Shown here piece by piece: positions 1-64,000 of a DNA stretch of 64,000 nt. The DNA is taken from NCBI GenBank assembly GCA_963771175.1, contig CAVYSY010000033.1, positions 512,001 through 576,000 of the forward strand, given 5' to 3'. Origin of the DNA: an uncultured delta proteobacterium (GTDB taxonomy: Bacteria > Myxococcota > Myxococcia > Myxococcales > Myxococcaceae). The first letter of the stretch is position 1. The number at the start of each line of letters is the position of its first letter. The notes beneath the pieces are model-generated. The model did not search any database, had not been told where the DNA came from, and worked only from the letters and a program-made list of their open reading frames with translations. The position numbers were made by a program, and so were the translations under genes.

Positions 1-1
1 G

Positions 2-118
2 GTGAGCTGGCCGCACGAGTTCCGCTGGAGCGTCAGGCCCGGCCAGCACGTCATCACCGCGGCCATGGTGCACCGGCCCCAGGTCAGCCAGCCGGTGACG
101 GTGGTAGTGGAAGATTAA
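2..118 (+). CDS. 3' end of a gene entering from the left edge (possibly a PBP1C-like C-terminal beta domain)
   Basis: Open frame VSWPHEFRWSVRPGQHVITAAMVHRPQVSQPVTVVVED ending at TAA 116-118. The W-x3-PG-x-H pattern is only suggestive of the product. Confidence 0.4.
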   Translation: MSWPHEFRWSVRPGQHVITAAMVHRPQVSQPVTVVVED

Positions 119-128
119 TACTACCCAG

Positions 129-876
129 TCACTTGTCCCGGCTCCCCAGTGGGTACGGTTTGTTCGCCCACTTTGCACGCATCCGTGCCGCCCTTTTTCG
201 CAGCTCGGCGAGATCGAGCGGGTTGGTCGCACGCCCCCAGTGCGCCACTACATGGCAATTCGGGCAGAGCAAAAGAAAGTCCTCCTTTTTGGGAGTCTTC
301 ATGCCCTGCCCGACGGGCCGCTTGTGATGCACATGAATCAGCGTCTCGTACTCGGGGCCGTAGGCGTCGAAGCTCAGGTCGCATGCCTCGCAGGCATAGG
401 GCTTCGAACGGCCTTGCAGTACAATTTTCCGGTTCCGGCTGCTCCGTTCAATCGCGTGGTGCGTGACGAGCTTCTTTCGGCCTTCCTCTTCGAGCGCTTC
501 GTCAGTCGTGAGGACCATTTCATCTGGGGCGTCGGCGGGCGGGAACAGCGTCAGCACTCGGGCCGGACACTTCTTGCAGCGAGTGATCTTCCTCGAACGG
601 CACGCCGTACCGGCTCACGAGGTGATCGATCAGCGCATTGGGGCTTTGGCTGCAGATCTTTTTGTACGCGCGCTGCGTCGCGCCGCCCGGACCATAGCGC
701 TTATCGCTCGTTGCAATCCCACATTTCGCGCTGTGCAGCTTGACGTATCTCTCGCTCGTCTCCTGAAAGGTGTTGATGAAGAAGCCACCCCCGTTCTTCG
801 CAACCCAGTCGAAGAAGGCTGTCGGCGGACTCGCGCTGTCAAACGTGCTGATCAACGCCTTCGGTTTCACAGGCAT
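129..876 (-). CDS. McrA-like HNH endonuclease with N-terminal Cys/His domain; one +1 frameshift near 592
   Basis: ATG at 876 with GAGG upstream. N-terminal part has LHSAKC...YKKICS. Removing one base near 592 joins it to KITRCKKC and on into the 129..557 frame with CEAC...IHVHH...LLCPNCH. Joined length about 248 aa. Confidence 0.75.
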
Positions 877-960
877 GCTCAACCTCAATGAGTAAGGAGC
901 TAAACGGTACGCCGGGGTTATTTTTCACCTTTGCGAGATCGCTGGGCACCCAAATCTTCC

Positions 961-1431
961 ATGACCTTCAACGAACTTTCGGAGTTGCTGGAGAGGACCC
1001 CCGCGAAGAGCTTTGGCCAGGGGGTGAGCGACATGGAGCTCAACACCGCCAGTGCTGAACTGGGGGTGGACCTGACCGGTGGTTATCGGCTCTTCTTGAA
1101 GCGCTTTGGGTGGGGAGGCGTTGGGTCCATCGAGCTCTTTGGGCTCGGTGTGGATGTTCCGCCATACTTGAGCCTTACCGCGATGGCCAGGAGTGAGCGG
1201 GAGGAAGCGAGTCCCGCGCTCCCCGCGCATCTCCTTCCTTTGATGAACGACGGGGGAGGCAATCTCTACTGCCTTGATTCCCGGGTATCGGGAGAGCCCC
1301 CTGTGGTGTTCTGGGACCACACAGCCGGAGAGCAGCAGGAGCCCGCACGGGTGGCAGCTGACTTCACGACATGGCTGGCCGAACGGGTCGAGCGAGAGCT
1401 GGCTGGCGAGGCCGATGCTCAGGAATCGTAG
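961..1431 (+). CDS. SMI1/KNR4 (SUKH) family immunity-like protein
   Basis: AELGVDLTGGYRLFLKRFG and LMNDGGGNLYCLD...PVVFWDH...ADFTTWL are typical SUKH motifs. Confidence 0.85.
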   Translation: MTFNELSELLERTPAKSFGQGVSDMELNTASAELGVDLTGGYRLFLKRFGWGGVGSIELFGLGVDVPPYLSLTAMARSEREEASPALPAHLLPLMNDGGGNLYCLDSRVSGEPPVVFWDHTAGEQQEPARVAADFTTWLAERVERELAGEADAQES

Positions 1432-1538
1432 CAGTTCACCCCATCTCGCTCAGCCCGGGATGCGCTCCCCATAGCAGGGGTGGAGAACGGGGCGTGCCCC
1501 GGTCCATGTCAGGGTGCCCCTCTAGAGTGCTCGGCGTC

Positions 1539-3947
1539 ATGAGACCCGAGAGAGAGCTGCACGACCTGTCTGGCGGGCAGAACGAGCCACTTCCGAAGCT
1601 GCCTGGGCGTGGCCAGTACACGGAGGGTGCCCGCCAGGAGAGGGTCGAGTTCCTCCAGCAGCACACGGGTATGCCTTTGCAGGCCTTGCAGCCGCTGTCG
1701 CTGCGGCCCGAGTCGCTGCTCCACAACGTGGAGAACCTGCTCGGGGCGGTCGAAGTACCCGTGGGAGTGGCCGGGCCCCTGCTGTTCCAGGGCCAGCATG
1801 CCCAGGGCACGCTCTTCCTCCCCGTGGCCACCACCGAGGGGGCCCTGGTCGCCTCCATCTGCCGTGGAGCGACCGCGCTCTCGCGCTCGGGCGGAGTGGT
1901 CACCCGGGTCCTCGCACAGCGGATGGTGCGAGCCCCCTTCTTCGAGTTCGACGGACTGGAGGAGGCCTGGCGCTTCTGCCGACTGCTGGAGGACTGCCTG
2001 CCCGCCCTCCGCGCACAGGTGCGGCGCGTGTCCGGCCACGCTCACCTGCTGGGCGTGGAGACGCAGGTGCTCGGCCGCTGCGTCTACACCCACTTCGTCT
2101 ATGAGACGGCGGACGCGGCCGGGCAGAACATGACGACGAGCTGCACCTGGTTCGCCTGCCAATGGCTGCTCGAGCGCCTGGAGCAGACCGGTCCGCGTCC
2201 GCGAATGTTCGTCGTGGACGGCAATGCCAGCGGCGACAAGAAAGTCGGCTTCCAGTCGTTCCTCGCCGGGCGGGGCACGCGCGTGGTGGCCGAGGTCCTG
2301 CTGACGCGCCAGAGCATCGAGCAGGTGCTGAAGACGACGCCCCAGGCACTCCTCGACGCCTACCAACTCTCGCTGGCCGCGGCCGTGCAGAGCGGGATGA
2401 TGGGCCACAACGTCAACGTGTCCAACGTGGTGGCTGGCGCCTTCGTCGCCACCGGCCAGGACGTCGCCTGCGTGCACGAGTCCAGCGTGGCTCAGCTGAT
2501 GCTGCGCCCCGAGCCGGAGGGCCTCTATGCCTCGATGCTGCTGCCCAGCCTGGTGGTGGGCACGGTGGGCGGTGGCACCCACCTGCCCCGGCAGCGAGCC
2601 CTGCTGGAGATGATGGGGTGTGCGGGCGAGGGGCAGACCCCGCGACTGGCGGAGATCATCGCTGGCTTCGCCCTGGCATTGGATCTCTCCACGCTCAGCG
2701 CGGTGATCAGCGGGCAGTTCGCCGCCGCGCACGAGCGGCTGGGGCGTAACCGCCCCGTGCGCTTCTTCTCCCGCGAGGATCTGACGGCGGACTTGCTGAA
2801 GCCGGCCCTGGAGCGCGCGGTACCGGGCGCCGAGTTGCTGGCGCTCGAGCCGCTGGGAGACCTGTCCCCAGGCGCCGGACTGCTCACCGAGCTCACCTCG
2901 CGCCGGCTCGGCCGCTCCAAGCAGATTGGCCACCAGCCCATGCGACTGCGGTACCGCACGGTCGGGGGCGAGCACGGCAGCCTCGAGCTCATGGTCAAGC
3001 TCAAGCCGCTGGACGAGGAGGTACTGCTGGCGGCTGGCACCGTGGCCGCGCTCGGAGGTGAGCGGCTGGCGCGGGCCTGGAGCCACTTCGGACGCCGCGT
3101 GGGTTTCGTCGGTACCCATTTGCGCGAGCTGGCCCTCGCGGAGCTGCGGGACGAGCGTCTGCGGCGGCACGCGCCGACGGTGTACCTCACCCACCGCGAC
3201 GACGCGCGCGAGGCCTATGTGCTGGTCATGGAGCTGCTGCGGGACGTGGAGCTGCTCGACAGCGCCGATGACCCGAGCGGCTGGGGCCCGGCGCAGCTGG
3301 AGGCGGCCCTGCGGGGCATCGCCCAGGTCCATGCCATCTGGTACGGGCGTGAGGACGAGCTGCTCGCACAGCCGTGGCTCGGCTACTGCTGGACAGCGCG
3401 GGGCATGGTCGAAGCGCGGGAGCTGTGGGAGGCGCTTCTGCGCCTGGCCGCGGACGAGTTGCCCGAGTGGTTCCCCCCCGAGGAGCTCGCCCTGCACGAG
3501 CGGCTGCTGGACACACTGCCCGAGTGGTGGGGGCAACTCGAGGCCCATCCCCGCACGCTCGTGCACAACGACTTCAACCCCCGCAACATCGCCCTGCGTG
3601 CCACTGGGGAGGGGCCGCGCCTGTGTGCCTATGACTGGGAGCTGGCCACCGCCCGCGCGCCCCAGCACGACCTGGCCGAGCTGCTCTCTTTCGTCCTCAC
3701 ACCCCAGGCCACGCACGCGCAGGTGGGGGCTCTGGTGGAGCTCCACCGACAGGCGCTCCAGGAGGCCACCGGCAGGCCCTTGGAGGCGCGGTCGTGGCGA
3801 GCCGGCTACGCGCTGTGCCTGCAGGACTTGCTGCTCCACCGCATGGGCCTGTACCTGCAGAGTCACGTCCACCGCGCCCAGCCCTTCACCGAGCGGGTGC
3901 TGCGTACCCTGCGCCACCTCATCCGCCTCGAGCGAGGCGAGAGCTGA
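1539..3947 (+). CDS. Class I-like HMG-CoA reductase fused to a C-terminal APH/choline-kinase-fold phosphotransferase
   Basis: HMGR motifs ENLLG-x-VEVPVGVAGP, ATTEGALVAS, DAAGQNM, GDKK, GQDVAC, GTVGGGT and AAAHERLGR. Kinase motifs HNDFNPRNI and YDWELA. Single uninterrupted frame; ATG 1539 chosen as likely start. Confidence 0.88.
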   Translation: MRPERELHDLSGGQNEPLPKLPGRGQYTEGARQERVEFLQQHTGMPLQALQPLSLRPESLLHNVENLLGAVEVPVGVAGPLLFQGQHAQGTLFLPVATTEGALVASICRGATALSRSGGVVTRVLAQRMVRAPFFEFDGLEEAWRFCRLLEDCLPALRAQVRRVSGHAHLLGVETQVLGRCVYTHFVYETADAAGQNMTTSCTWFACQWLLERLEQTGPRPRMFVVDGNASGDKKVGFQSFLAGRGTRVVAEVLLTRQSIEQVLKTTPQALLDAYQLSLAAAVQSGMMGHNVNVSNVVAGAFVATGQDVACVHESSVAQLMLRPEPEGLYASMLLPSLVVGTVGGGTHLPRQRALLEMMGCAGEGQTPRLAEIIAGFALALDLSTLSAVISGQFAAAHERLGRNRPVRFFSREDLTADLLKPALERAVPGAELLALEPLGDLSPGAGLLTELTSRRLGRSKQIGHQPMRLRYRTVGGEHGSLELMVKLKPLDEEVLLAAGTVAALGGERLARAWSHFGRRVGFVGTHLRELALAELRDERLRRHAPTVYLTHRDDAREAYVLVMELLRDVELLDSADDPSGWGPAQLEAALRGIAQVHAIWYGREDELLAQPWLGYCWTARGMVEARELWEALLRLAADELPEWFPPEELALHERLLDTLPEWWGQLEAHPRTLVHNDFNPRNIALRATGEGPRLCAYDWELATARAPQHDLAELLSFVLTPQATHAQVGALVELHRQALQEATGRPLEARSWRAGYALCLQDLLLHRMGLYLQSHVHRAQPFTERVLRTLRHLIRLERGES

Positions 3948-3948
3948 C

Positions 3949-4872
3949 ATGGCACCGCTCGCCCTCTGTCTGGAGGTGCTGCCGCGGCTGCAGATCGCCT
4001 TCGCCGCCTTCCTCGCACTGCTGGCCTTCGCCCCGCAGAGCCGCCGGCTGTCCGCCGCCACCCGTCGCGGGCTGTGGATCAAACTGGTCGTCTTCTACCT
4101 CATCACCCACCTCTTCCTGCTGCTGCTGACGCTGGGCGGGGTGTGGCTCCACGCCGGCCTGCTCCTGGTGGGGATGGCGGCCTGCCGCGAGCTGGTGGGG
4201 GTGCTCCTGCCCGAGCCTGGGCAGGCCCCCTACCGCGCCATGGCCTGGGCCGGGTCGCTCGCCGCGCTGCTGCTCGCCCCCTCCGAGACGGCCGAGGGGC
4301 CCCTGCTGCTCGCGCTCCTGCTCGCCACGCTCGCCTTGCCCGTGCTCGGGCGCCGGCCCGCGGGCTGCCATGTGGCCGTGGCCTCCACGCTGCTGGTCGT
4401 GATGCTCGCCGGAGCTCTGCCCCTGCGGCTGCTGTGGCTGCGCCAGGAGCAGGGCCTCGCCGCGGCCTTCCTCTTCCTGCTCATCGTCCTCAATGACGGG
4501 TTCGCCGAGGCCTGCGGGCGGTTGTTCGGGCGCCGCCCCTTCTTCCAATCCATCAGCCCCCAGAAGACGCTCGAGGGGGCATTGGGAGGCACCGCCGCGG
4601 CTCTTGCCGGGGCACTGCTCTTCCACCCCCTGCTGCCAATTCCCGCCTGGCAGCGGCTGCTGCTGGGGCTCGTCGCTTCCGTGGCCGGCCACCTGGGAGA
4701 CCTGGTCTTCTCGGCCCTCAAGCGCAGCGTGGGGCGTAAGGACTTCGACTCGCTGCTGCCGTCCCATGGTGGGGTGCTGGACCGATTCGACAGCCTGTGG
4801 GTGGCCGCTCCCGCCTTCCACCATGCCTACGGCGCACTCATCTCGCTCACCCAGGAAGGAAGGACTCCATGA
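3949..4872 (+). CDS. Phosphatidate cytidylyltransferase (CTP_transf_1) family membrane protein
   Basis: Hydrophobic protein with SPQKTLEG and GDLVFSALKRSVGRKDFDSLLPSHGGVLDRFDS signature. ATG lies 1 nt after the upstream stop. Confidence 0.9.
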   Translation: MAPLALCLEVLPRLQIAFAAFLALLAFAPQSRRLSAATRRGLWIKLVVFYLITHLFLLLLTLGGVWLHAGLLLVGMAACRELVGVLLPEPGQAPYRAMAWAGSLAALLLAPSETAEGPLLLALLLATLALPVLGRRPAGCHVAVASTLLVVMLAGALPLRLLWLRQEQGLAAAFLFLLIVLNDGFAEACGRLFGRRPFFQSISPQKTLEGALGGTAAALAGALLFHPLLPIPAWQRLLLGLVASVAGHLGDLVFSALKRSVGRKDFDSLLPSHGGVLDRFDSLWVAAPAFHHAYGALISLTQEGRTP

Positions 4873-7568
4873 GCCATACCCCGTTCTGCCTCCTGTCCGA
4901 GGCTCGCGCACCCGCGCAGGTGGGAGGCAAGGCTCACTCCCTATGCCGCATGCTCGAGCTGGGACTGCCTGTTCCCGAGGGCTTCGTTGTCACCGATCTG
5001 GCCTTCCAGGCCTTCCTCGAGCAGGAGGACCTCGGTGCGCGACTGGCCAGACTGCGGGAGGGGCTCGTCCCCGGAGGGCTGGAGGCCATCCATCACGCCT
5101 CGCGGCAGATACAGGAACTGGTGCGCCAGACGCCCCTCCCAGAGCCCCTGCGCGCCGAGCTGGCCCGCTGGCGCGAGCGGGAGCTGGCCGCTCAGGAGCT
5201 CATCGTCCGCAGCTCCGCCGTGGGCGAAGACTCGAACGCCGCATCCTTCGCCGGACAGCTCGACTCCATCATCGGCGTGCGCACCCAGCAGGAGCTCGAA
5301 CGCGCGCTGGTGGACTGCTGGGCCTCCTACTGGTCAGCCCGCTCGCTGGCCTACCAGCTCGCGCGGGGGGTGGCGCTCTCCGGTATGGGCGTCATCGTCC
5401 AGCGGCTGGTGCACCCGCGACTGGCCGGAGTGCTCTTCACCCAGGGCCCCCAGCTCGAACAGGGGAAGATGCTGGCCGAGTACTGCCACGGTCACGGAGA
5501 GGCGCTCGTGTCCGGCCGCGTCGACCCCGGCCGCTTCACCCTCTCTCGCGCGGACGGCTCCTGGCATCGGCTCTCGTGGCCCGAGCACGTGGTGCCCCAG
5601 GACGAGGGGCTGCTGTTCTGCCCCGCCGCCCTGGAGTCCCTGCGCGCTGGAGGGCTGAGGCTCGAGGAGCGACTGGGCGGGCCGCAGGACGTGGAGTGGG
5701 TGGTGGATGAGCAGGGGCGGGTCCTCTTCGTCCAGTCGCGACCCATCACCGCCCCGCTGGAGGCTCGGCCGGCGGCCCCCGTGGCCCCCAGGCCTCCCGA
5801 GCCCCCGCGCCGCCCCATTCTCTGGTCCAACGCCAACATCAACGAGAACTTCCCGGACCCGGTCACGCCACTGCTGTATTCGGTGGCGGCGGAGGGCTAC
5901 TACCACTACTTCCGCAACCTGGCGCTGGTGCTGGGAGTGGAGCCCGAGCGGGTACGGCGCATGGAGCACCCGCTGCGCCAGCTCATCGGCGTGCATGGTG
6001 CACGGCTGTACTACAACCTCACGCACATCCACGACTTCCTGCGCAGCGCCCCCTTCGGCGAGCAGCTCAGCGGCTACTTCGATCGGTTCATCGGCGCCTC
6101 CTTCCAGGAAGGAGCCGAGGCGCGCGACGCGGGGGCGCGGTCCGGGGCGGGGCTGACCGAGGCGCTGGAGGTGGCCCGCATCTTCCTGTCCACCACGCAT
6201 GTGTACTCGGAGCTGGAGGAGCATATCCGCCAGTTCGAGCAGCGGGTCGAGGCCTTCAGCGCGCGCACCCACCCGCGCCTGCTGCGGGAGCGAGACTTGA
6301 TAGGGCTGCGCGAGGACCTTCGCGGCTTCCTGGAGATTCGCTTCCACCGCTGGGTGCAGGCCTCACTCGCGGACGCGGCGGCCATGGTGTGCTTCGGGGT
6401 GCTCGAGCAGGTGCTGGAAGCGGCCATGCCGGAGCCGGAGGAGCGCGCGCTGCATGGCACGCTGCTCAAGGGGCTGTCCGGACTGGTGAGCAGCGCCCCC
6501 ATCGAGCGGCTCTGGGAGCTGTCGCGGCAGGTGCGCGGCGACCGGCGGCTGCGCGAGCTCTTCGAGCGTGAGAAGGGCGCGGCGCTGCTGGAGCAGGTGA
6601 GGGCCGGCTCCTTTCCCGAGTTCCACAAGGCGCTCGAGCGCTACCTGGAGGACTGGGGCTTTCGTGGCTCGGGGGAGCTGATGCTCACCGTGCCGAACTT
6701 CCAGGAGGAGCCGGCGGGGCTGCTGGAGCTGCTGCGCGGCTACGTATCGCTGGAGGGGCCCTCGCCGGCCGAGCTGCTCCGGCAGCAGGGAGCGGAGCGG
6801 GAGGCGGCCACGGCCCGGGTGCTGGCGAGGCTGAGGCAGCGCGCGCTGGTGCCCGGGATGCCCCGGGCTCTCCAGGCGAGGCTCTTCTCGCGGCTGCTGG
6901 ATTGGACACAGCGGGCCATCGCCTTTCGCGAGCGGGCCCGGCTCAAGCAAGCCCTGCTCTACACCCGGCTGCGCGCCATTTCCCTGGCCATCGGCCAGCG
7001 ACTGGTGGAGCACGGCCGGGTGGAACGGAGGGAGGATGCGTTCTTCCTGACCTGGCAGGAGTTGGAGTCCCTGCTCGGGGGAAGTGCCATGTTCCCCCAG
7101 GGCGTGGCGGAACTGGTGGCCCTGCGCCGCCGCCAGCACGAGGTGCTCTCCAAGCAGCGCCCGCCGGATCGACTGGTGCTTCCCGAAGGGGCGTCCTGGG
7201 AGCCCGAGCCGTGGGCCTCCGCTGCCGAGCCCGCCATGGCGGGGCGCGGGGTGCTGTCCGGGGTGGGGACATGTGGCGGGCGGGTGAGTGCTCCCGCCGC
7301 GGTGATCCAGGAGCTGGCCGAGGCTCACCGATTGGCCCCCGGCGACATCCTCGTCACCCGGCAGACGGATCCGGGCTGGGCGCCGGTGTTCTTCCTCATC
7401 AAGGGACTGATCATGGAGCGAGGGGGCATGCTCTCACACGGTTCGATCATCGCTCGCGAGCTGGGCATACCGGCGGTGGTCGGAGCGAAGGATGCGACAC
7501 GGCGGATCCGCCACGGGCAGGTGGTGGATCTGGATGGGGACCTGGGCCATGTGCGCCTGGGGGAGTGA
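4869..7568 (+). CDS. PEP-utilising enzyme with rifampicin phosphotransferase/PigC-like architecture (ATP-grasp, central domain, His-swivel domain)
   Basis: VGGKA, VRSSAVGEDS-x3-SFAGQ, QDVEW, QSRPIT; C-terminal TDPGW and GGMLSHGSIIARELGIPAV. ATGA overlap with the upstream gene. Confidence 0.9.
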   Translation: MSHTPFCLLSEARAPAQVGGKAHSLCRMLELGLPVPEGFVVTDLAFQAFLEQEDLGARLARLREGLVPGGLEAIHHASRQIQELVRQTPLPEPLRAELARWRERELAAQELIVRSSAVGEDSNAASFAGQLDSIIGVRTQQELERALVDCWASYWSARSLAYQLARGVALSGMGVIVQRLVHPRLAGVLFTQGPQLEQGKMLAEYCHGHGEALVSGRVDPGRFTLSRADGSWHRLSWPEHVVPQDEGLLFCPAALESLRAGGLRLEERLGGPQDVEWVVDEQGRVLFVQSRPITAPLEARPAAPVAPRPPEPPRRPILWSNANINENFPDPVTPLLYSVAAEGYYHYFRNLALVLGVEPERVRRMEHPLRQLIGVHGARLYYNLTHIHDFLRSAPFGEQLSGYFDRFIGASFQEGAEARDAGARSGAGLTEALEVARIFLSTTHVYSELEEHIRQFEQRVEAFSARTHPRLLRERDLIGLREDLRGFLEIRFHRWVQASLADAAAMVCFGVLEQVLEAAMPEPEERALHGTLLKGLSGLVSSAPIERLWELSRQVRGDRRLRELFEREKGAALLEQVRAGSFPEFHKALERYLEDWGFRGSGELMLTVPNFQEEPAGLLELLRGYVSLEGPSPAELLRQQGAEREAATARVLARLRQRALVPGMPRALQARLFSRLLDWTQRAIAFRERARLKQALLYTRLRAISLAIGQRLVEHGRVERREDAFFLTWQELESLLGGSAMFPQGVAELVALRRRQHEVLSKQRPPDRLVLPEGASWEPEPWASAAEPAMAGRGVLSGVGTCGGRVSAPAAVIQELAEAHRLAPGDILVTRQTDPGWAPVFFLIKGLIMERGGMLSHGSIIARELGIPAVVGAKDATRRIRHGQVVDLDGDLGHVRLGE

Positions 7569-8658
7569 GGAGTTACGCGCCTACGTGCGCGAGCGCTTTC
7601 CGCTCGCGCTCTACGTGCCGCTGGCGGTGCTCCTCGCGGTGGCAGCGGAGGTGGGGAGCGGGACGGAGCCGCTGGCCATGCGAGTGCGAGACGTGCTGCT
7701 GGCCTGGGGGCTCGTCTTCCAGTTCCGGTTGTGGGACGACCTGGCGGACCGGGAGAGGGACAGGCAGGAGCGGCCAGAGCGGGTGTTGAGCCGGGCCCGC
7801 TCGCCGCGCCCCTTTCATCGGTTGCTGGCGGTGGCGGCGGGGAGCAACGTGGTGCTGCTCAGTCTGCCCCGGCCCTCGCTCCCGGTATTGGGCGGCTATC
7901 TGGCGCTCCAGGCCGCCTTTCTCGGAGGGTACGCGGTGCTTCGGCACCGGCCGCGGTGGCGGCTGGGCGCCGCACTCGCGGTCCTCGCCAAGTACCCGGC
8001 CTTTGTCGCCCTGCTCGCCATGCCCGTGCACGGTGCTCCCGCCTGGCGCTTGCCACTCGCCATGGCGGTGGTGTTCCTGTGCTTCGGCGTCCACGAGCTG
8101 CTGCACGACGAGCGGCTGCGCTCCTCTGCCCTGGCCCTGCCCGTGCTCGTCGGCCAGGCGCTGGTCCTGCAGGGGCTGCTGGGGGGGCTGGTGTGGGCCG
8201 TGCGCGAGCGGGGCGCGGGTTGGCTGGCGGTGCAGGCGGTGCCGTGCCTGGCCACCGCCACCCTGCTGGCCTGGCTCATCCACCGATGGAGTGGGGGCCG
8301 AGCACCCGGCCCATACGCCTACGCTCTCTTCGCCCTCTGCCTGCTGCAGCTGATATTGAGTTCCGCCTCAATCCCTACTCAGCCGGTGCGCCCCATCAAG
8401 GAAGCGGAGGGCCCCGCGGCGGCGGTGCAGCCTCCATCGACCGCGAAGTCCTGGCCGGTGATGAACGAGGCCTTGTCGCTGAAGAGGAAGACGACGAGCT
8501 CGGCCACCTCCTCGGGCAGCCCCACGCGGTTCATCGGGTGGAGCGAGGCGGCGAAGGCGCGCCCCTGTGGCTCATCGAGCCGCCAGCCATCGGTGGCCAT
8601 CTCCGACTCGACGACACCGGGGCTCACCGCGTTCACCCGGATGCCCTTCTGCGCATAG
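7549..8658 (+). CDS. UbiA-prenyltransferase-like membrane protein; frame runs on antisense into the SDR gene
   Basis: YVRERFP start, Asp-rich FRLWDDLADRERDRQERPER motif, multiple hydrophobic segments ending near 8360. The last ~95 codons overlap the opposite-strand SDR and look non-genuine. Confidence 0.7.
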   Translation: MCAWGSEELRAYVRERFPLALYVPLAVLLAVAAEVGSGTEPLAMRVRDVLLAWGLVFQFRLWDDLADRERDRQERPERVLSRARSPRPFHRLLAVAAGSNVVLLSLPRPSLPVLGGYLALQAAFLGGYAVLRHRPRWRLGAALAVLAKYPAFVALLAMPVHGAPAWRLPLAMAVVFLCFGVHELLHDERLRSSALALPVLVGQALVLQGLLGGLVWAVRERGAGWLAVQAVPCLATATLLAWLIHRWSGGRAPGPYAYALFALCLLQLILSSASIPTQPVRPIKEAEGPAAAVQPPSTAKSWPVMNEALSLKRKTTSSATSSGSPTRFIGWSEAAKARPCGSSSRQPSVAISDSTTPGLTAFTRMPFCA

Positions 8659-9173
8659 TCGATGGCGGCACCGCGCGAGAGCGCGACGACGCCGGCCTTG
8701 GAGGCACTGTAGCCAGAGAGCCCAGGCAGGGCGCGCGAGGCGCCCACCGAGGCACAGTTGACGATGGAGCCCCCTCCGTTCGCGAGCATGGCGTTGAGCT
8801 GATGCTTCATGCACCAGAAGGTGCCGCGGAGGTTGGTGTTCATCAGCAGGTCGAACTCGTCATTGGTCATCTCGGCGAGCGGCTTCATGATGCCGGCACC
8901 GGCATTGTTGAAGGCGCCGTCGAGACGGCCATAGGTGGAGACCGCGGTCCGGACGAGCGCCTCGATGTCCCGCTCGACTCGCATGTCGGCGTTGACCCAC
9001 GTCACCTCTCCACCACGCTCCCGGATGTGGGCGACGAGCTCACGGCCCTTGGCTTCGCGTCGCGCGCTCGCGACCACCTTGGCGCCCTCGGCGGCGAGCG
9101 CGATGGCCGTGGCTCGGCCGATGCCCGAGCTCGCGCCCGTCACGAGGATTACCTTGTCAGTCAACATGCCCAT
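8379..9173 (-). CDS. Classical short-chain dehydrogenase/reductase (FabG-like)
   Basis: TGASSGIG, NNAG, YSASK, IRVNAVSPG motifs. Confidence 0.92.
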   Translation of the reverse strand: MGMLTDKVILVTGASSGIGRATAIALAAEGAKVVASARREAKGRELVAHIRERGGEVTWVNADMRVERDIEALVRTAVSTYGRLDGAFNNAGAGIMKPLAEMTNDEFDLLMNTNLRGTFWCMKHQLNAMLANGGGSIVNCASVGASRALPGLSGYSASKAGVVALSRGAAIDYAQKGIRVNAVSPGVVESEMATDGWRLDEPQGRAFAASLHPMNRVGLPEEVAELVVFLFSDKASFITGQDFAVDGGCTAAAGPSASLMGRTG

Positions 9174-9224
9174 CTCGCGTCCCCCAACACACAGTGTGAA
9201 CGGGCACCCGTCGCCGCTCAGGCC

Positions 9225-9240
9225 TGGCACCCGCGATGCC
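9225..9240 (+). promoter_or_regulatory. Putative sigma54 -24/-12 promoter for the thioesterase
   Basis: TGGCACCCGCGATGC gives GG-N10-GC with a TGGCAC -24 box, about 85 nt upstream of ATG 9326. Confidence 0.45.
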
Positions 9241-9325
9241 CGGCTATTGTAACCGAGTAACTGACGCCCCACCTCGGGTGCGCCCCGACCCGGGGGATTG
9301 ACGGGACCCGCCCGTCCTCCGCAGC

Positions 9326-10117
9326 ATGACGTCACCCCGCATGCTCGTTCCTCCCGTCTACCGCCGCTGGGTGACCTGTCCTGAGCCGCGCCCGCAGGCG
9401 AGCCTCCGCCTGTTCTGCTTCCACTTCGCGGGAGGAGATGCCTCGCTCTTCCGGCTGTGGACGAAGCAGCTCCCCTCCTCCATCGAGGTGTGTCCCATCG
9501 AGCTGCCGGGCCGGGCCAGCCGCCGCGCCGAGCCCCCCATCACCGCCTTTCCCGAGCTGCTCGAGAAGGTGGCGAGCATGGTGCGCCCCTTCCTCAAGGA
9601 GCGCCCCTCCGTCTTCTTCGGGCACAGCTTCGGCGGCATCACCGCCTTCGAGCTGACGCGCTGGCTGCGCCGCCAGGGTGGCCCCCTACCGCTGCGCCTC
9701 TTCCTCTCGGCCTGCCCGGCCCTGCACGTGCGGCCCCGGCCCGCTCCTCCCATCAGCCACCTGTCGGACGCGGAGTTCCTGGAGCAGATCGCCTCCCGGT
9801 ATGGCGCGCCCCGGGACGTGCTCGCCAGTGATGACGTCCGGGACACGGTGCTGCCCGCGTTGCGCGCGGACCTGCTCGTCGCCGAGAGCTACCGCTACGC
9901 CGAGGAGCCACCGCTGGACGTGCCCATCTCGTCCTTCGGCGCCTGGGAGGACCCGGAGGTCAGCCCCGGGGAGGCGGAGGCGTGGAGCCAGCAGACCACC
10001 ACCGACTTCCGCCTGCGCATGTTCCCGGGCAACCACTTCTTCCTCGCGGCCGAGCGGGCCCGGCTGCACCAGGCCATCCTCGAGGATCTCCAGGGGCAGG
10101 TCGGCGTCAGCGCCTGA
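9326..10117 (+). CDS. Type II thioesterase (GrsT/RifR-like)
   Basis: RLFCFHFAGG, ELPGR, GHSFG nucleophile elbow, FPGNHFF. Confidence 0.9.
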   Translation: MTSPRMLVPPVYRRWVTCPEPRPQASLRLFCFHFAGGDASLFRLWTKQLPSSIEVCPIELPGRASRRAEPPITAFPELLEKVASMVRPFLKERPSVFFGHSFGGITAFELTRWLRRQGGPLPLRLFLSACPALHVRPRPAPPISHLSDAEFLEQIASRYGAPRDVLASDDVRDTVLPALRADLLVAESYRYAEEPPLDVPISSFGAWEDPEVSPGEAEAWSQQTTTDFRLRMFPGNHFFLAAERARLHQAILEDLQGQVGVSA

Positions 10118-10226
10118 CGGGAGGCCCCGGCAATTTCCCCGGCGACCCGGGCGTTCCCGGTAGTCTTCCGCCCGCGCCGCCAGGCCTCCCCGCCCACCGG
10201 GCAGGCGGCCTCCGAGGACCCCGTAC

Positions 10227-11183
10227 GTGCTCACCCGCTACTCCGATTGGAAGAAGCCGACCGACGCGGCCTATGCATTCCAGCTCCGTGCGGTGGCTCC
10301 CGAGCGGGCGGACGGGTTCACCCCGGAGCTTCCCGCGCCTGGGACTCGGAGTGACATCCGGCAGGTCGCCCGAGAGGTCCTCGAGGACGGAGCGGCGGAC
10401 CGTTTCGAGCAGCGAATCCACCGCTGGTCCGGCCCGGAGGACGTGGTCGGCGAGGCGGGCGAGAAACCCTACGAGGGCCAGCAGCACACCTTCGCGGAGC
10501 ACGCGTGGCGGAACGCGCTCACGATGCGCGACCTCGACTCGGTGCTCCGGGGCGACGTCCTGGTGATGAGGGGCCGCGCCGGGCAGGCGGACTATGTGCT
10601 GCGCGACCACCACATGCTCGACGTGGCCCTCTACCACTACCGCACGACGGGGGAGCTGCCGCGCACCCTCTTCCACGCGGATCGCCACTCCGACTGGTGC
10701 AAGGACAGCTTCCTGGAGTCGCGCACGCCCCCGCAGGCGGCCACCTGGTGGAAGCTCTTCGAGGGGCTCAAGCGGCCGGAGGGCTCCGAGCCCGTGCTCA
10801 ACGAGCAGGACGTCTTCTTCACCACCGCCCAGGCCGAGCACCGGCCCTGGATGACCGGCCGGAACGTGGACGCCTCCCTCCGCGTCCCCTGGTTCGTGGA
10901 CACCGGCGAGCTGCACTGGCAGCAGGTGCTCGACCGGCCCGGCGCGACCGGGACGGATTGGGTCTCCTTGGACCTGGACTACTTCCAGCCCTCGCCGCAG
11001 CTCCGGCTGAGCGGTGGCCTCCTGCGGGATGCGCGCTTCCACGGGATGATGGCGGAGGCCCGGGTCCGGGTCTTCGTGCTCTCGCCCCAGTTCACCAATG
11101 GGGGAGACAAGATCGATCCCTGGGAGATCCAGGGCGGCCTCCACTCGACGCTCCGGCTGCTGAACCTGCTGCGCCGACCCTGA
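10227..11183 (+). CDS. Arginase/deacetylase-fold (UPF0489-like) hypothetical protein
   Basis: DHH, HADRHSD and SLDLDYF metal-binding-type motifs; GTG start. Confidence 0.55.
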   Translation: MLTRYSDWKKPTDAAYAFQLRAVAPERADGFTPELPAPGTRSDIRQVAREVLEDGAADRFEQRIHRWSGPEDVVGEAGEKPYEGQQHTFAEHAWRNALTMRDLDSVLRGDVLVMRGRAGQADYVLRDHHMLDVALYHYRTTGELPRTLFHADRHSDWCKDSFLESRTPPQAATWWKLFEGLKRPEGSEPVLNEQDVFFTTAQAEHRPWMTGRNVDASLRVPWFVDTGELHWQQVLDRPGATGTDWVSLDLDYFQPSPQLRLSGGLLRDARFHGMMAEARVRVFVLSPQFTNGGDKIDPWEIQGGLHSTLRLLNLLRRP

Positions 11184-11225
11184 AAGACGACGGGCGGCCC
11201 CTCCGTGAGGAAGGACCGCCCATCG
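11184..11225 (-). terminator. Intrinsic terminator for the M4 peptidase, between convergent genes
   Basis: 17-bp stem CGATGGGCGGTCCTTCC / GGAGGGGCCGCCCGTCG. Its three mismatches are G-U pairs on the minus strand, and TCTTT follows. Confidence 0.65.
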
Positions 11226-11249
11226 TTCAACCCCTACAGCCCAGCCGGG

Positions 11250-13463
11250 TTACGGCTTGGTGTAGTTGAGGGTCAGGGTGTAGGAGCCCGCGGAGGCGCC
11301 GCGCACCATGACGTAGGCGTTGCTCTGACCGGCCGGCACCGTGAGGGTGCACGTCTCGGAGGCGCCGGACGCGTTCGAGCGGCAGTCGTAGGCGCTGGTG
11401 GTGGGCGCCGAGCCGAAGCGCACGTACAGGTCGGGGTTGCCCGAGCCCGTCATGGTCACCGTGAAGGAGGTGCCGGCCACCACGCTGTACGGGCCGTAGT
11501 TGTCGAGCTCGCGCTTGGCCACGGTGCCGCTGACCGTCTCGGTCACCGGCGTGCCGGTGCCGCCGCCCGAGCCGCTGTAGCTGCCCTTGAGGGTGACGCC
11601 CGAGTACGCCGAGTAGGCGTTGAGCATCACGTACCAGGTGCCCGCGGCCGGGTTGGTGAAGGAGCAGAGCTCCGCGTTGCCGCTCTTGTACGGACGGCAG
11701 TCGTAGGTGCTGGAGCTCGGGACGGCGCCGTAGCGCACGTACAGGTCCGCGTCACCCGTGCCGCCGCTGATCTCGAAGGCCACGCTCGGCTGACCGGCGG
11801 GCACCTCGAGCGAGTAGTACTTCTTGTTGCCGGAGCTGCCGGAGAGGCTGCTCACCGGCACGCCGTTGGTCAGCGGGTCGACCACCGGAGGCGGAGGAGG
11901 CACGCCCACGGCCTTCCAGGCCTCGTTGACGGCGCTCGCCTCGGCCGAGCCCGCACCGTAGAGGGCCTCGGCGGCCTGCACGGTGTACGTCTTGGCCTGC
12001 TCGAAGGTGGTGCCGGAGGTGAAGAGGTCCGTGTTGGCCTTGTAGAAGATGCGGCCGGCCTTCTCCGGGCCAATCGCCGCCACGGCGTTGCTCGTCTTGC
12101 CACGCGGGTGCGTGCCGCCCTTGGAGAGCATCGAGAACACCAGGTTGCTGATGCCCGAGCTGTAGTGCACGTCCACGCCCGAGGAGTAGTCGCCGTAGAA
12201 GTCGAGCGAGCTGCCGTCCTTGGCCGGGTCGTCCATGTAGCGGAGCGCGTCACCCGCGGTGGCCGGCGTCCAGATGTCCTCGCCAATCTTGAAGACGTCC
12301 GCGTCCACCGCCCAGCTGCGCGTCCAGCTCTCGCACACGCCGGCGAAGATGTCGGACATGGACTCGTTGAGGCCGCCGGACTCACCCGAGTACACGAGGT
12401 TCGACTCGGTGTCCGTCACGGCGTGGGTCAGCTCGTGGACGGTCACGTCCAGGTCCTTGCCCAGCTCGATGGAGTCCGTGCCGTTGCCGTCGCCGTACAC
12501 CATCTGGGTGCCGTCCCAGTAGGCGTTGACGTAGTTGGTGCTGTAGTGGACCGTGCTGGTGAGCGTGGCGCCCGCGTTGTCGTACGAGTCGCGACCGAAG
12601 AGCACGCTGTAGCACTCGTAGGTCTTCCCCAGCATGTCGTAGTTGATGTCGACGTGGGCATCGCCGATGGCGGCCTGGCCCTCGCTGCGCTTGAGGGTGC
12701 CCGGGGTGCTGGTGCCGTTGTTGGCCGAGTACACCTTGCGGTTCATCGCGGTGTGGATGAGCGGGTTCACCAGCAGGGTGCCGCCGCGCTCCGCGTCCAC
12801 GTAGACGAGGTCATCGGCGGGCATGCCGTCGCGCTCGCCCTTCACGCGAACCTCGTAGGCCAGCCGAGGCTCCTGGCTGCCCTCGGAGCGCAGGTAGAGC
12901 AGCTTCGCCCCGCCCTCGGCGAAGGCACCGCGCGCGGAGGAGCCGTCCACGGCCGCCTTCAGCGCGGCCTCGGGGGCGACCTTCGCCCGCGCGGGCGCCA
13001 GCGAGCCATCACGGGCCGAGCCGTTGGCGCCGTAGACATTGCCCGCCGCGTCCACGTGCACGACGAGCTCGCCGCCCACCACCGGGAGGCCGTTCTTCGT
13101 CTGCTGGAAGCGCAGGTGCCGGTGGCCCTGCTCGTCCACCGTGGTGCGCTGGAACACCAGGTCGTTCCCGCTCACCCGGAACACCGGGCCCACGAGGCTC
13201 AGCGCCTCACGCACATCCAGGTCCGCCGAGCGCGCCAGCGTGCCCTGTACCTGGGCCGCCCGACCGAACTGACCCCGGACGGAGTAGGGAACGCCCTCGT
13301 CGCTGCCCAGCACCTGGGCACCCTTGATGCGAGCCAGAGCAGAGCGGATGTCCGCGTCATCGCCCGCGCTCACGGGCGCCTCGCCCTCCTGCATCGAACC
13401 GCACGCGGCCAGGCTCGCACCGAGCCACGCCACACAAAACGTCTTCAAGAACCGGTTGCTCAC
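11250..13463 (-). CDS. M4 (thermolysin-family) metalloprotease lipoprotein with FTP/PepSY propeptide and two PPC domains
   Basis: LAAC lipobox, NAYWDG, HELTH, GGLNES-x-SD, VHYSSG; two GDADLYV/GNPDLYV repeats. GTG start with GGAGAGG upstream. Confidence 0.93.
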   Translation of the reverse strand: MSNRFLKTFCVAWLGASLAACGSMQEGEAPVSAGDDADIRSALARIKGAQVLGSDEGVPYSVRGQFGRAAQVQGTLARSADLDVREALSLVGPVFRVSGNDLVFQRTTVDEQGHRHLRFQQTKNGLPVVGGELVVHVDAAGNVYGANGSARDGSLAPARAKVAPEAALKAAVDGSSARGAFAEGGAKLLYLRSEGSQEPRLAYEVRVKGERDGMPADDLVYVDAERGGTLLVNPLIHTAMNRKVYSANNGTSTPGTLKRSEGQAAIGDAHVDINYDMLGKTYECYSVLFGRDSYDNAGATLTSTVHYSTNYVNAYWDGTQMVYGDGNGTDSIELGKDLDVTVHELTHAVTDTESNLVYSGESGGLNESMSDIFAGVCESWTRSWAVDADVFKIGEDIWTPATAGDALRYMDDPAKDGSSLDFYGDYSSGVDVHYSSGISNLVFSMLSKGGTHPRGKTSNAVAAIGPEKAGRIFYKANTDLFTSGTTFEQAKTYTVQAAEALYGAGSAEASAVNEAWKAVGVPPPPPVVDPLTNGVPVSSLSGSSGNKKYYSLEVPAGQPSVAFEISGGTGDADLYVRYGAVPSSSTYDCRPYKSGNAELCSFTNPAAGTWYVMLNAYSAYSGVTLKGSYSGSGGGTGTPVTETVSGTVAKRELDNYGPYSVVAGTSFTVTMTGSGNPDLYVRFGSAPTTSAYDCRSNASGASETCTLTVPAGQSNAYVMVRGASAGSYTLTLNYTKP

Positions 13464-13767
13464 TCGCACCTCTCCGAAGAAGGTGCCTCTTTCTTGACAT
13501 GCATGTTGCTTGGGTTTCAAGGCGAGGTGCTGATTTTCCCGATTTTTTCCGATGACTATTTGTAAACGTCGAAGAGAAACCAACTGGCTCCTCTGTAAAT
13601 GCTGTCAGGGTGATGGGTTTTTCTCTGGCCGCGAGAAAAACCAGTTCCCGGCGGGCCTCGAATGCCCACCATGAACGCCGCCTGGAACGGCGCGATGAAC
13701 CGGGGGAGGCGGGCCGCTATCCTGCGCTCCCCTCCCCTCGCGGCCCCAGGAACCCGAAGAGCCCTCC

Positions 13768-15057
13768 ATGAAGCTCACGAAGCTCCGCATCCACAAGTAC
13801 CGGGACGTCGCGCCTGACACCGAACTCGTGTTCAGCCCGTCCCTCAACCTGGTGCTCGGCGAGAACGGCACGGGCAGGACGATGCTGCTGGACCTGCTCG
13901 CCCTCGTCCTCTCCGCGGACTTCTCCGGGCTGCTCCGCGAGGAGTTCTCCCTGGAGTACGGCCTCGCCTTCCCCGGAGTGGACCTCCACATCTCCGTCCG
14001 GAACGAGACGCACACCCCCTCACGGCCGCGACTCTCCCCTCACGACAAGCTGGAGCTCCTGCCACTCCGCACCCCGGAGCCCGTGCCGGAGTTCGACCCT
14101 TTCATGGAACTGGTCCTCCAGCTCCACGAGCCCGCCTCCCGGCTGGTGATGCGCGCCGATGCCTCGGGCATCACCTGGGAGGTGGATGGCCAGTCCGCCT
14201 ACACCCAGTCCATGCGGTGGTCCCTGTTGGATCGCACCGTGTGGGTGGTGCTCTTCATGACGGCCCAGTCCCTCGAAGCCAAGGTCAAGGACCGGCTCAA
14301 GGAGCTGCTCCGCCGCACCTTCCTGCTCGCGCCCTCGCGCTTCGACGAGGTGCTCGGGTCGTTCGAGCGGATTGGCAGGATTGAATACGGCATGGAGATG
14401 CGGGGTGAGGAGGTGTTCCCCCTCGGGCTGATGGGGCTGCCCACGTGGATGCCGGGGCTGCTCCGGGAGCGGGTGGCCCGAGGGCCCCTGGCCGCTGCCA
14501 TCGACATCCTCCCCGAAGAAGTCGAACACGGCTTCCTCGCGAGGTTCATCGCCCTGGCCGGCTTCGCCACGGGGCGGTTCCGGGTGGAGCTGCTGGGCAA
14601 GCGCAGCTTCGAGGGGGGTGGGCGTCTGGAGTTCGGGCGCTTCGGCTTCAGCTTCACCCGACGGGATGGCTCGCTGGTGTCGCACGAGCACCTCAGCCAC
14701 GGGCAGAAGCGACTGCTGTCCTTCCTGTACTACCTGGACGTCAACGAGGACTTCGTCATCGCGGACGAGCTGGCCTCGGGCCTGCACCCGCGCTGGGTCG
14801 AGGCGTGTGTGCGAGAGCTCGACGATCGCCAGGCCTTCGTCACCAGTCAGAACCCTGTCCTGTTCGAGCACCTCCCGCTCGGATCCGCCGAGGACGTCCG
14901 CACCTCCCTCATCCACTGCGAGCTCGGCCCGCGGGAAGGCCGCGAGCAGCGGGTCTGGTGCAACCCCTCGGAAGAGACGGCCGCGAAGCTCTTCCGCGCG
15001 TACCGCGAGGGGAACACGCCGCTCGCGACCCTGCTGCGGACCCACGGCCTGTGGTGA
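13768..15057 (+). CDS. ABC/SMC-type AAA ATPase-like protein
   Basis: MKLTKLRIHKYR N-terminus, Walker A GENGTGRT, signature LSHGQKR, Walker B VIADE. Confidence 0.75.
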   Translation: MKLTKLRIHKYRDVAPDTELVFSPSLNLVLGENGTGRTMLLDLLALVLSADFSGLLREEFSLEYGLAFPGVDLHISVRNETHTPSRPRLSPHDKLELLPLRTPEPVPEFDPFMELVLQLHEPASRLVMRADASGITWEVDGQSAYTQSMRWSLLDRTVWVVLFMTAQSLEAKVKDRLKELLRRTFLLAPSRFDEVLGSFERIGRIEYGMEMRGEEVFPLGLMGLPTWMPGLLRERVARGPLAAAIDILPEEVEHGFLARFIALAGFATGRFRVELLGKRSFEGGGRLEFGRFGFSFTRRDGSLVSHEHLSHGQKRLLSFLYYLDVNEDFVIADELASGLHPRWVEACVRELDDRQAFVTSQNPVLFEHLPLGSAEDVRTSLIHCELGPREGREQRVWCNPSEETAAKLFRAYREGNTPLATLLRTHGLW

Positions 15058-15070
15058 GCGCCGGCGGCGT

Positions 15071-15949
15071 TCAGCCCTGGGCCTGCCGCTCCCGCTCCAG
15101 CTCGGCCCGGAAGAAGGCCCTGCCCTCGGCGAGCTTCTCCATGTAGGGCCGCACGTCCTCGCGGGACTCGGGAGACAGCAGCGCGAAGGGCGTCACGTGC
15201 TCGTCCGGCACGTAGCGGAACGTGAGGTTGATTCGCCGGGTCCTGAAGTCCGGCAGCTCGGGCGGCAGCAGGTGGCCGCCTCGGGTGTCCACCCGCTGCA
15301 CCCGGTGGAAGGTCTGATCCTTCCAGCGCGCACCACCGAAGAGCTGCAACGCGCCATCGTCGAGCCACTGCTCGAGCACCACCTCGTCGCGCTCACCCGG
15401 GCGAGAGGAGGTGACGAACTGGATGAGCGCGCGCTCGCCAAGGGAGAGCGAGGCCACCGGTCCCGGCTCGAAGTCCTTGTGCTCACCCACCCGCGCGGTG
15501 TCCACCCAGCGCCCGTCCTCCAGGCGGCTGCCGTAGAAGTTCACCAGGCAGGTGTTGAGGTGCCAGCCGGCGGGCATGTCCGGGCCGCGGAACATCCGGC
15601 GCGAGAGCTGCTCCATCTTGTCCACCTGACGCTGGAGCACCGCCGGGAAGGGCTCGGCCTTCACGCAGCGGTTCTTCACGCCCTTCGGCGGCCGGTAGTA
15701 GTCGAGGCACGCGAACTGCCAGTTGCCCAGCCAGTACACCGGGCGCAGCAGTCGCCGCTGGGGCTGTCCTGGGGGCGGCGGGAAGTGCTTGGAATAGCGC
15801 TCCTCCCACAGCGGATGCAGGGTGCCGAGCCAGGAGAGGATCTCCGCGCGGTCCGTCGCCGAGAGGAAGCTCGCGTTGTAATGGTGGCCCGGCGTGCGCT
15901 GGCGTGCCTTGTGAGACAGCGAGCGGCCGAAGCGGGGCGGGTAGGCCAT
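15071..15949 (-). CDS. AlkB-like 2OG-Fe(II) dioxygenase
   Basis: CLVNFY, HKD, ASLSLG, FHRV and RINLTFR motifs. Confidence 0.85.
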   Translation of the reverse strand: MAYPPRFGRSLSHKARQRTPGHHYNASFLSATDRAEILSWLGTLHPLWEERYSKHFPPPPGQPQRRLLRPVYWLGNWQFACLDYYRPPKGVKNRCVKAEPFPAVLQRQVDKMEQLSRRMFRGPDMPAGWHLNTCLVNFYGSRLEDGRWVDTARVGEHKDFEPGPVASLSLGERALIQFVTSSRPGERDEVVLEQWLDDGALQLFGGARWKDQTFHRVQRVDTRGGHLLPPELPDFRTRRINLTFRYVPDEHVTPFALLSPESREDVRPYMEKLAEGRAFFRAELERERQAQG

Positions 15950-16153
15950 GGGTTCTCCTTGCACTACCACAGCGCCCCGTGCATGGGGACTCGCTCCGAC
16001 GCTTCCCCTCCACCCGGGCGCGAGGCGCTTTGTAGGAATTCCGGACGTTTATGCCGCGCTGCCTCCCCTGGGGGGCGGGGGGGCAGGTCAACTCCGGCCG
16101 TTCTGCGCAATAATCGGGAGGTGCTCCGCAGAAAAGAAACAAAAGGAGGTCCT

Positions 16154-16972
16154 GTGGGCGAAAACTCGAACCTTGCCGTGGGTTTCCGCAACGTCGACCG
16201 GACCGAGGCGCCTGACAACGCGGTTCGCTTCCTGGATGCGCTCAACACCACGCACGAAGTGATGGAGATGCAGCGGCTCAGCAACGCCCTGCTGGAGGTA
16301 GGTGAAGGCTCGCGAATCCTGGACGCCGGCTGTGGCCTGGGTGAGCCCACCCGGGCTCTCGCTGCAATCGTGGGGCGGAGCGGACGGGTGGTGGGCGTCG
16401 ACCTGAGCGAGAGCATCCTGGCCGAGGCCTATCGGCGGACGGAGGGGACAGGGCTGTCCGTGGAGTACCTGGTGAGCGACATCCACCGGATGGACTTCCC
16501 CGACGAGAGCTTCGACGCGTGCCGCTCCTCCCGCGTCTTCATCTATCTGGACGATCCCCGCAAGGCGCTGAGTGAGCTGCTTCGAATCATCCGGCCGGGC
16601 GGCAGGGTGGTCATCTTCGAGCCCGAGCTGGACAGCTGGGTCCTGGACGGGCCGGATCGGAGCGTGGTCCGCAAGGTGGTCCACTTCTGGGCCGATCAAC
16701 TCCGCAACCCCTGGATCGGCCGGCAACTGCCGAGCCTTTTCCACTCCCTGGGCGCCCACAAGGTGACGTATCACCCGGTGGTGGGCACGTGGACCCTGGG
16801 CATGCTGGAGGTGTTCGGCGTGCACTCCGTACTGGACAAGGCCGTACTGGAGGGCGTGGTGACCCGGACGCAGGTGGACGACTGGCTCCGCTTCCTGGAG
16901 GCGTCCGAGCGTAACGGCACCTTCACCGGCACCATGACGGGAATGATCGTCCGCGGGTTCAAAGCAGCGTGA
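16154..16972 (+). CDS. Class I SAM-dependent methyltransferase (UbiE-like)
   Basis: ILDAGCGLG, VVGVDLS, FPDESFD, RPGG; GTG start after AGGAGG. Confidence 0.88.
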   Translation: MGENSNLAVGFRNVDRTEAPDNAVRFLDALNTTHEVMEMQRLSNALLEVGEGSRILDAGCGLGEPTRALAAIVGRSGRVVGVDLSESILAEAYRRTEGTGLSVEYLVSDIHRMDFPDESFDACRSSRVFIYLDDPRKALSELLRIIRPGGRVVIFEPELDSWVLDGPDRSVVRKVVHFWADQLRNPWIGRQLPSLFHSLGAHKVTYHPVVGTWTLGMLEVFGVHSVLDKAVLEGVVTRTQVDDWLRFLEASERNGTFTGTMTGMIVRGFKAA

Positions 16973-17021
16973 CGGTACAGTTCCGCCGCACCTATAACTC
17001 GTAGCACCTTGCTCATTTAAA

Positions 17022-17909
17022 ATGACCTCAATGGTGATGAATCACGCGGAAGACAGCATCGAGAGCGCGGGTGGGATGAAGCTGTACGCCCAGCGCTGGC
17101 GCCCGCAGGGGGAGCCCCGCACGGTGGTGGCCATCGTCCACGGCATCGGTGAGCACAGCGGACGGTTCAAGAAGATCGTCGAGCACCTCGTTCCCCGAGG
17201 CCATGCGGTGTACTCCGTGGATCTCCGGGGGCACGGGCGCTCCCCGGGCCAGCGCGGTCACCTGATGTCGTGGTCGGAGTACCGAGAGGACGTGAAGGCG
17301 CTGCTCGGATGGATTCGCGCGCAGGAGCCCGGCCGTCCCGTCTTCATCTACGGGCACAGCATGGGTGGGCTCATCGTGCTGGACTACATCCTGCGCCACC
17401 CGGAAGGGCTGAACGGCGCGGTCGTCAGCGGCGTCGCCCTGGATTCGGCCGTGGCGGGCCCGGCACTGATCGCCGCCGCGATCCTCTTCCCGCGCATCTG
17501 GCCGACCTTCCGCACCAAGGTGAACCTGAAGCCCGAGGCCCTGAGCCGGGATCCGGCGGTGGTCGCCGACTACCTGGCGGATCCGCTGACCCATCGCGAG
17601 TGCTCGGCCCGCTGGGCCGCCGAGGCCATCGCCGCCGGCCAGTTCGTGCGAGCCCATGCCTCGGAGCTGCGCGTGCCCCTGCTGATGCTCCACGGCGAGG
17701 CGGACAGCATCAACTACGCCAGCGGGACCCGTACGTTCTTCGATGCGGTGAGCTTGCCCGACAAGAAGATGCACCTCGTCCCGGGTGGCTACCATGAGCC
17801 GCACAGCGACCCCGGCTACGAGCAGGTGCTCCAGCTCGTGGAAGAGCACCTGCTCTCGCATGTGCCCGCGAACTCGCAGCCGAGGAACGTGAGCTCCGGC
17901 ACCGCCTGA
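17022..17909 (+). CDS. Lysophospholipase / monoacylglycerol lipase (alpha/beta hydrolase)
   Basis: HGIGEHSGR, DLRGHGRS, GHSMGG, HGEAD, YHE. Confidence 0.9.
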   Translation: MTSMVMNHAEDSIESAGGMKLYAQRWRPQGEPRTVVAIVHGIGEHSGRFKKIVEHLVPRGHAVYSVDLRGHGRSPGQRGHLMSWSEYREDVKALLGWIRAQEPGRPVFIYGHSMGGLIVLDYILRHPEGLNGAVVSGVALDSAVAGPALIAAAILFPRIWPTFRTKVNLKPEALSRDPAVVADYLADPLTHRECSARWAAEAIAAGQFVRAHASELRVPLLMLHGEADSINYASGTRTFFDAVSLPDKKMHLVPGGYHEPHSDPGYEQVLQLVEEHLLSHVPANSQPRNVSSGTA

Positions 17910-17929
17910 GCCGCTCTGGAGAAAAAAGA

Positions 17930-18568
17930 ATGTTCAAGAAGGTTGTTCTCGCGCTCGCCGTCGCCCTCGTGGGCTTCGGCGCGGTGGTGGCATCACGGCC
18001 GTCCACCTTCCACGTCGAGCGCTCCATCACCGTGGCCGCCCCCGTCGAGCTCCCCTTCGGGCTGGTGAACGATTTCCACAAGTGGCGCTTCTGGTCGCCG
18101 TGGGAAGCGCTCGACCCGAAGATGAAGAGGACCTTCGACGGGCCCTTCGCAGGGCCCGGCGCCATCTACGCCTGGGCCGGCAACAAGGACGTCGGCAAGG
18201 GGCAGATGACCATCCTGGAGTCACAGCCCTACGAGAGCATCCGCATCCTGCTCGAGTTCACCGAGCCCTGGCCCGCCACGAGCAACACCACCGTCACCTT
18301 CCAGCCCGTCCCCGAGGGCATCCGGGTGACGTGGGCCATGGAGGGGAAGAACGATTTCATAGGCAAGGCCTTCTCCCTGTTCATGGACATGGACGCGATG
18401 ATCGGAAAGGACCTCGAGAAGGGCCTCGCCACCATCCAGTCGCTGACCGAGAACGAGGCGAAGAACCGGCGCGAGCGGGAGGCCCTGCTCAAGGCCAGGG
18501 CCGAGGAGGCCGCGCGGGCTGCCCAGGCTCCCGCTCCGGCGCCCCAGGCGACCCCGACCACGCCGTGA
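17930..18568 (+). CDS. SRPBCC / polyketide cyclase-like protein with N-terminal anchor
   Basis: FHVERSITV, WSPW, VGKGQMTI, MIGKDLEKGL. Confidence 0.85.
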   Translation: MFKKVVLALAVALVGFGAVVASRPSTFHVERSITVAAPVELPFGLVNDFHKWRFWSPWEALDPKMKRTFDGPFAGPGAIYAWAGNKDVGKGQMTILESQPYESIRILLEFTEPWPATSNTTVTFQPVPEGIRVTWAMEGKNDFIGKAFSLFMDMDAMIGKDLEKGLATIQSLTENEAKNRREREALLKARAEEAARAAQAPAPAPQATPTTP

Positions 18569-18595
18569 GCCAGGCCCGGGGCTTCCCGGCGAGCA

Positions 18596-18619
18596 GGGCC
18601 CTCCTGAGAGGGAGGGCCC
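18596..18619. terminator. GC hairpin downstream of the SRPBCC gene
   Basis: GGGCCCTCC-N6-GGAGGGCCC perfect 9-bp stem; no U tract. Confidence 0.35.
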
Positions 18620-18771
18620 CGTGGCATGCCTCGCCGCCCACCCTCCATGCGCCCTACTGAGCCGAGGGCGACCTGACGACCGCCACTCGGGCGCGATGCG
18701 CACGATGAGGGAAAGGACACGTGCCGCCGCCCGGAGCCTGGGGCGTGGGCACCCCAGGATGGAGCGAGGCC

Positions 18772-19020
18772 ATGGACAAGAAGGAATGGCTCAACCGGCC
18801 CATGGGCATCCCGGTGGACCCGGAGAAGCAGAAGGACCCCGAGGCCGCCGGGGACCGGGTTCCCGTCGAGGGCCGTGCCGAGAGGTTGAACGACGTGACC
18901 GGCCAGGGTGGCGGCCAACGCACCGACGTCAGCGGCCACCCCACCAAGGACGAGGGAGTGAAGGGAGGCGCCTTCGAGAAGTACGGCGGACGGGGTGAGC
19001 CGCCAGAAGACATGGATTGA
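18772..19020 (+). CDS. Small acidic hydrophilic hypothetical protein (82 aa)
   Basis: ATG after GAGG; GC3-rich codons; MDKKEWLNRPMG... Confidence 0.6.
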   Translation: MDKKEWLNRPMGIPVDPEKQKDPEAAGDRVPVEGRAERLNDVTGQGGGQRTDVSGHPTKDEGVKGGAFEKYGGRGEPPEDMD

Positions 19021-19150
19021 CTCCGGACGAAGAGCGTCCATAGGGGGCGCCCCAGGGCCTTCTGTGCATCCAGCAACGCTTGGCTTTTGGACCTGGTGGC
19101 ATGCGGTCCTCCCTCCAAGCACGTGTCAGAGCGCGGCGTATCCTTCGGGA

Positions 19151-20389
19151 ATGATGCAGCGACACGCCTCCCGTATCGTCCTCCTCCTCTGGCTCACTGC
19201 GGGACTGGGCGCTCTCGGACAGGCCCCTACCCCGTCCGCCCAGGCGCAGGCGCCCCAGGTCACCTTCGAGGTGACGGTCCCTCCCGAGACCCCGCCGGAC
19301 GCGGAGGTGTGGCTCTCCGGAAACCACGCCGCCCTGGGCCAGTGGAACGGCGCGGGAGTGAAGCTGACGCGCTCGCCGGAGGGGCGCTACACCACCCGCC
19401 TGCCGCTGCCGGCGGGCACCGCGCTCGAGTACAAGGTAACGCGCGGCTCGTGGGCCACCGTGGAGAAGGACGCCTCCGGCCAGGAGCTCCCCAATCGCGC
19501 CTTGCGCGTGGACAGCCGCTCCGAGCGCGTCTCCCTCACCGTGGCCCGCTGGGCCGACCAGGGTGGCGCATCGCCCGCCCCCTCCACGGTCACGGGCAAC
19601 GTCCGCTACCTGCGCGACGTGACGTCGCGCCACCTGCCTCGCAAGCGCGACATCATCGTCTGGCTGCCGCCCGACTACGACACCAACCCGAAGCGCCGCT
19701 ACCCGGTGCTCTACATGCACGACGGGCAGAACCTGATGGACGCCGCCACCTCGTTCTCCGGCGAGTGGCACGTGGACGAGACGGCGCAACAGCTCGTGCG
19801 GGCCGGAGAGGTGGAGCCGCTCATCATCGTTGGCATCTACAACACCGAGGATCGCTTCTTCGAGTACACCCAGGTGCGCGACACCGGCGAGTACGCCCAG
19901 CTCGGCGGCGGCAACGCGGATGCCTACGGGCGATTCCTCGTCGAGGAACTCAAACCCCTCATCGACAAGACGTTCCGCACCCGGCCCGGCCCCGCGGACA
20001 CGGGACTCGCGGGCTCCTCGCTGGGAGGTCTGGTGACGATGTACCTGGGCCTGAACCATCCGGGCACCTTCCGGCGCCTGGGGGTGGTGTCCCCCTCCGT
20101 CTTCTGGGCCAACCGGGACATCCTCAACCGGGTGAAGGGCCTGCGGAAGAAGCCCGCCTCGCGCGTCTGGGTGGACATCGGCACCGAGGAGTCGAAAGGC
20201 AGCCAGGAGACGGTGGACGACACCCGGCTGCTGCGCGATGCGCTGGTGGCCCGGGGTTGGGTGCTCGGCAAGGACCTCCAGTACGTGGAGGTGCCCGGCG
20301 CATTCCACACCGAGAGCGCCTGGGCCGAGCGCTTCGACGACCTCCTCCGCTACCTCTACCGAGCCCCCGCGGCCCGACCCAAGCCCTGA
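19151..20389 (+). CDS. Secreted CBM20-like domain + alpha/beta hydrolase esterase
   Basis: Signal peptide; LSGN-x3-LGQW...EYKVTRGSW (CBM20-like); YPVLYMHDGQN, GSSLGG, HTESAW. Confidence 0.85.
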   Translation: MMQRHASRIVLLLWLTAGLGALGQAPTPSAQAQAPQVTFEVTVPPETPPDAEVWLSGNHAALGQWNGAGVKLTRSPEGRYTTRLPLPAGTALEYKVTRGSWATVEKDASGQELPNRALRVDSRSERVSLTVARWADQGGASPAPSTVTGNVRYLRDVTSRHLPRKRDIIVWLPPDYDTNPKRRYPVLYMHDGQNLMDAATSFSGEWHVDETAQQLVRAGEVEPLIIVGIYNTEDRFFEYTQVRDTGEYAQLGGGNADAYGRFLVEELKPLIDKTFRTRPGPADTGLAGSSLGGLVTMYLGLNHPGTFRRLGVVSPSVFWANRDILNRVKGLRKKPASRVWVDIGTEESKGSQETVDDTRLLRDALVARGWVLGKDLQYVEVPGAFHTESAWAERFDDLLRYLYRAPAARPKP

Positions 20390-20435
20390 GCTCGGGGCGC
20401 GCGGCCGCGACGTCCCTCACTCCGATGCGGCCGTC

Positions 20436-20535
20436 GGCACAGCCGCTCCAGGCCCTGTCTGTCGTTGGCACGCAAATGCGTGTTGGCGTGCAGGGAGAAG
20501 CCCTCCAGGAAGGCGCACCGGGGCTGCTTCTGGGA
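20436..20535 (-). mobile_element. IS91-like (Y2 transposase) remnant
   Basis: QKQPRCAFLEGFSLHANTHLRANDRQGLERLCR resembles the GFSLHA...LERLCRY core of Y2 transposases; about 33 codons only. Confidence 0.7.
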
Positions 20536-20786
20536 GGGGCCGGACGTCCAGCTGCTTCTGTCCATGCGCGCAATGCAAGAAAACTCATGTTCTCGAACTG
20601 CGAGAAGACAAATGATTTGGCCAGGCGGTCACCGAGCCTGGAGCCGGCTCCGCCTTGCGCCAGCCGGCCGCGGAGGCCGAGTGAAAAAAACACGGCCGGC
20701 GGGGGCATCAGTGCTACGTGCGTGACACTGCAATCCCTCGCCAACCCCCTCCGGAGAGCGCTCCGGCCGACGTCAGGTCTCAAGAC

Positions 20787-22436
20787 ATGGTGATTCATCG
20801 CCTCGCGGAAACCCCCGAGCTGAACAACGCGCTGCTCGTCGGCTCCGCCGTGCTGTTCTCGCTGCTCTCCATCTGGTTCGTGCTCGGCACCTCCAGCTTT
20901 CTGCTCCACCAGGGCATCCGGGCGAGCGGTATCAGGTCCCTGGCCTCCGTGGGTGAGGGCCTCTCCAAGCGGGGACGGCTGCTGGCCGCCCTGCTCTCCA
21001 TCCCCGTCGTCCTCGCCGGTATTGGATTGCTCGGTTACGCGCTCTGGAGGGGAGCCGATCTGCAGCCCTGGTTCGAGCTGGCGCTGCTGGAGCTCACCCC
21101 CGACGTGCTCAAGGCCCTGGGGCGCGGCGTGGCCCTGGTGGTGCTGATGCTCATCAGCTTCTACACGCTGCAGCGCAGCGGCCGGCGCCTGATGGGCCGG
21201 GCCGAGCAGAAGTTGCGCGAGCGCCAGCTCCCCGAGGCGCAGCGCATCCACGTGGAGAAGCTGCTGGAGTGTCTGCCCTCGGTCCTCAACCTCGCGCTGG
21301 CCAACTCGGTGGTGCTCCTGGCGCTCCCGGCCCTGGCGCTCCCGGCTGCCGTCGAGTGGCTGATCACCACCACCCTGTACATCCTGCTGCTCGTCACCGG
21401 CGGGCGGGCGCTCGTGTTCCTGCTCTACTTCATGTCCGAGCGACTGGTGGCCTCCTGGGAGGACAAGAGCAAGGGCACGCGGCTCGAGGAGTACTACGTG
21501 GCCCTGCGCCGGCTGCTGCCGGTGGGCCAGAAGAGCCTCGAGGCCATCTCCTATATCTCCGTGGCGACCCTGATCGTCCGCCAGTTCCAGACACTGGAGC
21601 CCGTGGCGCCCTACGGCCCCATCCTGATCCGCATCGTCTCGATGTTCCTGGCCGCCAGCGTGTTCGTCGAGCTCAGCCGCGTCATGCTCTTCCGGCTGCT
21701 GTCGTCCAGCACCGCCACCACCGCCGACGATGTGCAGCGCCGGCGCCAGACGTTCGTCAGCCTGTTGCAGAGCATCATCAAGTACGTCATCTACTTCTGC
21801 GTCTGCATGATGGTCCTCAGCGATCTCGGCGTGGATCCGACGCCCATCCTGGCGGGCGCCGGCATCGTGGGCCTGACGGTGGGCCTGGGGGCCCAGGCCA
21901 TCGTGCAGGATCTGCTCAACGGCATCTTCCTGCTGTTCGAGGATCAGATCCTGAATGGAGACTACATCCGCATCGGCGACACCGAGGGAGTGGTGGAGGA
22001 GATCACTCCCCGGGTCACGCGCATCCGGGATCGCTACGGGCGCCTGCACATCATGCGCAATGGTGAAATCAAGAACGTCATCAATTACAGCCGGGGGTGG
22101 ACGCTGGCCGTGGTGGAGATGAGCGTTGCGTATGAATCGAACCTCAAGCTGGCACTCCAGGTCATCAACGAGTCCAGCTCCCGGCTTCCCGGGCTGCTCC
22201 CGGGCAAGGTCATCGAGACGCCCATGGTCATGGGGATCGAGACCATCGACGACAGCTGCCTCCGGATTCGCATCGAGACGAAGGTCTCTCCCGGGTGCCA
22301 TTACGAGGTGAAGCGGGTGCTGCACATGTTGCTGGTGGAGAGCTTCAACGCCAACAACCTGGAGATCCCCTACCCCAAGTCCGTCCAGTTCTCGGATCCG
22401 GCGCCGCTCGACCCGCCCCAGGACAAGGCTGCCTGA
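20787..22436 (+). CDS. MscS-family mechanosensitive channel
   Basis: Multi-TM N-terminus; ILAGAGIVGLTVGLGAQ-x3-DLLNG, GDYIRIG, RNGEI. Start may instead be GTG 20718. Confidence 0.9.
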   Translation: MVIHRLAETPELNNALLVGSAVLFSLLSIWFVLGTSSFLLHQGIRASGIRSLASVGEGLSKRGRLLAALLSIPVVLAGIGLLGYALWRGADLQPWFELALLELTPDVLKALGRGVALVVLMLISFYTLQRSGRRLMGRAEQKLRERQLPEAQRIHVEKLLECLPSVLNLALANSVVLLALPALALPAAVEWLITTTLYILLLVTGGRALVFLLYFMSERLVASWEDKSKGTRLEEYYVALRRLLPVGQKSLEAISYISVATLIVRQFQTLEPVAPYGPILIRIVSMFLAASVFVELSRVMLFRLLSSSTATTADDVQRRRQTFVSLLQSIIKYVIYFCVCMMVLSDLGVDPTPILAGAGIVGLTVGLGAQAIVQDLLNGIFLLFEDQILNGDYIRIGDTEGVVEEITPRVTRIRDRYGRLHIMRNGEIKNVINYSRGWTLAVVEMSVAYESNLKLALQVINESSSRLPGLLPGKVIETPMVMGIETIDDSCLRIRIETKVSPGCHYEVKRVLHMLLVESFNANNLEIPYPKSVQFSDPAPLDPPQDKAA

Positions 22437-22502
22437 GCGCTCCTCGCCTGCTCGTCTCTCACCGGCGGGCAGGCGCGGACTTCAACGCCGCGCGAAGTCT
22501 GA

Positions 22503-24926
<2,424 letters not shown>

Positions 24927-24932
24927 TAGGTC

Positions 24933-26342
24933 ATGGCGAATTTCGGGAAGCTGGTTGAGGAAGCCAAGAAGCAGCAGATGAGCCTCGGGACGGACGCGGC
25001 GCGCCAGCTGGCGACGACGACCAAGTCGGCCCCGCAGATGCAGGGAATCTCCTCCCGGTGGCTGCTCAAGCTGCTGCCGTGGGTGCAGGTCACCGGCGGC
25101 GTGTACCGCGTCAACCGCCGCTTGAGCTATGCCGTCGGCGACGGCCGGGTGACCTTCACCAGCACCGGCGCGAAGGTGCAGGTCATTCCGCAGGAGCTCA
25201 GCGAGCTGCCGCTGCTGCGCGGCTTCGACGACGCCGAGGTGCTGGCCGCCCTGGCCAACCGCTTCGAGCAGAAGGAGTTCAAGGCCGGTGACGTGCATCA
25301 CCGAGGCCGGCAAGGAGGCCGATTCGATCTGCCTCATCGCTCACGGCAAGGTGAACAAGATCGGCACCGGCAAGTACGGCGAGCAGACCGTGCTCGAGGT
25401 GCTGGCCGATGGCGACCACTACAGCTACGAGGTGCTGCTGGAGTCGCAGGACTACTGGCAGTTCACGGTCAAGGCCGTCACCTCGTGCACGGTGCTGATC
25501 CTCCAGCAGTCCGCGTTCGAGGCGGTGGTCGCCCAGGCCCCGTCGCTGCAGAAGCACATCGAGGACTTCAAGGCGCTCGCCAAGAAGAAGCAGGACAAGT
25601 CGGGCCAGGCCGACATCGAGCTGGCCGCGGGACATCATGGACGAGCCCGTGCTGCCGGGCACCTTCGTGGATTACGAGACCTCGCCCCGCGAGTACGAGC
25701 TGAGCGTGGCCCAGACCGTGCTCCAGATCCACACGCCGCGTCGCCGACCTGTTCAACGACCCGATGAACCAGACCCAGCAGCAGCTGCGTCTGACCGTCG
25801 AGGCGCTGAAGGAGCGCAAGGAGCACGAGCTGATCAACAACCGCGAGTTCGGCCTGCTGCACAACGCCGATCTCAAGCAGCGCATCCACACCCGCAGCGG
25901 GCCGCCGACGCCCGACGACATGGACGAGCTGCTGGCCACCGTGTGGAAGGATCCGTCCTTCTTCCTGGCCCACCCGCGCGCCATCGCCGCGTTCGGTCAG
26001 GAGTGCAACCGCCGCGGCATCTACCCCACCAGCGTCGACGTGAACGGCAACGCGGTCCCCGCCTGGCGCGGCGTCCCCATCTTCCCCTGCAACAAGATCC
26101 CCATCAGCGACACCCGCACCAGCTCCATCCTCCTGATGCGCGCGGGGGAGGAGAACCAGGGCGTCATCGGCCTGCACCAGGCGGGCATCCCCGACGAGAT
26201 CGAGCCCAGCCTGAACGTGCGGTTCATGGGCATCAACGAGAAGGCCGTCATCTCCTACCTCGTCAGCACCTACTTCTCCGCGGCGGTCCTCGTCCCCGAC
26301 GCGCTCGGCATCCTCGAGAGCGTCGAGATTGGCCGCGTCTAG
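24933..26342 (+). CDS. Family 2B encapsulin shell protein 1 (cNMP-binding domain insertion); three +1 frameshifts (~25295, ~25641, ~25736)
   Basis: [25 protein letters not shown], cNMP-binding insert, [41 protein letters not shown]. Corrected length 468 aa. Confidence 0.9.
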
Positions 26343-26388
26343 GAAGCAGGCGGTCTGAGGCAGTTCGGACACAGCTGAGGCACACCTC

Positions 26389-27800
26389 ATGGCGAATACG
26401 ATGAAGACGGGCAGCGGTGGCGGTGAAGTCGAAAAGCAGCAGATGAGCCTGGGGACGGCCGCTGCCCGTCAGCTGGCGACGACGACCAAGTCGCGGCCGC
26501 AGATGCAGGGAATCTCTCCCCGGTGGCTGTTGCGCATGCTGCCCTGGGTCCAGGTGTCCGGGTGGCGTGTACCGCGTCAACCGCCGTCTGACCTACTCCG
26601 TGGGTGACGGGCGCCTGAGCTTCGCCAACATCGGCGCCAGGGTGGAGGTCATTCCCCAGGAGCTGTGTGAGCTGCCGCTGCTGCGCGGCGTCGATGACGC
26701 CGAGGTGTTGATCCGCCCTGGCGGGCCGGTTCGTCCAGAAGGAGTTCAAGCCGGGCGAGCTGATCGTCGAGGCGGGCCAGCCCGCCGAGCATGTGGTCCT
26801 GCTCGCCCATGGCAAGGCTCACAAGCTGGGCCGGGGCGCGTATGGCGATCCGGTCATCCTCGAGGTGCTCGCCGACGGCGACCACTTCGGGGATCAGGCG
26901 GTGGTGGAGTCGAACGACTCGTGGAAGTTCACGGTCAAGGCGCTGACCCCGTGCACGGTGATGATGCTGCCGCAGCGGGTGTTCGAGGAGCTGCTCAAGC
27001 AGTCCGCGGTGCTGTCCGCTCACGTCGAGCAGGTCAAGGAGCGGTTGAGCAAGCCCCAGGACAAGGCGGGACAGGCCGCCATCGAGCTCGCCGCCGGCCA
27101 CTCGGGCGAGCCGGAGCTGCCGGGGACCTTCGTCGACTACGAGCTCAAGCCCCGCGAGTACGAGCTGAGCCTGGCCCAGACCCTGCTCAAGGTGCATACC
27201 CGTGTCGCCGATGTGTTCAACGACCCGATGAACCAGGTGGGGGAACAGGTCCGGTTGACCATCGAGGCCCTGCGCGAGCGGCAGGAAGACGAGATGATCA
27301 ACAACCGCGACTTCGGGCTGCTGCACAACGCCGACCTCAAGCAGCGCATCCATGCGCGCAGCGGGCCGCCCACGCCCGACGACCTGGACGATCTGCTCAG
27401 CCGGCGCAAGAAGTCGCGGTTCTTCCTGGCCCACCCGCGCACCATCTCCGCGTTTGGACAGGAGTGCACCCGCCGCGGGCTCTACCCGCCCGTCGTCGAA
27501 GTGGAGGGCAAGAAGTTCATCGGCTGGCGCGGAGTCCCCCTGCTGCCCTGCGACAAGATCCCCATCTCCTCCGACCGCACGACCTCCATCCTCGTGCTCC
27601 GGACCGGGAAGGAAGATCAAGGCGTCATCGGCCTGCGGCAGACGGGCATCCCGGATGAGGTCGAGCCCGGCCTCTCCGTGCGCCACATGGGCGTCAACGA
27701 GAAGGCCATCTCCTCCTACCTCGTCAGCACCTACTATTCCGCGGCCGTCCTCATCCCCGACGCGCTCGGCGTCCTGGAGAACATCCAGCTCGGGCGCTGA
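26389..27800 (+). CDS. Family 2B encapsulin shell protein 2; two +1 frameshifts (~26560, ~26713)
   Basis: Same motif set as shell 1 ([40 protein letters not shown]). Corrected length 469 aa. Confidence 0.9.
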
Positions 27801-27873
27801 CCGTCCTCATCAGGGGCGGGCCCCTGCATCCACCTGGGCCCGCTCGCCGAGGACCTCGGCAATCTTGCCCGAG

Positions 27874-28389
27874 TCAGTTGAGGACGGGAGAGCAGAAGCC
27901 CGCCTTGCAGGCCAGCCCGCTGCAGCACGACACGCCGGTGCCACAGGCCTGACTGCTGCCGGCGCAGCTCTGTCCCCCATCCACGGGCCCCGGGGACCCG
28001 GCGTCCGGCTCGGGCTGCGTGCTCCCACCATCGGGAGTCCCCGCATCGGCGGGCGGAGGCGTCCCCTCGTCGGGCTCGCTGGAGCCCTCGCACGCCCCCA
28101 GGTGGTCGCCGTGGTGCAGGTGGGCCTTCACCGCTGGGGCTCCCACGGTGATGGTGTGCGCGTTGTCCGGATTGCCCGGTGGGATGTGGCAGAGGGTGAC
28201 CCCTTCTTCCGCCTCGTCCGCCGCCGCCGGCGCGTCCTTGTCCACTCCCGGCGCGCCCCCCAGTGCCCCTCCCTGGTCCTCCGAGCCGGGGCCAACCTCC
28301 CCCGGTTGGGTGCTCACCCCGCACCCGCACAGGAGCAGCGTGCAGAGCGTCGCGAGCACGGCGGATGAAGTCATCGTCTGGAATCGCAT
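27874..28389 (-). CDS. Small lipoprotein with CHIPPGN module and C-terminal six-Cys motif
   Basis: Hydrophobic leader ending LLCGC; VTLCHIPPGNPDNAHTI...AHLHHGDHLGAC; C-x6-C-x5-CC-x4-C-x4-C tail. Confidence 0.7.
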   Translation of the reverse strand: MRFQTMTSSAVLATLCTLLLCGCGVSTQPGEVGPGSEDQGGALGGAPGVDKDAPAAADEAEEGVTLCHIPPGNPDNAHTITVGAPAVKAHLHHGDHLGACEGSSEPDEGTPPPADAGTPDGGSTQPEPDAGSPGPVDGGQSCAGSSQACGTGVSCCSGLACKAGFCSPVLN

Positions 28390-28657
28390 GAGCATCCTCA
28401 CTGTGTATGGCCTACGGTCACCCACGGAAAGCGTTGTCAGTCTTATCTCTCCTGGGCCTCACCACAATCCCCAATGCCATTCACATATGTGTCATGACGG
28501 AATTCACGCAAAGTGATTGCACCCCTCCCACCCAAAGCCAGCCACGGCGGAACGCCGTCCTTCCCGAGTTGCAATCCGCCCATCCAAGAGCATCCACGGT
28601 GGAACGTCCGTGCCTTGACAGGTTCAGACCCAAGCGGATGTGAGCCACCCGGGCAGG

Positions 28658-31051
28658 TCACCCCACCCCGGCGGCCCGCTTCCGGCGCTCCAGCAATACC
28701 GCGAGCCCGAGCAGCCCCAGGGTGCCGAGCGAGATGAGCGCCCCGAGCACCAGGCCGGGAGTGCGGTAGGAGAAGGAGACACGGTGGGTGCCGGCGGGGA
28801 CTCGCACTCCGCGCACGACGATGTTGGCCGGCAGAATGGGGGTGGGCTGCCCATCCACGGTCGCGCTCCACCCGTCGTAATACGGGTCGTTGAGCACCAA
28901 CGCCGTCGGCGCGCGAGCCTCCACCTCGAGCTCCACGGACTCGGGCGCGTAGTGGACGATGCGCACCTCGCCGGGTGCTCCGGCGGTGGGAAGCGCCTCG
29001 TCCCGCGGCGCGTCCGGGGGACACTCCAGGGCGACGTCCTGGCCGGGACGGAAGGAGCGCGAGAGGACGAGGGTGCGCGCGGCGGACGCGTCCGGCACGC
29101 AGCGGGGCGTGGCCAGGTAGGCGCGAGGGAGCGTGTGGGGGTTGCGGAGCAACACCGCATTGATACGGGGCTCCTCGGCGAGGATGACCTCCGGGTTGCC
29201 GGAGCCGCCGCGCTTGTAGACGTCCGCCTCGAGGGTGAGGTAGCGCACATTGTAGAGGCCGGAGAGGCGGCCCACCCAGGCATCGAGCGTTTCGAATGAG
29301 TTGAGCAGGCCCACCAACCGCCGGGATGCAGCGGGAAGGTAGGGCCCGGCGCCCTCCAGCTTCCAGAGCGCGGGCGTGACGGGCTCGAGCGCGGCGGCGA
29401 AGTTGACGGCCATGATGTCCACGGGATGGAGCCCCTCGGGCACGTAGTGCGGCTCGACCTCCCGCAGTCCCCCGAAGACCCGAGGCCGGACGGCGCCAGC
29501 ATCCGCCTCCGCCCGAAGGATGGCCTCCACGGTGCTCGTGGGCTGCTCCAGCACGTCCGTGTACGTCACGTGATACGTGCCCTCGTTGGCCAGGTAGAGC
29601 ACGGCGAACTGGAACCCGAGGATCGCCACCGCGCGTGGCACGGGCGAGTGCACCCGGGCCAGCACCACGCCCATCAGGACAAGCGTGACCGCGCCCACCC
29701 CAGCGGCCTGGAGGAAGTTGTCGTGGAGCATGCCCAGGGTGACGGAATCCGCCTTGCCCCAGAGGGTGGCGACCACCCCGTCCGAGAACCACCGCAGCCA
29801 CCACTCGCCCAACCCGAGCAGCCCCCAGAGCAGCGCGAGCGCGAAACCCGCCTGGGCCACGCGCCGCGCCAGGGAGGAGTCCCGCTGAATGGCCTCCAAC
29901 CCGGCGCCAGCACCCAGGGCACACGGGAACAGGAAGTAGGGCAGCAACTTCTCCGGGTAGCGGAAGGAGCTCCAGAGCGGGAACCACTTGTAGAGCCACC
30001 CGTACAGCGGAAGCTGGTGCGGCATCGTCAGGGCCACGAGGAAGAGCGAGAGCCCGGTCACCTTCCAGGTGAGTGGGTTGCGCCGGTGGACCCAGAGGGC
30101 GCTGCCCAGGAGCAGCACGGCCGGGAGCCCCAGGTACACCGAGTGGACCCAGAAGCCCCCCATCCCCGACTTGAACAGCTCATCCGCCATCCTGCCCGAG
30201 GCCGCCGTCCCCGACTCCGGGTCGAGGAAGAGCGCCCCGAAGAAGAGCTCGAACAGCCGCAGGGGGTGGAACGAGAAGTAGGTGGCCCCCTTGATGTCCG
30301 GCGCACTGGGGTATGCGTTCTTCAGCGTGGAGAAGAGGGAGAGGATCTGCACCGAGGACAGGAGCGCGCCGAGCACGATGAGCAACCCGGCCCGTGGCGC
30401 CACCCGCAGCATGCTGGAGCGTTCCGGACGCAGCAGCACGAGCACCAGCAACATGCCATTGCACATCGCGAAGCTCTGGGGATCTCCGCTGAGCAGCACG
30501 AGGGACAACAGGAGGGCCGCGGCGGCGGCACGGCCCGCGGAGGGCTGGCGGAGGAAGCGCTCCGCGCCCCAGAGGGCCCAGGGGAACGTGGCGGCCGCCA
30601 TGAGGTAGAGCAGGTTGTTGCTGATGCCCACCATGTAACCGCACAGCGCGTAGGCGAGCCCCGCCAGCAGCGCTGCGCCGCGCCCCATGCCCCACAGCCG
30701 GCCAAAGAGGTACACGCCTCCCAGCGCGGCCACGTAGGAGAGCAGCATGACGACCTTGAGCGCCACCCCGAGCGGCAGCAACAGGTAGAACAGGTTGGCG
30801 GGGTGGAAGGCTCCGGAGATGAGCATGCCCGCGTACGGCTGCCCCATCCCGTCGTAGGGGTACCAGTCCGGAAACTGGAGCTGGGACACGCGCTCGACCC
30901 AGTACTGCTTCAGCGGGTAGTAGACCCGGAGGATGTCGCGCGAGGCGAAGATCTTGTCGGAGAAGGTCGCCCGGTGAAAGTAGAGGAGCGGAAGGGCGAA
31001 GGCCGCGACGGCCAGCGCGAGGCGGGTCCTGGCCTGCTGGGAGAGAGACAT
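28658..31051 (-). CDS. YfhO-family multi-pass membrane protein (GT-C-like glycosyltransferase)
   Basis: D-x4-YYP, P-x-W-x-PY-x-GMGQP, FRYPEK, LPRAY, YDGWSATVDG, VPAGTHRV-x-F-x-Y. Confidence 0.85.
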   Translation of the reverse strand: MSLSQQARTRLALAVAAFALPLLYFHRATFSDKIFASRDILRVYYPLKQYWVERVSQLQFPDWYPYDGMGQPYAGMLISGAFHPANLFYLLLPLGVALKVVMLLSYVAALGGVYLFGRLWGMGRGAALLAGLAYALCGYMVGISNNLLYLMAAATFPWALWGAERFLRQPSAGRAAAAALLLSLVLLSGDPQSFAMCNGMLLVLVLLRPERSSMLRVAPRAGLLIVLGALLSSVQILSLFSTLKNAYPSAPDIKGATYFSFHPLRLFELFFGALFLDPESGTAASGRMADELFKSGMGGFWVHSVYLGLPAVLLLGSALWVHRRNPLTWKVTGLSLFLVALTMPHQLPLYGWLYKWFPLWSSFRYPEKLLPYFLFPCALGAGAGLEAIQRDSSLARRVAQAGFALALLWGLLGLGEWWLRWFSDGVVATLWGKADSVTLGMLHDNFLQAAGVGAVTLVLMGVVLARVHSPVPRAVAILGFQFAVLYLANEGTYHVTYTDVLEQPTSTVEAILRAEADAGAVRPRVFGGLREVEPHYVPEGLHPVDIMAVNFAAALEPVTPALWKLEGAGPYLPAASRRLVGLLNSFETLDAWVGRLSGLYNVRYLTLEADVYKRGGSGNPEVILAEEPRINAVLLRNPHTLPRAYLATPRCVPDASAARTLVLSRSFRPGQDVALECPPDAPRDEALPTAGAPGEVRIVHYAPESVELEVEARAPTALVLNDPYYDGWSATVDGQPTPILPANIVVRGVRVPAGTHRVSFSYRTPGLVLGALISLGTLGLLGLAVLLERRKRAAGVG

Positions 31052-31137
31052 GAGCTTCGAGGCGGTCGGGAGAGGCGACCGACCTTGCCAGGAGCGGATG
31101 GCGGCTCGCAACCTGACTCTTTCCGGAGTCTCCTGCC

Positions 31138-31764
31138 TCAGTCCTCCCCGCTCACGGGACGATCCGACCCCGGATGCCCGGCCGCGAGCGTCTCCTCTTC
31201 CCGCTCCTGGGTGAGCCCGGTGGAGCTGGAGAGCTTCGTGTCCCCGTGCGGGTTGTCCGCCCGCGCCACGGATTGAGAGTGCGCCCGCTCGGGCTGGGCC
31301 TCGGATAAGGGGTGCTGGCTGCCCGGCCGGCCCTCGGCCAGGGTGCGGCGGCTCGGGTCGAGGTGGACGTGCTCGAAGGGCGCGTCGGGCTCACGCGACG
31401 TGAAGAGGACGCTCATCGGCGCGGGCAGCGCCTCGCGGAGCCGGTGCAACGACCCGGGGGTCAGTGCCTCCGCCACGAGCTGGCAGACGACGCCGGTGTG
31501 CTCCACCGCGAGGCCGGGTCGCACCCCCGCCCGGCTCGCGACGCGCGCGTGGAACTCCGCGAGATTGAAGTCCTGGTGGGGCGTCACACCGCGCAGGCTC
31601 GCCGCCAGCGGAGCGGGCAGGTCCTCCGCCACTGCCTGGATGAGGGGCCAGCTCAATCGCTCACCCAGCGTCTCCAGCACCGCGCGAACGGTGCGCTCCG
31701 CCGCCTCCAGGCCAGGGAGCCCGGTGCGATCGGCAACGTGGGACAGGAACTCGTCGTGCGTCAT
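31138..31764 (-). CDS. DUF2267-like protein with acidic tail
   Basis: DEFLSHVADR...RAVLETLGERL...LP pattern. ATGA overlap with the kinase gene. Confidence 0.75.
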   Translation of the reverse strand: MTHDEFLSHVADRTGLPGLEAAERTVRAVLETLGERLSWPLIQAVAEDLPAPLAASLRGVTPHQDFNLAEFHARVASRAGVRPGLAVEHTGVVCQLVAEALTPGSLHRLREALPAPMSVLFTSREPDAPFEHVHLDPSRRTLAEGRPGSQHPLSEAQPERAHSQSVARADNPHGDTKLSSSTGLTQEREEETLAAGHPGSDRPVSGED

Positions 31765-34418
31765 CGTCGTCCTCCTCGCGAAACCGCGGCTTCCTCCGGG
31801 GCATCGACCAACTCGTGGATGATGCGAAGGAGCTGGCCGGGCTCGATGGGCTTGACCAGGTGCACGTCGAACCCCGCCCCATGCGCGCGGCGGCGGTCGG
31901 AGTCCTGACCGTAACCGGTGATGGCGACCAGCTTGATCCCTTGGAGGGCGGGGACCTGGCGGATCCTCGCGGCCAGCTCATAGCCATCCATCACGGGGAG
32001 GCCGACATCCAGCAATGCGATGTGCGGCCGGAACGAGCAGGCCGCATCCAGCCCGGCGGGTCCATCCAGGGCCATCCGCGTGACGTACCCCTTCGAGTCC
32101 AGGAGCTCGATGAGCAGCTCGGCCGCATCCTGATTGTCATCCACGACCAGGAGTCGCGCGGAGTGCGAGGCATCACGAACGGACGCTTCGGGCGCATGGC
32201 TCCGGTGCTCGTTACCGACGGGGACGCGCTGCACGATGAGCGGCAGGCTCACCACGAACTCGCTCCCACGGCCCAGGCCCTCGCTGTGTACCGAAACGGT
32301 GCCGCCATGGAGCTCGACCAGGCTGCGAACGATCGCCAGGCCCAGGCCGAGCCCCCCTTGAGAACGGTCGATCGACCGACCCTCCTGGACGAACATGTCG
32401 AAGATTTTCGGCAGGACCTCGGGCGCGATGCCCGCGCCGTTGTCCCGGACCCGCAGCACGGCCCGCTCCCCTTCCCCTGTCAGGGTGACGACGATGCGCC
32501 CTCCCGGATCGGTGTACTTCGCGGCGTTGTTGAGGAGATTCGCCAGGACCTGGGCGAGCCGGGCCGGATCCCCGTCGATGATGAGTGGCTCGCTCACCTG
32601 GGGCAGCACCAGGTGATGCGAGCGCTGCTCTAGCAGGGGGCTCGCCATCTCGACGGCCTCGGCCAGGACGGTCGTGAGGTCGGTGCGCCCGCTCTTGAGC
32701 TGGACCTTCCCGCGCGTGATGCGTGAGACGTCGAGCAGGTCATCGACGAGGCGGATGAGGTGCTCGACCTGCCGCCCGATGATCGTCCGCTCGCGCTCGA
32801 AGGCGCCCCCCTCCTTCATCCCCATCAACTGAAGGGCCGTGACGATCGGCGACAGGGGGTTGCGAAGCTCATGGCCGAGCATCGCGAGGAACTCATCCTT
32901 GCGGCGATCCGCTTCGCGCGCCTCCTGGTAGAGGAGGGCATTGTCGAGCGCCACGCCAGCACGCAGGCCCAGCTCCTCGACGAGCTCCAGGGCCTCGATG
33001 TCGAACCGGCCCCCCTCCTCGCACCCCAGGACGATGGCACCGAGAGTCTGGCCACGGGCCTCGATGGGAGCGATGACCGAGTCGTGGGTGATGCGAGACC
33101 GCGGCTTCGCCCCCATCGAGAGCAGCGTGAGACCCAGCTCTCGCGCGCTCTCGACCCTCGCCGGGTCGCGGTGGACGACGACCGTCTTCGTCTCGTCGGC
33201 GCCGCACGGAGTGCGTTCCGCCACTTGCATGACAATCCAATCGGCGAACCGCGGCACCACCAGGTGGGCCACCCGCTCGAGGGCCGTACCAAAGTCGAGC
33301 GAGGAGCCGAAGCTCGCGCTCGCTTCCGACAGGAGTGCCGCCCGGAACTGCCTGGCTTCCGCCATGTGCCGGGCACGCTGCTCGGCCTCGAACAGCCGGG
33401 CGCGCTCACACGCCTGTGCCGCCTGCTGGGAGATGGCCTGGATGAACGCACGCTCCTCGTCCCCGAACCCGCGGGGCGAGGGAAAGCTGAATCCCAGCGC
33501 GCCGAGACACCGCCCATCGACCACCAGGGGGACGGCGGCGAAGGCCTGGGGCGACGACGTCGGCAGCCGGGGCTCGCCCGTGAGCGAGGAGGCATCCATC
33601 CAGGTGGAGAAGACGCCACTCTGCCGACGAAAAGCCTCCACGAGTGGCAGGTGGGCACTCACCGGAATGCGCTGGCAACCGAGCAGGAGCGTCTCGGGGT
33701 AGCCCACGGCTCGGATCAGCTGCAGCTCGGTCCCGGTCTCCCCGGCCAGGAACATGCTCCCCGCGTGGGCACCCATGGCGGCCAGACCCCGCGAGAGAAT
33801 CACCTCCGCGACCTGCGCGCAGGTCTGCGTCCGGGAGAGGCCATCCGAGATGGCGTGGAGCATCGCGAGCACGGAGTTCACATGCTCGAGGCGACCCTGC
33901 TCCTCGGCGAGCCTGCCGCGCGCGCGCGCCTCACGGCTCGACTGCATCGCGAGCGCGGCCTGGCTGGCGATCAACTGGAGCAGGTGTCGCTCGTGCGCGG
34001 TGGGGAAGTTCGCACGCCACGAGCCGACGAGGACCTTGCCGGGCTCACCCGGGAGCGGACTGGAGACCACGCGAATGGCGGTCCGACCGACGGTGTTCGG
34101 CCGGGGCAGCTCGAAGCTCGCCGGCGAGTCCAGGCTCGCACCACGGCCCGCGGAGAGGAGCGCCTCGCAGTCCAGCTCCGCGGGAAAGCATTGCTCGAGC
34201 TCCTCCTCCAGTCCGTGGATGCGCAGGAGGGCGATGTCGAGACGCAGTTGGGAGACGAGGAGGTCGACGACGCTCTCGGCGATCGCCTTGGGATCCTCGC
34301 CCTGCCAGGCGGAAGACAGCTCGAGGAGCGCGAACAAGTCGTTGACCTGCCGGCGAAGCGCAAGCACTCCCAGTTCGGCGAGTTCCGACAGGCGCACGAC
34401 TGTCCGTTCCCTGGTCAA
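31761..34418 (-). CDS. Hybrid sensor histidine kinase (GAF domains, HisKA, HATPase, receiver)
   Basis: FLAMLGHELRNPL, NLLNNAAKYT, GGLGLGL, VVDDN...LLDVGLP...KP. Confidence 0.93.
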   Translation of the reverse strand: MTRERTVVRLSELAELGVLALRRQVNDLFALLELSSAWQGEDPKAIAESVVDLLVSQLRLDIALLRIHGLEEELEQCFPAELDCEALLSAGRGASLDSPASFELPRPNTVGRTAIRVVSSPLPGEPGKVLVGSWRANFPTAHERHLLQLIASQAALAMQSSREARARGRLAEEQGRLEHVNSVLAMLHAISDGLSRTQTCAQVAEVILSRGLAAMGAHAGSMFLAGETGTELQLIRAVGYPETLLLGCQRIPVSAHLPLVEAFRRQSGVFSTWMDASSLTGEPRLPTSSPQAFAAVPLVVDGRCLGALGFSFPSPRGFGDEERAFIQAISQQAAQACERARLFEAEQRARHMAEARQFRAALLSEASASFGSSLDFGTALERVAHLVVPRFADWIVMQVAERTPCGADETKTVVVHRDPARVESARELGLTLLSMGAKPRSRITHDSVIAPIEARGQTLGAIVLGCEEGGRFDIEALELVEELGLRAGVALDNALLYQEAREADRRKDEFLAMLGHELRNPLSPIVTALQLMGMKEGGAFERERTIIGRQVEHLIRLVDDLLDVSRITRGKVQLKSGRTDLTTVLAEAVEMASPLLEQRSHHLVLPQVSEPLIIDGDPARLAQVLANLLNNAAKYTDPGGRIVVTLTGEGERAVLRVRDNGAGIAPEVLPKIFDMFVQEGRSIDRSQGGLGLGLAIVRSLVELHGGTVSVHSEGLGRGSEFVVSLPLIVQRVPVGNEHRSHAPEASVRDASHSARLLVVDDNQDAAELLIELLDSKGYVTRMALDGPAGLDAACSFRPHIALLDVGLPVMDGYELAARIRQVPALQGIKLVAITGYGQDSDRRRAHGAGFDVHLVKPIEPGQLLRIIHELVDAPEEAAVSRGGRR

Positions 34419-34436
34419 ATGGATGACCTCCCTGGC

Positions 34437-35051
34437 TCAGGAGGGTTTGCACACCGTGGAGCTGCCGAGGAGCTCCTCGGGCGGGACGTAGAACGGATTC
34501 TCGCGGAGCACGCCTTCGACGATGGCGCAGGGGTGGGTCCGCAACACGTCGACGAGGGTCGAGCCACTGAAGCGGTTGAGATCGTAGATGCAGATCGCGG
34601 GCTGATTCAGCCGGTTGAGCAGGTGGTTGACGCGCGCTTCGTACTCGAGGACCTGCTCCAATCCAGGTTGCGCCTCGAGCACCCACTCCATGTGGCCCAT
34701 CATGCGAACGCGCGAGAAGCCCTCGGCCCGGCTCGTCCGCACCACCTCCTCGAGGAGCGCCATCATCGTGTCTCCGTCGAACCGGTCATCCTTGAGGTAG
34801 GCTTCATTCCACCCCAGCACCTCGAGCTGCCCTGTTCTCTGGCAGTCGCTGATGGGCACGCCCATCCCCTCGAGGTGCTTCAGATGGTCATGTCTCAGGC
34901 AGGGGTCACAGATGTGGACCGCCTTCTCGCCAGCGAGGATCCCCTCCTGGATATAGGGGCGGAGCACCTCGTACTCCTCCTCTCGAGAGCGGAAGAACGC
35001 GGCGATGTGAAAGTGCTGGAGCTTCCTTCCGGCCACGGTCACTTCATTCAC
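34437..35051 (-). CDS. Stand-alone MEDS-domain sensory protein
   Basis: HIAAFF, YLKDDRFD, GHMEW, EYEARVN, CIYDL, LRTHP, NPFYVPP; GTG after GGAGG. Confidence 0.85.
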   Translation of the reverse strand: MNEVTVAGRKLQHFHIAAFFRSREEEYEVLRPYIQEGILAGEKAVHICDPCLRHDHLKHLEGMGVPISDCQRTGQLEVLGWNEAYLKDDRFDGDTMMALLEEVVRTSRAEGFSRVRMMGHMEWVLEAQPGLEQVLEYEARVNHLLNRLNQPAICIYDLNRFSGSTLVDVLRTHPCAIVEGVLRENPFYVPPEELLGSSTVCKPS

Positions 35052-35316
35052 GGCGGTCCGCCTCCCCCTGGTGAGGTTCAACGAGCTCCCGACCGAGGCC
35101 CCCCACGCTCAGTCCCCCTGGAAGGTGGAGCTATCGGAACTGAAAAATACGCTTATCGCTGGAGGAGTGGGGCCGCGTGGTTCCGAGGGCGTCCGGAAGA
35201 GGACAGCCAGGGCGCCGAGCCCATCGCGGGAAGAACAACCGGCCTCGGGTTGAGTCACATCGCGGCGCCATGGACTCTATCGGGCGAGGTGTTTCATCTC
35301 CGAAGGAGCGACGGCG

Positions 35317-35898
35317 ATGCTGGACACGCACATCGATCAACGGTTCAAGCGGACGTGGGACTTCTTCCTGGCCAATGCAACAGGGCTGCTGCTCGGTGGA
35401 CTGGTGGTCCTCGTGGGCGCGCTCTTCGTGATTCCCGCGCCCTGGTTCGCGCTCAACCTGCTCCAGGAGACCCTGGAGTGCACCCGTACCGGCCGGCCGG
35501 TTCGCTGGCAGGCGACCTATGACCGGCCGGGCAACTTCGTGAAGAGTTGGGGACTCACCCTGGCGATGGGAATTCCCATCGCCCTCGGCTTCGCCCTCTT
35601 CATCGTGCCGGGCGTGCTCCTCTCACTCTACTGGTTCCAAGCGCCGATGCTGGCCGCCGACGGCCGGAGGACGCTCGAGGCCCTCGCGGAGAGTGGCCGC
35701 ATCTTCCAGCGCCGGAGCGACTGGGCGGCCTACTTCCTCAACTGGCTCGTCCTGGCGGTGCTCGGCGCGCTGGCCGGGGTGACCGCCGTCGCCGTCATCC
35801 TCACCCTGCCGCTCTCAGTCGCCTACCTCGCCTACTGCTACACCGATGAGACCGGCTCGGTGCCGCTCACGCTGCCAAGGCGCGAAGTCGTGGTGTGA
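35317..35898 (+). CDS. Four-TM membrane protein of unknown function
   Basis: AAGGAG upstream; hydrophobic segments; LFIVPG motif. Confidence 0.7.
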   Translation: MLDTHIDQRFKRTWDFFLANATGLLLGGLVVLVGALFVIPAPWFALNLLQETLECTRTGRPVRWQATYDRPGNFVKSWGLTLAMGIPIALGFALFIVPGVLLSLYWFQAPMLAADGRRTLEALAESGRIFQRRSDWAAYFLNWLVLAVLGALAGVTAVAVILTLPLSVAYLAYCYTDETGSVPLTLPRREVVV

Positions 35899-35961
35899 GA
35901 CGCGAGCGAGCAAGGACGCTCCTTCTTTGAATCTGGCTGAAGGACACTAGGATGCTCGGCC

Positions 35962-36921
35962 ATGAGCGTTCCCGAGAAGATGCAGGCAGTCCTCTTCGAC
36001 AACTATGGCCCCCCGGACGTCCTTCACCTCGGCGAGCTGCCCGTCCCCTCGCCCGCGCCGGATGAGGTGTTGGTGCGGGTGCGGGCCGCCGGCATCAATC
36101 CCGCGGACACCGGCCTGCGAGCCGGGAAATACAAACTCTTCACCGGCAGCCGCTTCCCCAAGAAGCTCGGTCTGGATCTGGCGGGAGAGGTCGCCCAGGT
36201 GGGCACGGGCGTGAAGGACTTCCGCGCGGGTGACGCCGTCTACACCTTCCTGCGCGTGGGCAGTCCCGGCTCCTATGCCCAGTACGCCACCGTGAGCGCG
36301 TCCAGCCTCGCTCCCAAGCCGAAGACGCTCGGCTTCACCGAGGCGGCCGCCGTGCCCGTGGCCGCGCTCACCGCGCTCCAGGCACTGCGTGTCCATGGCC
36401 AGCTGAAGGCCGGCCAGCGGCTGCTCGTCATTGGCGCCTCGGGCGGCGTGGGCACCTTCGCCGTGCAACTGGGGAAGCTGCTGGGTGCCCACGTCACCGG
36501 CGTGTGTAGCACCCGGAACGTGGAGCTGGTGCGTGGGCTGGGCGCGGACGAGATCATCGACTACACGCAGGAGTCCTTCACCTCCGGAAACCGGAGCTGG
36601 GACGTCATCTTCGACACGGTGGGGACGGACTACGGCGCCTCCAAGAAGGCGCTCGCCCGGCGCGGCACCTGGGTCACCATCATTCCCTCGCCCAAGGCGT
36701 TTCTCACCACCGCGCTCGGCATGATTCCCGGTGTACCCCCGGTCCGCACCTTCATGGCCCAGCCGGAAGCCGCCCAGCTCCGCGAGGTGGCGGAGTGGAT
36801 CGACTCCGGCCAGCTGCGCGTCCTGCTCGAGAAGGCGTACCCGCTGGCCGAGGCGGCCGAGGCCCACCGGCACAGCGAGTCCCACCGCGCCCGCGGCAAG
36901 CTCGTCCTGGAGCTCCCGTAG
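35962..36921 (+). CDS. NADP-dependent quinone-oxidoreductase-like MDR protein
   Basis: YGPPDVL, GINPAD, GASGGVG, ARGKLVL; no Zn-binding Cys set. Confidence 0.9.
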   Translation: MSVPEKMQAVLFDNYGPPDVLHLGELPVPSPAPDEVLVRVRAAGINPADTGLRAGKYKLFTGSRFPKKLGLDLAGEVAQVGTGVKDFRAGDAVYTFLRVGSPGSYAQYATVSASSLAPKPKTLGFTEAAAVPVAALTALQALRVHGQLKAGQRLLVIGASGGVGTFAVQLGKLLGAHVTGVCSTRNVELVRGLGADEIIDYTQESFTSGNRSWDVIFDTVGTDYGASKKALARRGTWVTIIPSPKAFLTTALGMIPGVPPVRTFMAQPEAAQLREVAEWIDSGQLRVLLEKAYPLAEAAEAHRHSESHRARGKLVLELP

Positions 36922-36941
36922 AGCATACGACCGGAACTCTG

Positions 36942-37487
36942 ATGACCTGCTTCATCGCGCTCCTGCGCGGCATCAACGTTGGCGGCAACCGCAAGATCCC
37001 GATGGCCGAGCTCCGCGAGCTCTGTGCTGAGCTCGGCTTCGAGGACGTGCGGAGCTATATCCAGAGCGGCAATCTCGTCTTCAACGCCTCCGGCAAGGCG
37101 GATGCGGTGGAGGCCAGGCTCGAGACGGCGATTGAGAAACGTTTTGGCTTCGCGGTGGACGTGCTCGTCCGCACCGCCGCCCAGTGGTCGGCGTATGTGA
37201 AGGGAAACCCGCTTCCGGAAGCTTCGGAGAAAGAGCCCCAGCTGGTGCAGATGGCCCTTTCCAAGGCACCACCGAAGAAGGATGCCGTCGCGGCGCTCCG
37301 CGAACGCGCGACCATGGGCGAGCGGCTCGAGGCCGCGGGTGAGGCAATCTGGGTTCACTTCGCCGGGGGAGTGGCGAGATCGAAGCTGTCGCCGGCGGTG
37401 TTCGAGCGTCTCGTCGGCTCCCCCGTCACCGCGCGCAACTGGCGGACGGTGCAGGAGTTGGCGGAGCTGGCCGGCACCGCCGAGTGA
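36942..37487 (+). CDS. DUF1697-family protein
   Basis: ALLRGINVGG, YIQSGN, TARNWRT. Confidence 0.9.
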   Translation: MTCFIALLRGINVGGNRKIPMAELRELCAELGFEDVRSYIQSGNLVFNASGKADAVEARLETAIEKRFGFAVDVLVRTAAQWSAYVKGNPLPEASEKEPQLVQMALSKAPPKKDAVAALRERATMGERLEAAGEAIWVHFAGGVARSKLSPAVFERLVGSPVTARNWRTVQELAELAGTAE

Positions 37488-37573
37488 AAGGCTCCGCCAC
37501 ACCGGCAGGCTTCGGTCGGTGCTTTCAGGCCCTCGCGCAGGCAGAATCCTCCTGTCCCATTCTGGAGACCCAC

Positions 37574-38143
37574 ATGTTCGGCAGACTTCTTCTCTGGGTG
37601 CGGCGCAACTCGCGCAAGGCGGTCGCCCTCGCCCTCGCCCCAGGCCTCATCGCGCTCGCCTTCGATGCCGCCATCGGCCATTGGGCAGGGAAGGACTTCG
37701 ACAACCGGATACAAGCCATACCGGTGCTCTATGGCCTCATCGGCTTCGTCCTGATGACGAGCGTCTGCATCCCCAGGTCCCGTGCGGTGTTCGCGTGGAC
37801 GGCGCGCCTCGTCGGTGGAGCCGGAGTCATCATCGGCCTCGTGGGGACGGTCCTCCACTCCCTCGCGTTGCTCGAGGAGCTCCAGGGTCAGTACACGCTC
37901 GCGAGCTTCGAAGGGGCCTTCTCGGTGGCGCCTCCCCTGCTCGCGCCGCTCGGCTTCACGGGCGTGGGCGCCGTGATGTTCCTCCTGCCGAGCGCCAGGC
38001 TCCTGCTCCGCCTGCGCGTCGGCCGCCCTCCCGCCGTGAGCACCACCTCTGCCGAGGTGGTCGAGCATCCGGAGTTCACCTCGTCCGCGACGTCGAAGCA
38101 GCCCCGAGGCGCCGCTGACAAGGAAAAGCAGCTCGTGAGCTGA
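37574..38143 (+). CDS. Membrane protein of unknown function
   Basis: GGAG upstream; four hydrophobic segments, G-x3-H and APPLLAPL motif. Confidence 0.7.
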   Translation: MFGRLLLWVRRNSRKAVALALAPGLIALAFDAAIGHWAGKDFDNRIQAIPVLYGLIGFVLMTSVCIPRSRAVFAWTARLVGGAGVIIGLVGTVLHSLALLEELQGQYTLASFEGAFSVAPPLLAPLGFTGVGAVMFLLPSARLLLRLRVGRPPAVSTTSAEVVEHPEFTSSATSKQPRGAADKEKQLVS

Positions 38144-38165
38144 GTGGCCTGACCCTCCGCGGCAC

Positions 38166-38423
38166 CTACGCGGCAGCGGTCACCGCGCTCAGCACCTCCA
38201 CCGTGTCGCGCTCCCCGTTCACCCGGAGCCGGTCACCGGTGCGCAGACGCATCGTCGCATTGCCACAGCCGACCACCGCGGGGATGCCGAGCTCGCGCGC
38301 CACGATGGCGGCGTGCGACAGCGGCGCGCCGACATCGGTGATCACCGCCGCGGCGCGTGGGAACAGCGGCGTCCAGCCGATGTTGGTCACGGTCGTGACC
38401 AGGATCTCGCCGGGCTGGAGCTC
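38166..38423 (-). pseudogene. Orphan C-terminal PEP-utiliser His-swivel fragment
   Basis: LQPGEILVTTVTNIGWTPLF...GAPLSHAAIVARELGIPAVVG. Homology begins upstream of any start codon. Confidence 0.75.
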
Positions 38424-38447
38424 GAGGGATGGCCGCGGTACTTCCGC

Positions 38448-38969
38448 TCACTGGCGCTTCAGGAAGGCCGAGTGGCAGGCGACGCACGTCTGCACCAGGA
38501 GGCCATAGTTCTCGGCGAGCACCTTGTCCTGGCGCCTCTCGGCGGAGGTCATGACGGCCTGGGCCCGCATGCGAACCTCGTCCTGGAGGAGGAAGAAGCT
38601 CTCGGGCAGGGCGGCGCTCAGGTCGTCCTCGGTACCGGGGACGGGTCGGGCGATCCGGGGCTCGGAGGCGATGCGCTGGGCGGCGGCGCGCGCCATGTCG
38701 TACCGGAGCAGCGTCACGCCATACATCAGCTCTCGCGCATCCAGCCCGTGGCGCCCCATCCTCTTGCGCAGCAGGGCGCGCACGTTGTCGGAGAGGAAGT
38801 CCTCCGAGGGCGGGCGCTCGCTGGCCGTCCCCTTCTTGTCGGGGGCCTTCGCCTTGGAGGACGCACTGCCTGGGTGCTGCTCGGGCTCCGCGGCGGAGAC
38901 GTGGAAGAAGGAGCCCACGGACAGGACTCCCGCGAGCAGGAGGGGAAGGCGGGAGCGGGCGTGCTTCAT
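38448..38969 (-). CDS. Secreted cytochrome c'-like protein
   Basis: Signal peptide, helical body, C-terminal CVACH haem motif; GAGG upstream. Confidence 0.8.
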   Translation of the reverse strand: MKHARSRLPLLLAGVLSVGSFFHVSAAEPEQHPGSASSKAKAPDKKGTASERPPSEDFLSDNVRALLRKRMGRHGLDARELMYGVTLLRYDMARAAAQRIASEPRIARPVPGTEDDLSAALPESFFLLQDEVRMRAQAVMTSAERRQDKVLAENYGLLVQTCVACHSAFLKRQ

Positions 38970-39148
38970 GGGGACACCTCGGTGTGCGGGTTGGGACTCA
39001 TGCTGACGCGGCCACCGCGACGGAGGCAACCCTCCAAGGGACCCAGGCGCCGGTGACGGGGTTTTGGCCCGGGTGCTAGCATGGACCGCGCGGTGCGGCG
39101 CCAGGGGAGCCGGTTGCCACTCCGAGTGGCCGCACCCTGACGGGACGC

Positions 39149-40072
39149 ATGCGGGCTCTGGTCAAGGACGAACGCACGGTGGTGCTGCGCGAGGTACCTC
39201 GGCCAGTGGCATCGCGCGAGGATGACGTCATCATCCAGGTGGCGGTGGCGGGCCTGTGCCGCACGGACGTGTACGTGGCCGAGGGCCGACTGCCCGTGCG
39301 CCCTCCCCTGGTGCTGGGCCATGAGCTGGCCGGCACGGTGGCCGAGGTGGGCCGGGCGGTGCGCGACCTGACACCGGGAGAGCGCGTCACGGTCCACCCG
39401 TTGCTGGCGTGCGGGGATTGTCCCGGGTGCCGACGGGGTGGGCGGTGCGGGCGGCCGGCGCAGCTGGGGGTGCACCACGACGGGGCCTTCGCCGAGTACG
39501 TGCGGGTGCCGGCCTCGGCGGTGTACCGGCTGCCTCCGGGGTTGCCCTTCACGCTGGGAGCCTATGTGGAGCCGGTGGCCGCGGCGCTGGGCGTGCTGGA
39601 GGCGGGTCCTCGGCCGGGTCAGCGGGGCCTCATCTACGGGGACAACCGCATCGCCCAGCTCACGCGCCGGGTGCTGGCCGCACACGGACTGGGCGAGGTG
39701 CCGCTGTACTCGCCACTCGACGGAGAGCGACTGGCCGCGGACGCGTACGACTTCATCATCGAGACGGAGCTCTCCGACAAGGCGCTGGCGGACATGCTGG
39801 AGGCGCTGCGGCCGTGCGGCACGCTGGTGCTCAAGAGCCGGCGGCATGAGCCGGTGGCGCTGCCGGTGGCGCGGGCGGTGCTCAAGGACGTGACGCTGAA
39901 GGCGGTGTCCTATGGCCCCTTCTCCGAGGCGCTCGCGCTGCTGGCCGAGGGCCGGTTGAAGGTGGACGACCTGCTGGGCGAGGTGCACCCGCTGGAGGCG
40001 TACGCGGCGCTCTTCGCGTCGGCGGGTCGCAGTGAGGAGCGCAAGGTTTTCTTCGCCCCGGGCAGGGGCTGA
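39149..40072 (+). CDS. Zn-dependent medium-chain dehydrogenase with atypical nucleotide-binding loop
   Basis: GLCRTD, LGHE, C-x2-C-x2-C-x5-C, VEP. GDNRIA stands where GxGxxG is expected. Confidence 0.8.
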   Translation: MRALVKDERTVVLREVPRPVASREDDVIIQVAVAGLCRTDVYVAEGRLPVRPPLVLGHELAGTVAEVGRAVRDLTPGERVTVHPLLACGDCPGCRRGGRCGRPAQLGVHHDGAFAEYVRVPASAVYRLPPGLPFTLGAYVEPVAAALGVLEAGPRPGQRGLIYGDNRIAQLTRRVLAAHGLGEVPLYSPLDGERLAADAYDFIIETELSDKALADMLEALRPCGTLVLKSRRHEPVALPVARAVLKDVTLKAVSYGPFSEALALLAEGRLKVDDLLGEVHPLEAYAALFASAGRSEERKVFFAPGRG

Positions 40073-40087
40073 GGAGGAGCGGCGGAC

Positions 40088-42013
40088 GTGTGCGGGCTGG
40101 TGGCGTGGTACTCGGAGGAACGGCCCGTACAGGCCGAGGCGCTGCACCGGGCGGTGGGAGCGTTGCGCCACCGCGGGCCGGACGGCGAGGGGCTGTGGGT
40201 ATCAGGAGACAGGCGGGTGGCGCTGGGGCACCGGCGGCTGGCGCTGGTGGACGTGGAGGGCGGGGCCCAGCCGCTCTCCAGCGAGGACGGGGCCGTGCGG
40301 GCCATCGTCAATGGCGAGCTGTACGGGCACGAGCGGCTGCGGGCGGAGCTGGAGTCACGTGGGCACCGCTTCCGGACGCGCTCGGACAGCGAGGTGCTGG
40401 TGCACCTGTACGAGGAGCACGGAGCCGGATGCCTGCGCCACCTGCGTGGCGAGTTCGCCTTCGTGCTGTGGGATGGGCGCAACCGGCTGCTGCTGGCGGG
40501 GAGGGATCGCTTCGGCGTCAAGCCGCTGTGCTACGCGCAAGGGGACGGAGGGCTGTGGCTGGCCTCGGAGGCGAAGGCGCTGCTGGCGGCGGGGCTGCCC
40601 GCGGCGTGGGATGAGGGAGCCTTCTTCCACGCGGCGAGCCTCCAATACGTGCCACCGGACCGGACGCTGTTCGCGGGAGTGAGGCAGGTGCCGCCCGGGC
40701 ACGTGGTGTTGGCGGTCGACGGGCATGTGCGGGTGCGACGGTACTGGGACCTGGACGTCCCTCGCCTGGAGGGCGCGCGGCCGGTGCGCACGGAGGCGGA
40801 GTGGGTGGAGGGGGTTCGCGAACGGCTGGAGGAGGCAGTCCGGCTGAGACTGAGGGGGGACGTGCCGGTGGCGTTCCAGCTCAGCGGGGGGCTGGACTCG
40901 AGCGCCGTGGTGGGGCTGGCGGCGCGGGAGGTGGCGGGGCCGGTCCACTGCTTCACGCTGGCCTTCGAGGCGGAGGGCTATGACGAGCTGGCGCTGGCCG
41001 AGGAGACGGCGGCGCGGGTGGGAGCGGTGCTGCACCCGGTGCGGGTGGGGCAGGAGGCGCTGGTGGAGGGCCTGCCCGAGGCGGTGGCGCAAGGAGAGGG
41101 GCTGGCCATCAACGGGCACCTGGTGGCCAAACACCTGCTGAGCCGGGCGGTGCGCGAGGCGGGATTCAAGGTGGTGCTGACGGGAGAGGGCTCGGACGAG
41201 GTGTTCGCGGGCTACCCGCATCTGCGAAGGGACCTGCTCCTGGAGGAGGCGGCGGGGCCGCGGATGGCCGAGCGGCTGGGAAAGCTGGAGGAGACGAACC
41301 TGGCGTCCGCGGGGGTGCAACTGCCCGAGGGCGAGTCCCTGCCGCTGGAGGCGGTGCGGAGGGCACTCGGTTTCGTGCCGGGCTTCCTGGAGGCGAAGGG
41401 AACGCTGGGCAGACGGGTGCACGGGGTGCTGACGGAGGAGTACCTGCGGCGCTTCGAGGGGAGGGACGCGTACGCGGTGCTGATGGCGGGGGTGGACGTG
41501 GAGGGACAGCTCGAGGGCCGGCACCGGGTGGAGCAGTCGCTCTACCTGTGGACGAAGCTGGCTCTGGCCAACTACATCCTGCGGACGCTGGGCGACGGGA
41601 TGGAGATGGCGCACGGGGTCGAGGGACGACTGCCCTTCCTGGACGGCGAGCTGTATGACTTCGCGCGCGCGGTGCCGATGGAGCTGAAGATTCGGGGGCC
41701 GGTGGAGAAGTACGTGCTGCGCGAGGCGATGAGGCCGTACCTGACGGAAGCGGTCTACCGGAGGCAGAAGCACCCGCTGATGGCGCCGCCCCTGACACTG
41801 TTTGGCACGGCGAGGGCGCAGGGACTGGTTCAAGACGTCCTGCGCAGCCGAGCCTTCAAGACACAACCCTTCTTCGAGCCAGGGAAGGTGCTGGCCTTGC
41901 TGGAGCGGCTGCCAACACTCACGCCCCGAGAGCGGGTAGCGCAGGAGCCGGTGCTGATGATGGCCTTGACGACCGCCCTGCTGCAGGAGCGCTACCGGCT
42001 CTCAGGCGTGTGA
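40088..42013 (+). CDS. asnB: Asparagine synthase (glutamine-hydrolysing)-like amidotransferase
   Basis: N-terminal (M)CG, HRGPD, NGELY, RDRFGVKPL, LSGGLDSS, GEGSDE, EGRLPFLD; GAGGAG RBS. Confidence 0.9.
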   Translation: MCGLVAWYSEERPVQAEALHRAVGALRHRGPDGEGLWVSGDRRVALGHRRLALVDVEGGAQPLSSEDGAVRAIVNGELYGHERLRAELESRGHRFRTRSDSEVLVHLYEEHGAGCLRHLRGEFAFVLWDGRNRLLLAGRDRFGVKPLCYAQGDGGLWLASEAKALLAAGLPAAWDEGAFFHAASLQYVPPDRTLFAGVRQVPPGHVVLAVDGHVRVRRYWDLDVPRLEGARPVRTEAEWVEGVRERLEEAVRLRLRGDVPVAFQLSGGLDSSAVVGLAAREVAGPVHCFTLAFEAEGYDELALAEETAARVGAVLHPVRVGQEALVEGLPEAVAQGEGLAINGHLVAKHLLSRAVREAGFKVVLTGEGSDEVFAGYPHLRRDLLLEEAAGPRMAERLGKLEETNLASAGVQLPEGESLPLEAVRRALGFVPGFLEAKGTLGRRVHGVLTEEYLRRFEGRDAYAVLMAGVDVEGQLEGRHRVEQSLYLWTKLALANYILRTLGDGMEMAHGVEGRLPFLDGELYDFARAVPMELKIRGPVEKYVLREAMRPYLTEAVYRRQKHPLMAPPLTLFGTARAQGLVQDVLRSRAFKTQPFFEPGKVLALLERLPTLTPRERVAQEPVLMMALTTALLQERYRLSGV

Positions 42014-42078
42014 GCCCGGACGGCGGCGAGTGCTCGCCACCTCCCGCTGCGCGCGTTCGAGCCCTGGGTGCACCGGCT

Positions 42079-42723
42079 TCAGGTGTCGCCGGGGAGGGGG
42101 TCGGTGAGGTAGCGCTGCAGGGTGGGGGCGCAGCAGCCCACGAGCACCTCGGTATCGGCACTGGCGAGGGGCTCGATGCACAGGACGAAGCGGGTCATCG
42201 CCAGACCGATGAGGTGGGAGCCGACGAGGGCGGCTCGCAGCTGCGGCTGGGAAAGCCCGAGCGCCGTGGCGACGCGACCGGACACCTGCCGGGTGATGAA
42301 CTCACGCATCATCCGGACTGCGGCCTCGTGCCCGCCCGCCGAGCGCAGCAGCGCCACCATCGGGTTGACCGGGTGCATGGACTTCTCCCAGGAGGCGAGC
42401 ATGAGCCGGAGGATTCGTTCCCCGAGGCCGGCGACTCCCCCCGCGATCAGCTCCGGGAGGACCTCGGCGGGAACGATCGCCAGTTCCATCGCCACGGCGA
42501 AGAGCCGATCCTTCGACTTGAAGTAGTGCAGCACCAGCGCCGGGTCGACACCGGCCTGGGCGGCGATGCCCCGAATGGTGGCGCTGTCATACCCGTGCTC
42601 GGTGAACTGCGCCCGTGCCGCGGCCAGGATGGCCTCGCGGTTGGGCGGTGAACCCGAGGGACGACCCCTCTGCCCTCTTCCGGTCTTCGGACTCCGGGCC
42701 CCCCGGCTCCTACGCGACGTCAT
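42079..42723 (-). CDS. TetR-family transcriptional regulator
   Basis: RGRP...REAILAAA, TIRGIAAQAGVDPALVLHYFKSK HTH. Confidence 0.92.
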   Translation of the reverse strand: MTSRRSRGARSPKTGRGQRGRPSGSPPNREAILAAARAQFTEHGYDSATIRGIAAQAGVDPALVLHYFKSKDRLFAVAMELAIVPAEVLPELIAGGVAGLGERILRLMLASWEKSMHPVNPMVALLRSAGGHEAAVRMMREFITRQVSGRVATALGLSQPQLRAALVGSHLIGLAMTRFVLCIEPLASADTEVLVGCCAPTLQRYLTDPLPGDT

Positions 42724-42744
42724 CGGGACCACCCTCTCTCCACT

Positions 42745-42813
42745 TCAACGCGTGTTGACATCTTGTCATGTCGTTCGTAGGAAGCGCCGCACCTGGATAT
42801 CAACATGTGTTGA
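42745..42813. promoter_or_regulatory. Two palindromic operators TCAAC-N4-GTTGA (probable TetR sites)
   Basis: TCAACGCGTGTTGA at 42745-42758 and TCAACATGTGTTGA at 42800-42813, in the divergent intergenic region. Confidence 0.7.
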
Positions 42814-42929
42814 ACCAGGATGCTTCCCTGGCCGGGGGGAGACCCGAGTCCGTGCCGCGCTCGGCGCTATTCGGGCGCGAACAACGGACAGCACGAGAGG
42901 TATTCACTTTGAGTGCTTCACGAAGGCCC

Positions 42930-43913
42930 ATGCTGTCCTGGCACACTGGTTTCTGTGCGGTCCTGCTCCTGTTGCTGGCCCCCCTGGCGCATGCACAACC
43001 CGTGGAAGAGGAGCCCCGCGACGAATCGGCGCAGGTGCCGGACAATGAGGGGAGCGGCGGCCCGGGCGGCGCCTCGATTCCGTCCCCTCCGCACGCGCCG
43101 GGCGGCAGGGTCCAGCCCGGGCTCTTTCTCGGTGACGAGTTCCGTTATGGGAACAAGGTCCTTCCCCTGCGGGTGCTCGCCGATCTCGTCGCCATCCCGG
43201 CGGGAATGGCGCGCTGGGAGGCACCCGACTGGGCGACCTTCTCCCTGGTGACGCTCGCGACGGGCGTGTTGATGCTCCCGCTCGACCATCCGCTGGATGC
43301 GCGCCTCCAGGACTCCCTCCACGAGGCGCTCGGGCCGGATCGCTTCAAGATCTGGACGCCGATGGGGGACGTGCTCGTCCACGCGGGGCTCTGGGGCACG
43401 ATGGCGGGTGTTCTCGCCTGGGGGCTGCTGAAGGATGACGCGCGAGCCGTGCAACTGGTGTCGCTGACGATCGAGGCCTTCGCGGTGACGCAGGCCTTCC
43501 ACCTCACCTTCAAGCTGCTGCTGGGCCGCGAGGGGCCGAGGAATGGCGAGGGGCTCGGCCGCGTCTTCGGACCCACCGCGTCGCTGAAGCTCTTCCCGGC
43601 GGGCACGCCCTCGGGCCACGTGTCCAGCCTCTACGCGATGATGGGCGTGGCGACGGCTTATCTGGACAACCTGCCACTCACGCTGGCGCTGCACGCCTTC
43701 GGGCTCGTCTTCGCGACCACCATCGTCACGGATGACTACCACTTCCTCTCCGATGTCATCTGGGGCGCGGCCATGGGGTACGCCATCGGCCAGTGGGTGG
43801 TCCACCACCGCGCATCCCGGAACGGAGCGCCAGCGAAGAGCGGACCCCTGTTCATGGTGGTGCCGATGCTGTCACCGCAGGGCACGGGGCTGGCTGCTGG
43901 TTTCCGCTTCTGA
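42930..43913 (+). CDS. PAP2-family phosphatase with signal peptide
   Basis: K-x4-REGP, PSGH, HFLSDV; C-terminal GLAAGFRF. Confidence 0.8.
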   Translation: MLSWHTGFCAVLLLLLAPLAHAQPVEEEPRDESAQVPDNEGSGGPGGASIPSPPHAPGGRVQPGLFLGDEFRYGNKVLPLRVLADLVAIPAGMARWEAPDWATFSLVTLATGVLMLPLDHPLDARLQDSLHEALGPDRFKIWTPMGDVLVHAGLWGTMAGVLAWGLLKDDARAVQLVSLTIEAFAVTQAFHLTFKLLLGREGPRNGEGLGRVFGPTASLKLFPAGTPSGHVSSLYAMMGVATAYLDNLPLTLALHAFGLVFATTIVTDDYHFLSDVIWGAAMGYAIGQWVVHHRASRNGAPAKSGPLFMVVPMLSPQGTGLAAGFRF

Positions 43914-43964
43914 GCGGGCGCGCCGCGAGCCCCAGCCCGGCCCGCCGCTCAGGTGGGCAGGTTC

Positions 43965-45419
43965 TCAGCGGCGGTACTCGAGCCCGGCCAGCGCCAGCCA
44001 GTTCTTGTAGTTCCAGTCGACGTCGTAGGCGCGGCTGCGCGGGAAGCTCCCGGGGACGTAGCTCGGGAAGTTCGTCTTGCTCACCACCCACCGCCCCTCC
44101 AGCTTCACCGACAGCTCCGGCCGAAGCGCGAAGCGCAGCTCCCCCCCCACGACGCCGCGCCGATCAACACGGCGATCTCCGAAGGTCAGCGGCGGGTGGC
44201 CAGGGCCCTCCACATAGCTGTTCTCCCCGTAGCGCCGCAGCCAGACCTCGGCGGTGGCCTGGAGCGACACCCGCTCCATCGGCGAGTACGCCACCCGCAG
44301 CTCCGGGTGGTGCCCGGTATAGGAGTAGTAGCCCTGAAATCGATCCTCGACGAGCTCGAAGCCATAGCCCGCCTCCACCTCGAGGCGCCTCTGGAACAGC
44401 CAGAGCTTCCCCCCCAGGGAGGGCTCTCCCCCGAGGAAGGACTGCAGCGGATTGGGCGGAAGCCCCCCGGGCCCCGCGTGCGTCTGCCCCGTACCTGCAT
44501 CACGGCCGAAGAGGAACGAGTCCTGGCGGGCGAACCCACGGACTCCCGCCATCAACCGAAAGCCCTTGCCCACATAGCGCCAGCCCAGCTCCAGCGCATG
44601 CTCCGTGTGGTCCAGGGGCGTCAGGTGCATCGGCTCCTCGATGGGCTCGAAGGTCGGGTCCGCCGCGTAGTCCGCGAGCACGTAGCGGTAGCTCAGGCGG
44701 AGGCGGTGGCGCCGAATGGGAGTGCCCACGAGCTCCACTCCCAACCGTTGGTCCAGGTGGCTCGCGCGCGAGGTCGGCGCGAAGCCGCCGCCGGCCAGGG
44801 GCTGGTACAAGTCCGGCCAGCCGGGCCGCCAGAACCCGGAGAGCCCGCCTTCCACCGAGACCTTCAAGCGGCGGCTCTGCTTCCACGTCAGCTCGAGGCC
44901 GCCGTTCCCCAGGGTCTCTGACAACGAGGCCCCCAACGTCTGACGGTGCGAGAGGCGGAGCGGGAGCCGCAGGAGGAGGTCCCCGTACCGAGCCGTGGAA
45001 ATGGCGGCGACCTCCGCGACGATGAGCGCTCCCCTATCCTTGCGGACCTGCAAGCCCTGGAAGGCCCCCGCGGAGAGGTTGGCCCTGAGTCGGACGCCGA
45101 GCCCAGGCCCGCCAGGCACCTCATCCGGGTCGCCGGGCTCGTCGGCCTCGGGGGGCGGCGCCTCGGGAGCGCCCGCGCGGGCGGACTCGTCCGAGGCGCC
45201 GGGCGTTTGAGAAGGCACATCGGCCGGGGCAGGCGCAGCGGCCTTCTTTTTCTTCTTCTTCTTTCGCTTCTGCTCCCCGTTGCCCGAGGACGAGGCAGGA
45301 GGCTCCTGCCCGTCCTCGGGCTGCACTTCCGGAGACAGCGGGGCGCGAATCTCCTGGGCTTGCCCCTGGGAAGGGGTGAGCAGGAGCACCGCCACGAGAG
45401 CCAGCAGCCACCGCGTCAT
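43965..45419 (-). CDS. Putative outer-membrane beta-barrel protein
   Basis: Signal peptide, disordered N-terminus with KRKKKKKK, alternating amphipathic strands, ends LAGLEYRR. Confidence 0.65.
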   Translation of the reverse strand: MTRWLLALVAVLLLTPSQGQAQEIRAPLSPEVQPEDGQEPPASSSGNGEQKRKKKKKKKAAAPAPADVPSQTPGASDESARAGAPEAPPPEADEPGDPDEVPGGPGLGVRLRANLSAGAFQGLQVRKDRGALIVAEVAAISTARYGDLLLRLPLRLSHRQTLGASLSETLGNGGLELTWKQSRRLKVSVEGGLSGFWRPGWPDLYQPLAGGGFAPTSRASHLDQRLGVELVGTPIRRHRLRLSYRYVLADYAADPTFEPIEEPMHLTPLDHTEHALELGWRYVGKGFRLMAGVRGFARQDSFLFGRDAGTGQTHAGPGGLPPNPLQSFLGGEPSLGGKLWLFQRRLEVEAGYGFELVEDRFQGYYSYTGHHPELRVAYSPMERVSLQATAEVWLRRYGENSYVEGPGHPPLTFGDRRVDRRGVVGGELRFALRPELSVKLEGRWVVSKTNFPSYVPGSFPRSRAYDVDWNYKNWLALAGLEYRR

Positions 45420-45435
45420 CCGCAGACTCCTGCGC

Positions 45436-46407
45436 CTAGCAGCCCTTGCCCGCTTTGTAGGACTGGGCCTGCGTGAGGTACGGGCTCGCGGGGAACTTCG
45501 TCTGCAGCTCGGTGTAGGTCGAGTTGGCCGAGGCGCAGTTGCCCTGATCGGCGTAGATGCGAACCTCGTAATAGAGGGCATTGTCCGCGTACTGGCTCGT
45601 CGAATAGGTGGTGACCACGCCCTTGAAGTCGGTCAGTGCATCGGGGAGCTGCGTCAGGCCGTAGTGGCACCGCCCCACGTAGTACTGCGCGTCATCGGCG
45701 TAGATGGAGCCCGCCGTCTGGAAGACGCGCTGGAAGGGACCGACGGCCGAGGCGTAGTCCTTTCGATCGAAGTAGCTGCGCCCCAGGTAGTAGCGGACGT
45801 TGTCCACGTAGCTGCTGCTCGGGAAGGCCGTCTCCGCCTTCGTCAGCTCGGTCGCGGCGCCCGGCAGGTCCCCGAGCTCGTAGAGGCAGCGTCCCAGGAA
45901 GTACTGGGCATTGTCCGCGAACACACCTTGGGGAGCCGCCTGGAGCGCGGCCTGGAAGTCCGCTTTCGCGCCCGTGAAGTCGTTGAGCTGGTACCGCGAG
46001 CGCCCGGTGAAGTACGCCGCCGAGTGGAAGAAGGGAGACGTGGGGTAGAGTTCCCGCATCTGCATCAGCGTGGTGATGGCCCCGTTGTAGTCCACCAGCT
46101 CGTACCGGCAGCGCCCCGCGAGATAGGCGGCATTGTCTCGACGGGGAGAGTCCGGGAACTTCTGCACCAGCTCGTCCAACTTCGCCTGGGCCGTCGCGTA
46201 GTCGGGGATGTTGTACGCGGTGAGCCCCTCCTGGAAGAGCACCTCGTCCGGAGCGCTCGGGTCGATGGGGCTTGGAGAGCCCGGGGCAATGGGGCTCGTG
46301 TCCCCTCCGCAGGCGGCCACTGACATGAGCAGGCCGCTGCAGACGAGAAGGAGCGCGAAGCCTCTCCAAGGAGCGAGGGAGAGGGAAGAAAAGCGGGGGA
46401 TTGGCAT
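45436..46407 (-). CDS. TPR-repeat lipoprotein (BamD/CpoB-like repeats)
   Basis: VAAC lipobox; about six ~37-aa repeats of P-x-S-x3-DNA-x-Y-x2-GR-x2-Y; AGGAG RBS. Confidence 0.85.
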   Translation of the reverse strand: MPIPRFSSLSLAPWRGFALLLVCSGLLMSVAACGGDTSPIAPGSPSPIDPSAPDEVLFQEGLTAYNIPDYATAQAKLDELVQKFPDSPRRDNAAYLAGRCRYELVDYNGAITTLMQMRELYPTSPFFHSAAYFTGRSRYQLNDFTGAKADFQAALQAAPQGVFADNAQYFLGRCLYELGDLPGAATELTKAETAFPSSSYVDNVRYYLGRSYFDRKDYASAVGPFQRVFQTAGSIYADDAQYYVGRCHYGLTQLPDALTDFKGVVTTYSTSQYADNALYYEVRIYADQGNCASANSTYTELQTKFPASPYLTQAQSYKAGKGC

Positions 46408-46454
46408 TGTCGATACTCCTGTCATTGCTTGCTGCGATCCGGCCCTGGAAAAGT

Positions 46455-48386
46455 TCAAGGAGGAGTAGCCTGGGCAGAGACCGTGGCGCACTTGCCCAGG
46501 AGTCCCTGGAGGCGCTCGTCGGTGGGGGCCTCGGCGCGCAACGCCTGGGCCCGTTGGCGGCAACCCTCCCCATCCCCCTGCCGCCCAAGGATCTCCGCCA
46601 GGGCGATGCGCGCGCCCAGATCCCCTGGCCGCAGATCCAGCAGGTCCTCGTAGGCACGCCGGGACTCGGCCAGGTGGCCCTCCAGCAGCTCGAGCTCTCC
46701 GAGCTTGCGCTGGCTGAGGAGGTGCTCACTGTCGACGGTGAGTGCCTGGCGCAGCGCCTCGAGGGCCTCCGTGCGCTTGCCCTCCGCCTCGAGCGCGAGC
46801 CCCAGGTTGTACCAGGCCGAGGCGTACCGGGGGGCCAGGGTGACCAGCTTCCGGTAGGTGGCCAGCGCCTCCGCGCGCTGACCTGAGCGGACATGGGCCA
46901 CGCCCAGGTTCAGCATCGCCCGCGTATAGCTGGGGCGCGCCTTCAGCGCCCCCTGGTAGGCGGGGATGGCGTCCGCGTACTTCCCCTGGCGGGAGAACAG
47001 CTCTCCCAGGTTGTACCAGGCCGAGGCGTAGGAGGCGTCCAGCTCGATGGCCTTGCGGTACGCCGCCTGGGCCTCGACCAGCCGCCCGGCGTCGGCATGG
47101 AGCCCGCCCAGGTTGTTGTACGCGGCGCGGTAGTCGGGGCGCAGCTTCAGCGCCTCTTCGTAGGCTTGCTGCGCCTTGTCCGGATGGCCCTCGCTCTTCT
47201 CCAGCAGCCCGAGGTTCAGCCAGGCCTCCGGGTAGTTCCCCTTCGCGCGGGAGATGGCCTCCCGATAGTGCTGACGTGCCTGATCCGCGCGATCGTCCCG
47301 ATCCGCCACGAGCGCGGCGAGGAAGTGGTGCTCGGGCACGTCGGGCGCATCCTGAAGCAGACGCTCCGCCTCGAGGCGCGCCCGGGTGAAGTCCCGCCGC
47401 TCCAGCGCGATGCGGATCAGACGTCGGCGCACGTAGCGGTAGCCCGGGTCGAGCTGGAGCGCCCGCTCGTAGGCGGCCACCGCGGCCGGATTGTCGCCCT
47501 GGCGCTCGTACGCCCGCCCGAGCGCGCTGTGGACGGTGGCCAGGTCCGGGGCGAGCTCCGCCGTGCGCTGCAACATCACCATCGCGCGATCCAGGTCTTC
47601 CTTCTGTCCGCTCTCCAGATAGGCGCGGGCAGTGCCCAGCCGGACCTCGACCCGGGCGGGCGCGAAGAGGATGGCCTGCTCGAAGGCATGGGTAGCCTCC
47701 TCCCGCTGCCTGGCCGCGAGGTAGGCCGCGCCCAGGGACACCAGGGCGCTCGCGCGCTCCTCGTTGCCTCCCGAGGCGGCGGCGGTCTTCAGCTCCGCGA
47801 TGGCCTCCGCGAGAGCGCCCCGCTTGTGGAGGATGCTCCCCAGCGTCATGCGCGCCGCGCGATACGAGGGCCGGCGCTCCAGCAGCGCGCGGAGCTCCTT
47901 CTCGGCGCCCGCGACATCTCCCGTGGCGCTCCGGGCCCTCGCCAGGTCGAGCGAGAACCGCGGGACCTCGGGCTTGAGCGCCGTGGCGCGCTCGAGGTGG
48001 GGCAGGGACTCCTGAGGCCGGCGGGCGGCGAGCAGCCACGCACCCACCTCCCCGCGGAGGGGTGCCGAGTCCGGGTGCGCGGAGACGACCTGGGCGAACA
48101 GCCGCAGCGCCTCATCGAAGTCGGCCCGGAGCGCCGCCAGCCTCGCGCGGGCGTGGGTCTCGTCCAGCGGTGGGAAGGCCTCCGCCGCCTCCGAGGCGTC
48201 CCCGGCCGCAGGAGCCCCGTCGTCGTCCCGCTCTCCCGAGGCCAGGGCATCCTCTTTGCGGATCTCGATGACCACCGTCTGGTTTCCTCGCTGCCGCGCG
48301 TACTCCTCCAGCGCGAGGGCGCCGGCCACGAGCGCGACCAGCCCCACCAGCAGTGGCCAGAGCCTGTCCAGTACCAGCCGGTTCAT
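46455..48386 (-). CDS. Membrane-anchored multi-TPR protein
   Basis: N-terminal TM, many AWYNLG/AYNNLG TPR units; ATGA overlap with the ATP-grasp gene. Confidence 0.9.
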   Translation of the reverse strand: MNRLVLDRLWPLLVGLVALVAGALALEEYARQRGNQTVVIEIRKEDALASGERDDDGAPAAGDASEAAEAFPPLDETHARARLAALRADFDEALRLFAQVVSAHPDSAPLRGEVGAWLLAARRPQESLPHLERATALKPEVPRFSLDLARARSATGDVAGAEKELRALLERRPSYRAARMTLGSILHKRGALAEAIAELKTAAASGGNEERASALVSLGAAYLAARQREEATHAFEQAILFAPARVEVRLGTARAYLESGQKEDLDRAMVMLQRTAELAPDLATVHSALGRAYERQGDNPAAVAAYERALQLDPGYRYVRRRLIRIALERRDFTRARLEAERLLQDAPDVPEHHFLAALVADRDDRADQARQHYREAISRAKGNYPEAWLNLGLLEKSEGHPDKAQQAYEEALKLRPDYRAAYNNLGGLHADAGRLVEAQAAYRKAIELDASYASAWYNLGELFSRQGKYADAIPAYQGALKARPSYTRAMLNLGVAHVRSGQRAEALATYRKLVTLAPRYASAWYNLGLALEAEGKRTEALEALRQALTVDSEHLLSQRKLGELELLEGHLAESRRAYEDLLDLRPGDLGARIALAEILGRQGDGEGCRQRAQALRAEAPTDERLQGLLGKCATVSAQATPP

Positions 48387-49285
48387 GCCGAGAGCCTCCG
48401 CAGTGCCTTGCCGAGCCCGGAGCCATGGACGTTCTGGATCTCCAGCCCCGGGCGAGCGTTGATCTCCAGCACGAGCGGGCCCCGCTCCTGATCGAGCACG
48501 ATGTCCACGCCCAGGTACCCGAGCGGCACCGCGCCCGCCGCGCCCCGCGCCACCTCGAGGACGCGCTCCCAGTCCGGCACCTGCAGGCCCAGCAGGGGCG
48601 TCCCCGACTCGGGGTGGCGCTCGATAGGCATCCCATGGTGGAGGGCGCGGTGGGTCCGCCCCGTCTCCAGCTCGAGGGCGATGCCCAGCCCCCCCTGGTG
48701 CAGGTTGGCGCGGCCGCCGGACTCGGCGGTGGGGACACGGATCATCGACATCACCGGCTGGGCGTGGAGGGTGATGACGCGGATGTCGCAGAGCCCATCC
48801 GCCCACAGGGTCTGGAAGAACGCGTGCGGCACGATGCGCCGCTCGACGAAGGCGCGATCCTCGAGGCTCTTCGAGTAGACGCCGAAGACGATGTCCGCCA
48901 GGTGCCGCTGGAGCTGGGACGAGGTGATCGTCGCCCCGCCCGCCTTGCGCCACACCCCGGGCTCCAGGCGCTCGCCGACCACGAGGATGCCCTGCCCCCC
49001 GCCGCCGCTGGCGGGCTTGACGACGAAGTGCTCCTTCTCCAGGAGCGCCTCCACGGTGGAGGGGACCGCGTAGAGCCCATCGCAGACCGCCAGCGTCTCC
49101 GGTGCGGGCACCCCGGCCGCCGCGAACCGCTCCTTGGCCAGGAGCTTGTCGTCCGCGAGCGGGAAGTCCCGGCGCGGGTTGTTCGGGTACACGAGCATGA
49201 CGTTGCGCTGGTTGATGCCCACCAGTTCCTCGCGCCGGGCCTGGAGCTGGGCGAGGGACTCACGCAAGCGGGAGAGCCACTTCAT
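48383..49285 (-). CDS. ATP-grasp peptide ligase (alpha-L-glutamate-ligase-like, RimK-related)
   Basis: GINQRN, ADDKL, FVVKPASGGGGQGI, DIRVI, ANLHQGG, YLGVDIVLD, LEINARPGL-x-IQ. Confidence 0.9.
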   Translation of the reverse strand: MKWLSRLRESLAQLQARREELVGINQRNVMLVYPNNPRRDFPLADDKLLAKERFAAAGVPAPETLAVCDGLYAVPSTVEALLEKEHFVVKPASGGGGQGILVVGERLEPGVWRKAGGATITSSQLQRHLADIVFGVYSKSLEDRAFVERRIVPHAFFQTLWADGLCDIRVITLHAQPVMSMIRVPTAESGGRANLHQGGLGIALELETGRTHRALHHGMPIERHPESGTPLLGLQVPDWERVLEVARGAAGAVPLGYLGVDIVLDQERGPLVLEINARPGLEIQNVHGSGLGKALRRLSA

Positions 49286-50883
49286 GACGGGCTCCCCTGG
49301 AAGAGCAGGCGCCGGAAGCGCCGGTACTCCAGCAGCCGCACGCCCACCCAGCGCCCCAGGTAGACGTTGGCGGCCACCACCAGCAGCAGGATCTCCGGGA
49401 AGCCGATGACCAGCACCTGCAGCGCCAGCGAGTTCATCACCACGTAGCAGGCGAGCATGACGAAGAGCGTGCCGCCCAGCTCCTTGATGGCCGTCGTCGT
49501 GCCCTGCTCGGTGAGGGAGAGGTAGAAGCGCTCGGCGGTGATGGCCAGCACGGCGATGGGAAAGAACGTGACGTGCGCCAGCGCCATCAGCCCGACGTGC
49601 TCGGCCAGCAGGCTGGTGCCGAGCAGGGTCAGGGTGACGACCGCGCAGCAGGATGGCCAGCGTCGGAGAGTGGAGCAGCTCCAGCCGCTGGATCGCCCAG
49701 CGCACCAGCGCGACCACCACCACGACGATGAGCACCCCGACGACGCCCCAGAGCGCCCCGGTCTCGCCGGCGCGCCGCGGCGATCAGCGCGGGCAGGAAG
49801 GTGCCGAAGGTGGGCAGCCCGATCACGTTGCGGAACAGGACGACGACCAGCGCGCCGATCGGCAGCATGAGGATGGTGCGCAGCAGCGAGAAAGACAGCC
49901 CCATCCGCTCGAAGAGCGCCCACACGTTGAAGAGCTTGAACGAGGCCTTCGCCTTGGGCGAGGGCACGAGCTGGGACGTGACCTCGAAGCGGTAGTCGAA
50001 GTTGATGTCGGAGGTGTGGCGGAAGAGGGCCTCGTCGCCGTAGTAGAGGGTGAGGTAGCGCTCGGGCAGCTCCGCGAAGTGGTTGTTGGTCGGGCAGAAC
50101 GGCACCCAGTGCCCGGCGACGTAGGCCTCGACCCACTGGTGCGAGGTCTTCTTCGTGCCCGGCTCCAGGATGAGCCCGCCGACCAGCCGCGCCGGGATGC
50201 CCGCCGCGCGCGCCAGCGCCACGAAGAGCCGGCTCTTGCCGTTGCAGCTGGCCTCGCCGAGCCGCAGCGCGGTGAGCGCGTCCGTCGTGCCCTTGAAGGG
50301 CGCTCGGCGTGAGCCCGGAGGTCAGGTCGTAGATGCGCCGCAGCCGCTCCAGCACGGTGCCCCGGTCGGCGCCGATCCGCGCCAGGGCGGCGGCGATCTC
50401 CGGGGCGTCGACCTGGATCTCCTTCTCCGGCCGCAGGAAGGAGGAGACCGACGCGGGGTAGGTCTCCGGCACGGAAAGCCCAGAAGGGATGCGGAACTGG
50501 AGCGCGGAGGGCAGCACCTTGAAGCTGTAGCGGACGGGAGTCCCGTCCGGCACGTTGGCGCCCGTCCACGTGGCCTGCCGGTTCATGCCCTCCAGGCGCT
50601 GGTCGAAGTGGAGCCCCGGAGCCTGGTTCTCTTCCTGGCTGATCTGCTGGTGCGTATCCGAGGCGGGAAGGAACGTCCTCACCCGGACGTCCTCTCCATG
50701 CCCGTCGAACTCCAGCGCGTAGGTGACGTGGTAGCTCGTCAGCGGCAGGGTGTCTCGCAGCGAGTACCCCAGCGCCCGGACCTTGTAGAGCACCATGCCG
50801 CCCACGATGCACACGAGGAGGGCCCCGGTGAGCATCAGCTTCGTCCCGTGACTGAGTGGTGGCTTCTTCATGGGCATGAACAT
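49282..50883 (-). CDS. Transglutaminase-like domain + 7TM membrane domain protein; three +1 frameshifts (~50304, ~49775, ~49645)
   Basis: Joined frames give GEASCNGKSRLFVALARAAGIPARLVGG, SHQWVE, WVPFCPTN, then RNVIGLPTFGTFLP, FFPI-x6-ERF, GRWVGVRLLEYRRF. Confidence 0.82.
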   Translation of the reverse strand: MFMPMKKPPLSHGTKLMLTGALLVCIVGGMVLYKVRALGYSLRDTLPLTSYHVTYALEFDGHGEDVRVRTFLPASDTHQQISQEENQAPGLHFDQRLEGMNRQATWTGANVPDGTPVRYSFKVLPSALQFRIPSGLSVPETYPASVSSFLRPEKEIQVDAPEIAAALARIGADRGTVLERLRRIYDLTSGLTPSALQGHDGRAHRAAARRGQLQRQEPALRGAGARGGHPGAAGRRAHPGAGHEEDLAPVGRGLRRRALGAVLPDQQPLRGAARALPHPLLRRRGPLPPHLRHQLRLPLRGHVPARALAQGEGLVQALQRVGALRADGAVFLAAAHHPHAADRRAGRRPVPQRDRAAHLRHLPARADRRGAPARPGRSGASSGCSSSWWWSRWCAGRSSGWSCSTLRRWPSCCAVVTLTLLGTSLLAEHVGLMALAHVTFFPIAVLAITAERFYLSLTEQGTTTAIKELGGTLFVMLACYVVMNSLALQVLVIGFPEILLLVVAANVYLGRWVGVRLLEYRRFRRLLFQGSPS

Positions 50884-51085
50884 CGAGATGACCCATGCCC
50901 ATGGGGATCGGCCACCGGGCTCGTCGAAGCTCTCGATGGAGCGCCCCTGAGCGCCGGGGCGGCGGGCCCGCGTCGTGATGGTTGAGCCTCATACCGATGG
51001 CGGTGCTGGAGGTGTCGAAGGGGGGCGGAGTGAGGGTCTCCGCCTCGTGCTCGCGCTCCCGCCACCCTGTTGCATTTGACGGCTG

Positions 51086-51101
51086 GGGCATGTTGATTGC
51101 G
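51086..51101 (+). promoter_or_regulatory. Putative sigma54 promoter for the DUF3060-like gene
   Basis: GGGCATGTTGATTGC gives GG-N10-GC with TTGC, 70 nt upstream of ATG 51171. Confidence 0.45.
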
Positions 51102-51170
51102 TCCTCGGCGGAGGCCGACTCCGGCCTTCGTGACACATGTCCCAGGCTCTCGTCCTGGGGGAGGAATGCC

Positions 51171-51710
51171 ATGTCGAAGTTCATTCGAGGAACGGTGCTG
51201 TCGGGTGTGGTCGCGAGTCTCCTGCTGGTTCCGACCATGGGAGCGGCGCAGGGCGGCACGTCCGTGAAAGTGGGCAAGGACGGAAGCGTCGAGGTGAAGA
51301 CGGGCAACACGTCGGTGAAGGCCGACGGGTCCGGCGTGGACACCCGGACGGGTGGCACCGTGGTGGAGGCGCGGGACACCGAGGTGGAGGCGCAGGACGA
51401 GGACGAACAGGACGGGGAGGAGACGGCCGGCGCGCAGCTTGAGATCTCCAGCACGGGCAACACCGAGACGCACCGCTGCTCGCCGAAGACGGAGGTAGAC
51501 ATCAGCGGCAGCGAGAACGAGATCACGCTGACGGGTGAGTGCAAGAGCGTGAGCGTGAGCGGCGCCTCCAACAAGGTGAAGGTGGAGGCCGTCGGCACCA
51601 TCACCGTGGTGGGCAGCGGCAACGAGGTGCTCTGGAAGAAGGGCGTGGGCGGCAAGAAGCCCAAGGTGAGCCGCACGGGCGTCAACAACAAGGTGGCGAA
51701 GGCGCGCTGA
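51171..51710 (+). CDS. Secreted DUF3060-like beta-repeat protein
   Basis: GGAGG RBS, signal peptide, repeated (I/V)SGSxNx(I/V) units with two Cys. Confidence 0.75.
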   Translation: MSKFIRGTVLSGVVASLLLVPTMGAAQGGTSVKVGKDGSVEVKTGNTSVKADGSGVDTRTGGTVVEARDTEVEAQDEDEQDGEETAGAQLEISSTGNTETHRCSPKTEVDISGSENEITLTGECKSVSVSGASNKVKVEAVGTITVVGSGNEVLWKKGVGGKKPKVSRTGVNNKVAKAR

Positions 51711-51837
51711 GCGCTAGTGCACGTTGCCGGCGGGCTCGGGGCGGAGTCCCGGGCCGGACCTCCGGGAGTCGGTTAACCTCTCGGCCCGCGTCCGGCTCTG
51801 GACGCCGTTTCCACCTCCATCCAGGACACGCCCGCCC

Positions 51838-53418
51838 ATGTCGGAGGCTCCTCCACTCGAGCGACTCGTCACCGCGCTCCGCGACCCACGTCGCTACGCC
51901 CATCCCGTCGACCGCGTCGAGGTGCTCGAGACGCATATCTCTCTCGTTCTGCTGGCCGGCGAGCATGCGTACAAGCTGAAGAAGCCACTCGACCTCGGCT
52001 TCCTCGACTTCAGCACGCTCGAGAAGCGCCGGGTGGCCTGTGAGGCGGAGCTCCTGCTCAACCGCCGCACCGCGCCGATGCTCTACATCGATGTCATCCC
52101 CATCGGTGGTACGCACGACGACCCGCTCCTCGGCGCGGAGCCCGCGATCGAATACGCGGTGAAGATGTGGCGCTTCGAACAGGACAACCTGCTCGACCGG
52201 GTGGCGGCGCGCGGGGCCTTGACCCCCGCGCACCTCGAGGCGCTCGCGTCCGATCTCGCCGGGTTCCATGCGAGGGCCCCCTTCGCGGAGGGCCCCCTGC
52301 CCTACGGCCACCCCGAGCAGCTCTTCGCTCTCGCGGAGCAGAACTTCTCGCAGCTCGAGGAGTTGGTCGAGGCGGTGCACGAGCGCGAGGCCCTCGAGCG
52401 CCTGCGCCACTGGACCGAACGGACGTACGCGCGATTGCACGAGACCTTCGCGGCACGGCGCGCGGCCGGGCGCGTGCGCGAGTGCCACGGGGACCTGCAC
52501 CTCGGCAACCTCGTGCTGGTGGAGGGACGGGCCGTCGCGTTCGACTGCATCGAGTTCAACGCGGACCTGCGCTGGAGCGACGTGATGAGCGAGATCGCCT
52601 TCCTGGTCATGGACCTCCTCGACCACGGCCATCACGCGCTCGCGCACCGGTTCCTCGACGCATACCTCGCCGCGACCGGCGACTACGAAGGGCTCGCCGT
52701 GCTGCCCTTCTACCTCGTGTATCGCGCCATGGTGCGGGCCAAGATCGCCTGCATCCGCGAGCACCAGCCAGGACTCGACCCGCACGGCCGCACGCGCGCC
52801 GACGCGGAGTATCACGACTACCTGCGCCTCGCGGAGACGTCGAGCGCGCCAGGCCGCCCCGGGCTCGTCCTCATGCACGGGGTGTCGGCGTCGGGGAAGA
52901 GCTTCACGGCGCTGCGGCTCGTCGAGCGTGCCGGCGCCATCCGCGTGCGCTCGGACCTCGAGCGCAAGCGGCTCCACGGTCTGGAGTGGAATGCATCCAC
53001 GGGAAGCGCGCTCGAAGCGGGCCTGTATGGTCGTGAGGTGAGCCGCCGCACCTATGAGCGCCTCGCCGAGCTCGCGGGAGCGATTCTCGATGCGGGCTAT
53101 CTCGCGGTGATCGACGCCACGTTCCTGCGCCGGGACCAACGTGAGCTGTTCAGGCGCATCGCCGCCAGCCGGCGGGTGCCTTTCGCGATCGTCTCGTGCA
53201 CGGCGGAGGAGGCGACGCTGCGCCGGCGGCTCGAAACGCGGAGCACCTCGAGGGCCGATCCTTCCGAGGCCACGCTCGCCGTGCTCGAGCATCAGCTCGT
53301 CACCCAGGAGCCCCTCACGGATGCCGAGCAGCCCGAGACGCTCGTCGTCGACACGACCACCTCGGACGAGCAGCTCGACAGGAGCCTGGCCGCTCTCGCG
53401 GCGAAGCTCGGTCGATGA
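51838..53418 (+). CDS. Bifunctional aminoglycoside-phosphotransferase-like / P-loop kinase (AAA_33) protein
   Basis: ETHIS, YKLKKP, ECHGDLHLGN, FDCIEF; GVSASGKS, RSDLERK, DATF, SEA. Confidence 0.9.
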   Translation: MSEAPPLERLVTALRDPRRYAHPVDRVEVLETHISLVLLAGEHAYKLKKPLDLGFLDFSTLEKRRVACEAELLLNRRTAPMLYIDVIPIGGTHDDPLLGAEPAIEYAVKMWRFEQDNLLDRVAARGALTPAHLEALASDLAGFHARAPFAEGPLPYGHPEQLFALAEQNFSQLEELVEAVHEREALERLRHWTERTYARLHETFAARRAAGRVRECHGDLHLGNLVLVEGRAVAFDCIEFNADLRWSDVMSEIAFLVMDLLDHGHHALAHRFLDAYLAATGDYEGLAVLPFYLVYRAMVRAKIACIREHQPGLDPHGRTRADAEYHDYLRLAETSSAPGRPGLVLMHGVSASGKSFTALRLVERAGAIRVRSDLERKRLHGLEWNASTGSALEAGLYGREVSRRTYERLAELAGAILDAGYLAVIDATFLRRDQRELFRRIAASRRVPFAIVSCTAEEATLRRRLETRSTSRADPSEATLAVLEHQLVTQEPLTDAEQPETLVVDTTTSDEQLDRSLAALAAKLGR

Positions 53419-53457
53419 AAAAGAAAAGGGCCCCTGGTTCCGAAGAACCTGGGGCCC
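53418..53457 (-). terminator. Intrinsic terminator for the Ala/Lys-rich gene
   Basis: GGGCCCC-A-GGTTC / GAACC-A-GGGGCCC stem with TTCG loop, followed by TTTTCTTTTT on the minus strand. Confidence 0.8.
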
Positions 53458-53503
53458 TCCTCCGCACGCGCATGAGGGAGCTGCTGGCGGAGCGAACAGG
53501 GCG

Positions 53504-54172
53504 TTACTGCGCGCTGGCCTCGGCGGCGATGGCCTGCGAGGCGGCGGCCTTGGCCTCCTCGGACGTCTTCAGCCCGGCGGCCTTGGCCGCCTCGGCCTTG
53601 GCGAGCGCCTCCTGCTTCTTGCCGCTCTCGGCCTTGGCCTTCTCGGCAGCCTTCCTCGCGGCCTCGGCCTTCTTCTGAGCGGCCTTGGCGGCGGCCTCGG
53701 CCTTCTTCTTCTTGCCCGCGTCGGTCTCGGCGCCAGCATCGGTGGACAGCTTCGCGGCGTTGGCCTCGGACTCAGCGGCCTTCGCCTCCGTCTCGTCGGC
53801 CTTCTTCTTCGCGGACTCGGCGAGCTTCGCCGCCTTCGCCGCGTCGGCCTCGGCCTTCTTCGAGGCGCGCTCGGCGGCCTGGGCGGCCTTCTTCGCGGCC
53901 TGGGCGGCCTTCTTCGCGTCCTGCTTCGACAGCGCCGTGGCCTTCATCTCCTCGCCCTTGGCCTTGTCGCCGGCGGGAGCCTCGGCCTTCTTCTCCTCTG
54001 CCTTGGCCTTGTCGCCGGCGGGAGCCTCGGCCTTCTTCTCCTCTGCCTTGCCCTGGGCGTGGGCGGGAGCCTCGGCCTTCTTCTCCTCTGCCTTGCCCTG
54101 GGCGTGGGCGGCGTGCGCGGTGCCGAGCGTCAGAGCGAGCGTCATCAGGCCAATGCTGCGAGAAATCCGCAT
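53504..54172 (-). CDS. Secreted Ala/Lys/Glu-rich low-complexity protein
   Basis: GAGGAG RBS, signal peptide ending AHA, repeats, own terminator. Confidence 0.75.
   Translation of the reverse strand: MRISRSIGLMTLALTLGTAHAAHAQGKAEEKKAEAPAHAQGKAEEKKAEAPAGDKAKAEEKKAEAPAGDKAKGEEMKATALSKQDAKKAAQAAKKAAQAAERASKKAEADAAKAAKLAESAKKKADETEAKAAESEANAAKLSTDAGAETDAGKKKKAEAAAKAAQKKAEAARKAAEKAKAESGKKQEALAKAEAAKAAGLKTSEEAKAAASQAIAAEASAQ
53948..54112 (-). repeat. About 3.5 tandem 45-bp coding repeats
   Basis: AHAQGKAEEKKAEAP twice, AGDKAKAEEKKAEAP, then partial AGDKAKGEE; near-identical at DNA level. Confidence 0.85.
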
Positions 54173-54437
54173 GTATCGTCTCCTCAGATAAGGGCGGGGT
54201 GCGGCTGTCCGGGTCTCGGAGCGGCCCCCAAACCAAGTGCCCAGAATATACGAAGCAACCAGAAGAGAAAGTTACCAGGTGGTTGCTCGTGGAGCAGGCA
54301 GGCCCTGAAGGGCGTTTGGTGTTTTTTTGATTTGAATCCAAAGGTTCTGGCGCATGGAGAGGGGCGGTGCATGGCGAGGAGCCCTTGGACTTGAGCTCGC
54401 CGTGGGCGTACCAGCGCCAGAGGGCGGCGACAGGCGC

Positions 54438-54932
54438 CTACGGCTTGTCGACGCGATCGGCGAAACGTTCGAGCAATGAGGTGAGCACGGCGACCTCGGT
54501 GGCATCCCAGCCCTCGAGGAGACGGGCGATCATCTTGTCACCCTGTTCGAAGAGGCGCTCGGCCACGGCGACGCCCTCCACGGTCAGCACGATCATCGAG
54601 GCCCGCGCATCCTGGGGATCCGCCACACGATGCACCAGACCGCCATCGACCAGCCGCGCGACGGTCCTGCTCACGGTCGGCGGCGACACCCGCAGCTTCT
54701 GGGCGAGCAGGCTCGGGCGCACCGGCCCGCTCTGGCCCAGGGTGAACAGAACAGACACGTCGGCCGGGTCGATGGTGAGGCCGGCATCCGATGCCACGGC
54801 GGCCTGGGTGGCGAGGGAGGTCCAGTGGGTGACGACGCGCACCAGCGACGTCAGCAGCGGGGAGTCGAAGGGCCGCACCCTCCCGGCCTTCACCCGCTTG
54901 GACGGGGCTATCGGATCGACTCGTCGCGCCAT
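54438..54932 (-). CDS. MarR-family regulator
   Basis: LAQKLRVSPPTVSRTVARL-x3-GLV-x-R-x2-DPQDAR-x5-LT-x2-G. Confidence 0.9.
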   Translation of the reverse strand: MARRVDPIAPSKRVKAGRVRPFDSPLLTSLVRVVTHWTSLATQAAVASDAGLTIDPADVSVLFTLGQSGPVRPSLLAQKLRVSPPTVSRTVARLVDGGLVHRVADPQDARASMIVLTVEGVAVAERLFEQGDKMIARLLEGWDATEVAVLTSLLERFADRVDKP

Positions 54933-54986
54933 CTCCAGTCTCCTTTCACGGCTCGTCGTCGAGGACAGGCAGAATACATCCCCTAG

Positions 54987-55007
54987 ATACTTTCATGATG
55001 GAAGTAT
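54987..55007. promoter_or_regulatory. Inverted repeat, probable MarR operator
   Basis: ATACTTTCAT-G-ATGGAAGTAT, 10-bp arms with one mismatch, between marR and the divergent oxidoreductase. Confidence 0.65.
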
Positions 55008-55068
55008 ATTCTCCCTGTCAACGCAGCCCGGAAACCCCGTGGTCTGTGTGGCTCAAGCCCGGGAGACG

Positions 55069-56280
55069 ATGATGACGACCCCCAGAACGCAGCCCACCCC
55101 GGACGCCCTCTCCCCTGCCCAGCTCGGCCCGGTGACCCTGCGAAACCGCGTCATCAAGTCGGCCACCTTCGAGGGCAAGGCACCGGGCGCTCTCGTCAGC
55201 GACGAGCTCATCGACTTCCACGTCGCCGTCGGCGAGGGCGGCGTCGGCATGACGACCGTCGCGTACTGCGCCGTCGCGCCCGAGGGCCGTACCGAGCTCA
55301 ACCAGATCTACTGGCGGCCTGAAGCATTGCCCGGCCTGCGGAAGCTGACGGATGCCGTGCACAAGACCGGCGCGAAGGTCTCGGCCCAGATCGGCCACGC
55401 CGGCCCCGTCGCCAACGCGGCCTCGACGAAGATGACCGCGCTCTCGCCCACCCGCATGTTCAGCCCCCAGGCGATGGCCTTCGTCAAGGCCGCCGACGAG
55501 GACGACATCAAGCGCATCATCGCCGCGCACGCCGATGCGGCCTGGCACGCCCACGAGGTTGGCTTCGACGCGGTCGAGGTGCACTTCGGCCACAACTACC
55601 TCCTGAGCTCATTCCTCAGCCCCGCGATCAACCGCCGCACCGACTCGTGGGGCGGCAGCCTCGAGAACCGGGCACGCTTCGCACGTCTCATCGCGGAGGC
55701 CATCCGGGAACGGGTCGGGAACAAGCTCGCGGTGCTTGCCAAGGTGAACATGGACGACGGCGTCGAGGGCGGTTTCACGACGAACGAGTCGCTCCCCTTC
55801 GCGAAGATGCTCGAGGCCGACGGTCACCTCGACGCCCTCGAACTGACCGGCGGCTCATCCCTGAAGAACCCGATGTACCTCTTCAGAGGCGACGTGCCGA
55901 TCAAGGAGATGGCCGACAGCCAGGGTCCGCTGCTCAACCTGGGCCTGCGGGTCTTCGGCGGGTTCCTCTTCAAGAGCTACCCCTACGAGCGCACCTACTT
56001 CCTCGAGCTGGCGCGCCAGTTCCGCGCCGAGCTCCACATGCCACTCATCCTGCTCGGCGGCATCACCGATGCGGCCGCGATGGACACCGCGATGAGCGAG
56101 GGCTTCGAGTTCGTCGCCATGGGCCGTGCCCTGCTGCGCGAACCCGATCTGATCAACAAGATCAGGGCCGACCGCGGCACCCAGTCGAAGTGCACCCACT
56201 GCAACCGCTGCGTCGCCACCATCTTCAGCGGAACCCACTGCCCCCTCATCCAGGAGGAGGCCCAGGCTCCCGCGCGGTAG
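55069..56280 (+). CDS. NADH:flavin oxidoreductase (Old Yellow Enzyme family)
   Basis: LRNRVIKSATFEG, QIGHAG, GFDAVEVHFGHNYLLSSFLSP-x2-N-x-R-x-D-x-WGGSLENR, CTHCNRC tail. Confidence 0.92.
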   Translation: MMTTPRTQPTPDALSPAQLGPVTLRNRVIKSATFEGKAPGALVSDELIDFHVAVGEGGVGMTTVAYCAVAPEGRTELNQIYWRPEALPGLRKLTDAVHKTGAKVSAQIGHAGPVANAASTKMTALSPTRMFSPQAMAFVKAADEDDIKRIIAAHADAAWHAHEVGFDAVEVHFGHNYLLSSFLSPAINRRTDSWGGSLENRARFARLIAEAIRERVGNKLAVLAKVNMDDGVEGGFTTNESLPFAKMLEADGHLDALELTGGSSLKNPMYLFRGDVPIKEMADSQGPLLNLGLRVFGGFLFKSYPYERTYFLELARQFRAELHMPLILLGGITDAAAMDTAMSEGFEFVAMGRALLREPDLINKIRADRGTQSKCTHCNRCVATIFSGTHCPLIQEEAQAPAR

Positions 56281-56330
56281 CAGTCGGATGTGGCTGACGA
56301 TGTGACGGCTGACCCAGAAACGAGGAACCC

Positions 56331-57281
56331 ATGGCCCCCTGGAGCGAAAAAGACATCCCCGATCTCACCGGCAAGCGCGCGCTCGTCACCGGTGGCGCCA
56401 GCGGCATCGGGTACGAGGCTGCCCGGGCACTGGCCCAGGCGGGCGCCGAAGTGCTCATCGCGGATCGCAACGAAGTCGCGGCCCGGGAAGCCCTGCAGAA
56501 GATCCGGGCCCTGAAGGCCGATGCGCGGGTCGATTTCCTGCCGTTGGATCTGAGCAGTCAGAATGCGGTGAAGACCTTCTCCGCCAGTCTTCTGGCCGAG
56601 GGAAAACCGCTGGACCTGCTGATCAACAACGCCGGAATCCAGCCCTTGAGCACCCGCCGCACTTCCGCCGACGGCTACGAGCTGACCTTCGGCATCGGCC
56701 ACCTCGGCCACTTCACGTTGACCGGACTCTTGCTGCCCCTGCTCCTGGCGGCGCCAAGGCCCCGTGTCGTCACCGTGTCGAGCATGATGCACGCCCAGGG
56801 CTCTTTCGATTGGGATGACCTGCAGATGGAGCGTGGCTACACGTCGCAGCGCCCCTACAACCAGACCAAGCTCGCCAACCTGCTGTTTGCCCGGGAGCTG
56901 CAGCGCAGGGTCGACGCCGCAGGCAAGAAGCTGCTCAGCGTCGCGGTGCATCCGGGCGTGGCGAAAACGAACATCGGCACCAATCGCCGCAACCTCGGGC
57001 GCTTTGGTTTGATGGATCATCTCGTCGACACAATGATTTCCATCATGAACACGCTCTGGGGTCAGTCCGCCCAGGGCGGCGCCCTCCCCACGCTCTACGC
57101 CGCCACAACACCCGACGTGCAGGGCGGAGGGTTCTATGGACCCGACGGGTTCCGCGAAATGAAGGGCTCGCCTGCGCCAGCGAAGCTCAAGGCCTCCGCC
57201 CAGGACATGGACGTCGCCAAACGCCTCTGGGAAGTCTCCGAAGAGCTCACGGGCATTCGTTACGAGGCCCTTTCTCGGTAG
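56331..57281 (+). CDS. SDR oxidoreductase (retinol-dehydrogenase-like)
   Basis: TGGASGIG, NNAG, HLGHF, YNQTK, HPG, RLWEVSEELTG. Confidence 0.92.
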   Translation: MAPWSEKDIPDLTGKRALVTGGASGIGYEAARALAQAGAEVLIADRNEVAAREALQKIRALKADARVDFLPLDLSSQNAVKTFSASLLAEGKPLDLLINNAGIQPLSTRRTSADGYELTFGIGHLGHFTLTGLLLPLLLAAPRPRVVTVSSMMHAQGSFDWDDLQMERGYTSQRPYNQTKLANLLFARELQRRVDAAGKKLLSVAVHPGVAKTNIGTNRRNLGRFGLMDHLVDTMISIMNTLWGQSAQGGALPTLYAATTPDVQGGGFYGPDGFREMKGSPAPAKLKASAQDMDVAKRLWEVSEELTGIRYEALSR

Positions 57282-57722
57282 CATCAGCATGCCAACGACT
57301 CTCTTTTCTTCCAAGACTTTGGCAATCTCTCTTCTTCCAAGGCTCTGGTAATAATACGGGGTGGTGCTGGAGAGGCTCGGAATCGGGACGACCGGGTTCG
57401 AGTCTGGGGTTGACGGAGTAAGCAGCGTTGTGGCCGGGCCCAGCTTGCCTGTCTTCGTCATACTTCGTAATATCATCATCTTACTTTGTAATACTTTAGG
57501 ACCAAACATCTGACCCGGGGTCAATCCATACACAGACCCCGTGGAATCTGTCGCAAGACAAGACACCCCGCTGAGGCGCGGTGACTTCGTCTGGAATCAA
57601 CGGGTTGGGCGGAGTGGATGTAAAGCCTGGGTACATTCAGGGCCGGGCGGGATGTGACATCCCTGCTCCAGTGCGAACGCCGGGAAGGTGAACGAGGGCA
57701 GGAATTCCAACGCTTTATAGGT

Positions 57723-57738
57723 TGGCCTGTTTCCTGCT
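57723..57738 (+). promoter_or_regulatory. Putative sigma54 promoter for the second M4 peptidase
   Basis: TGGCCTGTTTCCTGCT gives GG-N10-GC, about 60 nt upstream of the start. Confidence 0.5.
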
Positions 57739-57799
57739 TCACATCCCGGCATCCAACGGCACATCGCCGTCGGTCGGACAGGAAGGTATTCCCCCCGTG

Positions 57800-59695
57800 A
57801 TGCGTACTCGTTTCCTTACTGCTGCGTTGTTCGCCCTTCCCCTCGCCGCGTGCGAGGTCGACAACTCCCAACTCCCCGAGGGTGCCCAGAAGTTCGAGGA
57901 CGCCGACTCGCTCGGTGACGTGCAGGCCGCGCTCGCGGCGCTGCCCTCCGCCGAGATTGCTGGCGCGGACTCGAAGGACTTCCCCTTCATGATCCGCGGC
58001 AACCTCGGCACCGTCAGCGGCTCCGTGAAGGGCCTCGCGGCCGGTGACGCGCACGGTGGCGTGAGCCAGGCGCTGCCCGGCATCGCCGCCGTGTTCCGCC
58101 TGCAGGCCTCCGACCTGGTGGCCAAGCGCTCCAAGGTGGACGAGCAGGGCATCACCCACATCCGCTATGGCCAGACGAAGAACGGCCTGCCGGTGGTGAA
58201 CGAGGAACTCATCGTCCACGTGGCCGCCGACGGAGTCATCACCGCCGCCAACGGTACGGCGCGCGACGGGGAGCTCGTCCCCGCCAAGGCGACCATCTCC
58301 GCCGAGGCCGCCGTCGTCGCCGCGCTGAACGGCACCTCGGGCCGTCACCTCGCGTCCGAGGGGACCCGCCTGGTGTACATCCGCTCCAGCCAGGACAACC
58401 GGCTGAAGCTGGCCTACGAGGTGACGGTGACGGGCGAGGGTGAGGACATGCCCATCCGCGATCTCGTCTACGTGAGCGCGCTGAACGGCTCGCTGCTGGA
58501 GCGCAACTCGAAGATCCACACCGCACTCAACCGCAAGGTGTACAGCGCCAACAACGGCTCCTCCACTCCGGGTACGCTCAAGCGCTCCGAGGGCGGCGCG
58601 GCCACGGGCGACGCCCACGTCGACGGCAACTACGACAAGCTGGGTGGCACGTACAACTGCTACAAGAACAACTTCGGCCGCGACTCGTTCGACAACGCGG
58701 GCGCCACGCTCATCAGCACGGTGCACTACAGCAGCAACTACGTGAACGCCTACTGGGACGGCACCCAGATGGTGTACGGCGATGGCGACGGCGTGAACTC
58801 GGGCATGCTCGGTCTGTCCGCGGACGTGACCACGCACGAGCTCACCCACGCGGTGACGGAGCGCGAGTCCAACCTCACCTACTCGGGTGAGTCCGGCGGC
58901 CTCAACGAGGCGATGAGCGACATCTTCGGCGCCTACTGCGAGAGCTACGCCTCGGGCACCTGGGCCACCACCAACGCGGTGTTCATGGTCGGCGACGACA
59001 TCTGGACCCCGGCCACCTCGGGTGACGCGCTCCGCTACATGTACGACCCGGCCGCGGACGGCAGCTCGCTCGACTACTGGACGAGCAGCAGCGGCAGCTC
59101 TGACGTGCACTACAGCTCGGGCATCGCCAACCTGGCCTTCACCCTGCTGTCCAAGGGTGGCACGCACCCGCGCGGCAAGAGCACCATCAGCGTGACGGGC
59201 ATCGGCGTGGCGAAGGCCGGCGCCGTCTTCTACAAGGCCAACACGGACTACATGACGGCCTCCACCACCTTCGCCCAGGCGAAGACGTACTCCGAGCAGG
59301 CCGCGACGGCCCTCGGCTACACCACGGCGGAAGTCGCGTCCGTGACGGCGGCCTGGCAGGCGGTGGGCGTGGGCGTCGTGGTGGCCTCCACCCCGCTGAC
59401 CAATGGTGTGGCGAAGACGGGCCTGTCGGGTGCCTCGAGCTCCGTGGCCTACTACTACCTGGACGTGCCGGCCAGCAAGGCGTCCACGTTCACCATCAGC
59501 GGCGGCACGGGTGACGCGGACCTGTACGTGAAGGCGGGTTCCCAGCCGACCACGTCCTCGTACGACTGCCGTCCGTACAAGTCCGGCAACGCCGAGACGT
59601 GCAGCATCGCCGCGAAGACCGCGGCCACTCGCATCCACGTGATGCTGCGCGGCTACAGCACGTACTCCGGCGTCTCGCTCAAGGGCTCCTACTGA
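57800..59695 (+). CDS. M4 metalloprotease lipoprotein with one PPC domain (paralogue of 11250..13463)
   Basis: LAAC lipobox, NAYWDG, HELTH, GGLNEA-x-SD, VHYSSG, GDADLYV. Confidence 0.93.
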   Translation: MRTRFLTAALFALPLAACEVDNSQLPEGAQKFEDADSLGDVQAALAALPSAEIAGADSKDFPFMIRGNLGTVSGSVKGLAAGDAHGGVSQALPGIAAVFRLQASDLVAKRSKVDEQGITHIRYGQTKNGLPVVNEELIVHVAADGVITAANGTARDGELVPAKATISAEAAVVAALNGTSGRHLASEGTRLVYIRSSQDNRLKLAYEVTVTGEGEDMPIRDLVYVSALNGSLLERNSKIHTALNRKVYSANNGSSTPGTLKRSEGGAATGDAHVDGNYDKLGGTYNCYKNNFGRDSFDNAGATLISTVHYSSNYVNAYWDGTQMVYGDGDGVNSGMLGLSADVTTHELTHAVTERESNLTYSGESGGLNEAMSDIFGAYCESYASGTWATTNAVFMVGDDIWTPATSGDALRYMYDPAADGSSLDYWTSSSGSSDVHYSSGIANLAFTLLSKGGTHPRGKSTISVTGIGVAKAGAVFYKANTDYMTASTTFAQAKTYSEQAATALGYTTAEVASVTAAWQAVGVGVVVASTPLTNGVAKTGLSGASSSVAYYYLDVPASKASTFTISGGTGDADLYVKAGSQPTTSSYDCRPYKSGNAETCSIAAKTAATRIHVMLRGYSTYSGVSLKGSY

Positions 59696-59731
59696 GCGCG
59701 CTGACGTCGAACTCGCCCTGAGCTGAGCGGA

Positions 59732-59764
59732 CCCCTGGGAGGCAATGCCTCCCGGGGGCTTCGT
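59732..59764 (+). terminator. Terminator hairpin between convergent genes
   Basis: CCCCTGGGAGGC-AAT-GCCTCCCGGGGG followed by CTTCGTT. Confidence 0.65.
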
Positions 59765-59767
59765 TCC

Positions 59768-60844
59768 CTACGACTGCCAGTGGTGGAACTCCTGCTTCAG
59801 ATAGACGTTGCGGCAGAAGCGTCCCGTGCGGACCACGGACCTGCCCCACTCCTCGAGGCACGAGGGCAGCATCGCCGTGAGGGACTCCAGCTCGCGCAGG
59901 TGCACGCCCGAGCGCCTCGCGGCCTCGAACTCCGCCTCGGCCTCGCTCATCCCCAGCCGCATCAACAGGGTGAGCGCGTTGCTCTTCCCCTCGCGCGACT
60001 CCCGGTCGAAGCTGCGGATGTCGTTCGTCCAGCGCACCAACAGCCCCAGCTCGCGCAGGATGTCCTCGATCAGCGGATCCTCCGAGAGCTCGTGCTCGAC
60101 CTCGGGGGCGAGCACCACGAGCACGGCCGCGGCCCACATGGGCAGGGAGATGGTCCACTGCCCCGCCTGGAGGTAGTCCTCGAAGTCCGGCAGCATCCGC
60201 TGGCTCTGGAACAGGCGCTTGGTGCACAGCTCCACCTGATGGCCCGCGCACATCCGCCGGAAGTGCTCCCGCCAGAGCCAGCCGAAGCGCAGCGCGCCCG
60301 GAGCGGCCATCAGTTCCAGCGTCAGCTCCCTCAGGGCAGCCCCGATGCACTCCGCCTCGCCGCGCGCCGCCTCCCAGCGCTCGGTGTCAGGTGACTCCAC
60401 CGTCAGCAGGTAGCGGTCCATCATCCACAGGCGCTCGTCCTCCGTGAGCTCACCCAACTCCCCATCCGCGATGTCGTCGATGGCGAAGGTGAGGAGACCC
60501 ACCTTGGTGAGCAGCACGTTCTGCGCGAGGGTCGACCCCGGAATGGCGGCGACCGCCCCCGTCAGCGCGGTGGACTGCACCCGCGAGGTCGCGATGGCCG
60601 GAAACCGCTCACACCACTCCGCCAGCTCGGGCATCAGCCTGTTGCACAGCTCGAAGACCCGCGCCTGCGAGGCCTGGGGGAAGAGCTTGAACTCCTCGGC
60701 GGAATATTCGTTCTTCAGCGTCCGCGTGACCTCGAAGTGTTTGCCACGAACTCCCACGTCCGTGGGACCCGTGGACGCCACGCCCAGCGCGCTCATCGTC
60801 TCGTCAACGCTGAGGCGGGAGCGAGGCACGAAGGAACTGGTCAT
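59768..60844 (-). CDS. Class I terpene synthase, product unknown
   Basis: DDIAD Asp-rich motif and NSE motif NDIRSFDRE; GAGAGGG upstream. Confidence 0.8.
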   Translation of the reverse strand: MTSSFVPRSRLSVDETMSALGVASTGPTDVGVRGKHFEVTRTLKNEYSAEEFKLFPQASQARVFELCNRLMPELAEWCERFPAIATSRVQSTALTGAVAAIPGSTLAQNVLLTKVGLLTFAIDDIADGELGELTEDERLWMMDRYLLTVESPDTERWEAARGEAECIGAALRELTLELMAAPGALRFGWLWREHFRRMCAGHQVELCTKRLFQSQRMLPDFEDYLQAGQWTISLPMWAAAVLVVLAPEVEHELSEDPLIEDILRELGLLVRWTNDIRSFDRESREGKSNALTLLMRLGMSEAEAEFEAARRSGVHLRELESLTAMLPSCLEEWGRSVVRTGRFCRNVYLKQEFHHWQS

Positions 60845-61052
60845 CTCGAACCCTCTCGGGGGTGTGGTTTCAGACTCACCCTGTGACCCCTGCTCTCACA
60901 TTTCCCTCCCCAGTGCCAGAGGACTTTTACGGCACTGCGGGAAATGAAACCCCATCTACCTGACTGGATGGGTTGACTGCCCCCGGCCCCCATGACACTC
61001 CCGGCACGCACTGCGGGTGGGCTGGATTGGGCGCACCGTAAGGAGGGTACGG

Positions 61053-62882
61053 GTGACTCGGCAGGTGAACCAGGTGGACATGGTGGACGGGAAGCAACAG
61101 GCAGCACTCACGAGACGCATCCTGTTGTTGCTGCTCGGGTCGAACATCCCCCTCACGCCATTCTCCACCTACGCGGCGAGCCTGTTCGTGGGACTGGAGC
61201 GGCCCGAGGACGTACTCGCCGTCAAGGTCATGCTGGCCCTGGTGGTGGTGTTCAACGCCAGCCTGGTGCTCTTCCTGGTGCTCCGCTACCTGGTGCGGAG
61301 CACGTTCGCGCTCCGGCCCACGGATGAGAAGGGGGGCCGGCTCGAGCGCATCCTCAAGCTGCCCTTGCGCATCGCCTTCTTCTGCGTGCAACTCACCTGG
61401 TTCCATGCCGGGGCCTGTTTCATGCTCGGCGTCTGCCTGATGACGGGACAGAGCCTCCAGGCGGTCATTCCCGTCACGGCCATCGCCACGGCCTTCGGCG
61501 TGCTGCTGACCTTCCCCGTCGTGCCCATCATCGAGCACTGGACGATGAAGCACGCCCTGGCGGAGCAGGAGCGCCTGGGCGGCAGGCACGCCACCGGGAG
61601 CGGCTACTTCTGGCCCCGCCAGTCCTGGTACCAGCCGTACGCGGTGGCCAGCGCGTTGATGGCCACGCTCTTCCTGGCCGGGGTGGTGGTGGTCATCAAG
61701 GTCAGCCGCGTCCAGGAGCAGTTCGTCGAGAAGTTCGAGGCACAAGGCGCCACGCTCATGGCCGAGCAGATGCGTCAGGCCTCGGGGGCGCTCGTGCAGG
61801 AGCTGGGCCTGCCGTTCCTGGGCATCTTCGCGCTCGTCTTCATCTTCCCCACGCTGGTGGTGGGCTTGCAGGTGTGGCGGCAATCGCGGGCCATGCACAC
61901 GGTGCGCGAGGCCATCGAGGCGCTGGCCAGCGGGATGCCCAAGGCACCGGAGTGGGTCTCCACCGACGAGGCCGGGGACATGGCGGACGGCATGAAGTCC
62001 GTGCTCGTCAAGCTCCGGGAGATTCCCCGCACGTTGCAGTCCTCGGTCAACCGCCTGTCCGAGGCGGGCACCAGCCTGAGCAGCGCGATCGAGCATCAGC
62101 GGCAGAGCCTCACCCACCAGGCCACCGCCCTCCAGGAGGCGCAGGTAACCTCCGAGGAGATCAAGCAGACCTCGGAGACGGCCTCCCAGAAGGCCGAGGC
62201 CGTGCTGACGGTGGCCGCGCGGGTGGAGGAGCTGGGTCACTCCGGCGAGAAGGCCCTGCAACAGAGCATCGAGGGACTCGACACCATCCGCCACTTCGTG
62301 GATGGGATGCGCGACAAGGTGTCCCGGCTGGGGGACAGCACGCGGCAGATCGGCCTCATCACCACGACGGTGAAAGGCATCGCGGATCGCTCCAACATGC
62401 TGGCGCTCAACGCCTCCATCGAGGCCGTCCGCTCCGGAGAGCACGGCAAGGGCTTCGCCGTGGTCGCCCGGGAGATCCGTGGCATGGCCGATCAGTCGCT
62501 CCAGGCGACGGGCCGCATCCGCGACATCCTCGAGGAGATCACCCTCGCCATCAACGACGCGGTGGTCATGGGCGAGCAGGGGGCCCAGCAGCTCGAGGAC
62601 GGCATGCAGCGGATCAAGCGCTCCGGCGAGAACTTCCGCGAGGTGTCCGACATGGTCCAGCAGAGCACCACCAGCGTCCGGCAGATCTCCGCCACCGTCC
62701 GCCAGCAAAACGAGGGCGTCTCGCAGATCTTCACCGCCATCCGGCAGCTCTCCGTCATCATGGAAGAGACGGTCAGCCGGCTCGACTCGACCCAGCAGGC
62801 ATCCCTGATGCTGAAGTCGGTATCGGATGAGGTGACCCGGCTCGGGCACGCCTACGAGCATCGGCAGCGGGTTGATGGATAG
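61053..62882 (+). CDS. Methyl-accepting chemotaxis protein with multi-TM N-terminus
   Basis: AAGGAGG then GTG; about six TMs; HAMP-like [41 protein letters not shown] hairpin tip. Confidence 0.92.
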
Positions 62883-62948
62883 ACCCCTCCCGCGGCCATC
62901 GGGCGAGCGCGCCGACTACCCGGCAATGGCCCGATGGGCCGGTCGCCC

Positions 62949-64000
62949 CTACCAGCCGCGCCCGACCGCCGCCGCCGCCCGATCCGCCCCCGCTGAAGCC
63001 GCCAGAGGAACTCGAGCTGAAGCCGCCGGAGGACCGGGAGCTGGTCGCGGTGGCGGTGGCCAGACCCGAGGCGAACTCGTTGGCGAAGCTCGTCACCCGG
63101 AAGCAGCAGGAGCAATGAGCCCCCTCGTACCAGTGGGCACGAACGCCTCCCCGGCCGCGATTTCGAGCCGCTCCGCGAACCGGTCTCCCAGCCCCAGGGC
63201 GACCGCATAGGCGAGGTGCCGCGCGTTCGCGTCCTCGCGGCAGAGGTCGACCCCTCCCGGAGGAGCACGCCGTAGGCCTCGATTTCGTCGAGGAGCCAGC
63301 GACCCTCGGGCGAGCGCTGCCGCAGCAGGAACAGGGAGGTGACCATCATCGCAATCGTCAGCGCCAGGTACGCCGCCGCCACCGGGCTCACTTGTGACCC
63401 CAGCATTCCGAGCACCACCGCCTCCCCGCCCCCGCGAACGGCACCGCCATGATCGAGCTCACGAGCGCCTTCAGGAAACTCGCTCCACCGGCCGCCCACC
63501 ACCGCCTTCCACCCGGACCACGCCGAGAGGAGCAAAAAAGCCCACCCCACGGTCCAGCCCGAGAGCCACGCGGGAGGAAGATCCCCACGGCCGCGAGGCC
63601 ACCGCCCCAGCCGACGATGAGCGCGGCCACGTACGCCGCCACGGCCACCAGGGTGCCGGGAACCAGGTACTTGCCGTTCGAGCGGAAATGCCGGCCCGCG
63701 TGGGCGAGCTTCGAAATCGCCCTCGAGCGCCTCCAGCGCGGCCTGCAGCACCGCCCGCCCCTCCCGCGAGACCTCCACCGAGTTGCCCGGGAGAAGAGTT
63801 TCCGCAGCAACGTCCGCTCGTCCCGTCCCAGCGTGCCCCGCGCCTCCCGCTCCATGCGCATGAGCCGGAAGTCTCCGGAGCCCTCCTCGATGCGCACGAG
63901 CCCCTTCGAGGCGAGCCCCAGCAGGGCGGCGGTGAAGCAGGACTCGTCGAACCCCATCTGGGTGAGGTAGCGCACGGCGCCCGGCGACAGCTCCTCGGGC
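62949..64000 (-). CDS. DUF2207-like membrane protein, 3' part, multiple frameshifts; continues past the right edge
   Basis: LSPGAVRYL, AALLGLASKG, HLAYAVALG and a terminal SSGGFSGGGSGGGGG..GW* tail, spread over several frames; TAG at 62949-62951. Confidence 0.75.

Follow-up and report, generated by a model that had tools for sequence, protein, structure and literature searches.

Four open reading frames lie on one strand of the window, by which we mean the whole 64,000-nucleotide stretch of DNA analysed. They occupy positions 1539-3947, 3949-4872, 4869-7568 and 7549-8658, and are referred to here as g1, g2, g3 and g4. Direct reading of the sequence places the TGA stop of g1 at 3945-3947 and the ATG of g2 at 3949, leaving a gap of 1 nt. 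The tetranucleotide ATGA (4869-4872) is common to g2 and g3. The g4 ATG at 7549 precedes the g3 stop codon (7566-7568), giving an overlap of 20 nt. Note that an alternative g4 start, ATG 7534, would extend this overlap to 35 nt; we favour this start because the closest g4 relatives begin MGTWAMCAW. Similarly, the g1 start at 1539 is supported since its closest relatives, P0033 and P0034, are also 802 aa long. With one 1-nt gap and two overlaps, these tightly packed genes probably form a single operon. A preliminary description of the DNA had noted four same-strand genes, with tight junctions and catalytic-type motifs, and we confirm that they are real. The motifs are those of an HMG-CoA reductase (HMGR) and a kinase in g1, a CdsA-type core in g2, a swivel histidine in g3 and the Asp-rich sequence DDLADRERD in g4.

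By Pfam and NCBIfam, the g1 product (1539..3947, plus strand, 802 aa) has two domains, a reductase resembling HMG-CoA reductase and, fused to it, a small-molecule kinase. The reductase domain (aa 32-403; 1632..2747, plus strand) has a class I HMGR fold and matches PF00368 (E 3.6e-102) over the full length of the profile (positions 2-368 of 368). Among solved structures its best relative is 6hr7, an archaeal HMGR that matches along 347 residues with E 2.9e-72. The catalytic residues E65, D233-K234-K235, D308 and H398 align with those of archaeal and plant HMGRs. Fusions of HMGR and kinase are common, and 112-113 of the 113 compared retain these catalytic residues (E, DKK, D, H). Two further positions, the canonical GRGK lysine and the N-x-H histidine, are present in HMGRs from Vibrio, Alteromonas, Brevibacillus, archaea and plants. 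We take these to be residues that contact HMG. In g1, the lysine is replaced by threonine (position 247). Across the 113 fusions, the same position is T (47), I (21), V (21), M (7) or L (5), among others, and never K; the next residue is Arg in 104. Asn takes the place of the histidine (position 293) in 110 of the 113. For TIGR00533, the NCBI HMGR equivalog, g1 scores 277.3, below the cut-off of 441.8. The two changed pocket positions, and the low equivalog score, fit the earlier suggestion that this is not housekeeping mevalonate synthesis. On the other hand, the domain is well matched to archaeal HMGR, has all catalytic residues and belongs to a family in which an Arg mostly comes right after the lost Lys; HMG-CoA may yet be its substrate. 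A Pfam scan of 48 window ORFs, a non-exhaustive set, found no domain of HMG-CoA synthase, GHMP kinase, IPP isomerase or diphosphomevalonate decarboxylase; absence of the first three had been noted previously.

The kinase domain of g1 (2769..3947, plus strand) has an APH/EcKL/choline-kinase-like fold (PF02958, E 6.4e-6). The match, between aa 541 and 743, reaches a score of 26.2, where the cut-off is 22. Motifs HNDFNPRN and DWE are present, the former being a catalytic HxDxxxxN loop that recurs in 102 of 120 family members. Searching with the AF2 model (pLDDT 90.3) in Foldseek gave 211 PDB matches with E<=1e-3, led by hydroxyl kinases. These include a putative APH (3dxp), an N-acetylhexosamine kinase, the 25-hydroxysteroid kinase 9fsg and the choline kinase LicA.

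The second gene, g2 (3949..4872, plus strand), encodes a CdsA-like membrane cytidylyltransferase of 307 aa. It matches PF01148 (CTP_transf_1) with E 7.4e-46 and 157.6 bits, against a gathering score of 24. The CdsA equivalog NF008635 matches the C-terminal half only, scoring 76.3 against a cut-off of 385. This half holds the invariant CdsA-type core, which acts on phosphatidate-like lipids. Full-length relatives of the g2 type form only five clusters, apart from the window's own. Next, g3 (4869..7568, plus strand, 899 aa), which we call PEPU together with its relatives, encodes a three-domain His-swivel dikinase of the RPH/PigC/PEP-synthase type. Pfam matches are PPDK_N (E 2.5e-57) and PEP-utilizers (E 3.6e-24). 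The swivel-His motif reads GGMLSHGSIIARELGIPAVVG, and the SH within it lines up with that of 5hv2. Among PDB entries, 5hv2, 5fbs and 5hv1 match best, and they share the swivel His. No NCBIfam equivalog reaches its cut-off: RPH (328 versus 999), PigC (286 versus 1300), RedH (321 versus 1350) and the best model, NF004881 (477 versus 883). The middle of g3, about residues 300 to 550, presumably corresponds to the substrate-binding domain of RPH and gave no phmmer match.

The conserved core of g4 (7534..8376, plus strand; the start may be 7549) encodes a membrane protein of ~280 aa, about 275 residues of which are conserved, with a predicted UbiA fold. Its AF2 model (pLDDT 88.1, pTM 0.86) was matched by Foldseek to DGGGP synthase (6m31/7bpu), the UbiA homologues 4od4/4tq4, and 8j8j, with TM scores of 0.60-0.64. 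The matches span the full length (280-298 columns, probability 0.99-1.00). Invariant motifs are QFRLWDD..D....PERVL, KY and E..HD. In UbiA enzymes, the first Asp-rich motif is NDxxDxxxD; its counterpart in g4 is DDLADRERD, with D68, D69 and D76 invariant. The position of the second Asp-rich motif holds only E188..H191-D192. There was no Pfam or NCBIfam match to g4, and PF01040 is found in 5 of 31 g4 relatives. Hence, the previous assignment holds for the predicted fold and first Asp motif and not for the family, there being no PF01040 match at E<=5; we use UbiA-like in this sense, of modelled fold and motif. The last ~93 codons of the frame (about 8377-8658, plus strand) are a non-conserved tail, missing from 13 of 13 aligned relatives. 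This tail is antisense to a real, convergent SDR gene (8379-9170, minus strand; adh_short_C2 E 4.2e-68). We therefore rejected g4 as a gene conserved through 8658. A type II thioesterase gene and the SDR gene adjoin the g1-g4 unit. At the 36 related loci described below, tblastn (E 1e-5) listed no match of at least 45 bits for the SDR, and none is listed for the thioesterase. We found no support for counting the SDR as part of the unit.

Our searches placed relatives of the UbiA-like gene at 36 loci, which belong to at least eight phyla. PEPU, 43-59% identical to g3, lies directly upstream at 35 of these; at the other, the sequence ends 56 nt before the UbiA-like match. Typically, the operon has 9-10 genes, including those for a desaturase, a CarS-like protein, PEPU, the UbiA-like protein, a methyltransferase, PlsC, a FAAL and an ACP-thioester reductase-kinase. 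PlsC occurs at 32 of 36 loci and a CDP-alcohol phosphatidyltransferase at 18. The best NCBIfam matches of the latter, at locus L001, are archaetidylserine synthases, and the best match of the CarS-like gene is CDP-archaeol synthase. At 25 loci a kinase domain is found within 10 kb, invariably fused behind the ACP-thioester reductase; of the 11 loci with no kinase, six have under 3 kb of sequence downstream of the point where the UbiA-like match begins. HMGR was found at none of the 36. The common form of the operon has FAAL and ACP-thioester reductase instead of HMGR. In the window, the HMGR-like reductase replaces FAAL, ACP and reductase, and the CdsA-like gene fills the CarS slot. By profile comparison (hhalign probability 95.1%, E 3e-8) the g2 and CarS-like families are homologous, and their operon slots are equivalent. 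A CTP-transferase-superfamily gene immediately precedes PEPU both in the window and, as the CarS-like gene, at 27 of 36 loci. The g1 kinase shares 35-49% identity with the kinase domain on thioester reductases at the 25 loci. In a tree of the kinases, 24 TR-fused and 45 HMGR-fused domains separate on a single split (SH-aLRT 100). Two unrelated alcohol-forming thioester reductases are joined to one kinase family, which speaks for the alcohol being passed on to the kinase.

Two loci from Nitrospiria have a third set of genes: a standalone NAD_binding_4 reductase, a DAGK_cat lipid kinase and CTP_transf_1, assigned by Pfam at L003 and by tblastn matches at L012. Three non-orthologous role sets thus surround PEPU and the UbiA-like gene: FAAL/ACP-TR-kinase/CarS-like, reductase/DAGK_cat/CTP_transf_1 and, in the window, HMGR-kinase/CTP_transf_1. 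The exact four-family set is at none of the 36 loci. Relatives of g1, g2 and g4 lie on contigs of matching lengths, 51777 and 63490, and from this match we infer the same set on two other contigs only. Conserved co-occurrence, as previously proposed, is therefore borne out for kinase, PEPU and UbiA-like genes, which are syntenic across phyla, and not for the exact combination, which is rare. The window is without the PlsC, methyltransferase, desaturase and CDP-alcohol transferase of the typical operon; its product may therefore differ. When FAAL, TR and PlsC of L001 and L004 were compared with the window by tblastn, only kinase and PEPU parts matched. Among the gene clusters common to the 36 loci, no decarboxylase, HMG-CoA synthase or IPP isomerase is listed. 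On a Brevibacillus plasmid, HMGR, UbiA (PF01040) and PEPU genes are consecutive, in a cluster that also holds P450, GNAT and AMP-binding genes. This HMGR retains the canonical Lys and His, so the trio can occur with a probably genuine HMG-CoA reductase. On a Streptomyces plasmid, a P-loop kinase, again a second kinase, comes after an HMGR-kinase gene that has FAAL-PKS, NRPS-like, thioesterase and PPTase genes around it.

We suggest that the four-gene unit probably converts an acyl-CoA to a phosphorylated alcohol, for attachment to a membrane lipid. The unit is a rare version of a widespread and apparently undescribed bacterial operon, resembling archaeal ether-lipid synthesis. More specifically, and tentatively, at somewhat short of an even chance, we favour a route that would reduce, phosphorylate, transfer and CDP-activate to yield a membrane lipid of unusual type, most likely with an ether linkage. 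The scheme starts from what the sequences show (gene order, domain identities, catalytic motifs, fusions and synteny); its chemistry throughout, its substrate and acceptor, and the order of its last three steps are our inference. Briefly, the HMGR-like domain of g1 would reduce an acyl-CoA thioester to a primary alcohol, a four-electron reduction using NAD(P)H; the substrate is probably other than canonical HMG-CoA and probably hydrophobic. The fused kinase would phosphorylate this alcohol, and the His-swivel dikinase g3 would add a second phosphate, producing a diphosphate. At its Asp-rich Mg-diphosphate site, g4 would then transfer the alkyl group to a membrane hydroxyl acceptor, which may be glycerol-phosphate-like, by analogy with DGGGP synthase. 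Lastly, CdsA-like g2 would convert the resulting phosphatidate analogue to a CDP-lipid, ready for a head group. Enzymes of the UbiA family are known to use allylic prenyl diphosphates or PRPP as donors. To our knowledge, a saturated alkyl diphosphate is unprecedented in this role, and no enzyme to render the chain allylic was found in the window. PEPU could phosphorylate a different hydroxyl instead of the phosphate. The logic of reduction, phosphorylation, activation and transfer, set out in the preliminary description, is plausible and is strengthened because three non-orthologous versions fill the same role set; we keep it conditional. Overall, that interpretation gains from the single tight unit and cross-phylum synteny, and loses from the rarity of the exact combination. 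Its isoprenoid half found no direct support. Our literature search found no characterised pathway with this gene combination.

Comparison with the archaeal ether-phospholipid pathway reveals likenesses at several points. The best structural matches of UbiA-fold g4 are DGGGP synthases (6m31, 7bpu), a CarS-like gene, of a family homologous to g2, is upstream of PEPU in related operons, and the CDP-alcohol transferase of those operons is archaetidylserine-synthase-like. Conversely, the cluster has no GGGP synthase or prenyl diphosphate synthase, the donor presumably coming from the thioester reductase-kinase. A His-swivel dikinase, FAAL and PlsC come in addition, in bacterial hosts. Furthermore, g4 is only 12% identical to DGGGP synthase and has no match to PF01040. 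In phytol salvage, by plants and cyanobacteria, the phytol kinase VTE5 (CTP_transf_1) and phytyl-phosphate kinase VTE6 act before UbiA-family VTE2 or ChlG. The proposed route would share the passage from lipid alcohol to monophosphate, diphosphate and UbiA-family transfer, and a CTP_transf_1 member. Unlike in salvage, the alcohol would be made de novo via the fused reductase, the window kinases are APH-type and PEP-synthase-type, and g2 resembles a cytidylyltransferase more than a kinase. In the myxobacterial Elb ether-lipid system, as described, ElbD has FAR-like, acyl-CoA synthetase, ACP and acyltransferase domains, ElbA/ElbE are epimerase-family proteins, ElbB is a HAD protein and ElbC is of unknown function (PMC9131029). 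FAAL, ACP, thioester reductase and PlsC-type acyltransferase of the typical related operon correspond to the ElbD activities; the Elb cluster as described is without kinase, PEPU, UbiA-like or CTP-transferase genes (PMC9131029). The window holds no ElbD-type domain (FAR, ACS, ACP, acyltransferase).

Logically, an HMGR-kinase fusion might instead signal a non-canonical mevalonate front end, which we consider unlikely but credible. Here, g1 would convert HMG-CoA to mevalonate and then phosphorylate this, its APH-type kinase replacing GHMP mevalonate kinase. A phosphomevalonate kinase analogue, g3, would follow, its product would enter prenyl diphosphate synthesis to supply g4 as the prenyltransferase, and g2 would activate the prenylated lipid. 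As with class I HMGR and mevalonate kinases, g1 has a full-length HMGR fold with complete catalytic residues and then predicted phosphorylation of the product alcohol. The Brevibacillus trio, with its canonical-looking HMGR, also points this way, as does the P-loop kinase after the Streptomyces HMGR-kinase gene; animal phosphomevalonate kinase has a P-loop kinase fold. Prenyl diphosphates are the normal substrates of UbiA enzymes, again in favour. However, the fusion partner is APH-type, not GHMP kinase, and the pocket is altered family-wide, with the GRGK Lys in 0 of 113 fusions and His changed to Asn in 110. The g1 score is under the equivalog cut-off, and no further mevalonate-pathway gene is nearby: diphosphomevalonate decarboxylase, HMG-CoA synthase and IPP isomerase are absent from the 48 window ORFs scanned with Pfam (non-exhaustive) and unlisted among clusters common to the 36 loci. 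Moreover, members of the kinase's sister clade are fused to thioester reductases that are fed by FAAL and yield fatty alcohols. It is decidedly unlikely that the unit acts at the head group, g2 turning the alkyl phosphate from g1 into a CDP-alcohol whose alkyl-phospho group passes to an acceptor. PEPU and the UbiA-like protein would then act on a separate partner, for instance by acceptor prenylation or phosphorylation. Their strict pairing (35 of 36 loci) would be left with no role linked to the reductase-kinase, and g2 keeps a CdsA-type core for phosphatidate-like lipids. The CTP-transferase gene between reductase-kinase and PEPU in the window, and the CDP-alcohol phosphatidyltransferase at 18 of 36 loci, would suit this arrangement. 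So would the CTP-dependent lipid-alcohol kinases that the CTP_transf_1 superfamily includes.

Tailoring of a secondary metabolite, or self-resistance, is improbable. PEPU would be RPH-like (drug phosphorylation) or PigC-like (ATP-driven condensation) and decorate a small molecule. With RPH, PigC/RedH and PEP synthase, g3 does share its three-domain architecture and conserved swivel-His motif, and NCBIfam RPH, RedH and PigC models match, but all far under their cut-offs. Unlike those enzymes, PEPU is paired with a UbiA-like membrane protein (35 of 36 loci), and its partners across at least eight phyla are of phospholipid type (PlsC, CarS-like, CDP-alcohol transferase). The type II thioesterase and SDR beside the unit would fit tailoring, although neither has a listed match at the 36 loci. 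The FAAL-PKS, NRPS-like, thioesterase and PPTase genes around the Streptomyces HMGR-kinase, and the P450, GNAT and AMP-binding genes of the Brevibacillus cluster, also fit. That g1-g4 are unrelated and merely neighbours, as the exact four-family set at 0 of 36 loci might suggest, is extremely improbable. The junctions comprise a 1-nt gap and two overlaps, kinase, PEPU, UbiA-like and CTP-transferase superfamily genes occur together across phyla, and relatives of g1, g2 and g4 are apparently together on two other contigs.

The unit comprises four genes on the forward strand. The tight junctions noted in the preliminary description can be read directly from the DNA: a 1-nt gap, an ATGA overlap, and an overlap of 20 nt. 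The first gene, g1 (1539-3947, with stop codon TGA at 3945-3947), encodes an HMG-CoA_red domain (amino acids 32-403, E 3.6e-102) fused to an EcKL/APH-type kinase, according to Pfam and NCBIfam. One base past this stop, g2 begins (3949-4872; CTP_transf_1, E 7.4e-46) and shares the ATGA overlap with g3 (4869-7568), which has PPDK_N and PEP-utilizers matches. We refer to this dikinase as PEPU; it has the RPH/PEP-synthase architecture, and the swivel His is intact. The fourth gene, g4, starts at 7549, giving the 20-nt overlap, or at 7534, giving the 35-nt overlap, and its frame is open to 8658. Note that, because the window has a G+C content of 63-72%, long spurious ORFs abound. The frames assigned to g1-g4 are those having family matches or conserved relatives. 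For g1, g2 and g3, every NCBIfam equivalog score fell below its cut-off. Judged by their sequences, the three are divergent family members, not housekeeping enzymes. Consistent with the preliminary description, the 48 window ORFs scanned, a non-exhaustive set, yielded no domain for HMG-CoA synthase, GHMP kinase or IPP isomerase. A promoter and terminator scan of positions 800-10300 returned one promoter-like and three terminator-like sites, not above shuffles.

No Pfam or NCBIfam family matches g4, even at E<=5. Its relatives, 31 of which were recovered by a word-indexed search, are some 270-280 amino acids long; five match PF01040 (UbiA). All 13 relatives that were aligned end approximately 93 codons before the window stop, and g4 has no stop at that point. 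Hence, the g4 tail (about 8377-8658) is unconserved; it is antisense to the 3' end of a genuine SDR gene (8379-9170, minus strand), and may reflect either a true extension or loss of the stop. Residues QFRLWDD..D....PERVL, KY and E..HD are invariant. Over its full length, and with TM scores of 0.60-0.64, the AlphaFold2 model of the core (pLDDT 88.1, pTM 0.86) matches DGGGP synthase (6m31, 7bpu), UbiA homologues from Aeropyrum and Archaeoglobus, and 8j8j, a membrane PRPP transferase. When 1.84 billion proteins were searched with a family profile, 1004 representatives were recovered at E<=1e-3, of which 312 reached E<=1e-30. Together, the relatives, model matches and profile counts indicate that g4 is, as modelled, a UbiA-fold enzyme belonging to a sizeable but unnamed subfamily. 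One relative, P0360 (969 amino acids, UbiA-like part C-terminal), was considered as a fusion to PEPU. P0360 carries no Pfam domain and does not resemble g3, and is therefore probably an over-long ORF.

When species-representative genomes were scanned for the g4 family, 55 stretches matched and 36 loci were confirmed. All are in MAGs, from Planctomycetota, Acidobacteriota, Nitrospirota, Nitrospinota, Gemmatimonadota, Myxococcota, Verrucomicrobiota, Gammaproteobacteria and Binatia. A PEPU gene is directly upstream of the UbiA-like gene at 35 of the 36; the exception, L005, breaks off 56 nt ahead of the match. Also present are genes for a methyltransferase and a PlsC-type acyltransferase (32/36 each), an FA_desaturase-like protein (29/36), a CarS-like protein, a FAAL and a thioester reductase (27/36 each), and a CDP-alcohol phosphatidyltransferase (18/36). 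A kinase domain homologous to that of g1 (35-49% identity) occurs at 25 loci. In six of the 11 kinase-less loci, the sequence runs out within 3 kb past the point where the UbiA-like match begins; L003, L005, L013, L021 and L028 have at least 9 kb of downstream sequence and still no g1-type kinase. Gene clustering, with Pfam and NCBIfam, gave the typical order: (CDP-alcohol transferase), desaturase-like, CarS-like, PEPU, UbiA-like, methyltransferase, PlsC, FAAL, and ACP-thioester reductase-kinase. This operon of 9-10 genes spans at least 8 phyla (for example, L001:4867-17157 and L004:2204-13014). At L001, the best NCBIfam models are archaetidylserine synthase for the transferase and CDP-archaeol synthase for the CarS-like protein, in both cases below cut-off. 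At L029:12590-17478, an RVT_1 (reverse-transcriptase) ORF, which may be an insertion into the operon, adjoins a FAAL seemingly split into two AMP-binding pieces. The desaturase, methyltransferase, PlsC, FAAL and typical-operon reductase genes are all missing from the window. The preliminary description had read the four genes as one dedicated pathway. Synteny supports this for the PEPU, UbiA-like and kinase genes, but not for HMGR, which is found at 0 of the 36 loci. The window carries a rare variant, built around HMGR, of a widespread operon that is apparently undescribed in the literature searched.

Several flanking genes were also considered. The SDR and a type II thioesterase downstream of it (9326-10117, plus strand) were rejected as unit members: no match is listed for them at the 36 loci, the thioesterase is not conserved at related loci, and the resemblance to Streptomyces SDR and thioesterase proteins is generic (29-31%). 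Directly upstream of g1, a SUKH/SMI1-KNR4 family protein (931-1431, plus strand) is likewise not conserved at related loci.

The fusion of HMGR to a kinase is not peculiar to the window. When the kinase part was used as query, 392 of the 8000 candidates scored reached E<=1e-3. PF00368 is also present in 119 of the best 120 matches, window protein included; these are mostly labelled "HMG-CoA reductase" or "phosphotransferase", and the sources named for some of them include Pseudomonas, Marinobacter, gamma proteobacterium HdN1 and Pendulispora. We aligned 113 fusions: the window protein, a Streptomyces protein, and 111 matches of at least 700 amino acids (eight shorter ones were omitted). Each of the catalytic elements (Glu, DKK, Asp, His) is kept in 112-113 of the 113. 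Conversely, the canonical GRGK Lys is kept in none (T in 47, I in 21, V in 21, M in 7, L in 5, and others), and canonical His 293 is Asn in 110. Both positions are canonical in Vibrio, Alteromonas, Brevibacillus, archaeal and plant HMGRs. We take the replaced residues to be equivalent to K735 and H752, in the HMG pocket of the human enzyme, where K735 pairs with the HMG carboxylate. Loss of the pocket Lys would fit an acyl-CoA substrate without this carboxylate. An Asp/Glu change at position 227 was dropped as a family feature because stand-alone Vibrio and Brevibacillus HMGRs also carry D or E. In a quick maximum likelihood tree of kinase domains, one branch (SH-aLRT 100) parts those fused to thioester reductases from those fused to HMGR, with the window on the HMGR side. 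The tree has 24 reductase-fused rows, one kinase locus having failed the length filter, and 45 HMGR-fused rows. The latter were subsampled by taking P0033-P0040 and, after these, every third match, with at least 700 amino acids and the HMGR-end motif required. The structural model of the g1 kinase (pLDDT 90.3) resembles hydroxyl kinases, among them a 25-hydroxysteroid kinase and choline kinases.

Three role sets surround PEPU and the UbiA-like gene. In the typical operon, a FAAL and an ACP-thioester reductase are paired with a reductase-fused APH/EcKL-type kinase, and a CarS-like gene is upstream of PEPU. The window has an HMGR-like reductase, fused to the same type of kinase, and the CdsA-like g2 upstream of PEPU. 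The g2 and CarS-like families are homologous (hhalign 95.1%, E 3e-8, 90 columns). At the Nitrospiria locus L003, the reductase is a stand-alone NAD_binding_4 protein, the kinase is a DAGK_cat lipid kinase, and CTP_transf_1 is upstream of PEPU. At L012, CTP_transf_1 and reductase tblastn matches have the same order. On the opposite strand of this variant region (L003:3422-6228, and the corresponding part of L012), there is an MFS-PlsC-AMP-binding (Aas-like) gene. A further arrangement is found on the Brevibacillus laterosporus plasmid NZ_CP011076.1 (L040:3329-14717, minus strand), with consecutive genes for HMGR, UbiA (PF01040, E 2.7e-15), PEPU (27.5% identical to g3), DUF3419, a 439-aa membrane protein, GNAT, AMP-binding and P450. 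The DUF3419 protein is presumably BtaA-like. The membrane protein was considered as a CTP_transf_1 relative and set aside: hhalign gave an E of 0.0047 but a probability of 7.5%. The kinase search also found P0110, a 1170-aa protein joining HMG-CoA_red, DUF3419 and APH domains, which links DUF3419 to the HMGR-kinase family.

We infer every chemical step of the following route. The reductase-kinase fusion would convert an acyl thioester to an alcohol and then to a phosphate ester. This is the best-supported step, because a single kinase family is found fused to two alcohol-forming thioester reductases that are unrelated to each other. The DAGK-type kinase of the Nitrospiria version and the FAAL of the typical operon suggest that the alcohol is hydrophobic. 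PEPU would then make a diphosphate for the UbiA-like enzyme to consume. Such a role is the simplest link between PEPU and its constant partner, a UbiA-fold protein in which the first of the Asp-rich motifs of diphosphate-using enzymes is retained. Next, the UbiA enzyme, similar to DGGGPS, would couple the alkyl diphosphate to a glycerol-phosphate backbone. After ether bond formation, the CarS/CdsA-like enzyme would provide CDP activation. These later steps have a parallel in archaeal lipid assembly, both for the CarS/CdsA-like gene and for the PlsC and CDP-alcohol transferase of the typical operon. The weakest point is the UbiA donor; we know of no precedent for a saturated alkyl diphosphate in this role. 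As a whole, we put forward only tentatively, and consider rather less than probable, an archaeal-style ether-lipid route, unrecognised in many bacterial phyla, in which reductase-kinase and His-swivel dikinase yield an alkyl diphosphate for DGGGPS-like coupling and CDP activation, the HMGR fold having been recruited as an acyl-CoA reductase in the window lineage.

Other explanations can be weighed against the same genes, chance adjacency among them. The PEPU genes closest to g3 (59% identity) belong to Myxococcota MAGs. Relatives of the unit's genes come from contigs of matching length: 51777 for g1 and g2 (90% and 87% identity), and 63490 for g1, g2 and g4 (61%, 70% and 58%). These shared lengths suggest that the same cluster may be present in two related genomes. 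A route specific to mevalonate would be in keeping with the canonical HMGR of Brevibacillus, but not with the lack of a decarboxylase.

The genes might instead form a cassette for small-molecule tailoring or resistance. On the plasmid of Streptomyces sp. NBC_01435 (L037:14557-18121), an HMGR-kinase gene, followed by one for a P-loop dTMP-kinase-like protein, is surrounded by FAAL-PKS, NRPS-like, thioesterase, SDR and PPTase genes, and no PEPU or UbiA gene lies closer than 15 kb. A 454-aa ORF upstream is not a hidden UbiA, because it has no Pfam (E<=1e-4) or NCBIfam (E<=1e-3) family and no TM-like segment. Alternatively, the genes could serve a CDP-alcohol head-group route.

In the full-text literature searched (with subscription journals and bioRxiv supplements outside its scope), there was no description of an HMGR-kinase fusion, a reductase-kinase/PEPU/UbiA operon, or a bacterial fatty alcohol kinase. 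PMC12419801 has HMGR with a GHMP kinase and an unrelated UbiA neighbourhood. Elb-type clusters are covered in bioRxiv 10.64898/2026.06.23.733905, in the text of which the words UbiA, phosphoenolpyruvate and cytidylyltransferase do not appear. PMC9131029 describes the make-up of the elb operon and states that full characterisation of the Myxococcus ElbD ether-lipid pathway, in its steps and enzymes, is still needed. How alkyl ether bonds form in aerobic bacteria is an open question and, if the ether-lipid route is correct, the operon is a concrete, testable candidate gene set. The large HMGR-kinase family would gain a function other than mevalonate synthesis, RPH-type dikinases would acquire a lipid-biosynthetic role, and there would be a new class of HMGR substrate and a non-allylic UbiA donor. 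The loci occur in phyla including Acidobacteriota, Planctomycetota, Nitrospirota, Gemmatimonadota and Myxococcota. Ether lipids of such phyla matter as environmental biomarkers.

Elsewhere in the window, positions 22596-27800 encode a two-domain terpene synthase (777 amino acids, two Terpene_syn_C_2 stretches, geosmin-synthase-like), then two SrpI-like family-2 encapsulin shell proteins, one with a cNMP-binding domain. Terpene synthases and family-2 encapsulins are a known pairing. A second terpene synthase, with a single domain, is at 59768-60844 (minus strand). The genes at 11250-13583 (minus strand) and 57722-59695 (plus strand) are paralogues and encode M4 peptidases of the thermolysin type, which have FTP propeptide and PPC domains. 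Finally, at 51724-53418 (plus strand), another APH-type phosphotransferase domain is joined in one protein with a P-loop kinase domain (AAA_33).
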